Shown here one piece after another: positions 1 to 64,000 of a stretch of DNA of 64,000 nt. The stretch comes from Octopus bimaculoides (taxonomy: Eukaryota). The translations under genes and the position numbers were made by a program. The stretch lies in assembly GCF_001194135.2 (NCBI RefSeq), contig NC_068983.1, positions 89,836,866 to 89,900,865 on the forward strand, in the 5' to 3' direction. Below the pieces are notes generated by a model. The model saw nothing but the letters and a program-made list of their open reading frames with translations. It was not told the origin of the DNA and did no database searches. Each line of letters opens with the position of its first letter. Position 1 is the stretch's first letter.

Positions 1-377
1 CATTTATTGCAAAGTAGTGTTATATAGTCGATTCTAAAATTTTACGCAATTCATTAATGCAAATATTTGTATAGATACGACGTATATTTAAATTCTGTTT
101 AAAAACAAAATATACTTGATTTTAAAATTAAGATCTAATTTATAAATATGTATTTAAAGCAGATACTTGATTAAGTTAAATGAGTATGCTTATATTTATT
201 TGTATCCACACCACTTTATTTGGAGTTATAACGATTAAAAAAAAAAAAAGACTAGATGTTTCGTATTAAAAAAACTTAGTATTTCATTTTGCAGAATACT
301 AATTTCTCACATGGACTGTCTAAATTCATTAAAATAGAAATACTGAATAGGAATTTATTCTACGTCTTTAATATTAA

Positions 378-678
378 GAATAGTTTAGTACGCTGGGCGA
401 AATGCTTAGCGGCATTTCATCCCTCCTCACGTTCTGAGTTCAAATTCCGCTGAGGTCGACTTTGCATTTCAGCCTTTCGGAGTTGATAAAATAAGTACCA
501 GTTGAGCACTGGGGTCGATGTAATCAACTTACATTCTCTCCCTCCCCGAAATTGCTGCCTTTGTACCAAAATTTGAGATCAATATTTAAAATGATTTTAA
601 AGCGGCGAGCCAGCAGAATCGTTTGCACGCTGTATTCCTTCCGACTTGAGTACCAGTCGAGCACTTGGGTCGATACAA
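378..678 (+). mobile_element. SINE copy (378-580) plus a second fragment (601-678)
   Basis: ctgagttcaaattcc..ggtcgac..aataagtaccagtt..ctggggtcgat; same family at 36385-36715. Confidence 0.7.
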
Positions 679-3372
679 TTTTCTGGCCTTTTTCGTGAAT
701 CTCTTTTTATGGGGGCTGACCTTTTTCGTGAACCTATTTTCATAGGGGCTTTGTTTTCAATTAGAATATTGAATAAAATCTCATTTTATTTGATTCCTAA
801 GTCTTAAAATTTCTCGGTGTTTGTGTCTGTTGTCTGGATAATGTTGATGCTATACAAACACTCCCACCTCCCCAACACTGCAACCGATGTTCACAAGAAA
901 ATAATTTACTTATCTCTTTGTATATTAAACCTCGAATAGTTGCTCAAAAGCAACTATTTATTTTCATTCATACTTCGGAAGTATTTTCTTTCTATTTCAA
1001 CATTAACTTAAACATTGGTTTGTTGTATTTTTGTTTATAAACTGAATATTCGGACACACACGCATGGAATTGCTAGTAGAATTCACTCTGAGAGAATGAA
1101 TGGAAGTGCTTGAATTAAATTGAAAGTTGAGGAGAAAGAAGCATCAAATTACTTTGTATTATTGTTTTTGTTTTGTCTTTTTCTTTTTGGCAACTTTCTA
1201 TATTTTCATACTTTGCCTGGCTCTCTTCAAACCGTAACTGTTCTCAACTTTTAACGGACTTGTAACTCCCCCCCCCCCNNNNNNNNNNNNNNNNNNNNNN
1301 NNNNNNNNNNNNNNNNNNNNNNNNNNNNNNNNNNNNNNNNNNNNNNNNNNNNNNNNNNNNNNNNNNNNNNNNNNNNNNNNNNNNNNNNNNNNNNNNNNNN
1401 NNNNNNNNNNNNNNNNNNNNNNNNNNNNNNNNNNNNNNNNNNNNNNNNNNNNNNNNNNNNNNNNNNNNNNNNNNNNNNNNNNNNNNNNNNNNNNNNNNNN
1501 NNNNNNNNNNNNNNNNNNNNNNNNNNNNNNNNNNNNNNNNNNNNNNNNNNNNNNNNNNNNNNNNNNNNNNNNNNNNNNNNNNNNNNNNNNNNNNNNNNNN
1601 NNNNNNNNNNNNNNNNNNNNNNNNNNNNNNNNNNNNNNNNNNNNNNNNNNNNNNNNNNNNNNNNNNNNNNNNNNNNNNNNNNNNNNNNNNNNNNNNNNNN
1701 NNNNNNNNNNNNNNNNNNNNNNNNNNNNNNNNNNNNNNNNNNNNNNNNNNNNNNNNNNNNNNNNNNNNNNNNNNNNNNNNNNNNNNNNNNNNNTTTTTTT
1801 TTTTTTTTTTTTTTTTTTTCTCTTCAAAGTTTGTCCGGATAAAATGTTTAATCTGCTATTCACGATGTGACTAGCAAGTGTTCAGTCATAAAATATATAG
1901 GTTTCCTTCCATGTTTTACTTTTTAAATAGAAATTCCAGTCTGGCAATTATCTAAATTATTTTTCTGTATTTATTTAATCTCCAAAGTTATGATTTAATT
2001 TCATTGGAAGTGATTCTCACCAAAAAGTTTTCGCGATGTTGTTCCTTTAAACTGAATAGTTTTATCTTAATTACACAATTACAATCTATCTTGTATTTGA
2101 TTATATAATTGACATGTCTGTTTTTGTATGAAGAATGTTCCAAATTTGACATGACCATCGTTAATTAGAACTCTTGTCTAGACATGTCTTGTGATGTTAA
2201 GTTTCCTTGGCAATAACACAAGACAATTTATTGTTCAGCAGCTGGCCACTCGCCATGTACATTGTGTTGTATATAGATAGATACGTGCGTACTTATCTGT
2301 CTGTTGTACTACTGCAATTTTTTGAAAATCTGTTTTCATCTTATATTTTCATAACAAATCCTGGATGGCATGGATTTGTTTGTAACCTTTAGTGATGTTT
2401 TACTTTTTGTACTCCGTCCTAATTATGATTAGATTTCTATACAAAAAGCTGGCCCTTCCAGGTAATTTGATTTATTTTGTCTTTGGTATTTGCCATTTTG
2501 ATGTAAACCTATTGAATTTAATGTAGCTTAGGACCACATCTGATTGTGATTGGAATTTATGGTATATATTTTGTTAGGAGGGGTGTCCCCCCCCCCTCCC
2601 TGTTTAGTGTCGTACGAGATATTTTGTTGAACACATTTTCCGAAAATACCAAAAACTAAAAAAGTTACAAGCAGTGAAATGGTGTGCTTAGATCAAAACT
2701 CTGCTTTTGGTCTTGTGTTAATAAGATTATATACTTTATTAGGTACTCAAATATTTTATTCTCCAAAACTACCGAGAAATTGTAGAAAATCAAGAGGTGC
2801 AAATGTTCCTGAATTGAGAATAGTTTTCTCACACTATAAGGGCACATCTTTCTTCATCTCTGTCAGCTGCTTGTTTGTGTGCTTGTCTCGGTTTACATTT
2901 GAACATTTATAACTGCCTCCAAGCAGTTGGTAGTTAGAAACTGTGAGAGGCGGGCATGTCAGTCACTGGATGTACTCTAGTGACTGGTTACGGAAGACTG
3001 CTGCTGAAGTGGAGATGAAGTCTGTGTCCATATTAGGACGATGGCCTAAATATGGATATGGTCATCTATTCTTTCAATAAATGATTAAGAATAAATTTGG
3101 ATGCACTCTTGACGAAAGCTTTACTAATCTAAACCAACATAAAGAAGTGTGTGTATCTATGTATGCAAACACGCACACGCACCTTTCGCCCTCTTAACTT
3201 TTTTTGTTTTTATTAATTTAAATTTCGGTCATACTCTTTCCGTGCACTCATTTTTAAAACAAACTCATCCAACATCAGTTTTACTGACATTTTTAACCAT
3301 TCCTTTTATTCGACGTTTTAGATACAGATTGCTATTATATACAGGCTCATTTTGGTATTCTGAATTTTGCAG

Positions 3373-3548
3373 TGATACGAAGTTTAAGCAGCCTTCAAAG
3401 GGGGTCAGAGAGTGCTTTTATACCCATCCACGTGACAGCAACAGGACCTCGGACCCGAAGCAGGGTCACTATTTGGAATCTCCCTGAAGAAATTCTTATA
3501 TTACTGCTGAAAGAACTTCATATTAAAGAGTTATTAAATATGAGAGCT
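3373..3548 (+). CDS. CCNF: Cyclin F exon, F-box start (..TIWNLPEEILILLLKELHIKELLNMRA)
   Basis: Acceptor ttttgcag|, donor |gtaagt. An in-frame alternative acceptor at 3344/3345 is possible. Confidence 0.85.
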
Positions 3549-6500
3549 GTAAGTGACTTGTTTCCTCTCCTGCCCAATCTGATGCCGTTATTTAATTTTC
3601 ATATTTAAATTCCTGCTAAACTTGATATTCTCCAAACTGTTTATCTACTCAATTATAGTTTAATGACTCTTCTGCTTGTCTGTTTTTCCTGTCTCATTTA
3701 TTGGGGGTTAGCATTTTTATGTTGTCATCTGAGCAGCTATGGAATAGACAATTTGGTAGGCTTATTTCTGTATAAAAAATAACAATGACCATATGTCTTC
3801 TTGTTTTACTTTGGAAATTATCCATCCTGTGTGTATGTTTCCAACTATCTTCTCCACTATTCTTTGGAGGGCCTTTTGGAATAAGTCCTCAAGCACATTC
3901 TCCTATGGTTCACTCCCAAGCATGATATTGTCCAACCAGCTTGTCCTTGATCTACCCTAAGGTCTTCTGCATGTTGGCTTGGCTTGAGAAAAACCATCTT
4001 GTGATTCTCTCCTGTGACATTTTAATCACATGTCCATAGTACCGCAGCTGTGACTTTTCTCTGCAGAGGAATAGTGGTTCAACCTGAAGATCTCCGGGTT
4101 ATGCGCCTTGTTGAAAGACATTACTCCAGAGATTTTTTGGAGGAGCCCCACTTCAGCCACTTATTTTTCACAATCATACTCTTTCGGTCATTGCCCAACA
4201 TTCATGACCATAGGTGAGGATAGGCATGAAAACCAATATCTGAGGATTAGATGCTGCAATTCTATGAAATTACCCTGCACTTCTTACCTCCAATTCAACC
4301 TCCTGCTTCCCACCATTCATGAATGCGTCTTGTGATAAATACAGAGGTGTTGCAAGTGTTTCATAATGTCCCCAGGCAAAGTACAATTTTAATGGTCAAA
4401 AGTTTTCATGTGTGTTTAAATCTTACAAAGATTGATCTGGGTGGATTGAAAAGGTTGTCATGTCTATTGTAATTCTATGGTAACTCTTCATTTTCAACTA
4501 TTAACAAATATCACCTATATTTTCAGGTTCATCCCTATTTCCAAAATCTCATTGATAACAGTTTGTCTATATGGTCTGTTGTTAACTTCCAAGATTCCTG
4601 GCCATCACCAAATAATATCAAGCATTTCGAGAAGTGAGTAGAAAAATTCAAGAATGCTATCAGTTTTTGTTTTTTTATGCACACTTTAAACTTTGAAGTT
4701 GTAATTTATATTTATATATACACTAAAGTTTTGTCCTTAACTTTAGAAAGCATAGATTAGTTTATAACGTGTGTGCATCTCTCTCTCTCTCTCCTCATAC
4801 ACACACACACACACACACACAGAGTGGTAACATAAATGACCTTTGTACAATTCTCTAGTAAATTAATTTGTATATGATTAAGAAAATCTTTTCTTTCTTT
4901 CAAATAAGTTTAAATGGTCTGTGATTCTAGAACAATTAGTATTAAATGTTGTATCTCTTTTTAAAGAAATTTATCTGAGTTTCCTTTTTAGAACTTCTAT
5001 ATACCATTTATAGAAACAACCTATAAAGAGACTGATAATTTATTTTTAAACAAGTTCTAGTTTGATTTTACTCATTGATAACATTGAAGAATTTAATATA
5101 CTTACGGAACTTGAAGAAATTGAAACTTGGCAATCCATTTGCACAAGATCATTTTATTTTATTTTATTTTTTTGCTCATAATTGGTTTTTAAATATTAAT
5201 GGATTAAGTGTGTGGGGAGGGGTAATTCTTATACACTCACAACTTTTCCAAGAGAAGATCAAGTATACATTACATGAGTGACTTGAACAAATTTTGTAGA
5301 AAAAGTTTTTGTTTTTGTTTTTTTTTTACATAGTGAAAGTAAAGCAGAATCTGTTAAAATCATAAAAGTGACACAAAATAGCAGAAAATATTTATATATG
5401 TACTCATTTGTTCATAGTTGGAGCTAATTTTCTGTTTTTACCTTTGAGAAAGGCATCTCACAATCTCGATTTCTTCTTTTATAAATTTGTAGCATGTCTA
5501 AGTAAGAATTCATCTTGTTACTAGTATATGATATTTTAGTGGCAGAAACTAAACATAGAATACAACACAGTGGTCTTTAGTTCTCTGTATTAAATTTAAT
5601 TTCTGCTGGGTATAACTTTGCTTTACATTAAATATATAATTTGCAAACTTTGTGCCAATGCACAAAAAAAAAGTCATTGTTATTTTTGTCCTAAAAGATA
5701 AATCTTAGGCTTTCTCATATTTTTCAGTGCTGCCAGTCAGTGTAACGTTGAAGCTTTGGTGAAATTAGCTCTGGCGCATCTTTATAATGAAGGATGTATG
5801 TATCTGCTCCTAAGTTTATTTTATTTTATAAACTCTTACTTACTGCATTTAACATAACCCTTAGCTTAAGTCAATCAAATTTACATGTTTTATGCAGTTG
5901 ATTGACTTATGTAATTTAAAACTACACTTAATTGCAATGATGAAACTTTATCAAACATTAAATCTTATTTAGTATATGGTTTGTAAAATTGTGGAAACTT
6001 TCTAATGAAATTTTATGTGAATCTTTGCAGTACCTGGTGATAAAGAAAATAAACAAATAACACATAATGGCTTTGTTGCTGCTGAGATGTTTTGTAAAGT
6101 GGAAAGGTTATGTTCAAGTTCTGATCCCTTCTGTTGGCTGTTCATTCGCCCTCCATGGTCTCTAAATGGTGCATGCTGCAAAGAATGTGTTTTTACCTAC
6201 CTCAGGATCTATTTACGTAGGGTTAGTTTCTTTTTCCTTTTTCTTGAGCAATCAGTCTGATAAGACAGAACAGTACCTATTGCCTTTAACAGTTGTTTTT
6301 AGAGATGAAGTAAAAGGTTAACTCAGTTTAGTATAAACTGCAAAGTAGTCAGTGATAGGACTTCCACCTGTAAAAGCCATGCCAAACACAACCAGGATGG
6401 TCTATTTCTTTTGTTGGTATATGTGCCAAATGATGGAGGACAACAAGAGCTGTCCAATCAATGCAAGTATAGGAAAACTGATATAAAAAATGTTTGTGGC

Positions 6501-6883
6501 TAATAAAAGGGTTCAACTGGGCTGTTCAATATTTAGTAGACATTTGATGGAAGGAGTTGAAAAATAACAAGAAATGAAGGGGTATTTTTGAAAAGGTAAA
6601 ATATTTTGTAATAGAAACTGGTTTTAGCTTTATTAGTTATAGGCCTCTACTCCAAACAGAAACATGAATGGCTTTTAACTTGTATTTTCATTTAAGGTAA
6701 GTTTGCATTGTTCAGAATATAATTTAGGAATATTTTTAGGATAGAATGTTGTGTAGCTAGCAGCAGATATTGAACTATAACTTGGTATTGCATATTGCTG
6801 CATCAACTACTTGGGTTGGCTAGTATGGGGAACAGTTAGCTAACTGAGTCCTGGTTCATCAACAACTGGAATTCACTAGGAGC

Positions 6884-6928
<45 letters not shown>

Positions 6929-9900
6929 GCAAAACCCAAGACAGCCTTATCTGTTGTTTCAGGTGGCTGATCCTAAAATACAGATCTGTGTTGTAAAGAC
7001 TATAATGCTTCTGGGAGAAGAAGGAAGTCAACAGGAAACAATGTCATTGCTGGAAGAAGCTAAGGAACAAGGATCTGCTGCAGCTGCTTTCATGCTATGG
7101 GAGAAGAAATATATAAACAATGTAAGTCTTTTATGCTGTTGTAAACTTTTTGTTTGGTTCATAAGGGGGGTTTTTCTCGTTTAATTAACATGCTTTGCTA
7201 GCTGCAACATTGATTACTATTCCAAACACTTTCACTATCAAAATCAATTCATTACATCGGTCACCTCATCACAAGATTTTATTTTTATAATGAAGCATCT
7301 GCATTGAATATGAAATGGCATTTTATTATTCTCTGGTCAGCATAAAATTTGAAGCTCACTATTCATGAGATAGACTAATGTCCCATAAACTCACTGGGTT
7401 ATTAAAGTGCCACTACAAACTTTATTAAGGAAAGATTATTCCTTATCCATAATGAAACTATGCTAACAAAACTTGTTTTTCTACTAGGTAGACAAGGACA
7501 TTAAAAGTTAGGTGCCTTGTCCTGTTCATGACACTTCTCAGCTGGTAGGTGGACACATTACTAACTTAATCAATCACAACTCTGAAATAATTTTTAAACA
7601 CTATTATTGTTGATAAAAATAAACTTCTGTCTGATGGAAGTCATGATATTAAAAAAAAAAAGCCAAAATATTGTTCTGTACTGTTTCAGAAACAGTAAGA
7701 ACATGTAAAATGAAAGATAAAACCATTTAGCTGTAGATAGATTTCCCTAAATGATTAAAATGCTAGTCTGCTGCTTAAAAAATGTAAACACATATACATT
7801 AGTTTGATTTCAATTAATATTCAGAACCATTTAAATTAAACCTTAAAAACGTTTTGTTCTGTTTTGTAACGATAGCAAAATTTGGAGCCTTCTGAGGAAC
7901 TAGAAAGCATCAGAGAACTACGTGATATTGCCAGTAGTGGGAATTTAAATGCTCAACTCACCCTTTGCCATTACTACGCTTCATCAAAGTTTGGTGGTCT
8001 TCATCAAACCCAAGCTGCTGCTTTCATACGGGATTTTGTGCACTCCTCAAAATCTTCCTCAATTCAAAAGATATTCCGATGCAATCATGAACTTACACCA
8101 AATATGAGGTAATTTCAGGCTCCTAACCTCTTTCTGCATGTCAAAAGGCAGTTTTTATATTTACTTTTTTTTTTTTTCATATTGGCTCACTGTTACTCTA
8201 GCAGTCATGCACTTTTGGGTAGCTGCCATATCTTCATTAAATTGTGCTTCTACCTAATCAATGACTGCTTATCTATCACTAACAAGCTGCAGTGATTCCA
8301 GCTATTTATTAGTTTTAGTTTTGTTCATCTACAGTCTTTCCAGATTTTAAACATCCCTAACAGATCTTTGATTCTGCTATAAGATCCAGATCATCTGCAA
8401 ATGGGCTCCACCCATGGACAGACAATTTCTGCTGTTAGGGTTTCTTGAACTTTGATGAAGATGAGAAGGCTCAGGATAGAGCCTTGATGAACTTCAAATT
8501 GCTCACCATATGGTCAATCCTGACCTTGTAGTTCCCTCATACATGAACTTGAAAGCTCTCATGAGCCACCCTGTCAGATACTTTATTTAAATCTACAAAG
8601 GTGAGATATTATTTATTCAACACAAATGTTTCCCTTTGTGGATGTTTCATTAAGGATGTTACTTGTTGCAACAATAAATGTTTTTTAATCATTACTTCAA
8701 ATATTCACTTCCAGGTACATCTTGGTTGATTGGCTTGTGGAAGTTGCTGAAATGAAAGAATTGTCTAGTCAAACTTTGCATGCCTCCATTGCTTTGATGG
8801 ATCGATATTTAAAAATCCATCCAACTTCCAGAGGGGTCTTGCAGCTTCTTGGTGTGGTGTCAATGTTAGTTTGTTCAAGGTGAGTCTTCTCCACTTGCCA
8901 GTATTTTGAGTAGTACATGCCATTTACTGTTAGTATACAGAAATATGATAAACTGTGAACTAGGTAGGTACAGGTGGTAAGACATTTGCTTCCCAACCAC
9001 ATGGTTCTATACCACTGCATGGCACCTAGGCCAAGTATCTTACTATAGCTCAGACAATGAGTGGATTTGGTAGACGGAAACTGAAAGAAACCCATCACGT
9101 GTGTGTGTCTGTGCTTGTCCCCCACCACCACTTGACAACCAATGTTGGTGTGTTTATGTCCTTCTGACTTAGCAGTTTGGTAAAAGAGACTGATAGAATA
9201 AGTACTGGGGTTGATTTGTTCAACTAAAATTCTGCATGGTGGTACGCCAACATGGTTGTAGTTTAATGACTGAAACACCTGAAGACAGCTCTGGAACCTA
9301 ACACATGCATTTTTCAATGTCTCTGGGAAGATCTTTTTTTTTTTTTGGCACACACACACTCAAGAAACTTTCTACTCTTAGTTTCGCCTCCTTATACAGA
9401 AATGATGCAGAGATTCGTTTTATATGTAGCAAATTTATCTCCTATTAAGATTTTTAGGGGATGAGAAACAAATGAAGTAGAATGTTGTAGCTCATTTGAA
9501 ACATGTCAATTTATGTTTCAGTGACTGATAGAAACAACTTCTAACTTGAGTACAACACAGTCCACAGTTGATATCTAGTTTATTATTAACCTGAGAAAAA
9601 TGAAAGACAAAGTTAACTTGAGTATGGTTATATAACACATGGTATTCTGTCCACTACTCTACTAATTTTGCCAGCAAGCTAAGACATTTCTTATTGATGT
9701 ACTTGTATATATTTTTAAAACTCTTTACACATTTTCTTTTTTCCTTCTTTAGATATTTAGGTAAAGATATAATTACAATTCGTGAAGCAGCTTGGTTAAC
9801 TGACAACACATACAAATATGAAGATGTTGTGAAAATGATGGGGGAAATCGTAGCCACTTTAAAAGGGAGCATCAGGGTAAGTAAAATATCTTTGTTTTTG

Positions 9901-12900
9901 TTTTTTGTTTCCTCCAAGGGTAAGTAATATCCTTATTCTGATATTTACCAAAAGCAAAGCTAAAGTTTATTTTATGGTTGTCACAACTTTATGGCTGAAT
10001 GGCTATGGCAGTGACAAACAGCTTCTGGTCTTGTAAGTTATAACTTGAAAGTTTCATGCAAGTGCTACCAATTGAAGGCTCCGCATACTGGATGGTAGCA
10101 AGTTTATGGAGTCATCAGGGGAAAAAGCACACTGTTTCGAGGTCTACCTCCCAATGGCATCATTGTGCACTTGCTAGATCAACTGGTTGTCAGGTTTCGC
10201 TCAGTATTCTCCTAGCCATTGCTTATCATCTAAGCTTTTGTAAATTTAACTTTTTTTCAGTGTATGACTGTTTTCAAATTAAGATCTATTTCTTCTTTCA
10301 GAGACCAACAAGTCTTGACTTTGCAACAATATTTTGTTTGTTAGATGAAATGGATTCAGTCAGTCATAGTTTGGTCAATTACATCTGTGAACTCTGTTTA
10401 CTTCATTCAGAGTTGGGTCAATACTCAGCTGCAGAGATGGCAGCAAGTGCTTTCATTTTGTCTCGCATCATATTAAAGTCTGGTATGTCACCTCTTGCTT
10501 CTACTTATCTTAGTATATTGTTCTTTTGGTATTCTAGTTGTATGCATCCTTTACTTTTTCTTATAAGTGACCTATGTAAGACTTGTAACTGCTTCTCTGC
10601 TAACAATTCTCATTTTTGATTTTTCTGATAAAAATAAGATAGCTTCTACATAGTCACTTGAAATAGCAGCTACATCTCTAATATTATCCTATTGTTTTAA
10701 ATAAACAGAAGGGTACATTTGATATGCTACTGTATGGAGGACCATATGACATGGTAGTGACTTGAAATTGGTCTGCTGGACCAAGGTCAACCTCGGGCTA
10801 ATCAACAACAATTTTGATTTCACCAAAATTCTCCATGATAAAGAAGCCGGTTTTACATTTAAAAGTCACTTATATGTGACTCTTGCCGACACTTATAATT
10901 GATTGGTGTAGATTGAAAAAGATTTAGGGCAATGGGAGAGTGGCCAATTTATAATTACTTGTAACACTTTATAGGTAAAACGGGGTTTTTGTACCCTGGG
11001 TTAAATATTTTTAAGGTAACAGCTGGATGTATAAGGATACAGGTTTAAAGAATATTGTGTGTGTGTATAACGTTTGTAGAGATGGTCTTGTTTGTGTCTA
11101 GCAGATTTTGAATTACTCTTTTGAAAGCTATTTGTATCCTGAAGTACATTTCTTATGCAGATCTCCTATGGCCAGAAAAAATGGTACTGTTTACTGGAGT
11201 TTGTCTTCGGGATCTTAGTGCTTGTGTTATACACATACATAGAAAGTGGTATGTATTTTCTGTCTGTTCCTTTTATGATAGACCTTACAAACAACAGGAA
11301 CTTTTAACTGTTTGGGTTTAATAGCTTAAAGCACTAGTGGACATATAGCTTCCCTGAAAGTTACCATTTGAATATAAATACTTAATTTGTAGACATTGAT
11401 ATTTCTGTTAGCATTCTATTCAGCCATAGTGTTAATGCTTGTTGGGCAAACTAGATCAAACAATTATGTGCTGTCTTAAGGGACCATGTCTAGTCTAACA
11501 CCTTGAATTTTCCACTAGTGTGTTGCTTTAAATTATGGTTTGTTGACAGTAAAAATAGGCTAATTCAGAGTGTAAGCAATGTTTTGAGTTATTGGGCCCG
11601 GGATATGTTGGATATAAATTGTCTATAGAAATTATTTGCTTTTATTTATATTAAACATATTCCAATTTATTTTTCTCTATTCAGCTTTTTTGAGGGTGTT
11701 GTTATTGATCATCGGGATGTTGTCTTGCAAGCTGTCAAACTACGATATAGTAATGAAAATTTTGATAAAGTTAGTGATAGAACGGTAAGTTGGCAGGTTT
11801 TCTGTTAAGCTTTAAATGTTTGTACTGTAAATTATTTAATATATGCTATTGGCCAGCATTCCTACCAGAAAGACTTTTTGTTTCTGTATTTCACTGATGA
11901 GAGTTTAAGCCTTTTGTTACCAAATTTCTGTTGAAATACATTGCCTTTGAAAATAATGAAGAATTCAGTAAAATAACTTTGTCATTGTTAAGATGGTGTT
12001 TGGAACATAAATTAATATAAAATTTTGATGTAAAGCTATTGATAACTTTGGATAACTTCAAACTGGAAGTTTGTAATCACAGAACCGGGGATTGTCTCGG
12101 GCAGGCAGGCATTGTATCAATAAGGTTAAAATCTTAAATATATATTTTAGCAAGGTTTTTGGACTCTAATATAGAGTGAATTCTGATAGTGAATGAATAC
12201 ATTGTCTAATATTGGCTATAGTTTGCAAATGTTAAAGGTTTTGAATTTTTTGTTTATTGGAATAATTGAAGGAATAGGGTACAATTCCAAATCTAACACT
12301 TATCAGCACTTATAATTTTTAATAGTGTTTAAGCAAATTTTTCTCTGACACTAGGGAATTGTATACCCAGAGTCTAAACTATTGAGATATTTTTGATGTG
12401 TATCACATTAAAAGCTGTATCAGCATGCTTGTGTATTTGCATTGCATGGAGTATTTTGCTTTAAAGAAACATGGAATTTGAGTATATTTAATGCTTTGTG
12501 TGTAGTTAAATTTACCCTATGCATTTGTGGCAGATTGAAAAGTATACAATTTACATTATTTATGAGTACAAATTCTTCATCTTAGACTTTCACACATTTT
12601 TAACTAAAATGGTATACAGCACAATCAACTTGTAAAAGAAATAATTTTCAGCTCTGTCTCATCTCAAACCATTTCACTTCACAATCTTACGAACCCTACC
12701 ACCCACTCACTCAGCCCAGTCTTATGTACCTTGAGGATATGTCCCGACATGTCACCATATCTCTGCCCCCCATCCAACTGAGGTATCCTTATCTCTATTC
12801 TTTTAACTTCTCATCAACTAGTGCAAAGCCACTTCCCTCAATACTGCTCCCCCTTCCCAGCTGAGGGTCTTTGTCCTACAAAGTTACTTGGTGACACTGC

Positions 12901-15900
12901 CAGTGCTGGTGGCATGCAAAAAGCATCCAGTACACTCTGTGTGTGTATGGTTGTCTGGTAAGAAGTTTACTTCCAAGTCATATGCTCTTGGTCCAATCCC
13001 ACTGCATTTTGGGCAAGTGTTTCCTACTATAACTCTGGACCAACCGAAGCCTTATGAGTGAATTTGGTAGAAGGAAACTGAAAGTTTATCATATACATAT
13101 GTGTTATGTGCATTACTGTCCTTGCTTTGGTGTCATGTAATAGTTATAAAAGGGAATGTCACCAAGCAAGCTAGCACTCTCCTTCATTTTGGTCATGGAG
13201 AATATTTCCTTACTTGGAAATAGGCATGGGTTGGCAACAAGAACAGCATTCAGTTGTAGAAAATCCACTTCAACAAATTTCATCCAACCATACAAGCATG
13301 GAAAAGTAGGCATTAAACAATGCTGATGATTTGAGTTAGGATGTTATTACTAGGTGTTATGACATGGTTGGGGGTAGAAACCTGTCTGGTCAAGGAGAAT
13401 ATTACCTTACTTGAAAATAGGTGAGGGTTGGCAACTGGAACAGTATTCAGCTGTAGAAAATCTACCTTAATTTCATCCAACCATACAAGCATGGAAAAGT
13501 TGGCATTAACCCTTTTGATGCCAACCTGGCTGCAGCTGGCCAAAAAACTTTTAAAATGGATAGGAGTTTCTTGCTATCAAGCAGTGATTCCGAATTTGAG
13601 GGCTTTTTAATAGAAGATATGAAGAAATCGAGCAAGGTATGAGTGAACTACAAAAGCACGTCGTGTATGAAAACGAACCTGATATTTCTGTATCTGAAAC
13701 TGAAAGCAGCGATTCTGAAGAAACCGAAAGCGGTGACAGCAAGGATGATTTTACACCTGAATGTAGTAAGAAATTAAAAAATATTTTTATCAACAATTTT
13801 TCTGAGGAGATTGGATCTACTCATAGTCTTTCTCAGGAAGCAAAACGATTAGACTTTTTTTTGTATTTTTTCCAGTAGGTTTGTTTGAAGCCATCACTGT
13901 AGAAACAGAGCGTTACGCTGATACAAATTACTGGAACAATAAGGAATCTTTTGGTGATCAGTACATTTTCAGTATTATGTCAAGGACATGACTTGTGAAA
14001 TTGAACCATCATCGATTGCATTCAAAATGCATATAAAACACTCTACAACCCTGATAGATACCTATCCGTCGATGAGGGCATGGTGGGGTATAAAGGAAGG
14101 GTATACTTCCAACAATATATGCCAGGAAGGCCCACCAAATTGGGGATCAAAGTTTGGAAAATTTGTGGAGCAAATACTGGGCACTGCTGTGGGGTTAGTT
14201 TTTATACTGGGAAAAAGAGACAATGTTAGTCAGCATGGCCTGGGGTATGATGTCTGGAATTTATCACTTCCATACCATAAACAAAGAGGGTGAAATAATC
14301 CAACAGCAGAAAGGAAATCTGCTCGCAGCCGCATACAGAGATAAGAAGCAGATAAATTTTCTATCTACCGGTGCACAACCATGTGTAGATGAAAATGGCA
14401 CCCCATTTATGAGCCTTGATTATAACAGATACATGGGCAGTGTAGATCAGTGAAACTAAATGATAAGTTATCTGGTTGGTAGACTGGGTTATAAATGGTG
14501 GTGATACCTGGTTTGATACAGAGTAAACATGAGCATTGTATATGTATTTATATTACCATATTTTAACATGTATAAGGAACCTTTTTTTTTTTTTTTTTTT
14601 TTTTTTGTCAAAAGTTAGGTTCAGAAAGTATGGGAGTTTCTTATACATGGATAGTATTAGAATCCCTTACAAAACCTTTTCCAAATTTTAAGCCCCAAAA
14701 ATGAGGTGGTTCCTTATACACATTAAAATACAGTATATACCAAATCAGGAGGGGCTCAAAAGCAGTGTGACCATCTGTAGTTCTGAGCAGATGTAGCAAT
14801 GCAGTTGGAGGCAGGTTATTCCTCCAAAACAATAACTGTAGGAAGGAAAAGCAAAACTTGCCTGAGAGATATCCCTCAGAGTTCAGTCGATCTCCATAAA
14901 TTAGACAAAATCGAGGGTCGCAAAAAGCAGTGACATGAATGTCTACATCAACAAAGAAAAATTCCCAGTAGACAGCCTGTTGAAACTTCTTTCCAATGTG
15001 CATTCTGCAAAGTTGTATGTAGAGTGGGATGTTTTACAAGTTTCCATGAGAGAAATATTGCATGAATATTGTATATATGTATGATTAGATTGTATATTTT
15101 TCAAATTTACTTCGTTTTTACTTTTTATTTGCCTGTAAGGTGAGTGACAAGTTTTGATTTAATTTCTATTGCAAATCTTTATTATATATGTCCTTGTGTA
15201 TTCATTTTTTGTTTTCTTTAAAAACAAGTTCCAGTATTTCATTTTATTTTACTTTTACCTGTTATGTGCATTAGATTAAACTGATAATCTAGTATTATGC
15301 ACAATACTTCTATATTAAAATTTTGTTGCATATCCAATTGAATATTGGCTAATGACTCATTTTCTATGGTGATGTTTCAACAAAATTTAATTTAATATTT
15401 TGCTGAATTTGCCTGCAATTAGTCACTTTGAGACTAAAGTTATGCAATAGAATTAAGAACCCTTTCTTCAACTATGTTCCAAAAATCACGTTAATATGTT
15501 AAGTTACAGTTGTTTAACCCTTTCGTTACTATATTTCTGACCAAAATGCACCCCTCATGAGTTTCAATTAAATTCTAAAATAATCATGAATTTAGACTAG
15601 TCTCATTAAACACCTGTAACTTTTATTTATCAACATATTAATGTGATATTTGGAACATAATTAAAGAAAGGGTTCTTAATCAATTCTATTGCATAATTTT
15701 TGTCTCTGGGGTACTGCTAGTGTCTCTCACATGTAAATATTCGTTCAGTTTCACGAATCGTACTCGTTCATAATACTGGAAATATATTCATCGCCAAAAG
15801 GTTCCTGATCACTCCAGTAATTTGTCATTCTGGGTAACTGTCTAATACCCATAATAATATTTATGGCAAAAAATGCCCGTATTTCATCTACAGTTGCAGG

Positions 15901-18867
15901 AAACCACAAGCTATCTTTTTTCTCCGGTTTGTTTNNNNNNNNNNNNNNNNNNNNNNNNNNNNNNNNNNNNNNNNNNNNNNNNNNNNNNNNNNNNNNNNNN
16001 NNNNNNNNNNNNNNNNNNNNNNNNNNNNNNNNNNNNNNNNNNNNNNNNNNNNNNNNNNNNNNNNNNNNNNNNNNNNNNNNNNNNNNNNNNNNNNNNNNNN
16101 NNNNNNNNNNNNNNNNNNNNNNNNNNNNNNNNNNNNNNNNNNNNNNNNNNNNNNNNNNNNNNNNNNNNNNNNNNNNNNNNNNNNNNNNNNNNNNNNNNNN
16201 NNNNNNNNNNNNNNNNNNNNNNNNNNNNNNNNNNNNNNNNNNNNNNNNNNNNNNNNNNNNNNNNNNNNNNNNNNNNNNNNNNNNNNNNNNNNNNNNNNNN
16301 NNNNNNNACCACGTGCTTTTGTAGCTCATTCATTCTTTTCTTCAATATCTCCATATCTTCGGTTGAAAAACCTTCAAATTCGGAATCACTGCTTGATAGC
16401 ATGAAACTCCTCTCCATCTTCAAAGTTGAAAAAAATTAACGCCGCAAAAAATGTGGGAAAAAATCTTCCAAAATTCACTGAGTTCAAATATCATGCCAAA
16501 CAATGTCGGAGACAATAACTCAACTGTTTACAAAGTGAAATCAGGTGTTTTAACGAATTTATTAACGAGATTTGGGTTCAAATATACATTTAAATAACAA
16601 TGGGTATGCTCAGCCAGCTACAGCCGGGTTAGTCTTATTAACAAAAAAATTTTTCGGCCGGGTTAGTAGCGATAGGGTTAATGAAACGTCTAAATTCATG
16701 ATTATTTTAGAATTTAATTGAAACTAATAAGGGGTGTTTTTGGTTAGAAATATAGTAAGGAAGGGGATAAACAATGCTGATGATTTGAGTTAGGACGTTA
16801 TTACTAGGTGCTGTTATTATATGGCTGGAGGTGAAGAAAAGGTAATGAAAGGGTAGCAGTGGACTAGGAAAATGTGAATCGTTCACTAATGTAGATGAAG
16901 AGTTTAGAATAGAGAGGTTACTTTGTAGCTGGATCTAAACCAGGTGAAGTCAATTATGTGATGGCTTTTCTATATACAATAATACAAAATGTAGGGCAAA
17001 TTTATTTGGAAGTGGGTTTGAATGTTGTTAGTTTATATTGATTTGTGACCAAATCTTGTTTTTATTTTTATGTAACTTAAACTGTTTTATCTATTCTTAG
17101 ATACCACACTATGGTGATGTTTGTTCTCGCCTTGGCATGGCTAGCCAACAGCAGATCAGTGATCCAAATCATCGGCGTAAATGTAAGAACACTAAGGATT
17201 TAATAATGTCACCATCTCGGAAAAAAGCTATCAAAAGGTACAGAAAATTATATTGAAGTCTTGAAAGCTAAGGGGCTTCAATGCAGAGCTTTGTTCTATT
17301 TTTAATGGGATTTGTTATATAAAAAAAAATATGCTTTAAAATTTCATGCATTTTTCCATTACTATTATTTTTCCAGTTATTTCTTGATACTCAATGGAAT
17401 TGTACTAAACTGATTTTATCATTCTCCACCTATTGTTTAGAAACATTTTCTGATTTTTATGATAGTTGTTGTAAAGCTTACAGACTGTTGAGATATCCCA
17501 GACATGTCGGCTGGGCTACTAATAAAATAGTTTATTAATAGAATGTTGAGTTTGTTAAATGCTACTTCATGTTTGAAAGTCTGTTTTCCTATTTTTATAA
17601 GAGGCCCGAGAAAAAGTATTCAATATATAAAGTGATAAGTTAATTGTTTGAAGCTGATTTACTCTATCACTACTCTGAGTTTCTCACTTGCATGTGTTTG
17701 CAATGCAAATGCATCCAGGTGAGAAACTCATAGGGTTGTGAATCATCAGCTTGAAATGAATTTAAATTATTTTATCCCCACTAAAAACCAGTGGTGTATG
17801 GTGAAAGCTTGTGTGCTAAATGATGCAATAATTCTTCTATAGAATACCATTTTCATAAATATTGCTGCAATTATGAAATGCATAGTTTAATGGTAAATAG
17901 AAATGTGCAATACTTATATAGAAATTTGTGTTGAACTGTGTTAGCAACACACTCTGTACCTGTTGTAGTGATTGCATTGACTAAATTATTTGCCTCCATT
18001 GTTTGAATACATATTTCAGATCAATTAGTGAGAAAGATTTCTTTGGTGTTCCAACAACATCTAATGGTAACAACTCTACTCAAAACCAGCTATCTCCATC
18101 TTTGCTCAATGAATCAGTATTATCCGGTTATGAGGGGGACGAGGAAGATTTTGTGATAGACAATGATCGTGAGTATAGTTATTAGTTTATTTTTCGCTTC
18201 AGTTTACTTAACCAGAAATATCAGTCTATTCTTGCATTGCAGATGAGTGCTTAGTAGTAGGAAGACTATTCGGCCTTGAAAATAATTATGTCAACAAAAC
18301 TCCTCCCATCCAAAATTTATGAAAAATAGATGCAAAATTTGTGCGTGCCATCTTGTGTATATCTTTTTAATCATAATTTTTTATTTTTTACATTTTTTTT
18401 TTTTTTCAGTGGAACATAGACCTATGGATGTCCCATCCACTTGTTCCTGTGATCCTGTTGACTGTGGTGTTGGTGGTATGACGGCTGCTCCGGTCCGTTA
18501 TCAGGGTCGATCTTACATTGTCTTTACAAGATCAGCAACTTCTAATTCTACCACTGCTGCAAGTTCTCATGTGGATTCACTACCAAATGGAAGCTCAGAC
18601 AACAGCAGTGCACGCCAGGGGTCACCTTGCAGTCAGCCAGATGGCTGTAATCTCTGCCATTTACTTGACATCCGATCTCAGGCAAGAACTGTTTATGATT
18701 CTGGGACTGAAGAGGACTCTGATGGTGAAGATGACAATGCCAAGTTAAATCCTGCTTTTATGCGGACAAGATCTCGTGTGCGACCACACTGTGTTGTTGG
18801 CAGTAGCTTCAAAAGAAAGTGTAAAACTCAGATTGGTAGTGCTTCAAAAACTTTTGTCATTCCATAG
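3373..18867 (+). CDS. CCNF: Cyclin F (F-box + cyclin domain), spliced gene span; first short coding exon not located
   Basis: 14 exons joined at GT-AG sites keep one open frame (2336 nt plus 1 nt owed by an upstream exon). Motifs LPEEIL, WPSP, LYNEG, WLFIRPPWS, MRYILVDWLVEVA, IREAAWLTDNTYKYEDVVKMMGEI and SGYEGD match vertebrate cyclin F as I recall it. Confidence 0.96.
3850..4380 (-). mobile_element. RTE-clade LINE 3' ORF fragment (degraded)
   Basis: Minus strand reads PILTYGHECWAMTERV..QLRYYGHVIKM..GRSRTSWLDNI with stops and frameshifts. Confidence 0.75.
4527..4633 (+). CDS. CCNF: Cyclin F exon (VHPYFQNLIDNSLSIWSVVNFQDSWPSPNNIKHFE)
   Basis: tttcag| ... |gtgagt, 107 nt, phase 0 to 2. Confidence 0.93.
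5728..5795 (+). CDS. CCNF: Cyclin F exon (AASQCNVEALVKLALAHLYNEG)
   Basis: ttttcag| ... |gtatgt, 68 nt. Confidence 0.93.
6031..6221 (+). CDS. CCNF: Cyclin F exon (..PFCWLFIRPPWSLNGACCK..)
   Basis: tttgcag| ... |gttagt, 191 nt. Confidence 0.93.
6885..6926. repeat. (TA)n microsatellite just upstream of a CCNF acceptor
   Basis: Direct reading. Confidence 0.95.
6963..7121 (+). CDS. CCNF: Cyclin F exon (VADPKIQ..LLEEAKEQGSAAAAFMLWEKKYINN)
   Basis: tttcag| ... |gtaagt, 159 nt. Confidence 0.9.
7876..8108 (+). CDS. CCNF: Cyclin F exon (QNLEPSEELESIRELRDIASSGNLNAQL..ELTPNMR)
   Basis: gatag| ... |gtaatt, 233 nt. Confidence 0.9.
8340..8580 (-). mobile_element. RTE LINE reverse-transcriptase core fragment
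   Basis: Minus strand reads VHQGSILSLLIFI..FADDLDLIAES. Confidence 0.7.
8715..8879 (+). CDS. CCNF: Cyclin F exon, cyclin box (YILVDWLVEVAEMK..DRYL..LQLLG)
   Basis: ttccag| ... |gtgagt, 165 nt. Confidence 0.96.
8972..9278 (+). mobile_element. SINE (second family)
   Basis: gtggatttggtagacggaaactgaaag..gacttagcagtttgg..gatagaataagtact; same family at 55595-56095. Confidence 0.7.
9753..9876 (+). CDS. CCNF: Cyclin F exon (YLGKDIITIREAAWLTDNTYKYEDVVKMMGEIVATLKGSIR)
   Basis: ctttag| ... |gtaagt, 124 nt. Confidence 0.96.
10302..10482 (+). CDS. CCNF: Cyclin F exon, cyclin C-terminal fold (RPTSLDF..YICELCLLHSELGQYSAAEMAASA..)
   Basis: ctttcag| ... |gtatgt, 181 nt. Confidence 0.95.
11161..11248 (+). 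CDS. CCNF: Cyclin F exon (LLWPEKMVLFTGVCLRDLSACVIHIHRK)
   Basis: tatgcag| ... |gtatgt, 88 nt. Confidence 0.92.
11685..11784 (+). CDS. CCNF: Cyclin F exon (FFEGVVIDHRDVVLQAVKLRYSNENFDKVSDRT)
   Basis: attcag| ... |gtaagt, 100 nt. Confidence 0.92.
13187..13509 (+). repeat. About 190-bp tandem duplication of an RTE-like 3'-end fragment; second unit split by piggyBac and resuming at 16767
   Basis: Unit 1 reads ..ggcattaaacaatgctgatgatttgagttagg; unit 2 reads ..ggcattaa|piggyBac|ataaacaatgctgatgatttgagttagg. Confidence 0.85.
14556..14733. mobile_element. Tc1/mariner-pogo-type MITE, TA TSD
   Basis: 26-bp imperfect TIRs (ccatattttaacatgtataaggaacc). Removing it restores the piggyBac frame SIVYVFILYTKSG. 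Confidence 0.8.
15518..16677 (-). mobile_element. Internally deleted piggyBac of the same family, inserted antisense (spans N-gap)
   Basis: TTAA on both sides (15514-17, 16678-81); TIRs CCCT(T/A)TCG(T/C)TACTA; N-terminus MERSFMLSSSDSEFEGF is nearly the same as in the host copy. Confidence 0.88.
17101..17237 (+). CDS. CCNF: Cyclin F exon (IPHYGDVCSRLG..IMSPSRKKAIKR)
   Basis: ttcttag| ... |gtacag, 137 nt, phase fits both neighbouring exons. Confidence 0.85.
17630..17780. repeat. Palindromic (hairpin) element in a CCNF intron
   Basis: tgagtttctcac..tttgca a tgcaaa..gtgagaaactca; imperfect arms extend to about 75 bp. Confidence 0.75.
18020..18168 (+). CDS. CCNF: Cyclin F exon (SISEKDFFGVPTT..LSGYEGDEEDF..)
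   Basis: tttcag| ... |gtgagt, 149 nt. Confidence 0.88.
18410..18867 (+). CDS. CCNF: Cyclin F terminal coding exon (Ser/acidic PEST-like tail)
   Basis: Long polypyrimidine tract + cag|, open frame to TAG at 18865-18867. Confidence 0.88.
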
Positions 18868-21800
18868 CTGACTGTTTTCAGGAATGTTTCATTGTTTATG
18901 ATGGTGATGATCATGATTATTGTATGCATGTGTGTGTATATAGATAAATGTGTGTGTGAATATTTATCTAAAGCAGTTTTAGATAAATACACAGCTGGTG
19001 AATCTTGGCCTCATTAATAGGGGGATATTATTTTTTCTGTATTAAGTGGCAAAAAATAGCATTAGCTGAGTCTGTAAAATTGTGACTTATTTTTGTGCTT
19101 AGTATATTCGTGTTTGATGTTATCAACAATGGTTTATGTTGAAAGACTACATTATTAAAAAAAAGATGTGTAGGTCTTTGGTAATGACATTTTTCACTAC
19201 AGCAAAGATGATATATAAAATATTAAACAATTATTGCTGATGGTAGCATACTGATACCAAAAGGTAATCTTTACATCTAACTTAATATGGATGACTTGTT
19301 AGAACACCGAATACTGCATTGTTAGCTTTGAGAGATTTTCTCATATAGAAGCTTGGTGCATAAAAGTACACCTAGAGATCGTAGCAAACGAAATTCGTCT
19401 GTCATGGGTGCTGGAATTCCCATATCACATTTTGATTTATTGGACCTCGTCAGTGGGATGCACTGGTCACTGCATGCTAGTCTAGTCTTTCTGCCATTAT
19501 ATATCTGCATCTTTTAATGTGTGTGCTTTTATACACAAAGCACCTATTTGAGAGGATTTCTCAAGGTTAGTAACATAGTATCCGGTGTTCTATCAAGGCA
19601 TGCTTGTAAAGTTGGATTGAAAAATATTAATTTATCACTTATCTCCAAACTGATGAGCAGTCAAGTAAGAAGTGGGCTTTCAACAGATAATTTATACCTA
19701 TTTGATTCTTTGTTATAACCATTTCGCCTAAAAACTCTACAGCTGTGTATTTAAAACTTGCATGAAGGGAAGTTTTACTTCAGTTTCTCTCTTCTCTCTC
19801 TAATATATATATTATGTATTTAGAGAGAGAGAATAATGTTCAGACATAATCACTCTCCTGCTCACACTTTCTGTCATTACATTATTGCTCAATATAAAGT
19901 GGGATGTTGTACTTGAAGTTGAAATTTGTTCCATGAAATCTTTGTTTAAACTATTTGTGGTTAGTGTCACAGAGCAAGAGATCAATAAACTGAGTCCATA
20001 AGCTGGTTTCTATTCTTTGCTGAGGTAAATTCACCTCAACTATACCTCTTGAGGAAGATATGAATGCCAAATTCTTTCATTACTTATCTCATAAATTTCA
20101 TTGTCTTGCAGTGAGAGGTCAATTATAAACTTTCATTCTTTGAAACTTTGTCTATCTCAGAATTGCAATATTTTGTTATTCCAAAATTTGAAAATTTTGT
20201 TAAAGCAATCTATTAGAATGTTTCATAGTTTTAGGTTTAGTCTACTTCTCACTCTTATGTATGCAGTGGATGGATAAGCTCCACATTTCTTTATATTTTG
20301 GAATGTGTGTGGGCATGAGAGATTGAAGTTATATAGAAGTTTGTAAAAAATTTATTTTATTTATTACCTTCAGACTACATGCTAGCTGTGTGATGTTCTA
20401 TCCATGCTGACTCCAGCAGAGTAATATTTAAACTAGTCTCTTCAGAACATTCAAATTGACATTTCTCACTCCAAAGTTATTTGTCCTTCGAGTTAAGTTG
20501 GTATTGCATTTCTACATTCTGTTGTTTTATTAGCATTCAAAAGTTGAGCCCATTCCTAACGTTACATAATTTATCACTTGATATAAAATACATGGAAGTT
20601 TTATTTTTCAAGTACACCTTTTGGTTTCTGTTGTAATAAAAGCTGTCAACTTCTGGTTAAAATTCTTTAAGTTGTCACAGGAAATTAAAAAAGAATTACA
20701 AAATGTGTTAAGTATTATTTGTGGGTGTTTCATCTGTATTCTTACAATTTAAACAACATTGCTACCTTCAAATTGTCATCATAATGGAAGTGTGATTTGA
20801 GGTGATTGTTTTATTTACTCATTACTTAAGCAATCATGTGTTTATATTTGTGTAAACAAGTCCAAATATTAAATTGTTGCCAATATACTTCCCGAGCATT
20901 TTAGTTACATTGTTATTAAATGTCATGTTACATGAATTCTCCCAACTCTTTAGTTTTCAGTACTTTTTCTTTTTTGCAGTTTTAACGTTTTGCTTTTGAT
21001 TAATTTATTTCTTCCTCTTATAATCTTTGTTGCAAAATTGTCATTAGTACATACTTTGCAACGTTTAGTTTTTTTGTTGTTGTTTTTTTCCCTTAAACTA
21101 TCATCAAATATTAAGTGTAATGGAACTAAGGGCATTCCATTGAATCTTACATATATAAATTAATATATATGCAAGATGTTCCCCATATTGTGGCTCCTTC
21201 ATCATTTATTCCTCCTCTAATTCAATGCAAAAGATTTTTTTTTTTACTGAAAGAAAGAAATCCAAGTATATTTCTGTCTTATTTATAGAATCTGACAGCC
21301 TTCTTTTTTATTTTAATTTATTTTTTTATTCACGATCTCTTAACATTTGTAATATTTTAATTTTGAAGAAGAAAAAAGACATTAATAGAATTTTGAATAA
21401 ATAATTTGCAACAAATAATTTTTATTTTAATAAAATTTAATTTAAATTTATTTAATAAAATGTTATTAAAGACAATTTTAAGTTTTAGAGAATGTTTAAC
21501 TCCGTTATCTGCTGTTTAGTTGTTTCATTCTTTCTGGTGGGTAGTTTGTGTAGCTGTGATGAATCTATACCTTATCGTTGGTTAGGGGAAGGAGAGTTTG
21601 ATCTGTTTTAAAACTGGAGAAACTGGAGCAGCGCACTGAACCCAAAGATCTTTGAGATTTGTGAAACAGTTTTAAAAGCCAAAGTTAAGTACATCAATAT
21701 ATTTTTAATGTGCCCAAGCATGGCCACAGTCTACAGGCTGAAAGAAGTATTGAGATTCGGAAAAAAACAGCAGTTGAATCTTGGAATCATTGTTTTGTGT

Positions 21801-22428
21801 GCTTTTATGCAATCTTGGATATGATTTGAGAGACTAAACTATGTGTGCATTATCTGAGTTGTAATACAGTAGAATCATCTTCACAAGTTTCTCATGTCTT
21901 AACTTTGACTGTTGTGAGACTTCATTTTGTGAAAGGATGGATGACCACGAATACATTTCACTTGTAGACCCCTTCAAGTGCATATATTACATTGACCTAT
22001 GGATGTTTAAGCTGAAAAAAAATAATGCTTCTCTAAAATTCAACATAGGTTGAGCCTCTGCATGTTTACCTGAAGTGTTAGAAGTTGCAACCAAATCTTA
22101 CAAATTCTATTACATTACTCAAATGCATTTGATCAGAAGTGATCTGGTTTCAACTACATTAGGAGCAGTAACAAATTCTTTTAATACCTTCCCATAATGG
22201 TCAGTCATTAATTGGAAGACTTTGTCCAAATCAACTAGGCCAGCAAGAAGTCTGATTTTTAACTTTGGCAGCTGGGCAGGTGTTCCATAAATAGAACTTT
22301 TTTTTTTTTTTTTTTTTCTGGGGAGCCCAAAAGGATATTGCGAATGGTATGGTGTGAAGGAAGATTTACAGCCATTTTATTGGGAGTTTTCTCTCTTCCA
22401 GTCTGCAGTCCAACCTGCCATCTAGGCA

Positions 22429-22674
22429 CATCATCATCATCATCGTTTAACGTCCGCTTTCCATGCTAGCATGGGTTGGACGATTTGACTGAGGACTGGT
22501 GAAACCGGATGGCAACACCAGGCTCCAGTCTGATTTGGCAGAGTNNNNNNNNNNAGGACTGGTGAAACCGGATGGCAACACCAGGCTCCAGTCTGATTTG
22601 GCAGAGTTTCTACAGCTGGATGCCCTTCCTAACGCCAACCACTCAGAAAGTGTAGTGGGTGCTTTTACGTGTCA
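22429..22674 (-). mobile_element. 5'-truncated RTE LINE 3' end with (GAT)n tail
   Basis: Near identical to 57398-57567 and 63655-64000; the latter carries the ORF C-terminus. Confidence 0.85.
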
Positions 22675-24439
22675 GGAGAGGAACATATAGGATGCTAATG
22701 TATTCATTCCTTTTCCAAAAGTGTTAGGGGTTTAAGCAAATTGCTATTTCTAACAGATGGATCTACCATATGCTCTCTTGTTGGGTTATGTTTCTTTGTG
22801 CATGGCTTTGATAGTTGCTCTACTTTGACTGTATCTACCTCCTTGTTTCATATGGATATTGTTGAATGGACAAGAAAGTATACGCCTCACCTGTAAAAGT
22901 GTCCAGATTCTTCTGAATATACTATTCTCCACTGTGACCATTTACTATCATACATGTATTACTTATCACTAATCCCATACTCTAATCTTCTGAATTGGAA
23001 ATCTTTCCCTTCACACTGACATCCAAAACTGTTTAACTGAGGCACTGTAGTATTTTTCTTTGGTGCACTGTTTTGTAATTTCTATCAGTGTGGTGCAAAT
23101 ATTTCAGTTTCTACATTTGCTTTACACGACATAAATGACACTGCATTTTCCATGTAAGTCTGTAACAGTACCTTTCTCCACCTAGCATCAATTTACTTTT
23201 CATTAAATTCATAAGGTAAATCATGTCACATACCAATGGAAAAGGTGTTTTTTGAAGGTTCTTGTTTAGTTCTTCAAACTTTACTGTGACATCAGTAAGA
23301 TAACGTTATCTGTACTTAAAATCATTCAGAAGATTCAATGCTATGCTTATTTGTGGTAAACAACCATTGAGTCTTCCTAAAACATGCTATACAACAATCA
23401 TCTAACTTCAGTGTAAAGTAAGAGATTGCCATGCTTTGCATATATGAAATTCTCGCTTGTTAAGTACATTTGAAATTCAAAAGATTCTTGGTGTATTATG
23501 TAGTGATATGGTTTTAAATTTGAAACAATTTCTTCACACAATAATACAAGTGCACCTTTCTTTCAACCAACCAATAGCTGATGCACCATCTACAGCTTCG
23601 TTAGTAGATTATGCCTTACCATTACCATTAAAGCATTGAATTTACCTCTTCCTATTGTTGCTGTTGGTTGTGATACATGTAACTCTTCAATGTTGAAATC
23701 TTCAGAAATGAAGCACAGATATAGACAGTTTAGCACATCTAATGGCTCCTCCAAAGATTCACAAATTGTACGTCTGAAAACTAGTCATACAATTGCATTT
23801 GAATACAGTTAAAACCTCAGTTTACCATTAGACTGCATGGAGATTTCAGAAGCCTTCCTTCTTTTCTAGAAAAAAACTGCTTTTTGAACATTCGCAATAC
23901 AACTTTTAGTACAATATAGGTTCTGTTTGCATGCTACCTTTATGAAATTATATTTGATGCAATTGTTACATTTTTTTAATGAGAATTTTAGTGAAATGTG
24001 CATGTTTTGAAACTTTCATATCTTGGTTTTGAACCAACTGGGAAGTTCTAAGTTTTTATGGTGTGATGAAAAACAAATTTAGTTGACAGGAAGATGATGT
24101 AGAGTTGGGGTGGTGTGCAAGAGATGCACAGCGCTAGAAGCAAGTTAGTTACATGGGGGTAGAAATGGGAGATGGAGATAATAGGGGAGATCTGCTATTG
24201 ACAAGATTAAGGAGCAGTACTGAGAACATATAGAAGTGATCTCATAATTACAGCAGCTGAGTGAGTAATTCTGTTGTCAGAGGGTGAAAAACAGATGGGT
24301 GTTAGAAACAAGTTATGGAAGGAATCAGTCCTTTATCATTTCTTCCTTGAGGCTCAATATCTGGAAATCAGCCTTCACTACTTCACCCCACATCTTCCTG
24401 GATTTCTCTGATTTCCCCTCTTCTATTAGTTCCATCTAC

Positions 24440-25680
24440 ATTTAGCTATTAGTATTCTTTATGCAGTGATCCTCAACCATATGCATCACATAACCATACT
24501 AGCACAGTCTTCTGTCTTGCATGCTACATTTGATTCCTCTTAGGCCCAATTTTCATATTAATATATTTGTTCTTTGTTGCATATGCACACTGACATTGCA
24601 CATCCAACTGAGCATGCTAGCTCTATTTCTTCCAAGCCTTCACATGTCCTCCACATTCACAGCCCATGTTTCGCTACTACGTAGCATTGCTGTTCATTCA
24701 CAAACATTATACAGTCTGCCTTTCATGCTGAGGGAGAGTTAGTAGCTCTGAACTCCATCTGATTCTTATCTAGGCAACTACACTTTCAGAGCATCATCAT
24801 CCTCTGCTAATTAGGTCACCTAGGTAACAGAAACTATCTATTACCTCTAAGGATCATCCTGGGCATTTGACGGAATCTATTTCCTGTGTTCTTAGTGTTT
24901 ATTGTTCCTGCTCATCTGCCACACACAAAGACTACTTTCTCTATAAACCTTGCGATTTCACTGCACCTTTTATGTGCCCATAAATTGTGCTAGGTACACA
25001 TTATAGAATTTCTATGCACACTTTTTCTATATATCAAGCAGAACCATTTTCCTGCAGATAAGTAATTTGTTTGCTTCCCTGCTTACTAGTACTTTGGTCT
25101 TTGCTATGTTAACTCTAAGGCCCTTTGATTCCAAATTTTACTTCCACTCCTGGAATTGATTCTCTAATTCTACTATTGATACAGCAATAAGAACAAAGTC
25201 ATCAAGGATAAACGGTCATGCCCTGGAGGACAATATTGAATAGAAGAGGACTGAGAACAGTTATGGTGAGCTCCTACCTGCACATCATATTTGTTGCTAA
25301 CTCTCACCTTACTATACATGGCTTGGATGACTCACACCACTCATTCATCTACCCCTACCTTCTGCAGTGACTGCTATACAGGAGAATGAGGGACCCTGTC
25401 AAAGGCTTCCTCCATTTTTGGCTAAATGCTTCTGCAGTTGCCTGACTAGGAAGATAGAATCGATAATACTTCCCCTTGGCAAAAAAACCCAACTGCATCT
25501 CATCTAGGCTAACTCTTTTCCTACTTAGTTGAGCTATAACCCTTCCTTTAATGTTCATGACTTGGTCCAGCAATTTGATACCTTTTATTACTTCTCTTTA
25601 AACAGTTAGGGGAGACACCTTAGACAGAAGTAATTATAAAGGTATCAAATTGCTGGACCAGATCATGAAAGTTAAAAGAA
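24440..25680 (-). mobile_element. Degraded RTE LINE ORF fragments
   Basis: KGRLYNVC..ETWAVNVEDM..MLSWMCNVSVH; LDQVM..RVSLDEMQLGF. Confidence 0.7.
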
Positions 25681-26383
25681 AGGTTATGTTTATATGTTAT
25701 GTAGGTAGGTAGGGTAAATCCCAGCTGTTTCCTCTTGAAGCACATCTGCTTCTCTGTCATGGCTTTGAGGACAATGTTGAATTGAAGAGGATTGAAAACT
25801 GCATATCATATTTGTTATAATCCAGTATATAGTCTCAGTTGCTGCTTCTGTGTTACTGCAAAATACATATTAAAATTGAGTATTATGGAAATATTTGCAG
25901 AGTTATTGTATAACAAAACAGAAAATTGGTAATTTCTTGGGACTATTTATTCACCATTACATGTGTTTCGTTTGCTAATAGCAACTATAAAGTTTTACAG
26001 GATAGACATCTAAGGAATTTTCTATTAGAAATTCTTCAGAGAGAGAAATTAAATTTGGATGAAGCAAAATGTGATGTTGATGGTTCAATATAAGCTGTCA
26101 GGTGTAGCAGATGATGACAGGCATGTTGGACCAACATCAAAGGTAAACATGGAAAAGAATAGAAATGCAGTTTTCATAATTTATTTGGTTACGGTTGCAT
26201 TTACATGTTGGATATAGAAAGCTTGATTTGAAATATGAACAAATATTCCGCTACATAAAGTTACCAACAGCTTCAAGTCAGAAGAAAAATAGGAAGAAAG
26301 AATGTTGATATGACCAGATAGTACAAGGCATATTTTGTGTCAGTGTTTGCATTTGTCATTTGATTGTGTTGTGTTTTTTTCTA

Positions 26384-26560
26384 TTGGGTTGGTGCATAAT
26401 TATTGTCATTTTTTTTCCCAACAAATTTTATTCACCAAAAACAATAACAACATGTAACAAAAACATCTTTAAATGATTATTCCAGAGCATATTCACCATC
26501 TGCTTCAATTACTGCTTCCCATTTGCTTGGCAGCTGGTCGGAATAATCATTTAAAGATGT
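26384..26560 (-). mobile_element. Mariner 3'-end fragment
   Basis: TA + TIR ttgggttggtgcataattatt; minus strand reads DQLPSKWEAVIEADGEYALE*. Confidence 0.8.
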
Positions 26561-27900
26561 TTTTGTTAAATATTGTTATTGGTTTTGTTGGAAAAAAGCC
26601 ATCTGTTCATGGTCTGCAACTGCTATTGTCTGGTCTCTTGGCTCATGGTGGTCACCATCTTGATCACGATGCTGCCTGTCTGCTCGTTGCTGGCTAACTT
26701 GACATGTGTCTAGGAAACCGTATTTATAATGGCCATTCTAGCTAGAAGGATGGATGTACCATAAGAGTAGTTTGTACTTATTTAGGTCACTTGTCCATCT
26801 GAATTTTCTGTGACACAGCCCAGGCTGGAGGTCAAGTGGAAACTCATCCATCACTTTCTGACAGGACAAAGAAATTTTTCACACCTAGTCAGTCAATAGC
26901 GGTGGATCAGGCAAGCAAGAATCCATAGATTCGGTTTCGAATCTCAGTTTGGAAAATAAAATGTAGTTTACACACTACCCACAGTGAGAAAGCCAAAGAG
27001 ATTGAACGTTACAGATGCATGTGAAATTGAAAATGCAAGTCATTTACAAACAAATGAATACTTAAAACAGAAGCATAAATGTAATATGCTAGCGTGTTGA
27101 AAGAGATATGCAACTCTATTGATTACACGACCCACTAGAGGTCTAACAGAGGTAAGTTATCTTTCAGTAGCGTGGAGAACGTGTGATAGCATGTGATGAA
27201 AATATGATGCAAGTGTGTGTAAGCATGCAGGTGTGATACATAGAGCAAAACACTTTTAAAACAAAGCATGATATATGTGCATGCAAAAAAATGTAATTTC
27301 ATTTAGGAATGAAAATGTTCAGTCAATTCAATCACCAGAACAATGTTCATAAAAAGATTGTTTTTTGTCTATATAGAAAAATGTTTGTTTTTTTATATAC
27401 AAAATGGGGTTTGTTGGTTTTTTTTTTGTNNNNNNNNNNGGGGGGGGGGGGGGTTGTATGTAGGTGATTCCACTTGGATTATAGGCATTGGGTCAAGACT
27501 AAAAATGTGAAAACTTGGCAATAACTTAGACAATAACTCAAGCAAATTTTACTGTGAGTTTGTTGTTATAGGTAGATTTTTCACTGTAATATATAACTAA
27601 TTTTTGTATTATTCTATTTATTGTACTAATTATGTACTACTATTATTTTTTATAACCTATTTTCAAATTTCTAATTAATTAATAATTAAAAAAATGAATT
27701 TTTTTTTAAATGCAAAAAATATTTTCATTGAGCTATTTTTATTTTTAATAGAAGTAACAAGTAATAACTTGTAATGAAATTTTTAGTTTTAATAAAAGCT
27801 AATATTTTCTAAATGTAAATATTCTTTGAAATTTTATCCTTAGCTGCAATATTTTAAGAAAAAATTTTCTTGTTCTGTACTGAACTTTTCTTGTTGCTGC

Positions 27901-28607
27901 ATGACACCTTTGGGGTCATGCAGCAACAGGTGGACTGTGGGTTTTGATGTGGTGGGAAACAAATGCAGAATGTGTGGGGAGAGGGGTGAAACAGTATGGC
28001 ACATCATTAGTGAATGCCTGAAATTGGCACAACGCAAATACAAAAGATGTCATGGCAATGTGGCAAGAATGGTCCATTGGGAGCTCTGTGGAAATCACGG
28101 CTTACAAAGAGCAAAGATATGGTTTGAGAAAACTCCAGAAGGAGTCACCGAAAATGAGAATTGCAAAATCCTGTAGGATGCAATGATCCAGTGCTATCAT
28201 CCAACCAGACATTGGAAACTGGACGTTGTTGTGGTGAATAAAAAAGAAAGAACATGTACAATAATCAGCATAGCATGCCCTAGTGACAACAGAATCAGTG
28301 CGAAAGAAGAAAAATAAACAACTATGAAGGTTGTGGTCAATGAAGAAAGTAGACGTGATACCAATTGTAATTGGTGCACTTAGAAGTATCAGCACTCAAC
28401 TACTAACATGGCTGAAAAAGATTGGTGCAAGTGTAAAGGTAGAACACCTACAAAAATCAGCTTTGCTTGGAACTGCAACAATTCTTTGCAGGGTTCTTGA
28501 AGCATGACCAGTAAACAAGTGTCACCTTAGTCTGCTGGCTGTAGACAGCTGACACTTTCCATCATACTCAGCAAAATAAGCTGTGAGTTTTCATATAATA
28601 ATAATAA
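27901..28607 (+). mobile_element. R4/Dong-like non-LTR retrotransposon 3' fragment (CCHC knuckle + restriction-like endonuclease)
   Basis: CRMCGERGETVWHIISEC..VARMVHWELC..ENENCKIL*D..LDVVVVNKK..IACP, followed by a (TAA)n tail. Confidence 0.8.
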
Positions 28608-29045
28608 TCGTCATCGTCATCATCGTTTAACGTCCATTTTTCATGCTAGTATGGGTTGGACGGTTTGACTGAGGTCTGGAGAGCCAGCAGCTGCACCAGG
28701 CTCCAATCTGATTTGACAAGGTTTCTACAGCTGGATACCCTTCCTAACGCCAACCACTCTAAGAGTATAGTGAGTGCTTTTTACATGCTACCAGCACAAG
28801 AGCCAGTCAGGTGGGCCTGGCATCAATCACATTTGGATGGTGCTTTTTACGTACCACTGGCACAGGAGCCAGTCTGGGGGTACTGGCATCGGCCAGATTT
28901 GGTTGGTGCTTTCTGCATGCCACCGGCATGGTAGCCAGTCAGGCAGACCTGGCATCAGCCATATTTGGATGATGCTTTTTATGTGCCACCGGCACGGGAG
29001 CCAGTCAGGGGGCACTGGCCACAGCTTCGATATTGGTTATACTTG
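28608..29045 (-). mobile_element. RTE 3'-end copy with internal ~60-bp tandem repeats
   Basis: catcatcgtttaacgtcc..; repeated gtgcttttt..cac(t/c)ggca..gagccagtc units. Confidence 0.8.
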
Positions 29046-29775
29046 ATTCAACAGATCTTTTCAAGCATATCATATTGCCCAATGTATCAGGAGTATTCTT
29101 AACAGGGGCCGGACATACGTGGCTGCAATCTCACTTTTTTTCTGTTGAAATGAAATTTCAGTAAATTTCCATATCTTTGTGCAGCTGAGGATTGCTCTGC
29201 ATTTTACATTTCATGTAAAGTTCACATTGCTTAAATAAATGGAGTCGCATGAAACGATCGTACTGCATTAGCATTGGATATCCTTGTTGCTTATTTTGAT
29301 GATATATATATGTATATATATATATATATAGTCCACTCCCCACTCCTTCGGAAAACATTTACCCCACAAATTTCTTTATAATCGTAATCTATGTTATTTG
29401 AAAGGTGTTACTATAGAATTTCATTAAAAGATATTCATTTTCCTGAAAGTTATGTAAAAACGGATCATATGAATTTTCCGACAGTCTCCTCACCCTTTCA
29501 GAAAAAAGTTGATAAAGGACATGGACAATGATAATAATGATTTTAATAAATAATTAAATAAAATAAAATTTTAAAAGTTTAAAAGACTTTTAGATATTTT
29601 ACAAAATAGAAACACGTACACACACGCACACACACACATATATATATATACACGCACACACACACACATATAGTCAATTCAAACATGAACAAGCAAGAAA
29701 AAACACGAAAAACAACACAAGGACGTGGAATAAGTACAATGTTACTGGAGCTCAGGAAAGGAAAGAAAAGAAAAA

Positions 29776-29825
29776 GGACTTAACATTTCGATCGGAGATC
29801 TTCGTCAGAAATATAGGAAAAGTCC
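29776..29825 (-). ncRNA. Minimal type-I hammerhead ribozyme motif within a ~205-bp repeat (29672-29878)
   Basis: Minus strand: ggacttttcctatattt CTGACGA a GATC tcc GATC GAAA tg TT aagtcc. Core boxes, 4-bp stem II and flanking ggactt/aagtcc pairing are present. Confidence 0.65.
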
Positions 29826-29876
29826 AAAGAAGTGAAGGCAGAGAAAGAAAATCGCCAACGATGCACATGTGGTCAC

Positions 29877-29913
<37 letters not shown>

Positions 29914-30104
29914 GGTAAGATGATTTGTATTTATCCTTTAGGTATCATACCCATCTTGACCAATAAGGTAAAAGTTATCTCGGGAACCTGTTGAAGGATT
30001 TATTATAGAAATGCTTACAGAATATCACTAATTCCTGTCTATGGTTATTTAGGTTATTCTCTGACATAAGTATTTGGTGTGACTCCTCTCAGCAGGGTTC
30101 ACAT

Positions 30105-33100
30105 TGTAGACAGTTACTTCCCTTGAAACCAGTTGTCTCATCCATTGGCCACTGAATGGTGCATGTTGTAGTGTTGCATTGTGAGAGAATTAAAGCTTAT
30201 AGCTTTTGGACGGTGCAACCAAAGTCATTAGTTGTATTTTCTTCCTGCTGCGATTTCAAGTGATGTAACAGTAAAAAATAACCACCTCTTGTATATGAAT
30301 AGGAACGCAAAGAAACTGCCTTTATCTCTTTCTATACAAATATTGTAATTTGCATGCAGTATCAAAATTAAAATGACTTACGGCCATATTTGCAAGTTCT
30401 TATCATCCTTTTATTCTTGTATTTGGAGAATGTCTGCCTTCTACATTTCAGCTTTCTTTGTTAGGAGCAAAAGTTCCTAAAAATGGTGACCCTGAAAAAC
30501 AAATAGACAAGTTTACATTTTACAAGCTTACAGCGAATGAAAAGAAAAACAGACAAGTAGAACTGTTAACTGCTCTAAACAGTCGACATCTAAAAATTTC
30601 ATTTTTTCACATTCAAACTTTGTTTTGGCGTTCCTTGACATTCCTTTCTTCTCAACGGGTTTTCTGCCTTTATAAAATGAGCAATTTTCCACTTCCTCAA
30701 TTCCATGGGGAAGCAAAAATATGGTTTTCGCAACTGGAATCCTACTTTATTGCTACCAGTACTCGCCAGATACTGGCCAAACTGCACATCGCATTCTCCA
30801 GCTTACCGTCCCCACTCGTTTCGTCTGTTGGAGATTTGCTGACGGATACACCAGATGGGGTGTCCTACGAAGAATTCGAGTCCAAGGTGCTACGCAGAAA
30901 CTCTCTGTCCGCTGAGAGCAAGTTCTGCTCATTGCTGCAGGATGAATATTTGGGAGACAGAAAATGAACTGAGTTTTTGAGACGGCTACGAGAGCTTGCA
31001 GCTGACTCTTACGAGGGTCAGGCCTTTGTTAAACAACTCATTTTTTTTTTCTGGTATGCCACTCAGCATCCAGTCAGCACTGGTACATCTGTTGGACACC
31101 ACAGCAGACAGGATTCTTGAGTTCTCCAAAAACCTCTCTTTGGATAATATCATCGCCGGTGCCTCCTCTAAAACTTCTTCCATCAAGGCAGATAAACAAT
31201 CTTCAGAGACCTTGAAAGTGATCCAGGAACACACTCAGCAGGTTTCGCGCCTCTTTAGGGATCGCTCTTGTCTTTCTTCTTCAAGGTCCCGTTTAAGAAA
31301 CTGGCCTAGACAGCGTTCTTCTTCACGTGACCTCGCACTACCAGCCCCTCCGGTTTGCTGGTACCACAGACGGTTCAAGGATCAAGTTCATCAATGTATA
31401 CAGCCCTGCTCTTACACTCCTGCAGAAAACAAGCTAGGGAGACCCTGTGCACGTCAGTCGTCTCCCCCATTGAAAATCCTCACTGTGCATTCTTCGTCTG
31501 AGACACAAAATCTTCAAAGTCTTTTATGGTAGACACAGGAGCCAATGTTAGCATTTGGCCTCGACGGTATACGTTCACCGATCCTGCTCTCTCAGACATT
31601 TCTTTGTTCGCGGTTAACCATTCTGCTATCAGGACTTACGGTCAAATCTCCCTTACTCTCGATTTGTCACTCTGTAAAGTATTTCGGTGGATTTTCGTTA
31701 TTGCTGACTTACCACATCTAATTTTGGGGGCAGATTTTCTTCACCATTATTCACTCCTGGTGTATGTCAAGGGACGTCGACTTTTGGATAGTACCACTTT
31801 CCTCACTGCCTCCGTAGAGGATACTACTGTTCCTGCTGTGAGTCCTTCATTCTTTGTAGCTGTTGCAGGAAACATGTATCTATAGTTACTTGCATCATTT
31901 CCCGAATTAATGGATTTGGTATTCAAGCCAGCTCATTCTACTAAGCATTTTATAATGACTAAAGGACCTCCTGTATTTTCCAGACCTCGTTGTTTGTCTC
32001 CAGAAAAGCTGCAGATTGCCAGAGCTGAATTCGAGCATATGCTCCAGCTTGGCCTCATTCGTCCTTCCAAGAGCCCATGGGCCATGCCTCTGCACTTAGC
32101 AAAGAAAAGCGCCGTCGATTTTCGTCCTTGTGGTGACTTTAATACTGTCACGGTTCCAGATCGCTATCCAATTTCACATTTTCCAGGATTTTACTTCTGC
32201 CCTACATGAATGCAAAACTTTTTCCAAAATCAACTTGGTATGCGCATACCATCAAATTCCCATTAACCCGGAAGAAGTAACAACATCTTTCAGAGCATTT
32301 GAATTTTTATCCATACCTTTTGGGCTTCGTAACGCAGCAAGCACATTCCAGAGATTTATTGATGCGGTCATTCGTGGCTTACCTTTTGTTTTCGCATATG
32401 TGGATGATCTCCTAATTGCCAGCACCATTCAAGATCAACATATCCAGCATTTAACACAGTTGTTCCAACGTTTGCGCTCTTTTGGTGTGAAGATCAATCC
32501 GTCCAAGTGTGAGTTTGGATCTTCCAGCTTGGGACACCTCATAGATGCTTCCTTCTAAATTTGAGGCCATCAAACGTTTGTCTTCTTCTGTGTCTTTAAA
32601 ACAGTTAAGAACATTTCTGGGTCTAATTAATTTCTATAGAAGATTCATTCCCAACTGTGCAAAAAAGTTGTCTCCTTTGACCCAGCTTTTAAAAGGACAG
32701 CCAACTAAAAATGCTAATATTTCATTGTCTCCTACTGCTTTGCAAGCTTTCAAAAAGGCCAAAACAGAGCTAGCCAATTCATCCTTTTTGGCTCATCCTG
32801 CTCCTGACGCCAGTCTGTCTCTAACAGTTGACGCTTCAGATTTAGCTGTGGGTGCTGTGTTGTAACAAACTGTAAATGGACAAACTCAACCCCTGGCTTA
32901 CTTTTCTTGTCAGCTGCAACCTGCTGAATTGCGTTACAGCGTTTTCAGCAAAGAATTTTGTGGTGAAGAACATAGCTCACCTTCTCGAGGGTAGGGAGTT
33001 CACGGTTTTCACTGATCATAAACTGTTAATGTTTGCACTGTTTACCAAAACTGACCGGTACTCGCCCAGAGAGACCAGGCACTTGGATTATATCTCGCAG

Positions 33101-35210
33101 TTCATCAGTGACATTCGCCACATTGCGGGCACTGACAACATTCCTGCAGACACCCTGTCTCGCCTCCCAGTTTATTCTTTGTCTCCTGCCTCAATTGATC
33201 TGGTCGCTATGGCTGCAGACCAACCTTCCTTGGACTCTTTGGATGTGACTTCTCCACAGTTTTCCTGTTGCAAATTCAAGAACCTGCCTCTTCCATCATC
33301 TGAAGGGACCATTCTTTAGGATGTTTCCACCAGGTCACCCTGATCCCTGGTCCCCGATCATTATCGTCGTCCTGTTTTCGAAGCCTTGCACTCGCTATCA
33401 CATCTAGGCATTGCGACCACAGTTAAGCTTATTTTGGCTCGATTTTTCTGGCCGAATATGCGATGTTCTATTACTGTTTGCTCATACGCCTGTCTACATT
33501 GTCAGCGTGCGAAAATACACAGACATGTGTGAGTTCCTTTGGAGCACTTCTAGCTGCCAGATTCCAATTTCCAGCACATTCATATCAACATTGTTGGTCC
33601 ATGGCCTCTCGGTTGCGGGTTCACATATATCCTGACCTGCATTGACAGATTCTCCAGATGGCCTGAAACCATTCCTCCAGCAGACATTTCTGCAATCTCT
33701 GTTGCCAGAGCACTCATTTCAGGTTGGATCTCTTGTTTTGGAGTACCCTCCAGGATTACGACTGATCGTGGTCGCCAGTCTATTTCGTGAACTGTCATGA
33801 TTGCTCGGAATACAGCATATTCACACCACAAGCTACCACCCCGCTGCGAACGGAATGGTAGAGCGTTTTCATAGGCAGCTAAAAGCCACGATTCATGCTG
33901 TTCCTAAACCTCATCATTGGTCAGAGTTCTTTCCTATTGTTCTACTGGGCTGCCGTTCAGCTATCAATGTAGATTTGGGATACTCTTCTGCCGAACTCTT
34001 GTATGGCACCATTTTGGCACTACCTGGCCAAATGTTAGCACCCATTGATGTATAGAATGCTGATCCAACTTCACTCAACTTAGATCCTTCTTTGCGGACC
34101 TACCTCCAACGTTGACTAGACAGTAGTCTGTATATTCTACGGTTCCTACTGACATATCCACATGGATGCATGTGTTTATCCAGAACGATTCCGCTAAGGG
34201 TCCATTGACGCCACCTAATTCTGGTACTTACCGTGTAATTAAGTGCACAGAGAAACTGTTTACTGTGAATATAAACGGAAAAATATAACTGTCTCTGTCA
34301 ACAGAGTTAAAAAAGCATTCACCAAAACGGACACACCTATCTTTCCACATACATATTCATGCCCACCACCACAAGCACCTACACCTAATAAAACAAATTG
34401 CAAAGACACTCTATACCAACCTCAACACGTTCGTGCAGGTCAGTACATTGGCCAAAAAGACTATCAAAAATAATTTTTATATGACTTCCTGCCTTTAACT
34501 GTTACGGTGATACTCATGTGTTTTCCAATTTCACATTCTTGTTACAAAAAGAGAAAAAAAAACACACAGAGACATTTATATATATGTCCACACTACACAC
34601 ATACACACTGTTTGCCATGAATCACATACGTCCATACAGTTGTATATATGTCCACAAGCACCACACACACTGTTGTTTTCGTTTTGTATGCCTGTCGCAT
34701 TTTCTTTTGTTCTCTGTGCATGCAGATTTTTTTCTCAATGTTTCTTTCTTTTTCACATTGTACACATTTCTCTCACTGCTGCCTCTTTGCATTCTCTGCG
34801 TTTGTATTCCCTCAACTTTCTACCCACCGTTCTTTAGTTCCGACTTCGAGTCTTGCAAGGAGGCAGGGATGTAGACAGTTACCTCCCTTGAAACCAGTTG
34901 TCTCATCCATTGGCCACTGGATGGCGCACGTCGTGGTGTTGCATTGTGGGAGAATTTAATGTGTAGCTTTTGGACGACGCAACCCAAGCGGTCAGATATA
35001 TTTTCTTCCTGCTGCGTTTCCAAATGATGTAACAGTCAAACATAACCACCTCTTGTATATGAATACAAATGCCTTTATCTCTTTCTGTACAAATACTGTA
35101 ATTTGCATGCAGTATCAAGATTAAAACGACTTACAGCCGTATTTGCAAATTCTTGTATTTGGAGAATGCCTGCCTTCTACGGTTCAGCTTTGTTAGGAGT
35201 GTAGCACTCA
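30105..35210 (+). mobile_element. Gypsy/Ty3 LTR retrotransposon, CsRn1/Kabuki-like, degraded
   Basis: Diverged LTRs 30105-~30481 and 34870-~35210; PBS tggtgaccctga; PPT aaggaggcaggga; gag CWYH-x9-C-x3-C; protease VDTGA; RT YVDD; RNase H DAS; integrase H..H..C..C, IDRF, TDRG, NGMVERFHR. Order PR-RT-RH-IN. Confidence 0.95.
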
Positions 35211-36384
35211 TAAGAGGCGGAGAGAGAACGTAAGTTCGTTTGCCCGAACATGAGAAATTATTGATTTCTCATTGGTTAAAAATTACTGCCCATATACGAA
35301 TTATGAACTTCGTTGAAGAAATCTTTCACGGAGTTACGGTTCTATGATTCGTGTATGAGTAGTTATAAAAACCCTGATTTTCGGCAAAATCTCCAGTGAT
35401 CGTTGGATGTTACTCAAGTCTGCGACACTCACCCTTTTGGGTATAGGCTAATATATATGCCATGTTCAATACTCAAATCCGACAATATTGAATTGTCATG
35501 AAACCTTATTAGTTAGAATGAGAAACTAGTTAATGGTAAATTTAAGTTGTAAATTCTCTACGATGAAATGCTTTGTTTCTAAATATCTATAAATGTAAAA
35601 ATATGTATATAATAAATTAATGTAGAAACTTAATTCCTTTTACTTCTCGTTTCTTTCAACTTGTTGAATTTATTTCTGTATATTAATGAAACTGTATTTT
35701 TTTATGTGTAACGGTCAAAAAAATATAATCTATATCTTCAACATACATGCACGAGCGTCTTGTCATGTATACATCATAACATTTACGCAGCCTGAACTAA
35801 ACTAAGAGTTATGCTTAGTGATAAATACTTATAATTAAGTTATAATTAACGAAATTATCATTATAGCTTTTAATTAATAAACAATAATATTCGTTATAAC
35901 TTACGAATGAAAACATTATAAATAAAGATATAGTATATCTCACATTTCAACGACCTGTTGTGATAACAAACAACCAACATTAAAAAAACTGGTGTCCGAC
36001 CCTATATACACATAAAAGGAGCAAAAGTTCTTAAAACATCTACTTCTTCCTATTTCATATGGTTTTGCTTAACTTAGGATTGACCATTTTAACTCCTATT
36101 TTGCTTTTTTCCCCTAAGTTGCCATATTAGCTTGCTAAGTGATGTTGCATTTTCCATATTATTGTGTTTGAATGATGAGACCTGGTTATTGTAGCAGAGC
36201 TTAAACAGCGTTGCTCAACATCCTATGTAATAGTAAGTTTTATTACGGGTTATTACTGCTCATTTATAGAATTTTCTTTTCCAGACATGAATTATTTGAA
36301 GAACATTCTCTATTTCCCCTACAGTTACAGCTGGTCTTGTCTTTTCTATTGCTGCTACCTATGTGGTTATTATCCCTATTACCA

Positions 36385-36715
36385 TTCTGGCAGAACCGTT
36401 AGCATGCCAGGCAAAATGCTAAGCGGTACTTCACTCATCTTTATGTACTCAGTTCAAATTTCACTGGGGTCGATAAATTAAGTACCAGTCAAATACCGGG
36501 GTCGATGTGAACAACTTACAGTAAATTTTCAGATTAACACCCGCACGATTTTTACTTGGGTTTTAGGGTTGGGGTTAGGATTAGGGACGGAATTCCCTAA
36601 CTTTAACCCTGACCCTAACACCCTAGTGAAAATCGTGCTGGTGTTAATCTAAAAATTTATCCAACTTACCCCCTCTCCACAAATTTCAGGCTTGTAATAG
36701 AAAGAATTATTATTA
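36385..36715 (+). mobile_element. SINE interrupted by a palindromic MITE
   Basis: Same family as 378-580; ends in (TTA)n. Confidence 0.7.
36520..36661. mobile_element. 142-bp palindromic MITE with telomere-like repeats, 8-bp TSD CAACTTAC
   Basis: Whole element is an imperfect hairpin centred on ggaattcc; TSD at 36512-19 and 36662-69. Confidence 0.8.
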
Positions 36716-36965
36716 TTATTATTATTGGTTTAGTTTTAGTTTCCTTCTCCATCCCTATTTCTCCCTCTCACACAGTTGGTATTGTCAAGGGGGTAACACA
36801 CTGTAAGAAAGTTTCTTTTTCCTTTTATTTCCCCAAGCTCTAGAGTAGTATTTTTCAGAATTCATTTATATGTATGTATATATGTTGGACAATGTTCTTC
36901 ACTGGTTACTCCAACATGGGAACCTCAAACGTTAAAGGTACATGCTACATATATATGTGTGTGTG

Positions 36966-37235
36966 ATCATCATTTAAGGTCCGTTGTCCATGCTGGCTTG
37001 GGTTGGACGGTTTGACTGGGCTGGAAGGTTGCACCAGACTCCAGTCTGATTTGGCATGGTTTTCTATGGCTGGGTGCCCTTCCTAATGCCAACAACTTCA
37101 AGAGTGTAATGGGTGCTTTTACGTGCCATTAGCACAATACCGGGGTGCATTTACGTGCCACTGGCATGGGTGCCAATTTGTGTGACGCCGGTATCTGCCA
37201 TGACTGCAATTTTTCTCAGCTTGATGGGTCTTCTT
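36966..37235 (-). mobile_element. Older RTE 3'-end copy
   Basis: catcatttaaggtccgttgtccatgctggc.. Confidence 0.7.
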
Positions 37236-37276
37236 CTCAAGCATGACATAATGCCAAAAGTCTTAGTTATTGCTGC

Positions 37277-37418
37277 CATGAGGCCCAACACTCAAAAGGA
37301 ACTCAGCCACTTTACCTCCGTGAGGCCCAATGCTCAAAAGGAACTCAGCCACTTTGCCTCCATCAGGTCCAACATTTGAGAGGAACTCAGCCACTTTACT
37401 TTCATCAGGCCTAATGCA
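37277..37418. repeat. 42-bp minisatellite, about 3.4 copies
   Basis: cat/cgt-gaggcccaacactcaaaaggaactcagccactttacctc units at 37277, 37319, 37361, 37403. Confidence 0.85.
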
Positions 37419-37899
37419 TGATTTATTCATTTATTTATTAGCAATTCCCAATACATCCTGCTTCTGTTCTCTCCCCCCCCCCATAACCCCCTATTCACAC
37501 CCCACCAAACCAATCAACCACCAGACCAACCAAACACCTCACCAGTCAAACAGCCTTTATGATTATCTTCTCCCTAGATTCAATCCCTCTCCTCCTCCAC
37601 CCCGACATAGTGCAGCAGTTTAGCTAACAGACTGAGAGCTGTCATCCCTCTATGGGCAAGCAGTAATGGCAGTAGCAACACTTCATTGAATGAACAGAAG
37701 ATAGCCTGAACAAGGAAGATGATAACTAGGACAACAACAACACAGATCACATCACACAGAGTTAGCACTGCTGCTGACAACAACTACAACATGTAGTTGT
37801 AATAGTGGTAGTGCACTACTAATGAGAATAATAGGTAAAAGTGGTGTAAATAAAACATGATAGTAGTGATACAATGACAACTTACCAAAACAGGCAATA

Positions 37900-40800
37900 A
37901 TATACATTAACATGTGACACAGTGTAACTGACATGGTTGGGCTGTCAGCTACTAAACTGGCAACCCCACTAAGTTTGCTTGGTGATGAGGGTGAAATATT
38001 GATTTTGGACACCCTGTAGGAAAACAAAACCCAGCAAAGGGCAAAGGAACTCAGAAGAGTCAATGGCCATCCTAGCTTGGTCAGCAGTCTGTCTAGAAGG
38101 AACACTCTAATTTAAAAACTAGGGTAGATAGGGCTCCTTAGTCACCTTGGTGACAACCTGACAGTAGCCAATGGCTTCTTCCTTGGGATGAAGGTGGAAG
38201 AACCACAAAATGGTCAGATGAGGATAAGGAACATCCAACATCATCTGTTTCTCAATGGAAATTATATGAATGATGTGGATGCTTCATCTGTTATTAAAAC
38301 CTGAAGAAATTCCATCTTCAGTGCTCCTGAGTCACCAGTCCTGCATCCAGATGGACATTAATATTAATATGCACCGGAGTCTATGCTCTCTGGACAAGAG
38401 TGTGATAGGTGACACAAGCCCATAACATTTAAAACAAATTCATTGCAGAAGTATTTTGAAGGCATATTGAAAGTCCTATGGTGACAAGAACAAGCAAAGG
38501 GTGTTGTTGGAAGTTCCTAACCAGAGTCTCACACATAGGAGGTACAGAGGGTGATGATTATCGCTTTGTAGAATCTGACGGCTCCTGTAAGATTCATGCC
38601 CCCCTTTGTGTAACAAGCAGTCCTATCTAGGTGTAACACTGTTTCTCTGATATTGGAGGTGGATGAGAAAAGGAACCCTAAAAAAAGTGTTGCCTTCAAT
38701 AAGCTTGGCATTAACTGAAGCTGTCTAGCCATCCAGACTATTGCAGTCAAGATAAAGAAAAGAAGAATAAAACAAGTGTGCTAATCTTTTGTTGTTGGAA
38801 TTTAAGAACTTTACAAGACAGCACAGTCTAGAACATAAAACAGCACTAATTGTTCAGGAAATCAGCTCCTATAATATTGATATTGCTGCTCTGAGTGAAA
38901 CCAGGTTTGTGGATACTGGTTAATTTGAAGAAATTGCAAGTGGTTATATATATATATATACATATATATTGTTTTGGAGTGGAAAGCTGGCAAATGAAGC
39001 AAGAATTCATGGTGTTGGCTTTGCCATTAAATTGACTCTACTTCACAAATTCCCATCTGTCCTTGAAGCTGCTGATGAACGTCTCATGACATTCTGTATC
39101 CCCATAGGTAATTCCTAATCTATGCACATTATCAGCACATATGCACCTACTTTATCAGCATGTGAACAAGAACACAACATCTACTCCAAACTGCAGACAG
39201 TTGTCAATAAAATTTCATACTGCGACAAAATCATACTGATTGGCAATTTTAATGCCAGAATAGGCAGCAATCACATAGTGTGGTCAAGAGTAATAGGAAA
39301 ACATGAAACAGGGATGACAAACGAAAGCTGTTTATAACTGCTGTCTTTTTGTCAACAGTTTGGTTTAACAATCACAAAACAGTGTTTCAGCAGGCAGATA
39401 AGTATAAAAGCACCTGGAAGCAAACCCAATCTGGTAACTGACACATGCTTATCTATGTTATGACTAAGAACAAGGATTGCAGTGATTTCACATTCACCAG
39501 AACTCACAAAACTCCTGAGTGTAACTTGGGTCACAGAATGGTTTGCAGTAAGGTACTTGTTTGACCATATACAAAGAGGCCACTGAGATCTAGTATACCT
39601 CCAAGAATAAACGTCTCTTCTTTAAAAAATCCACAAACAACAAAAAGTTTTGAAATGCTTCTAAATTCAAAGTTTGGGAAAATAGAGGAAAGCAATGGCC
39701 CTGAAGTTTTGTGTCACAATATTCATGACAGCATCAAATCATTTGCTGAAGAAGTTCTAGGATTCCTCAAATACAAACACCAAGATTGATTTGATGAGAA
39801 TGATTCTCAAATTAAACATCTCCTTGAAACTATGCTCAAAAGACACAAGACATGGATCTCGGACAAAAACTCATCATCACTCAGATTCCTATACATCTCC
39901 TCTAAGAAAACTACACAGAAAAAACTGCATGAGATGAAAAATCTGTGGGAGAGTAAAAAAAGCTCAAGAATTAGAATAAGCTGCTAACTTTCACAACTTA
40001 AGAGCATTGTATGACAAGCTGCAAGGTGTATTTAGTCCAAAACGGGTGGTACAGAACCTATTCTTTCTGACAATTGAACAAAAGTCTTAAGTAGCAAAGA
40101 TGAAATTTTGAACGCTTTAAATCTGTATTAAATCAAGAATTCTCTACCGGTCCTGAAGTAATCAATGAAATCCTTCAGTGGCCTATAATTGAAGAACTTG
40201 CAGAAGGACCTTCCTTGGAAGACATAAGTACTGTTATTAAAAAACTTTCCAATGGTAAAGCTCCTGGACAAGATGGTATTCCCATACAAGTATGGTGGCA
40301 GACAACTTGTAAGAAAGCTGTGCAAATTGAGCTGTTTGATCTGGAAAACTGGATCTGTTCCCCAACAGTTCAAAGATGCATCTATAAGACACTTGTACAA
40401 AAACAAGGGGAAGAAGAGGGTCTGTTATAATCACAGGAGAATAAGTTTGTAGTGCATAGCAGGAAAATTTCTTGGAAGGATGATCCTTAATCACATCAAT
40501 AAATATGTAAATAAACAGCATATATCCTGAATCCCAATGTGGCTTTCTGGCTGGGAGAATCACAGCTTACATGACTTTTGTCCTCCAGCAAGTTCAAGAA
40601 AAAGCACTGAGCAAAGTACTGACTTGTATGAAGTCTTTGTCAACTTGACCAAGGACTTTGATGTAATGAATTGTGAGGCTCTCTGGAAAATTTTGTCAAA
40701 AGTTGGTTTGCCTGATAAAAGGATAAGGGTAATAGTATCCCTGTATAAAGGAATGATGGCAAGAGTGATATACAGCTGTCAATGTTCAGAAGCACTTTTT

Positions 40801-41925
40801 GTTGCTACTGGAACCAGACAGGGCTGTGTCTTAGCTCCTGTACCTTTTTCCATATTCTTTTCAATGATGCTTCAACATGCTTTCAGGGATTACCATGAAG
40901 GTGTAAAATTCTAGTTTCACACAGAAGGAGGTCTACTAAACTTGAAAGGGCAAAGTTTTAGATCAAAGGAAAAGACCAAGGAGGAGATTGTATGTAACTT
41001 TCTGTTTGCTGATGACAGTGCTCTGATTTCTCATACATTTGAGGAAATTAAGGAAACAATCAACTGGTTTGCTGCAGCAGCTCATGCATTTGGAAGCATC
41101 AAGAAGACTGAAGTTTTATTCCAACAAAAGACTGGGGCAGAACATACACAAGATTCAAATGTGATGATTGACAACAAGCAACTCAAATAGGTCAGGTCAT
41201 TTAAATATCTTGGAAGTACAGTAAACTTTAAGAGTACTTTTAATGAAATCAATGTTAGAATATCTAAGGCTACAAATGCTTTTGGAAAACTCTCCCATCA
41301 TTTGTGGGATCACAACAGTGTTAGTCTGAAAACTAAAATAAGTTTATACAAATCTTGTATTTTGAGCACACTTTTGTATGGGACAGAAGCATGGACTCCC
41401 TACTACAGACATATAAAGAAACTCAAAACCTTTCACATGTACTGACTGCACAATATCGGCAACATAAAATATCAGATATCAAAATCTTAGAAGAAAGTAA
41501 TATTTCCAGTATCCAAAGCATGCTACTGAGAATTCAGTGCAGATTGGTAGGGCATGTTCAAATGAAAGATGACCACTTTCCAAAAATTTTTTTGTATGGC
41601 CAAAAAGTAGTAAGATACTGCAGTAAAGGAAGACCTGTCCTTGTGTATAAGGATAAGTTTGAAGAGTCACTAAAATCTCTACAGCTTAACTTGACATCTT
41701 GGGAAAGTCATTGCCTAGATCAATCTGCATGGTGTAAAATGTGTCATGATGCATTAAAATAATTTGAGTTGAAGAAACAGAACAACAGAAGAATTATATC
41801 TGCAATGAATAGACACATTTGCCCAATCCTAGGCAAAATCAAAATCATCAGTGTCCCTTTTGTGGCTTCATAGCATAATCCATACCTGGACTCAAATTAC
41901 ATTCACATATCCATCACAAATAGAG
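37900..41925 (+). mobile_element. Near full-length degraded RTE (BovB-like) LINE: APE endonuclease + RT + C-terminal C2H2-like end
   Basis: WNLRTL, DIAALSETR, GVGFAI, YAPTL, GNFNARIG, GKAPGQDG, RQGCVLAP, FLFADD, CPFCG; many stops. An antisense RTE piece lies at ~38200-38750. Confidence 0.9.
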
Positions 41926-42399
41926 GCAGCTTCTTTCATTCTTTTATTTTTAAAACTTGTTTTCTCTTTTTCTCATTTTTTTCTTTAAATCTTCTCCTTC
42001 AAGCACTCATACATTGACATCAACAGAAGTGACCATCATCATTATTGTTATTGGTATTATTGTTGTTATCATTTCTGTTTATATTACCCTCCCCATTAGT
42101 TTACCATTGATATTAATGTTTACTGCCTTTCTGTTATTTTCCGTGCCTGTATTTCCAGTATTACTCACATCATCTCCACCTCCATTCTCACCATGTTTAC
42201 CCTCACTCTTCCCATTGTTGGCTTTGGTCCACTCACGACCACTATTATTATTAGCAACATAACTAAAACATTTCTCACTACCACTATCATTCCTAATATA
42301 GTTGTAGGTACTCCTATTATCAATATCATTCTTGCATATTTTATTTTGGTCTAGGTCTGTTATGTTTAGAGTTTCTGATTCCCTTAATCTACAGGTGTT

Positions 42400-43560
42400 G
42401 TATGATGCTATTATTTGTGGAGTAAGTAAATCTCATGGAGTGCCAGTTAAATAACCTCCCATATCTGCTGGACAGAGAAAAATTTCCTTGGCATGCTAGA
42501 GGTGATTTGGACCCTAAACGGAGCATTGAATCAGTTAGTTTTCATAGATTTCTCTTTTTAACTCTCCATATTGTACTGTTTATGTTTATTCTCATCTTGG
42601 TTGTCTTTATTACTCTCAATGCTATCAAGATCCTTATCTCTACTCTATTTAATTCAAGTATCTCCATGTTTGTACTATATCTATCATTCATGGGAGGGTC
42701 ATTTGTGTTTGTCTTCAGATGAATCTAAAATCTTAGCCACCAGTTTATCTTTGTTGTTGTGTTCCATTAATGCAATTTACTATTTATAAGGAGTGTCCTA
42801 TCTACAGTGGCCCCTACCATAAGGTGAATTTTTAAATCTAATTTCTTATCATATCTTTTCCACCTACAATTTAAAATCCCTCCACTCTTACCTCTCTGGT
42901 TCATACTTCAGTTAAGTTTTGTTAAGTGATGTGATGTCATTACTTGTACAAGAATTACCATGAGAGATATATTTGATTTTTCCACAATAACTGATCTCCA
43001 TTAATAACCATGTTGTTATATCCCTCCTGTCTTTTAAAAATGTCTCCATTTGCTGATAGCCTAGATATTCAAGCAAACACCCCCATGGGGAAAAAGTTTG
43101 TGATACTTTTCAGATGGTTAAATCCTCAACTTACATTCTTTAGATTTTCATTTTACTTATGGAAAGGGTGATGTGTTCCAGTGCAAAAGTCAAGTGTGGT
43201 ATCCAGAAAATTAATTCTGTTATACTCAGTTTCTATTGATATCTTAAGTCCTAATCATTTAAAGAATTTTATGAGCTTCTTCCAACACTTCTCTAATATG
43301 CATATGTTACAATCATGTACTGCAAAGAGTGTGTCATCCCTGTATGATCTGCCCTCTAGGACAGGAAACTCCGCATCTGTGCATCTTAAAATGCCTACTA
43401 GATATGTTACTTGAGCCAACCCACTCGAACCCATGATTATGTCAAAGTTATTAGGTTTTTCTTTTGTCCTCCAGAACTTACCTTCATATTCTAAAGCGGA
43501 CATTAACCGATTTCCTAGCTTGTATTTTTCTAGCTTCTATTATTGGTCGAAATGGGTATG
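42400..43560 (-). mobile_element. Penelope-like RT fragment of the YRDD type (possibly Naiad-like)
   Basis: NFDIIMGS..LVG..SYRDDTL..KLIKFFK*LGLKISIE..INFLDTTLD. Confidence 0.65.
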
Positions 43561-43849
43561 ATGCCTAAGGGATAAATGAAAATTATTTTACCTAATTTTT
43601 TATCTATATGTATGCATGTATGTTTTTTTACTTTGTTAAATATTTTGATAATCTTTTAAATTTTTAAAATCTTATTTATTTAATTATTTTTTATCATTAT
43701 TATTATTGTTGTTGCTGTTGTTTTAGTATTACCTTTCTATATTTTGTAAAATTCTTTTAATCTTTAATTTGCTTTAATGTTAATTTTATAATTTTTAATG
43801 TTAGTTTTAAATTTTAATGCACAATCTATTTAATGGTTTAACTTTTTAA

Positions 43850-44560
43850 AATTCAATTTTGAAGAATCTTGCCTCTTACAATATAGAAACATTTTTCATG
43901 GCTCTAGCAGACAAAATGGAAAAGGTGTTGCCCTGGAGGATAGTGAGGGAGATGCACTGGAATAGCCACTCTGACTCTCAAGGTTCCCACTTGTGGACAG
44001 CCCCAATAGCAGTGAGCAGAGATATGGTTCAGGGGCCAATAATGCTGGAGTTCTTCACTGTCATAGGCTTGACCATAAACATATCATAGTGACTGATAGT
44101 TTGACAGATTGCTTTTCTCAGCCTGATAAGCAGCGGAGTCTGAGCTATTAGCTAATAACACAAACTTACCACTGGAGAAGATGTCACAGCATGTGGCATC
44201 GTAGTAGAGGCCTACTGCCATGGAATGGGAAAATTGTCATACGGTGCAGCCTTTTACCAAACCCTCAGTCTAGCCCCACTGGCTTGAGCTGGGAAAGGAA
44301 TCTTGCAGCATCTAGGCCATGGTTTATGATCTTAAGGGTAGCATGGTGTGGAAGGTAGCTGGCACTATGATGGCATGACAGGGAGAGAGACAACCCCAAA
44401 TCCTCCCCAACTTCACACTTTTTCTTTCTCCTTTAGACAATCGCAGCATGCAATCTGTCCATATATACATTTGTGTATGTCTATCTATGTGTAGGGATCT
44501 AGCTTGACTCTGCCTGAAACTTGAAACCAAATCCATCCGCTTGCTGCTTGTCAAAACAAG
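43850..44560 (-). mobile_element. CRE-clade non-LTR retrotransposon 3' fragment (Zn knuckle + restriction-like endonuclease)
   Basis: Across frameshifts: LSCHHSAS..KIINHGL..PVGL..GKR..DATCCD..AAYQAEK..IIGP..WLFQCISLTILQGNTFSIL. Confidence 0.7.
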
Positions 44561-46540
44561 CGGAAAATACTCTCTACACTAGATGATTGATGAGGAAACA
44601 CTCAACCCCTTAGGACCTGTGCTGGTCAAGGAAAGGTCAGTTCTTTGTTTAAGGTTTGACCTATATTACTGACCATAGTCTATATAACAGAGAACAGTTC
44701 CTATTTCTTCCTCTTTTGTTTCAGCCAGACCAACAAGCTACACACTCTTTTGTGTCAGCCATGACCAAGGGCAGCACTTGCCTTTCGACTGCAAGAAAGA
44801 CAATACCACCTTTATCCTTCTTCCTTTCTAGTCAGCACCATACATTCCTTACTCTTTTACTCTCTACTGACAGAAACCTTTTTCTACACTATCAACTACT
44901 AGCCAGTGAGCCATCCTTGTTGGTACTATCATTAGAATTGCTACTGTCTCTTTAACATCCTGTCAGGCAAACGAATAAATATATGTAAATAATATTTCTT
45001 CCTTCATGGTGTTGATTTTTTGATGTTTACTGGTAATCTAATGCAAGAACCTTTAAGCGTTACATCTACATGCTACATTTAGTAGTGGCCTACATCATAT
45101 CAACCTGATATCACATCTTTCATCCAGCCCGCTACATAAGTATGCATAAAATATAAATATGAATATAAATATAAGAGAATGGATTAGGCAGAGCAGGAGG
45201 ATACACATAGATGGAAAGGATTGCCAAAGAGGTCACAGTTGTATGGTAAAAGATTTCCAGACAATGGACATATGAGAACAACAATAAATGAGTGAAGAGT
45301 GGATATATAGTCCGTGAGTTTATTTGGCAAGAAAAAAAACATAACTGTCCCAAAATATAACAATATAAATATAAATATATGAATATTCAGAAGAATATGT
45401 CCATAAGTAAGTTTGTCTGAAAGAAAAGAAGAGTGGAAGAAAATAATTCTTTTAATTTAATTTAATCTAAATTATATTCAGTCTTCAATTTTATTTAGTT
45501 TTAAATAACTGAACTCGATTTCATCTTATTTTAATCTCACATTTCTCCCTCTATCTCTATTTTATATCTAAGCTCACCAAAGTTTTCTCAATCTTCCCTT
45601 CATAATGTTGTTACTTCTGATCTTTAATTCATTTTCTAATTTCCCTCACTTTGCATGATAGTGTAAATGACCAAATATTGAAGATTTAAGTTGACCATGT
45701 GTGTAAATGGACCTTATAAAATTTCAACACAATATTTGGAGATTAATTAAAGTCACTCGCCACATCAGAGTGGCTGTTCCATGTTACAACTAGTTTAATC
45801 CCAGGCATATCTTCCACCAGCTGGTTATCAGTGTAATGCTGCACCCTTTATATACAATATACATTGCTAGCAGGAAGAGCGAATGCCTACCATCTTCTAG
45901 TAGACAAGATCATGAGATTAACTCACTTTTGAGCTGGTTGGCTTATCCTCAGTCATGAGCATCTGGTCACCAGAGCAATAGCCAGGATCGCTCCAGCAAA
46001 CAATATATTCTAAATGAAGTGACCATCAATCACTGATTTGTGACAAGCAAAATAGCTAGTTGTAAAATCTCAAGAAGAGATCGGAGTAGTAACTATACTA
46101 ACGAGTAAAGTTAATTTACAGAATATCTGACCTAAAAACAATGCAAGTATTTTCATGTGTGATAGTCACTTCCTTAATTTCAGCCATCCTCTGGCCCACT
46201 CTATTGTCTCTATTCCTTCATCTCTTCTTTTCTTTCCTTCTCTTCACCTTAGTCTTTCTCTTCCAAATTATTACTGCCCTTCCTCTTTCCTCTTTATCTC
46301 TCTTCCACTTGCCTCTCTTCATATCTCCCCCCACCCCACGTCATGCTTGTACCATTCCTTCAGTGTTCTGCTTTGTTATAACCAGAAATAGCTCTGATGA
46401 AAATAGCATTAATTTTTTTAGGTTGTTCAGTTTTTCTCAACTAATCAATGAACTGATTGAGTAAACCTATCACTAATGAACATTAAAGAAAATATATGTA
46501 ATGAGCGTTATTTATACTTTGTTACCTTGTTTTATATATA

Positions 46541-47607
46541 TGTAAGAACGACAGTGCGAACCCAAAAAGAGAAATGGTGACGAATGGAAAACAGGGCTCC
46601 TTTATTATAACGCGTCACACGGTCAAACACAAACTATATCAAATGATATAAATATGTTATACTTCGATAACATAGAGATTTCGTAAATGCCAGTAAGGAA
46701 GACGATAGAACACAACCGATAGAGATGAATAACAGTAATATTTATTGTAGCATTAAATTGTATGTCTGTGTGTGAGTGTATGTGACATAATAAAACATAA
46801 TAAAAGATAGGCTGTCGTGTAAAGAAAAGAGTGTGTGTAAGTGATACATGTATGTGTATGCGTGAGATACAGCAGATAGAAAAAGAGTCAGTAACACATA
46901 TAAGAATTTGCCAGTTCTTAGAGTACACAATAGTAAGAGTCTGTATGTAAGAAGTTGAGGCGTGTGGGACAGAGCGATCACTCGTCGTGATGTTAGGGTT
47001 TCCGTGCCGGGCCGGGTTCCTGAATACAGGTGTTCTTCGCAGGCTAGGTTCTTGTCTATTATTTATCGTGGTGAAGATGAATCACACAAACAGAATCGAA
47101 GAGAGAAGTTCTACGGTAGTTTGGTTAGCTTGTGTACATAGAAGTCATGTTGACGCTGTCGGGGATGCTGGTAGTTGTAGTGTCGTGTTGACGCTGGTAG
47201 TCGTAGTTGTATGAAGCTGTTGATGTCCCTGGAGCTGCTGCTGCTGCTCTGTGTGGTACACGGAACAGGTCTCTAAGAGATCTGAACCGCGACGATTTGG
47301 CAGGGATAATTTAGTCTATTTATAGCTGAAATAGGGGCTCCAGGAAAGCATTAGAAGAACCCTATCACGTGACCTTATTAGGGGCTGTGATTGGTCAGTT
47401 TGCGTTCTGGCGGGAACGGTACGAGGCAGTTGCCGCTTCAAATAATAATCAGTCACGTGATGGATACAGTAGGCTGCTCTCTACTACGCCCGAACTTGAT
47501 TATATTTATAACAGTGGGGAAGATGGTTTGTTTGTATATAAAGGCAATAGATGGTTTTGTATATAATGGTGATCGAGGTGTTAATGTTTTGTATATAATG
47601 GCGATCA
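46541..47607 (-). mobile_element. Solo-LTR-like element, CpG-rich
   Basis: TG..CA ends; minus-strand CCAAT (47390-94), TATAAATA (47317-24) and AATAAA (46601-06) in promoter-to-polyA order. No TSD confirmed. Confidence 0.55.
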
Positions 47608-47940
47608 TCATCATCGTTTAACATCCGCTTTCCATGCTAGCATGGGTTGGACGATTTGACTGAGGACTGGTGAACCAGATGGCTACACCAGGCTCCAATC
47701 TGATTTGGCAGAGTTTCTACAGCTGGATGCCCTTCCTAACGCCAACCACTCCAAGAGTGTAGTGGGTGCCAGTCAGGCAGTACTGGCAACGGCCACGCTC
47801 AAAATGGTGCATTTTACATGCCACCTCCACAGGAGCCAGTCCAGTGGCACTGGCAACGATCTTGCTCGAATGTCTTTACACATTCCACTGGCACAAGTGC
47901 CAAGAAGGCGACGCTGGGCATAGGTGCCATCACGATTTCG
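47606..47940 (-). mobile_element. RTE 3'-end copy
   Basis: catcatcatcgtttaacatccgctttccatgctagc.. Confidence 0.8.

Positions 47941-47941
<1 letters not shown>

Positions 47942-47988
<47 letters not shown>
47942..47988. repeat. (TA)n microsatellite
   Basis: Direct reading. Confidence 0.95.
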
Positions 47989-47990
<2 letters not shown>

Positions 47991-48688
47991 CATGGAAAAA
48001 TGCGAGCATGAAAAGTAATATTCTTAAGATTATAAACCTGGAAAAGTACAGAACAAGTTATTGCACCTGGAAAAGTATAGGACAAGCTACTACTTCTAGT
48101 AAAGTAAAGAATAAGAAATTTTTTATCCATGCATGCGCAGGGATTAGAGCCTTCTGGGAGGCCTGCTGGAAGCCCCTTATGTGCATGCGCAATCATCAGC
48201 AGCCGCTAAGCTTGACCACCATTCACTCTCTTCACCTTTGCTGCTGACCGAGATACACATATCTTGACCAGCTCCATGTAGCTGGAATTCTGAAGACGCC
48301 ACCCGATGTTGGCTAACCTGTGAACAATGCCTTCACAATTTGTGATTAAACCGAGTCTGCTGCTTCCACACCAAGGTGACCTGGCTACTGATGGTCCCAA
48401 GATGTAACGCTTGTACAAACAAAAAATAAATATTGTTATTTGTTCGGATATTCTTGTTCTGCTATTTTCCTTCTACGTTTATGTAAGGAATTGTGTGGTA
48501 CCCATCCAGTGCCAACATAACTTACTACAAAACTATAGTAACATAATCTTTAATATTCAAATTTTAATTTTAGCTGCAATATTTTAAGAAAAACTTTCTT
48601 ATTCTTTACCAGAAGTAATAGCTTGTCCTGTACTTTTCCAGGTTTATAATCTTAAGAATATTACTTTTCATGCTTGCATTTTTCCATG
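47991..48688. mobile_element. Non-autonomous TIR element, ~100-bp TIRs, TA-flanked
   Basis: catggaaaaatgcgagcatgaaaagtaatattcttaagattataaacctggaaaagtac.. is mirrored at 48595-48688. Confidence 0.8.
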
Positions 48689-49055
48689 TAATTCATGATT
48701 TTTCTAGGCACTGCTGTTATAAGATAATTAATAATGTATCAATTAATAATTTAAGATTTTAACTTATAAAATACTGAAAGATAATATTTCAATTTTTCCA
48801 TGTAACTGATGATAATATTTCAATTTTTTTATGTTTAATTTAAATATATGTTGTGATTGAATTATTTGATATTACCCATCCACACCAAATTAATGGCAGA
48901 GAATATTACCATCTTGTTGGTTGCACCATGGCTCACCAAAAGTTGCAAACAACATGACCCCAAAACCATCAGTTACCAGGTTCACCTTAAGTAACCTAGA
49001 TTTTGAGTTGGTGATAATAGCAATGACTGCTGCTAATCTAGATCTATCAATTATT

Positions 49056-49534
49056 AGGTAATCTTCAAGTTTAGGGACGTAAAAAAAAGTAAATAAAAAT
49101 ATACAAGGGAAATAACTTAACGTCTTACTAGTATTATCCGTACTACTCTGAAATGTGTTTTTTTTTTTAGCTGTTTATAAATAAATCACACGTTTTTTGT
49201 TGTTTTTCTAAAACAGCATGCGACGGAATTTTTTCTTATAAAAGTTTAGAATGTTTTTTCCTTTTCCAAAATGGAAACGAAATGGTTTGCAGAGTGAGGG
49301 TCAGCATTCAGTTCCAGAAATTCACCAACATTATAAACTTCAGAAATGGCAGCCAAAAAATAAACGAATGTTTTTTCTTTTGTGGTTGAATTCAATCACG
49401 TGTGTGAATTATTTATAAACAGCTAAAAAAAAACACATTTCAGATCAGTACAGATAATACTAGTAAGACGTTAAGTTATTTTCCTTGTATATTTTTATTT
49501 ACTTTTTTTACCTCCCTAAACTTGAAGATTACCC
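49056..49534. mobile_element. Foldback MITE, ~125-bp TIRs
   Basis: ggtaatcttcaagtttaggga..tagctgtttataaataa is mirrored at 49405-49534; no clean TSD. Confidence 0.85.
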
Positions 49535-50039
49535 AATAATTATTCAATTCAATAAGCATTTCGTCCAGCATACTAACGTTTCTGCCAACTTGCCATGTTA
49601 GAATGTAAGTATTCATTTTAGAAATATATTGTTATCTTAACATTATTGCTTGGGGCATTACATCTTACTTCCTCACTCACTGACAATAAATTTTATGACA
49701 TTTCACTTCATAACTTTTTTCTACTAATTTTTGTTCAATGTGACTAATGATTCTGAATTCCTCATGCATTTTTCTATCATTTAAGCCTAAGAAAAGTATA
49801 TTTGTATTTTAAAATAAAAATAAAAATATGTTAATTGAATATGAATAGGTGCCTTATTGCCCACCTTTAGATCCCACATATTTTGATGTAACTTTCTTTC
49901 TATTGAAACAAATCTCAAACTATTTATGCCAAAGTGTAGCTGAGGAGGTGTCCTCTTTAAAACTGTTAACAGTTTGCAATTTAGTTGAGAACTGAATTAG
50001 TGGTGAAGCTTGGAAGCTGCTGCGATTGATGAAATGGTG

Positions 50040-50930
50040 GACTTAAGAATATATTCAACCACTACTGTGGTTGAATGATATTTATATATATCTATTACTT
50101 GTTTTGGCCATGTGGCTGTAGTCATATTGGAGCACCACTGCAGTCTTTCTGATTTCCTCAATCTGGGGTATTTCACATTACCACTCCTGTTAGCCCATTT
50201 GGTGTATAAGGGAGTTTGATTCCACTGCCTGGTCTGCACCTCATGCTGGGCTGTTGGTTTATCTGGTATTATGGAGAGGAGTATGTCTAATTCCTTTTTG
50301 AAGACATCTACTTCTGCCTTATGTAGATTTCTTAATTTTTGTGGCAGGGCATTGAAGAGCTGTGTCCAAGGGGGAAGTGAAGACACTTTTAAATTGTTCA
50401 CTGAGAAAAAGGAGGCATTGGGTAGAAGGCAGTGGATTGGGGGACACTATGAATTTATAATATTATTATAGTATTGTATACAAATTATATAATATTACAT
50501 TAAATATCAAATGATTCATAGTATATATAAATTAGTAAAATATAAAATATTTATTTATACATAAAAATAGGGGTGGGGTGCTGAGGGTATTATGTGGCCA
50601 TGAGGTAGGCAGTGACCAAAAAAGTTTGAGAATCTCTGTTTTAGGGTTTGTTTTTATGCTTGCCACAGCTCTGTTCTCTCTCTCTCTGCTCTTTCCTTTT
50701 CATGAGAGAGTTTGATCTTGCTTTCAATTTCTATGATTGTCTGTACTAAAATAAATTTCTTTCTATCCTTCAGTTGTCTATTCAATTAGTTTGAGATCTT
50801 TGATCTGCATCTCATAATGATTTTTCTGTCCCTGGGAGTCTTGTTTGTCGGTATGCTGGCCTTTCTTTCCAGGGTGTATTTAGTGCTTATAGTTTGTACT
50901 GTTGACATAAAACAAAGTTTCAAGTCAATG
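50040..50930 (-). mobile_element. CR1-like LINE fragments including the 3' end
   Basis: QLFNALPQKLRNL..VDVFKKELDILLSIIPDKP; RAVASIKTNPK. Confidence 0.65.
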
Positions 50931-50999
50931 TCTATAAATATATNNNNNNNNNNNNNNNNNNNNNNNNNNNNNNNNNNNNNNNNNNTATATATAAAGAAA

Positions 51000-53718
51000 A
51001 TAAAACAAGGTAGAAAATGCTAAATGACCCGTTGTGGTTGTAATAGTAGTGACTGGAATTGTTCTGAATATATCATTTTTAATATTTGCATGTGTATTAT
51101 TCTAATAGTGTCATTTGTAGTGGACGCATTCAAAAGGGGTTTATATTTTGTGATAAAATATGGCTCTTTACTAATATGCTGACTACAGGTTGCATCATCC
51201 ATGAATTTATAGAGGGGTAAAATTCTGAAGGTCAGTTGTTTGTTAATAGCGCAAATGTTGATGTGTTCGCTGAATGCTATTTTTCTGCATTCTTGAATTT
51301 GATCTGGGATCTATGTAGAGCCATCCTTTGACGTTTTTTTTTTTTGGTTTGACCTATGTATTGCTCTCGACACCCAAAACAAGTTAATACATATATTAGG
51401 TTCTCTGAAGCACATATGAAGTTGCTTTCCACTGTGAAACGTTGTCCCTGTTTGAAGGAGAACTCCAATCCCTCAATTAAGTTTATGCATATACCACAGT
51501 TAGGTCTTCCACATTTTTTTACTGATGGCTTCAGTGTTGTTGAACATACTTGGGCTTGTGTTAGGAAACTTTTCATAGATTTGGGTTGTCTTTTGTGCTT
51601 TATGATGGTGTGTTTAGAGGATTAAATTCATTCTGTGGTCCCTTTTTTAGTAGGGGAATGTTCTGGAGGATGATGTCGAAGGCAGTCCCCAATTTTTGTT
51701 GATAGAAGTTGTCTTTGAAGACAAAGTAGCTATTCTCCAAGATGAATTTTAACCCTTCTATCACAAATTTTTTTTTGATGCAATGTAGGAGTTCGTTGAC
51801 ATAATTCCTTAACCAGAATTGAATTGCCTCTATTCCTAGGCTGTGGGGGATATTAGAATAGAGATTGACTAGGATACTAGTAGGGTGTTTTTGTTTATTG
51901 TTTTAGGGAGGTGATTGAGCATATCTAGGTCGTCCCTTATGTAGCTTTTGATATGCTTGAGGAATGGTTTTAAGAGGGTGTCTAAAAAGTTACTGAGGTG
52001 GTGAGTTTTCCATGTGGGACCTATTATTACAGGTCTTAATTTGAGGTCATGAGAAGTAGGGACCTTGATTATTATGTCTGTGGTTATCCTGCATGCATTA
52101 CTTATTTTCTCATGTTTGTGTATCTTAGGAATACCATAGAATTGACTGGGTTTACTTTTGAAGTTGGTCATATAATCGTATTCTGCCCTTCTCTGTGTAG
52201 GTTTAACATGGATTTTAGGTTTCTCATTATTTTCTGCTGACAGTAGTGTTGGACCTTTTCATAATATGTTGTGTCTTCTAATATGGATAGTACTAGAGTT
52301 ATATAGTATACCGTGTCCATTAAGACAACTGCACTCCCTTTATCAGTCTCTTTGATTGTTATTGTTTTATCATTTTTTAATTTGTTCAGCTCAGCCCATT
52401 CTTTTTTGCTAAAGTTTGGCTTGTATTTTTGTTTGTGTATATGTTGATATGGGTAATTTGTAATGTATTCACAGACATGGTCAAGAATTTTGTTCTTACC
52501 TTTTGAAGGGGTGTAGTTACTTCTATTTTGGACTAACGATTCGTCCTTGTTGTATTTGTCGTATAGTTCCTCAACGAGTCATAATTTTCTACAGAATTCC
52601 GCAATGTCTTCTTTCATTTTGATGTAGTTGAGGCGTTGGGGGAGGGGGTAAACTCGAGCCCTTCGGAGATATGTTGATTTGGTTTAGTTAGATTGATGAT
52701 TTTTATCACTTTTGGTTCCTCCTGTCTGTCTGGTGCTATCTCGTATCTTTGTGTTTGCATATTGGGTTTAAAAAATTATTGAGGTGTTATATAGTTGTTG
52801 CTTGTTGTTGTGGAGTGCCCTGTTGTGATTTATGGTGCCAGTTCTTGGAAGGGTATTGAAAGGTGTGTCCCTCTATCCCATGTTCGGATGTGATGTTTTA
52901 GGAGGCTGTCATTGGTAATTATTATGTGTGGTACAGGTTTGTTGTGTGTGGTTGTTTAGTAGATCGTTGAAATGAAAATTTCGTTGGTGACTCCTTATGG
53001 CGGGGAGGTTGCAATGTCTATCCTGCGGGTAGTGATTTTTCATTTTCCTGTTTGAAGTTGAGGTACACCCGATGTTGTTTCACTGGTGGGTTTCAAAGTT
53101 AGGGTCAGGTCTTGTATTCTGTTTTTGGTAGAGGTGATGGTTCCATTTTTTAGATGGGTATGAATCTGTGTTTGAGTGTTGTTTTGATTTTCTTATTTTT
53201 AGGAAAGGGTTGTTGGAAGCGTATTCTGTTTGAAAGATAGTTTCATAGTTTGAGAACCAAGTGGTGCTTTTTTCCCAGCGTTGGAGGGATGTCAATTCTT
53301 TATTACAATCCTCTTTCCATAGATTGAAGATCTTCTCTAGGTCAGAGACTTGAGTCATTTTGTTGATTTCTTAGTTGATCTCTTCATTGATGGATTTTAC
53401 TTTCTTTTCATTTGTCTGAGCCCACAGTTTTAGAAGTTCTATTTCTATCTTCATTTTTTTCAGTGCCATTCTTTCCCTGAGACGTCTTTGTGCCTCAGGT
53501 TCATCTGTAATGGCTTTGGTTTGGAGTTTGCGTGGGAGAATTAACGGTGTCAGATCGAGAAATATTTCATATATATCTGCTTTGCTGTTGTTTTGGATCA
53601 TCTTCCAAAAGGCAAACTTTCTATCTCTGAGTGATTTGTTCCATCGTGATACTATGTGGTGTTTCATTTGGTACGTTGTTAGTGTATTGATCCCATATGC
53701 TGCCTCATTTGGCGGTCC
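51000..53718 (-). mobile_element. Penelope-like element with GIY-YIG endonuclease, RT core deleted
   Basis: FYGIPKIHK..LRPVI..NLYSNIP..FYQQKLGTA | deletion | CGRPNCGIC..NLIYVLTC..YIGQT..HR..KYKPLLN. Confidence 0.88.
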
Positions 53719-53721
53719 TTA

Positions 53722-54977
53722 CCATAAAACCCCATGTAATTTATGCACTTTTTTCCGCAAAAATAAAAATAAACTTTAGGAGGTGGGTAAATTACATGAG
53801 TAGATTGTTTCTAGAATGTTTTTTGAAATTTTTTTGTTGTAAAAAGACATACAAAGCGTAAACATTCAGACTGGAAGTTGACTCATTTAATGTCAGAATA
53901 GGTTTTTACAGAACAAATAATGGCTTAAATATAATGAAGTTGACTTTTATATATGCTGGACGGTATAATGCTTACTTTTTCTGTATAAATTTACTAAAAC
54001 CATTAAATGGTTAACTACTTTTTGAAGTCTGACATTCATGCTGGTAAACACGGTCCAGACTATATTGTACATTACTTGGAGTTTCTACCTATTGCAATGG
54101 AGCACCATTGACATACGTATTGATATAGATATTCCTGACTGAAAAAATGTAATGATATGGATAATCTTCATTGTATGCTTTTATTTTTGTCTGTTTATTA
54201 CTAGGCACAGTTTAAAATTTGTTGTACTGTTTATGCCAATTTCAAACATTGGCTTCATTAACATTAAAATGCCTTCTGGCAGCTCTATTGCCACATTTAA
54301 ATGCATATTCAACATATTTAATTTCTTCTTCGTGATTATTCATAAGTTCTGCCTAAACTGTCAATAATGATAATGACAAATTTGCTCAACATTTTATAAG
54401 TGTGAAAGGGATTAAAATTTTGATACTCCATATCAAAGGTTCTGACAAGAATAGTTAGAAAATAATTCTGTTTACATAATCAGTTTGATCAGTCACTTTC
54501 CTCTGTTGGTTGAGTAAAGTGTCATCCAAGCTAATGTTTATGGGTAATTAAACTTAATTTGCAACACCTGTGTGTATTTATCAGCTTTGTTTACTCTGGT
54601 AATTCTAATCAACAACTTTTCCTGTGATCGTGATTTGAGTATGCTAAAGATCGGACATAATCTCTTGTGGGAAAGAAATGTAAAATAAAGTTTATTATAA
54701 ACAACACAAACAATTTGTAATTTGATAGCTTTCAATGTGATACCTGTTAAACAGAAATTATTTTTATTTAATGAAAATTTAATAAAATCTAATCATAAGT
54801 AAGTGAAATACAACTAAATACAACTAAATTGAAAACCTTTTTCCCCTGGGTATATCGGCAATTCTGAAAACTTTTGGGTGCGAATTTACACGAGTAGAAG
54901 CTTTTCTTAACAATTTTTATCCTGAAAAATCACCTGCGTAAATTACACAGATATGCAAATTACATAGGTTTTTACAG
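53722..54977 (-). mobile_element. pogo-type (Brinker-like HTH) DNA transposon deletion derivative, TA TSD
   Basis: TIRs ccataaaaccccatgtaattt / aaattacataggtttttacag; minus strand reads YVEYAFKCGNRAARRHFNVNEANV*NW. Confidence 0.8.
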
Positions 54978-55056
54978 TATACACACACACACACACACAC
55001 ACACATACACACACACACATACACACACATATTCATATATATATATATATATATAT

Positions 55057-55382
55057 CATCATCATCATCATCGTTTAACACCTGCTTTCCCTGCTAGCAT
55101 GGGTTGGACAGTTTGACTGAGGACTGGCAAGCCAGAAGGCTGTACCAGGTTCCAATCTGATCTAGCAAAGTTTCTACAGCTGGATGCCGTTCGTAACACC
55201 AACCACTCCGAGAGTGTAGTGGGTGCCTTTTATGTGCCACTGGCATGAGGGCCAGTCAGACAGTACTGGCATCAACCATGCTTGAATGCTGCTTTTTATG
55301 TGCCACTGACATGGTAGCCAGTCAGGCAGCACTGGCTATAGCCACTCTCGACTCTCGAACAGTGCTTTTTATGTGCCACCGG
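55057..55382 (-). mobile_element. RTE 3'-end copy between microsatellites
   Basis: (CA)n(TA)n on the left; (TA)n(GATA)n(GACA)n on the right. Confidence 0.8.
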
Positions 55383-55404
55383 CTATATATATGTATATAT
55401 ATAT

Positions 55405-55406
55405 AT

Positions 55407-55481
<75 letters not shown>

Positions 55482-55482
55482 G
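55405..55482. repeat. Compound (GATA)n(GACA)n microsatellite
   Basis: Direct reading. Confidence 0.9.
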
Positions 55483-55594
55483 GTAGATATTATATATTAA
55501 TACACATAATGGGTACAAATACAAAATCATACACATGTACTGATTTAGATGAGTATAACAAGTTTAAGCATGTATAATTTTACAAGTATGTGCA

Positions 55595-56095
55595 TAGCAC
55601 GACTGTGTGGTAAGAAGCTTGCTTCTCAACCACATGGTTCCAGGTTCAGTCTCACTGCGAAACTGAAAGAAGCCTGTCGTGTGTATATATATATATATNN
55701 NNNNNNNNNNNNNNNNNNNNNNNNNNNNNNNNNNNNNNNNNNNNNNNNNNNNNNNNNNNNNNNNNNNNNNNNNNNNNNNNNNNNNNNNNNNNNNNNNNNN
55801 NNNNNNNNNNNNNNNNNNNNNNNNNNNNNNNNNNNNNNNNNNNNNNNNNNNNNNNNNNNNNNNNNNNNNNNNNNNNNNNNNNNNNNNNNNNNNNNNNNNN
55901 NNNNNNNNNNNNNNNNNNNNTGGTGTGTTTATATCCCAGTAACTTAGTGGTTCAGCAAAAAACTTTGAAAGAATTAGGCTTACAAAGAATAAGTCCTGGG
56001 GTCAATTTCTTTGACTAAAAAAAATCCTTTAAGGTGGTGCTCCAACATGGCTGCAGTCAAATGACTGAAACAAGTAAATGAATAAAAAAAATATA
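55595..56095 (+). mobile_element. SINE (same family as 8972-9278), spans N-gap
   Basis: gtggtaagaagcttgcttc..; tail gtggtgctccaacatggctgcagtcaaatgactgaaacaagtaa. Confidence 0.75.
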
Positions 56096-56145
56096 AACAT
56101 ACTCTCATATACAAGTACATACACACATACATAAACACACATACA

Positions 56146-56185
<40 letters not shown>

Positions 56186-56774
56186 AAAGGCAGTATGTGT
56201 GTGTGTGTGTACGTGAATGTAATTTATGCATGTCCACAAATTAGTGGGAGAGGGAAACAGAAAGCTTGCCAGCATCTAACAAAAAAAAGTAAAGAAAAAG
56301 TGGGAGAGGGAGACAGAGAGCGTCTAACGAAAGAAAAAGTGGGGAAGGGGAGTAAGTAAGACAGTGTCAGCGTTCATGAAAAATGAAAATGTAAAATGCT
56401 TTTTTTTTCTTAAACATAAGATATAGTTTCAAATATAGGATGTTTTTGAAAGACTATATCTTACAATGAAATTATATATACTTTCTTACACAACAATTAA
56501 AATATATTTATTTTAAATCATTTATTTATTTTAAGTCGTTCATCTTTCTCCCCCAACTCACTTTCACACACACGCACATATACTACTTTGGGAGCGACAG
56601 AGTTTTGTTTATATTTCACGCCGAAGAAAAAAGTTTATTGACAATCCCTTTATTTAGCAACAATGAAACAAAGAGGTATGTAACAATTTGTCAGTGAATT
56701 ACACAATATAAATGGGTAAAATTTCCGAGGCTTCCACCACACCAAACCCGTTTTTCGGACCACAAAAAGGGTTT

Positions 56775-56862
56775 GGTAATTTTTCAGAATAACACCCGCA
56801 CGATTTACACTAGGGTGTTAGGGTTAGGGTTAAGGTTAGGGTTAGGGTTTAGGGTTAGAGTT
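56775..56862. repeat. One arm of the telomere-repeat MITE family with an expanded TTAGGG-like array
   Basis: ggtaatttttcagaataacacccgcacgattt..agggtgttagggttagggttaaggttagggttagggtttagggttag; matches 36520-36580. Confidence 0.75.
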
Positions 56863-57397
56863 AACCTAGAAGGGACAGGCTCCTTATTTTTTTGGTTAAG
56901 GCTGTTGGTAAGTTTTCCTAAGTTACTTCAATCTAGATCCCCAATGCAAACCTTCAGATCAACCTTCTCCTATGCAGATCTCTAATGCAATTTTTTAAAA
57001 AACAGTCAACGAGAGGAAATAACCAATAAACTGATTCCTTATGAGATTTCCCAATCAAATTGCCAGCAAACCATTTTCAGCAGATTTTGCTCAAATCTGA
57101 TGTCGATGTTACTTATTTTGGTTTGAAATATAGCACTTGATCACTTAATAATGCTAGCTTAATCCCGGGCTATACTGCTAGCATATATATANNNNNNNNN
57201 NNNNNNNNNNNNNNNNNNNNNNNNNNNNNNNNNNNNNNNNNNNNNNNNNNNNNNNNNNNNNNNNNNNNNNNNNNNNNNNNNNNNNNNNNNNNNNNNNNNN
57301 NNNNNNNNNNNNNNNNNNNNNNNNNNNNNNNNNNNNNNNNNNNNNNNNNNNNNNNNNNNNNNNNNNNNNNNNNNNNNNNNNNNNNNNNNNNNNNNNN

Positions 57398-57567
57398 ACT
57401 ACACTCTCTGAGTGGTTGGCGTTAGGAAGGGCATCCAGCTGTAGAAACTCTGCCAAATCAGACTGGAGCCTGGTGTTGCCATCCGGTTTCACCAGTCCTC
57501 AGTCAAATCGTCCAACCCATGCTAGCATGGAAAGCGGACGTTAAACGATGATGATGATGATGATGAT
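57398..57567 (+). mobile_element. Young RTE 3'-end copy, 5' part in N-gap
   Basis: By eye, 3 differences in about 150 bp from the 63655 copy. Confidence 0.85.
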
Positions 57568-58328
57568 TACAGCTGACCTTACCAGTCAATTTTGCGCTAG
57601 GGATTCAACAGAGTGTTAGTCTGATTATGTAACTGTTATGGTGAGAATCATGACACCCCCTGTGAGAATGGACTAGCTGAACTTGTATAAGTGGCAGCAT
57701 ATTTGGCTGAAGGAGAGATGAGAAATCAAAGGAAGTTGAATGGTGTCACAGAAAATTGTTGAGAAGGTGTTATAGTTCGTTGAGAGTTGTTTTGGATTGG
57801 TTGCAGTTATTGACAGAATATTTGGAAATACATCAAGTGGAGACAGTTGGTGTCTACCCCATTCCATGGTATTATATATTACCCTGTTATAAGACCACAT
57901 TATAAAAGTGACATACAGTGCCATGATACAAAAGTGGCAATGAGGATATCCAGTTATAAAAGTGGCAACGAGTGATTTGAAGCTTACGTTGGTAATTAAC
58001 AATTTTTTATGATACAAAAAATTTGTTAATTATAGAAAACCTATTAGCTGACATATTACAGTTGCAAAAGCAACAGGAGCTGCACCAACAACTACAAAAG
58101 CAACAGGAGCTGCACCAACAACTACAACAGCAACAACTGCAACACAATCAGTTGCTGGAACTGATGTTGAAGCTGGGAAACACGGCAAGTTCATTTTTGC
58201 CAGACAGCATAACGAATGCTATAACAGAGTTTAGTTATAACCCAGAAGAAGGTATAATGTTTTTGGCTTACTTCAGAAGAAGGAAACAATTGAATTGCTT
58301 TCCAAAATGTTCAGCTATAAGAGTTCCC

Positions 58329-58923
58329 GGATCTTTTTTAAAACGGGGGCCACATTTTTCATTAATGTTTTACGTAGTGTTTTTGGTACCGAAAGACTTT
58401 CAAACTTCGTATACTTATCTATTTTGTGTTATAGAACAGAAAAATATTTTTGTATTCGAATTTATTTCATGTAAAAAATTGTCTTATTTCGATAATTTCA
58501 ACCAATCACTGACAAGTATTCAGTTGTTTATATTTACTCCTTTGGCTGATTAAGCCATAGCTTCATTTTATTTGCTTTTTTCATTTTAAATTTGCTTTTT
58601 TCATTTTCTTTTTTTTTTCTTCGTTTTATTTGCTTTTTACTTTTTAAATTTGCTGTTTTACCCTAACCTTAGCCCTAACCCTATCACCGATAGAATTGTT
58701 TCAGAATCGTTTGTTTATGTAGTCAGCACTTAATGTATATCGGCTGAATGGACGTCAGTGATTGGTTGAAATTACAGAAATACGACAACTTTAACATGGA
58801 ATAACTTAGGGATTTCTTTTTTTTTTTAAGAAGACTAAGAGAAAAAGATGTTTTATATGACACATTCCAAGTTTCAAAGTGTTTCGTTAATGAAAAATGT
58901 GGCCCCCGTTTTAAAAAAGATCC
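58329..58923. mobile_element. 595-bp MITE, perfect 37-bp TIRs starting GGATC, 8-bp TSD GAGTTCCC (Merlin/hAT/P-type)
   Basis: Excision restores gag frame ETIELLSKMFSYKSSLFSTHWECLNLIK. Confidence 0.9.
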
Positions 58924-61702
58924 GAGTTCCCTGTTTAGCACTCACTGGGAGTGTTTGAACTTAATAAAAGAAGAGGACAAAGATTTTTTCAGTTATGCCA
59001 GAAGCGTGAATAAAATGTAAAAAAAAATTAAACTAAAGGAATTATCTCTGGACATGTCTAAATGCCTCATCTTTGTGTAAGGTTTGATAGCAAGTAAAGA
59101 TTCAGAAATACATGCATGTATTCTTACAAAACTAGAACAGGCGGACCAGAATTTAATCCTATAGGTAATAGCAGAGGAGTATCTAAGAATTATCAGCTTG
59201 CAACAGGACATAGAGAAAATTGAAGGAAAAAATTTCTCTCAAGTACAGAGATGTCAACCAGGAATAAATAAAAGAAAAAGAATGTTACGACCAAATCCAT
59301 GCTATGGGTGTGGAGGTATTCATTTTAAGAAAGACTGTCCATTTAAAACTCTGAAATATTTTAGTTGTCAAAAAATAGGACATAAAAGCTCACACTATAT
59401 AGCAAAGCAAAAAAGGTCGGAAAAAAATTCTTCCAAAAAGGTTTGTTCAACAGAAAGTCGTGTCAACACCTAAAAAAGAAAGTATGTGTATGTAAAAATA
59501 AACGATGCGAATGTGAAACTACACAGGTAGTAACAATTGTTGATACTGGCACATAGAAGAAAAGTGGGAAACCTACATTAAAGAAAACATCGAAAAGTGT
59601 GTGAAGCATTACAGGCGAAAGATTACACTTCTTAGGCAAAAATGATAAGTGACAATACATTTTGTGGTAAAACCTGTAAAGCAAAAGTGTTTGTGTTAGA
59701 AAATGCAACAAACTTGTTCAGTACTGACTGGATGGAGTTGTTTGATTTGTGGAACCTCCCCATAAATCTGTTCTGTAAAAACCTAAATGATTTTTCCTTC
59801 AGTAAGAATAAGCCGTCAGATAAATTGAAGAAAAAATTTTTAAATGCTTTACCTGAAGTGTCGTCAGATAAATTAGGTTTCTGAACTAAGACTGAGGCAT
59901 GTTTCCAAATTGTGGAAAACACAATACCAGTGTACAAACCAAAAAGAATGGTACCTTTTGCTGTAATAAAACATGTTGATGAAGAATTAGACAGATTAGA
60001 GAAAATTGGAGTAATCCAAATGGTGGAATATGCAAAATGGGCAGCTCCAACAGTGTGTATTAAAAAAAAGAAAACAAAATCAGGGTGTGTGCCAATTTTT
60101 CCACTGGCTTGAATGAATATCTGAAAACATGTCACTATCTGCTACCTACTCTGGAGGATATTTTTACGAAGTTAGACAGGGGCAAGGTATTTTCAAAACT
60201 GGATCTCTCCGATGTGTGCCTATAAATTACCTAAGAGTGAATACGCATAAAGGACTACATAAATATAACAGATTACCATTTAGTCTAAAGGTCGCACCTG
60301 CAATTTTTCAATAGATTACGGATGCAATGTTAGCAAACTGTGAATTTGCAATTCCATACCTGGATGATATATTATTTAAAAGGGAATCTCGTGATCAGCA
60401 TGTCGAGCATGTAAAATGTGTTTTTCAAAAAATAAGAGATTACAGTTTCACACTGAGTGAGGGAAAATGTGAATTATTCTTACCTAAATTTAAGCATTTA
60501 AGACAAATTATAGGCAGGAATGGATGACAACCAGACCCATCGAGGGCAGAGGCAATTAAGAATAGGCCTCCTACTAATATAATGACCGTACAAGCTTTTC
60601 TAGGTCTAGCAAATTATTATCAAAATTATATACCAAATATGTATGAGATGAGAGCTCCATTAAATCATTTCTTAAAAATATGTAAAGTGGAATTGGGTCA
60701 AATAATTGTCAAAAGGTATGTGACAATATTAAAAAAATATTAATATCAGATTTGTCGCTGGCTCATTTCGATCCTGCAGCAGAGATTGTAGCTTCAGACA
60801 CATCTGTATACAGCATAGGAGCAGTAATGCTTTGCAAATATAAAGACAGTAATATCAAGGTGGTGGTTCATGCCTCAAGTTCTCTGATAGTGGCAGAGAA
60901 AAAAACTATAGTCAAATAGAGAAAGAAGCTCTAGATTTTTGCACAGTAGAAGTTTTAGGCGACAAACTGATCACCAACAATTATTATCAACTTTTGGTTC
61001 GCAAAACGGAAATCCTACTCATACTGCAAATAGGTTACAACACTGGGGTATGATATTGTTGAATTACAACTTTAAGATGGAGTATATTCCATCCAAGAAG
61101 TTAGACCATGTGGATTGTTTATCAAAGTTAATTCCAAAAAATACAGAACTATTCAAAGATACCATGATTGTCACATTGTGAGTGGAAAATGAAATAAAAA
61201 CATTTTGTGTAAGGACATTTGGGAGCTGCAAGTAACTGTTCAAGATATAAAATTAAAATTGGAGAATTGGAGAATGACAAATTCATTGCAAAGATGAAAG
61301 AAATGTTGAAGGTGAAAGAAAATGAAAATATACATAACACAAATGCGTACCATTTTTCTCTGTGTGATAATGTGCTAATGTACGCACAAAGAGTATATTA
61401 AATGAATTTTATATGGGACACCCAGGGACTATAGGAATGAAATCAGTAATGAGGAGTTATGTGTATTGGCCTACTATAGACCATGATATTGAACAATTGG
61501 TGAAATCCTGTAGAGGTTGTGCTCTCACAGCAAAGTCACCACTGGCGAAATTCCAATCAAGGCCTAAGACAGACAGTCTTACATATAGATTTTTCTAGAC
61601 CAGTAAATGATGCATATTATCTGATCATAGTAGACAGCTATAGACAAGTGGCTGGAGATATGTAAATGCAGTCAACCAACCTTAATGGTAACAATAAGGT
61701 TC

Positions 61703-62212
61703 TATAGATGGAATTACGGTGGTGTGTGTTCTACATCGAGTCACCATTATAGATTGTGGACCGTGGTGCGTGTTCTACGTCAGGTCACCATTATACATAG
61801 TGGTTCGTGGTGTGTGTTCTATGTTGGGTCACCAACTTTAGATGGTCATGGTGAAGCATGGTGAAACCATCTAACGACTCTGTTTAGAAGGTTGGAATAA
61901 TACATATAATATACCAGTTGGAAAAGAGAGAAAGACGCAACCGAGTAGAAGGTTTAGAGAGAACATTTATTGATATGTTAATGTCATTTTATAGGAGACA
62001 AAAATAGATGATAAAAGGAAGATATTTCTGTAGTAAAAAGGTGAAATTAGAAAGAACGGTTGGTCATTGAAGTAAAATGAAAGCTGGTACTGAACTACAG
62101 AAAGGAATGCGTGTTCTAAGTCGGGTCACCATTATAGAAGGAATTGTGGTGTGTGTTCGTATCATGTCAGGGTCACCAATGGTTTCACAACACTTCACCT
62201 CAACCATCTATA
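61703..62212. mobile_element. 510-bp insertion with TATAGATGG..CCATCTATA ends, 4-bp TSD GTTC and five tRNA-Trp 3'-end copies
   Basis: Excision restores integrase frame TIRFLHEHFA; copies at 61721-46, 61765-90, 61809-34, 62104-31, 62148-78. Confidence 0.88.
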
Positions 62213-63439
62213 GTTCCTTCACGAACATTTTGCATGATACGGTGTCCTAGACACCATAGTATTGGATAACGGAATGCAGTTTTTGGGGTACGAATTAAAA
62301 AATTTCTGTGAGAGGTATGCAGTCAATTACATCTCTACCCTGCTGTACCACCCAAGATTAAATGGGTACACTGAAAGGTTCGTAGTCACATTTAAGCAAG
62401 CACTAAAAAAATCAGGAAATAAATTAGGCAATGATGCAGCACTAACTCAATTCTTAAAGGTTTACAGGGTAACAGCTTACCTAAACACCTGTTCAGGCAA
62501 GGTGCCCGCAAAGCTACTGTTTGCCTAGAAGATAAAATCAATTTTAGATAAATTGTTACCTACAAAAAAAAAAAACTTACAGGGAAAACCCAAGATACAC
62601 AACAAAATATTTTAATGTGGGAGATAAAGTTCATTTCAAAATATATAAGAATGGAAGACAAGGATGGTATAGTGATGAAAAGAAAAGGCAGTATGATGTA
62701 CATAATAAAAAGTCAGATAGGAGAGCACAAATGACATTCGAACTAGTTGAATACTTGACATACCAAAGAAAGAGAAGAAATACCAACGGAAGTGTGTTAT
62801 GACTTGTTTAATGTTCCAACACCAAAAGAGGTTGAACCTAGGCGAACCAGCAATAGAAAACATAAACAAATAGAACAAGTTGAAATAGTCCCTAAGTGAG
62901 AGAAGTATTAAAACTTCCCAGGAAATTAAAATCTCAAAATAGGGAGAGGTGATGCTAAAAGATAGAATAAAATTAAATAAAAAAGTTGTCAGAAGTCAAA
63001 TCTCAAAATGGCAAGAATCATGACACCCCCTGTGATAATGGACCAGCGGAACTCATATAAGTAACAGCGTGTTTGACTGAGGGAGAGATGAGAAATTGCA
63101 GGAAGTTGAAATGTGTCATTCATAAGTTCAGTGAGTCACAGAAAATTGTTGAGAAGTTGTTATAGTTCGTTGAGAGTTGTTTTGGATTGGTTACAGTTGT
63201 TGGCAGAGTATTTGGGAAAATATCAAGTGGAGACAGTTGATGTCAACCCCGTTCTGTGGTACAATATATCACATGGGATTAGCACACGACCAGAGCTTGC
63301 CTTAGGAGGTGCAGGGCCCAATTGGGAACAATTTTGGTGGGCCCCAGGTTCCCAGTCAACTTGCACCAAGGTCTATAAAATCATAAAAATATAAAAATCC
63401 AGCCGTTGAAACTATGCCACTGTGCGGTGCCATGTAAAA

Positions 63440-63605
63440 ACACTCAGTCCATGCTGTGAAGTGGTGGTGTTAGGAAGGGCATCCCGCCACAAAAAACATG
63501 CTAAACTAGATGGGTGCCAGACGTAGCCCCTGGCTTGTTGGCCCCTGTCGAACCATCCAATCCATGCCAGCATGGAAAACATGTTAAATGATGATGAGGA
63601 TGATG
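63440..63605 (+). mobile_element. Older RTE-type 3'-end copy, tail-to-tail with the next copy
   Basis: ..aggaagggcatcc..ccatgccagcatggaaaacatgttaaatgatgatg. Confidence 0.7.
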
Positions 63606-63654
63606 ATATGCATATATATACATACACTTATTATGTATATATTTATGTGTGTGT

Positions 63655-64000
63655 CATCATCATCATCATCATCATCGTTTAACGTCTGCTTTCCATGCTA
63701 GCAAGGGTTGGACGATTTGACTGAGGACTGGTGAAACCGGATGGCAACACCAGGCTCCAGTCTAATTTGGCAGAGTTTCTACAGCTGGATGCCCTTCCTA
63801 ACGCCAACCACTCAGAGAGTGTAGTGGGTGCTTTTACGTGTCACCCGCACGAAAACGGCCACGCTCGAAATGGTGTCTTTTATGTGCCACCCGCACAAGC
63901 CAGTCCAGGGGCACTGGCAACGATCTTACTTGGCTTGCCGGGTCTTCTCACGCACAGCACATTTCCAAAGGTCTCGGTCAGTAGTCATCGCCTCGGTGAG
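63655..64000 (-). mobile_element. Young RTE LINE 3' end including the ORF C-terminus; continues beyond the window
   Basis: Minus strand reads LTEAMTTDRDLWKCAVREKTRQAK* (stop 63926-28), then 3' UTR and (GAT)n tail; CpGs retained. Confidence 0.88.

What the first reader, a model, noticed from the sequence alone, without database searches (positions are those of the whole stretch)
61703..62212. Mobile unit built from five CCA-ended tRNA-Trp 3' fragments, altered at the m1A58 position
Seen: a 510-bp insert with a 4-bp TSD (GTTC) and TATAGATGG..CCATCTATA ends; removing it restores the host integrase frame. It holds five ~26-31-nt repeats ending GTCACCA (three left, two right). Four are preceded by a short spacer starting with a variant of the terminal motif TATAGA, giving a ~44-bp unit. 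The copy at 62148-78 (ggtgtgtgttcgtatcatgtcagggtcacca) aligns to the eukaryotic tRNA-Trp 3' end as I recall it (GGTTGCGTGTTCGAATCACGTCGGGGTCA+CCA), with A58 read as T. The other four lack about 4 nt exactly at the T-loop G57-A59. An inner ~33-bp inverted repeat lies at 61837-70 and 62179-212, and the middle has minus-strand TATA and AATAAA motifs. Known: CCA is added after transcription, m1A58 normally stops RT so a PBS is about 18 nt, and CsRn1-type Gypsy elements prime on tRNA-Trp. I also recall Ginger1 DNA transposons carrying tRNA-Ala fragments in their TIRs. Inference: either a non-autonomous integrase-mobilised family that repeatedly captured its own primer by RT read-through, or a Ginger-like element with tRNA-Trp relics.
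Basis: partly seen in the sequence, partly recalled or inferred. Interest (0 to 1): 0.8.

Follow-up and report, generated by a model that had tools for sequence, protein, structure and literature searches.

The report
LTR-like insert carrying tRNA-Trp primer copies
A 510-bp piece of retrotransposon end-sequence, inserted into another retrotransposon's integrase gene, carries five DNA copies of the tail of the tRNA that primes its reverse transcription; the same layout occurs in Gypsy-type elements of other animals, so it is an unusual variant of a known kind of element.

Summary
A 510-bp insert (61703-62212) has 9-bp inverted ends and GTTC on both sides. Removing it plus one GTTC restores a conserved Gypsy integrase motif without a gap.

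Five blocks end in GTCACCA. The best one (62146-62178) equals tRNA-Trp positions 48-76 plus CCA, apart from three CpG transitions and A58 read as T.

On the minus strand each block reads as an over-long primer-binding site (TGGTGACC...). One base upstream of it lies a copy of the element's own last 13-16 nt. That is the primer/U5 junction of a tRNA-Trp-primed LTR element.

A metagenome scan found the same layout in other animals' DNA:
- 38-39-nt tandem units of [LTR end + tRNA-Trp 3' fragment with CCA];
- next to Gypsy-type gag-PR-RT-RNaseH-IN genes;
- with position 58 hypervariable.

My reading is that this is LTR-derived DNA of a tRNA-Trp-primed Gypsy-type element, most likely a solo LTR. 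Its primer copies arose by read-through past m1A58 and were then multiplied as 44-bp units. Blocks b-e share two deletions, so they are duplicates rather than five separate captures. Ginger is rejected.

Not testable here: copy number in the source genome, the autonomous partner and the species' tRNA-Trp. I rate it a new variant of a known kind, of moderate to high interest.

The parts
61699..61702 (.). Left copy of the target-site duplication GTTC
   Evidence: removing 61703-62216 restores the integrase motif TIRF|LHEHFA without a gap.
61703..61718 (-). Terminal LTR-end copy (minus strand CGTAATTCCATCTATA); the 3' end of the element in LTR sense
   Evidence: pair I4. It is nearly identical to the internal copy at 62133-62145 (AATTCCTTCTATA).
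61719..61746 (-). Block e: over-long tRNA-Trp primer-binding site (plus strand = tRNA about positions 45-76 with CCA, carrying the T-loop deletion)
61747..61762 (-). One spacer base plus an LTR-end copy (minus strand GGTCCACAATCTATA+A)
   Evidence: CAATCTATAATGGTGACT matches the junction pattern.
61763..61790 (-). Block d: over-long tRNA-Trp primer-binding site
61791..61806 (-). One spacer base plus an LTR-end copy (minus strand GAACCACTATGTATA+A)
61807..61834 (-). Block c: over-long tRNA-Trp primer-binding site, directly next to the core LTR end
61837..61878 (-). Hairpin-like module at the end of the core LTR (TTTAGATGGT..ACCATCTAA). It contains CATGGTGAAG twice and forms the left arm of the inner inverted repeat.
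   Evidence: pair I1; period 10, 1.9 copies.
61879..62081 (-). Body of the element, with minus-strand TATAAAA (61993-61987) and AATAAA (61971-61966); proposed U3/R/U5
   Evidence: Motifs only, so weak evidence.
62082..62131 (-). Block b: tRNA-Trp copy with CCA. The core is 62108-62131, with a possible extension back to about tRNA position 20 including the anticodon loop.
   Evidence: score 44 against shuffles 16.1 +/- 2.8; anchored p about 0.005 for the extension.
62132..62145 (-). One spacer base plus an LTR-end copy (minus strand AATTCCTTCTATA+A)
   Evidence: CCTTCTATAATGGTGACC, 1 mismatch.
62146..62178 (-). Block a: the most complete T-arm/acceptor copy. The T-loop is full length and reads TTCGTATC (A58 as T).
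   Evidence: The same variant occurs in L054.
62179..62212 (-). The 5' end of the element in LTR sense (TATAGA+TGGTTGAGGTGAAGTGTTGTGAAACCA+T); right arm of the inner inverted repeat
   Evidence: (pairs I1, I4).
62213..62216 (.). Right copy of the target-site duplication GTTC
57638..63272 (+). Host: a decayed Ty3/Gypsy-type LTR retrotransposon (LTR pair 57638-57882 / 63008-63272, about 80% identical) whose integrase core is interrupted by the insert

Best explanation
The insert is LTR-derived DNA of a tRNA-Trp-primed Ty3/Gypsy-type retrotransposon. It lies in minus orientation and was put there by an integrase (duplication of up to 4 bp). It is most likely a solo LTR whose U5 end has absorbed part of the leader.

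The five 'tRNA' blocks are over-long primer-binding sites. They are DNA copies of the 3' part of the mature, CCA-ended and modified tRNA-Trp primer. They were made when plus-strand strong-stop synthesis did not halt at m1A58 but ran on to about position 45, and in one copy perhaps to about position 20, leaving a T at position 58.

Each block is still joined, through one base, to a copy of the last 13-16 nt of the LTR (..CCATCTATA). That join is the primer/U5 junction.

The 44-bp [LTR end + primer-binding site] unit was then multiplied. This happened either by the reverse transcriptase re-aligning on the primer/U5 junction after stalling in the tRNA, or by ordinary tandem duplication. Because every unit ends in a usable LTR end followed by a usable primer site, priming at a distal unit would pull the proximal units into the LTR.

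What is shown:
- the insertion footprint;
- the tRNA-Trp-with-CCA identity of the blocks;
- the junction structure;
- the shared deletions in b-e;
- the same architecture next to Gypsy genes elsewhere.

What is inferred:
- the read-through and re-alignment mechanism;
- the solo-LTR status;
- the assignment of U3, R and U5.
For: Insertion footprint and host restoration.

Primer origin:
- Block a equals tRNA-Trp 48-76 plus CCA except for three CpG transitions and A58T. CCA is not encoded by eukaryotic tRNA genes (established knowledge), so the template was mature tRNA.
- Alignment score 42-44 against dinucleotide shuffles of 16-18 +/- 3.

Junction with the LTR end.

Orientation: TATAAAA and AATAAA occur only on the strand on which the blocks read as primer-binding sites.

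Duplication rather than repeated capture: shared deletions and a fixed 44-bp period.

Independent parallels come from the metagenome scan. It gave 57 loci, 53 of them non-bacterial.
- Most read tRNA-Trp fragment-CCA + 1-7 nt A/T-rich spacer + TGTGGG.. or TGGAGG.. as the LTR start.
- Tandem arrays of [about 14 nt of LTR end + 24 nt of tRNA], period 38-39, occur in L011/L036, L028, L040 and L052.
- The adjacent genes are gag(DUF7041)-RVP-RVT_1-RT_RNaseH-Integrase_H2C2-rve.
- L007 has an LTR pair, with the array only in the 5' leader.
- L017 is a 54-bp unit + mini-LTR flanked by TCTC on both sides.
- L028 has the terminal module inverted after CCA, as in the window's block a.

A mature, modified tRNA as template:
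- Position 58 reads A 33, G 15, C 2, T 2 in 52 units.
- The 5' ends of the units cluster at position 53 (21 units), about 45 (9) and about 27 (4).
- m1A58 is the plus-strand stop and position 54 a second stop (PMC8599865).
Against: - The termini are TATAG..CTATA, not the canonical TG..CA. In the metagenome families the integrated ends are TG.., and the A/T spacer is left out.
- No second copy, no paired LTR and no partner element with these ends is present in the window, so a solo LTR cannot be told apart from other LTR-derived products.
- Blocks a and b sit just inside the other (U3) end, after an inverted copy of the terminal module. The priming model does not explain that.
- The TATA and poly(A) motifs are weak evidence in 35% G+C DNA.
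- The species' own tRNA-Trp was not available. Position 57/58 was compared with human isodecoders only.
Confidence: 0.55

Rival explanations
1. It is a self-propagating non-autonomous retroelement family (a miniature element). The arrays of [LTR end + primer site] are functional. They offer several priming sites and several integrase ends, and the element is copied and inserted in trans by a Gypsy-type partner.
For: - It is compact, with both integrase-type ends and primer sites present.
- Mini-elements made only of these parts exist elsewhere: the 54-bp L017 with a TCTC duplication and very short LTRs in L049.
Against: - There are no direct terminal repeats (LTR pair) and no polypurine tract next to a 3' repeat.
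- Only one copy is in the window.
- A six-frame protein search and two DNA pattern scans found no other copy, although these collections probably lack the source genome.
- Whether it forms a family is untested.
Confidence: 0.2
2. It is a one-off dead-end product: an aberrant strong-stop-type cDNA (LTR plus re-copied primer junctions) that happened to end in an LTR-end copy and was integrated once.
For: - The structure reads as U3-R-U5 followed by repeated primer junctions.
- The non-canonical ends include the six bases that in the related metagenome families form the un-integrated spacer.
- L017 looks like such a product.
Against: - Blocks b-e differ from one another mainly by CpG transitions and share deletions. 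That fits inheritance and decay equally well.
- The presence of blocks at both ends needs more than one aberrant step.
Confidence: 0.13
3. It is a cut-and-paste DNA transposon derivative (a MITE) of a superfamily that makes 4-bp duplications (Ginger-like or other). Its subterminal repeats merely resemble, or anciently derive from, tRNA-Trp.
For: It has a 9-bp perfect and a 34-bp imperfect inverted repeat, subterminal repeats containing the terminal motif, small size, and a duplication of up to 4 bp.
Against: - Ginger termini (TGTNR) and targets (CCGG/CCGT, RTATAY) are not met.
- All five blocks point the same way rather than being mirrored at the two ends.
- The CCA end and the primer/LTR-end junction are specific to reverse transcription.
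- The same architecture sits next to Gypsy gag-pol genes in other animals.
Confidence: 0.07
4. It is a chance resemblance: an ordinary minisatellite inside an unrelated repeat.
For: Blocks e and c on their own score no better against tRNA-Trp than against some tRNA-Arg sequences.
Against: - Block a matches at 25/29 with only CpG transitions and position 58 differing.
- Alignment scores lie 7-10 sd above shuffles.
- The CCA end and the junction motif are enriched.
- The architecture is found independently elsewhere.
Confidence: 0.02

Closest known systems
Solo LTRs / LTRs of tRNA-Trp-primed Ty3/Gypsy (Metaviridae) retrotransposons
   Same: An integrase-type insertion with a 4-bp duplication and short inverted ends. 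There is a promoter/poly(A)-like core. A primer-binding site complementary to the tRNA-Trp 3' end lies 1 nt from the LTR end. The metagenome relatives carry Gypsy-order gag-pol genes.
   Different: The ends are TA..TA rather than TG..CA. The primer-site complementarity runs 28-33 nt (perhaps about 55) instead of 18 or fewer. The primer site with the LTR end is repeated five times and lies inside the inserted unit, at both ends.
Plus-strand strong-stop control by m1A58 and the second stop at position 54 in retroviruses (PMC8599865)
   Same: The same step of reverse transcription, in which the tRNA primer is copied. Complementarity beyond 18 nt is known in lentiviruses, up to position 55. Many metagenome units stop at position 53/54.
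   Different: Here the read-through products are fixed in the germ line, extend to the variable loop or further, and are tandemly multiplied. In HIV-1 read-through is reported to give DNA that cannot be integrated.
The strong-stop-DNA model for the origin of tRNA-derived SINEs (Ohshima, Okada and colleagues, 1990s; from my own knowledge, paper not retrieved)
   Same: A CCA-ended tRNA sequence joined to the complement of a retroelement U5 end. That is the structure the model postulates as an intermediate.
   Different: There is no intact pol III A/B-box head at the 5' end and no SINE tail. The fragments are 3' parts only and are embedded in an LTR-like unit with integrase-type ends.
Ginger1 / Ginger2 DNA transposons (PMC2836005)
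   Same: A 4-bp target duplication and an integrase-related mechanism with inverted ends.
   Different: TGTNR termini, CCGG/CCGT or RTATAY targets and 40-270-bp terminal inverted repeats are not found here. The paper reports no tRNA content.
Cassandra TRIMs (5S rRNA-derived sequence inside LTRs; bioRxiv 10.1101/2023.07.14.548913, abstract seen) and Drosophila Gypsy with two tRNA-Lys binding sites (PMC1635307, title and start of the abstract seen)
   Same: Small-RNA-derived sequence carried inside LTRs (Cassandra), and more than one primer tRNA binding site in a Gypsy element.
   Different: Cassandra carries a gene-like 5S copy with its promoter, not a primer copy. Neither case is known to me to have CCA-ended tandem [LTR end + primer site] units.

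Membership tests
LTR of an LTR retrotransposon (Ty3/Gypsy type), solo LTR | Flanked by a 4-6-bp target-site duplication; removal restores the target | tested here: met
   GTTC on both sides. The host integrase motif is restored without a gap. The duplication could also be read as 2-3 bp.
LTR of an LTR retrotransposon (Ty3/Gypsy type), solo LTR | 5'-TG..CA-3' termini within short inverted repeats | tested here: not met
   The ends are TATAGATGG..CCATCTATA. TGG..CCA lies 6 nt inside them. A TG..CA reading needs an empty site that is 8 nt longer, which the integrase alignment rejects.
LTR of an LTR retrotransposon (Ty3/Gypsy type), solo LTR | The LTR end is followed within a few bases by a primer-binding site complementary to a tRNA 3' end | tested here: met
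   ..CTATA + A + TGGTGACC.. occurs three times at up to 3 mismatches against 0.01 expected, plus the core junction at 61835-61837.
LTR of an LTR retrotransposon (Ty3/Gypsy type), solo LTR | Identical LTRs on full-length relatives with gag-pol between them | not testable with these tools
   There is no other copy in the window and the source genome is not searchable. Only analogues from other organisms were found.
LTR of an LTR retrotransposon (Ty3/Gypsy type), solo LTR | U3 promoter and R poly(A) signal on the sense strand | tested here: inconclusive
   TATAAAA and AATAAA lie 22 nt apart on the minus strand only. These are motif matches in A+T-rich DNA.
Ginger DNA transposons | TGTNR termini | tested here: not met
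   The element starts TATAG. The criterion comes from PMC2836005.
Ginger DNA transposons | CCGG/CCGT duplication (Ginger1) or an RTATAY target (Ginger2) | tested here: not met
   The duplication is GTTC in the target AAGGTTCCTT.
Ginger DNA transposons | Terminal inverted repeats of 40-270 bp and a partner encoding a Gypsy-integrase-like transposase | tested here: inconclusive
   The terminal repeat is 9 bp. A 34-bp imperfect repeat has one arm internal. The partner is not testable.
tRNA-derived SINE | A 5' tRNA-related head with pol III A and B boxes | tested here: not met
   No tRNA is found by ARAGORN or Rfam. The blocks are 3' fragments, four of them with a broken T-loop (B box), and none is at a 5' end in tRNA sense with an A box.
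tRNA-derived SINE | A 3' tail (A-rich or LINE-derived) with variable-length duplications | tested here: not met
   There is no tail. The ends are inverted repeats with a duplication of up to 4 bp.
TRIM (terminal-repeat retrotransposon in miniature) | Two direct terminal repeats flanking a primer site and a polypurine tract | tested here: not met
   The only direct repeats are the 44-bp units. The 34-bp terminal modules are inverted.

The most novel reading that the evidence does not exclude
Reverse transcriptases of tRNA-Trp-primed Gypsy-type elements, in at least two distant animal lineages, habitually copy deep into their modified primer and re-align on the primer/U5 junction. This produces arrays of [integrase end + primer site]. 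Such arrays may act as self-contained modules that let LTRs grow, shrink to 16-55 bp, or bud off integration-competent mini-elements. If so, this would be the long-postulated 'strong-stop DNA' route from tRNA primers to new tRNA-bearing mobile elements, seen at an intermediate stage. It would also leave a fossil record of where modified bases in tRNA-Trp stop or mislead a reverse transcriptase in vivo.
Probability: 0.2. Interest if true: 0.8.

Novelty: new variant of a known kind. Interest (0 to 1): 0.6.

Why it matters
Textbook reverse transcription copies exactly 18 nt of the primer tRNA. Read-through past m1A58 is considered abortive.

Here read-through products are fixed in a genome. They carry the CCA end, a misread position 58 and stops that fit other modified positions. 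They are multiplied together with the LTR end.

The same design recurs next to Gypsy-type genes in unrelated animal DNA. If general, it would give three things:
- a natural read-out of how retroelement reverse transcriptases handle tRNA modifications;
- a mechanism by which LTR ends and primer sites can be duplicated, lost or re-defined;
- concrete intermediates for the old idea that tRNA-derived mobile elements arise from primer-linked strong-stop DNA.

Arrays of sites complementary to 3' tRNA-Trp fragments would also be obvious targets or sponges for tRNA-fragment-based silencing. That last point is speculation and was not tested.

Tried and rejected
- Six-frame translation of the element as a protein query, to find gene calls on other copies: 3198 candidates, none at E <= 10.
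- Host integrase query at E <= 1e-20: nothing. The threshold was too strict and the search was wasted.
- Exact look-up of two window ORFs in public assemblies: not on record.
- Element-specific DNA pattern in metagenome contigs and in viral contigs: no match. A shorter junction pattern in viral contigs gave 6 hits, about the number expected by chance, and I ignored them.
- Rfam at gathering and at permissive thresholds: no tRNA hit, only a chance lncRNA match at E = 0.1.
- Identifying the organism:
  - A probable exon (18319-18867) has a 95%-identical product in Logan assemblies SRR11869384, SRR11869385 and SRR11869390.
  - No paper in the library names those runs, and a SINE sequence search in papers found nothing.
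  - From memory the abundant SINE looks like an octopus SINE. This is unverified.
- TG..CA ends with a TATA, CTATAG or imperfect 8-bp duplication: rejected by the integrase alignment.
- Extension of block b tested without anchoring: not significant (259 of 1000 shuffles). Only the anchored co-linear test gives p about 0.005.
- The window's other LTR elements as partners: the host LTRs and the 30.1-35.2-kb element have different ends.
- Literature searches for tandem or duplicated primer-binding sites: mostly noise from other meanings of 'PBS'.

Full report
**1. What is in the sequence**

The window reads ...AAG GTTC|TATAGATGG ... CCATCTATA|GTTC CTT. The insert is 61703-62212 (510 bp), with a 9-bp perfect terminal inverted repeat and GTTC on both sides. 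It interrupts the integrase of a decayed Gypsy-type element whose LTR pair lies at 57638-57882 and 63008-63272.

Joining the host across one GTTC gives ...KWLEICKCSQPTLMVTIRF|LHEHFA*YGVLDTIVLDNGMQF. I collected homologues of the downstream integrase piece from 1.84 billion representative proteins (1995 hits at E <= 0.001). Eight of them were aligned with two versions of the host.
- The version with one GTTC aligns without a gap through the conserved TIGFLHELFARFGV motif.
- The alternative reading has canonical TG..CA ends (TGG..CCA) and a TATA or CTATAG duplication. Its empty site is 8 nt longer, which shows as three alignment columns that no homologue has.

So the inserted DNA includes the TATAGA at both ends. 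Because C61702 and G62213 extend the inverted repeat, the duplication can be read as 2-4 bp. Four is the natural reading.

**2. The repeats**

Five blocks end in GTCACCA: e 61719-46, d 61763-90, c 61807-34, b 62105-31 and a 62146-78. On the left they form a 44-bp tandem array (2.6 copies, 83% matches).

In four of the five blocks CCA is followed by T plus a variant of the terminal motif:
- TATAGATTGTGG
- TATACATAGTGG
- TATAGAAGGAAT
- and, after two bases, TTTAGATGGTCA.

The fifth, block a, is followed by A and then the inverted terminal module.

On the minus strand this reads [..CCATCTATA] A [TGGTGACC...]. That is an LTR end, one base, and a primer-binding site. The 18-nt junction pattern occurs three times at up to 3 mismatches against 0.01 expected. 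TGGTGACC occurs seven times in the window against 1.24 expected.

**3. Are they tRNA-Trp?**

I took documented human tRNA sequences from Supplementary Data 2 of PMC6379413.
- Block a matches positions 48-76 plus CCA at 25 of 29 positions without a gap.
- Three of the four differences are CpG transitions (C50T, C63T, G67A), in a window whose CpG o/e is 0.38. The fourth is A58 to T.
- Local alignment scores are 42-44, against 16-18 +/- 3 for dinucleotide shuffles.
- In a limited panel of 20 human Trp, Gly, Arg and Gln tRNAs, Trp is best or joint-best for all blocks.
- Blocks b-e lack 4 nt in the T-loop and one acceptor G.
- Block b may continue 5' to about position 20, through a recognisable anticodon loop (CTACAGA for CTCCAGA). 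The anchored test against random window 32-mers gave 26 of 4839. An un-anchored test was not significant.

Eukaryotic tRNA genes do not encode CCA (established knowledge). The template was therefore mature tRNA.

**4. Relatives elsewhere**

The source genome could not be searched. I therefore scanned metagenome contigs for tRNA-Trp positions 53-76 with CCA, leaving position 58 free. This gave 57 loci. Four are bacterial tRNA genes and the rest are eukaryotic DNA, many from a few related projects.

Most loci read tRNA-Trp fragment-CCA, then a 1-7-nt A/T-rich spacer (ATTATA, ATATA), then TGTGGG.. or TGGAGG... That is an LTR end seen from the other strand.
- Family alignments show an LTR of more than 700 nt on one side and the internal region on the other.
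- The internal genes are gag(DUF7041)-RVP-RVT_1-RT_RNaseH-Integrase_H2C2-rve, which is Gypsy order.
- L011/L036, L028, L040 and L052 carry tandem arrays of [about 14 nt of LTR end + 24 nt of tRNA fragment] with period 38-39. This is the same design as the window's 44-bp units.
- In L007 the 3' LTR has no unit, while the 5' leader has a degenerate array. Arrays can therefore start outside the LTR.
- L017 is a 54-bp insert made only of LTR start + tRNA fragment + spacer + a 16-nt palindromic mini-LTR, flanked by TCTC on both sides.
- L028 has the terminal module inverted after CCA, as at the window's right end.
- In these families the integrated ends are TG.. and exclude the spacer. In that respect the window element differs.

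**5. Signs that a modified tRNA was the template**

Among 52 distinct units, positions 57-58 read AA 28, AG 15, GA 5, AC 2, AT 1 and GT 1.

Within one family whose copies are 85-90% identical over 0.6-2 kb, the T-loop is TTCGAATC, TTCAGATC, TTCGTATC (L054, identical to the window's block a) or TTCATATC.

The 5' ends of the units cluster at position 53 (21 units), about 45 (9), about 41 (4) and about 27 (4). One unit is nearly full length (L030).

PMC8599865 shows that m1A58 is the plus-strand stop and position 54 a second stop, and that read-through gives non-complementary cDNA. Linking the other clusters to m7G46/D47 and m2,2G26 is my inference from general tRNA knowledge. The scan pattern fixed all other positions of the matched 24-mer, so the hypervariability of position 58 rests mainly on the within-family comparison.

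**6. Mechanism proposed**

The element is LTR-derived DNA in minus orientation. TATAAAA (61993-87) and AATAAA (61971-66) lie on that strand only, which is weak evidence.

Plus-strand strong-stop synthesis ran past m1A58 into the variable loop. The nascent end re-aligned on the primer/U5 junction, or the unit was later duplicated. Either route gives [LTR end + 1 nt + 28-33-nt primer site] repeats. Priming at a distal repeat would move the proximal ones into the LTR. A solo LTR, or a short cDNA ending in an LTR-end copy, was then inserted by an integrase.

Shared deletions and the fixed period show that b-e are duplicates. Block a is complete but short, and block b is long but deleted. These two cannot be derived from each other. 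The minimum is therefore one long ancestral copy, or two captures.

Three things remain unexplained:
- why blocks a and b sit just inside the U3 end, after an inverted copy of the terminal module;
- why the ends are TA..TA;
- why the terminal module (61843-61869) itself contains TGGTGA twice, in the opposite orientation.

**7. Comparison with known systems, and verdict**

Ginger is rejected on termini, targets and the length of its inverted repeats. Its defining paper does not mention tRNA. SINE and TRIM definitions are not met.

The closest known things are:
- LTRs of tRNA-Trp-primed Gypsy elements;
- the m1A58 and position-54 stops;
- the strong-stop-DNA model of SINE origin (from my own knowledge, paper not retrieved).

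I found no description of tandem, CCA-ended [LTR end + primer site] arrays in the searchable literature. However, repeat-library annotations could not be consulted.

I rate it a new variant of a known kind, with interest about 0.6.

Noticed in passing
window 22429-22674, 28590-28887, 36966-37128, 47604-47866, 55019-55248, 57398-57571, 63652-63930: A high-copy SINE-like repeat of about 170-270 bp, often preceded by (ATC)n, with the core ..TTTCCATGCTAGCATGGGTTGGACG... Some pairs are 97-100% identical, so it is young. Two inverted copies bracket the host Gypsy element. From memory it resembles an octopus SINE; this is unverified.
   Followed up: partly
window 30105-35199: A second LTR retrotransposon. 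Its LTR pair (30105-30467 and 34870-35199) is 81.5% identical, with TGT..GCA ends and gag/RT ORFs. A 12-nt tRNA-Trp-like primer site, TGGTGACCCTGA, lies at 30484, about 14 nt after the LTR end. tRNA-Trp priming therefore seems to be used by another family in this genome.
   Followed up: partly
window 15751-16439: ORF fragments around an N gap read like a piggyBac-type transposase (..WFPATVDEIRAFFAINIIMGIRQLPRMTNYWS..). Not checked against Pfam.
   Followed up: no
window 18319-18867: A G+C-rich ORF, probably a real exon. A 95%-identical 147-aa product is encoded in Logan assemblies SRR11869384, SRR11869385 and SRR11869390, and a 56%-identical one elsewhere. This could be used to identify the organism.
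   Followed up: partly
window 61843-61869: The terminal module TGGTCATGGTGAAGCATGGTGAAACCA contains TGGTGA twice. These are the first six bases of the tRNA-Trp primer site, in the opposite orientation to the five blocks. TRF sees CATGGTGAAG x1.9. It may be a relic of even shorter primer copies, or chance.
   Followed up: no
L017 117-178: A 54-bp insert, TGTGGGTCG + tRNA-Trp 53-76 with CCA + ATATA + TGTGGGTGCTCCCACA, flanked by TCTC on both sides. It appears to be an integrated mini-element made only of integrase ends and one primer copy.
   Followed up: partly
L030 about 6120-6190; L005, L029, L044, L008: L030 holds a nearly full-length retro-copy of tRNA-Trp with CCA. Several other loci hold copies that start just 3' of position 26. 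In L044 the copy lies near a non-LTR element ORF (Exo_endo_phos + RVT_1), so not all CCA-ended tRNA-Trp copies need belong to Gypsy elements.
   Followed up: no
L046, L049, L052, L009, L050: A 16-nt palindrome, TGTGGG-NNNN-CCCACA, marks the U3 end of the LTRs in these families. In L049 it reduces the whole LTR to about 55 nt. The LTR ends appear to be built from a hairpin that carries both integrase ends.
   Followed up: no
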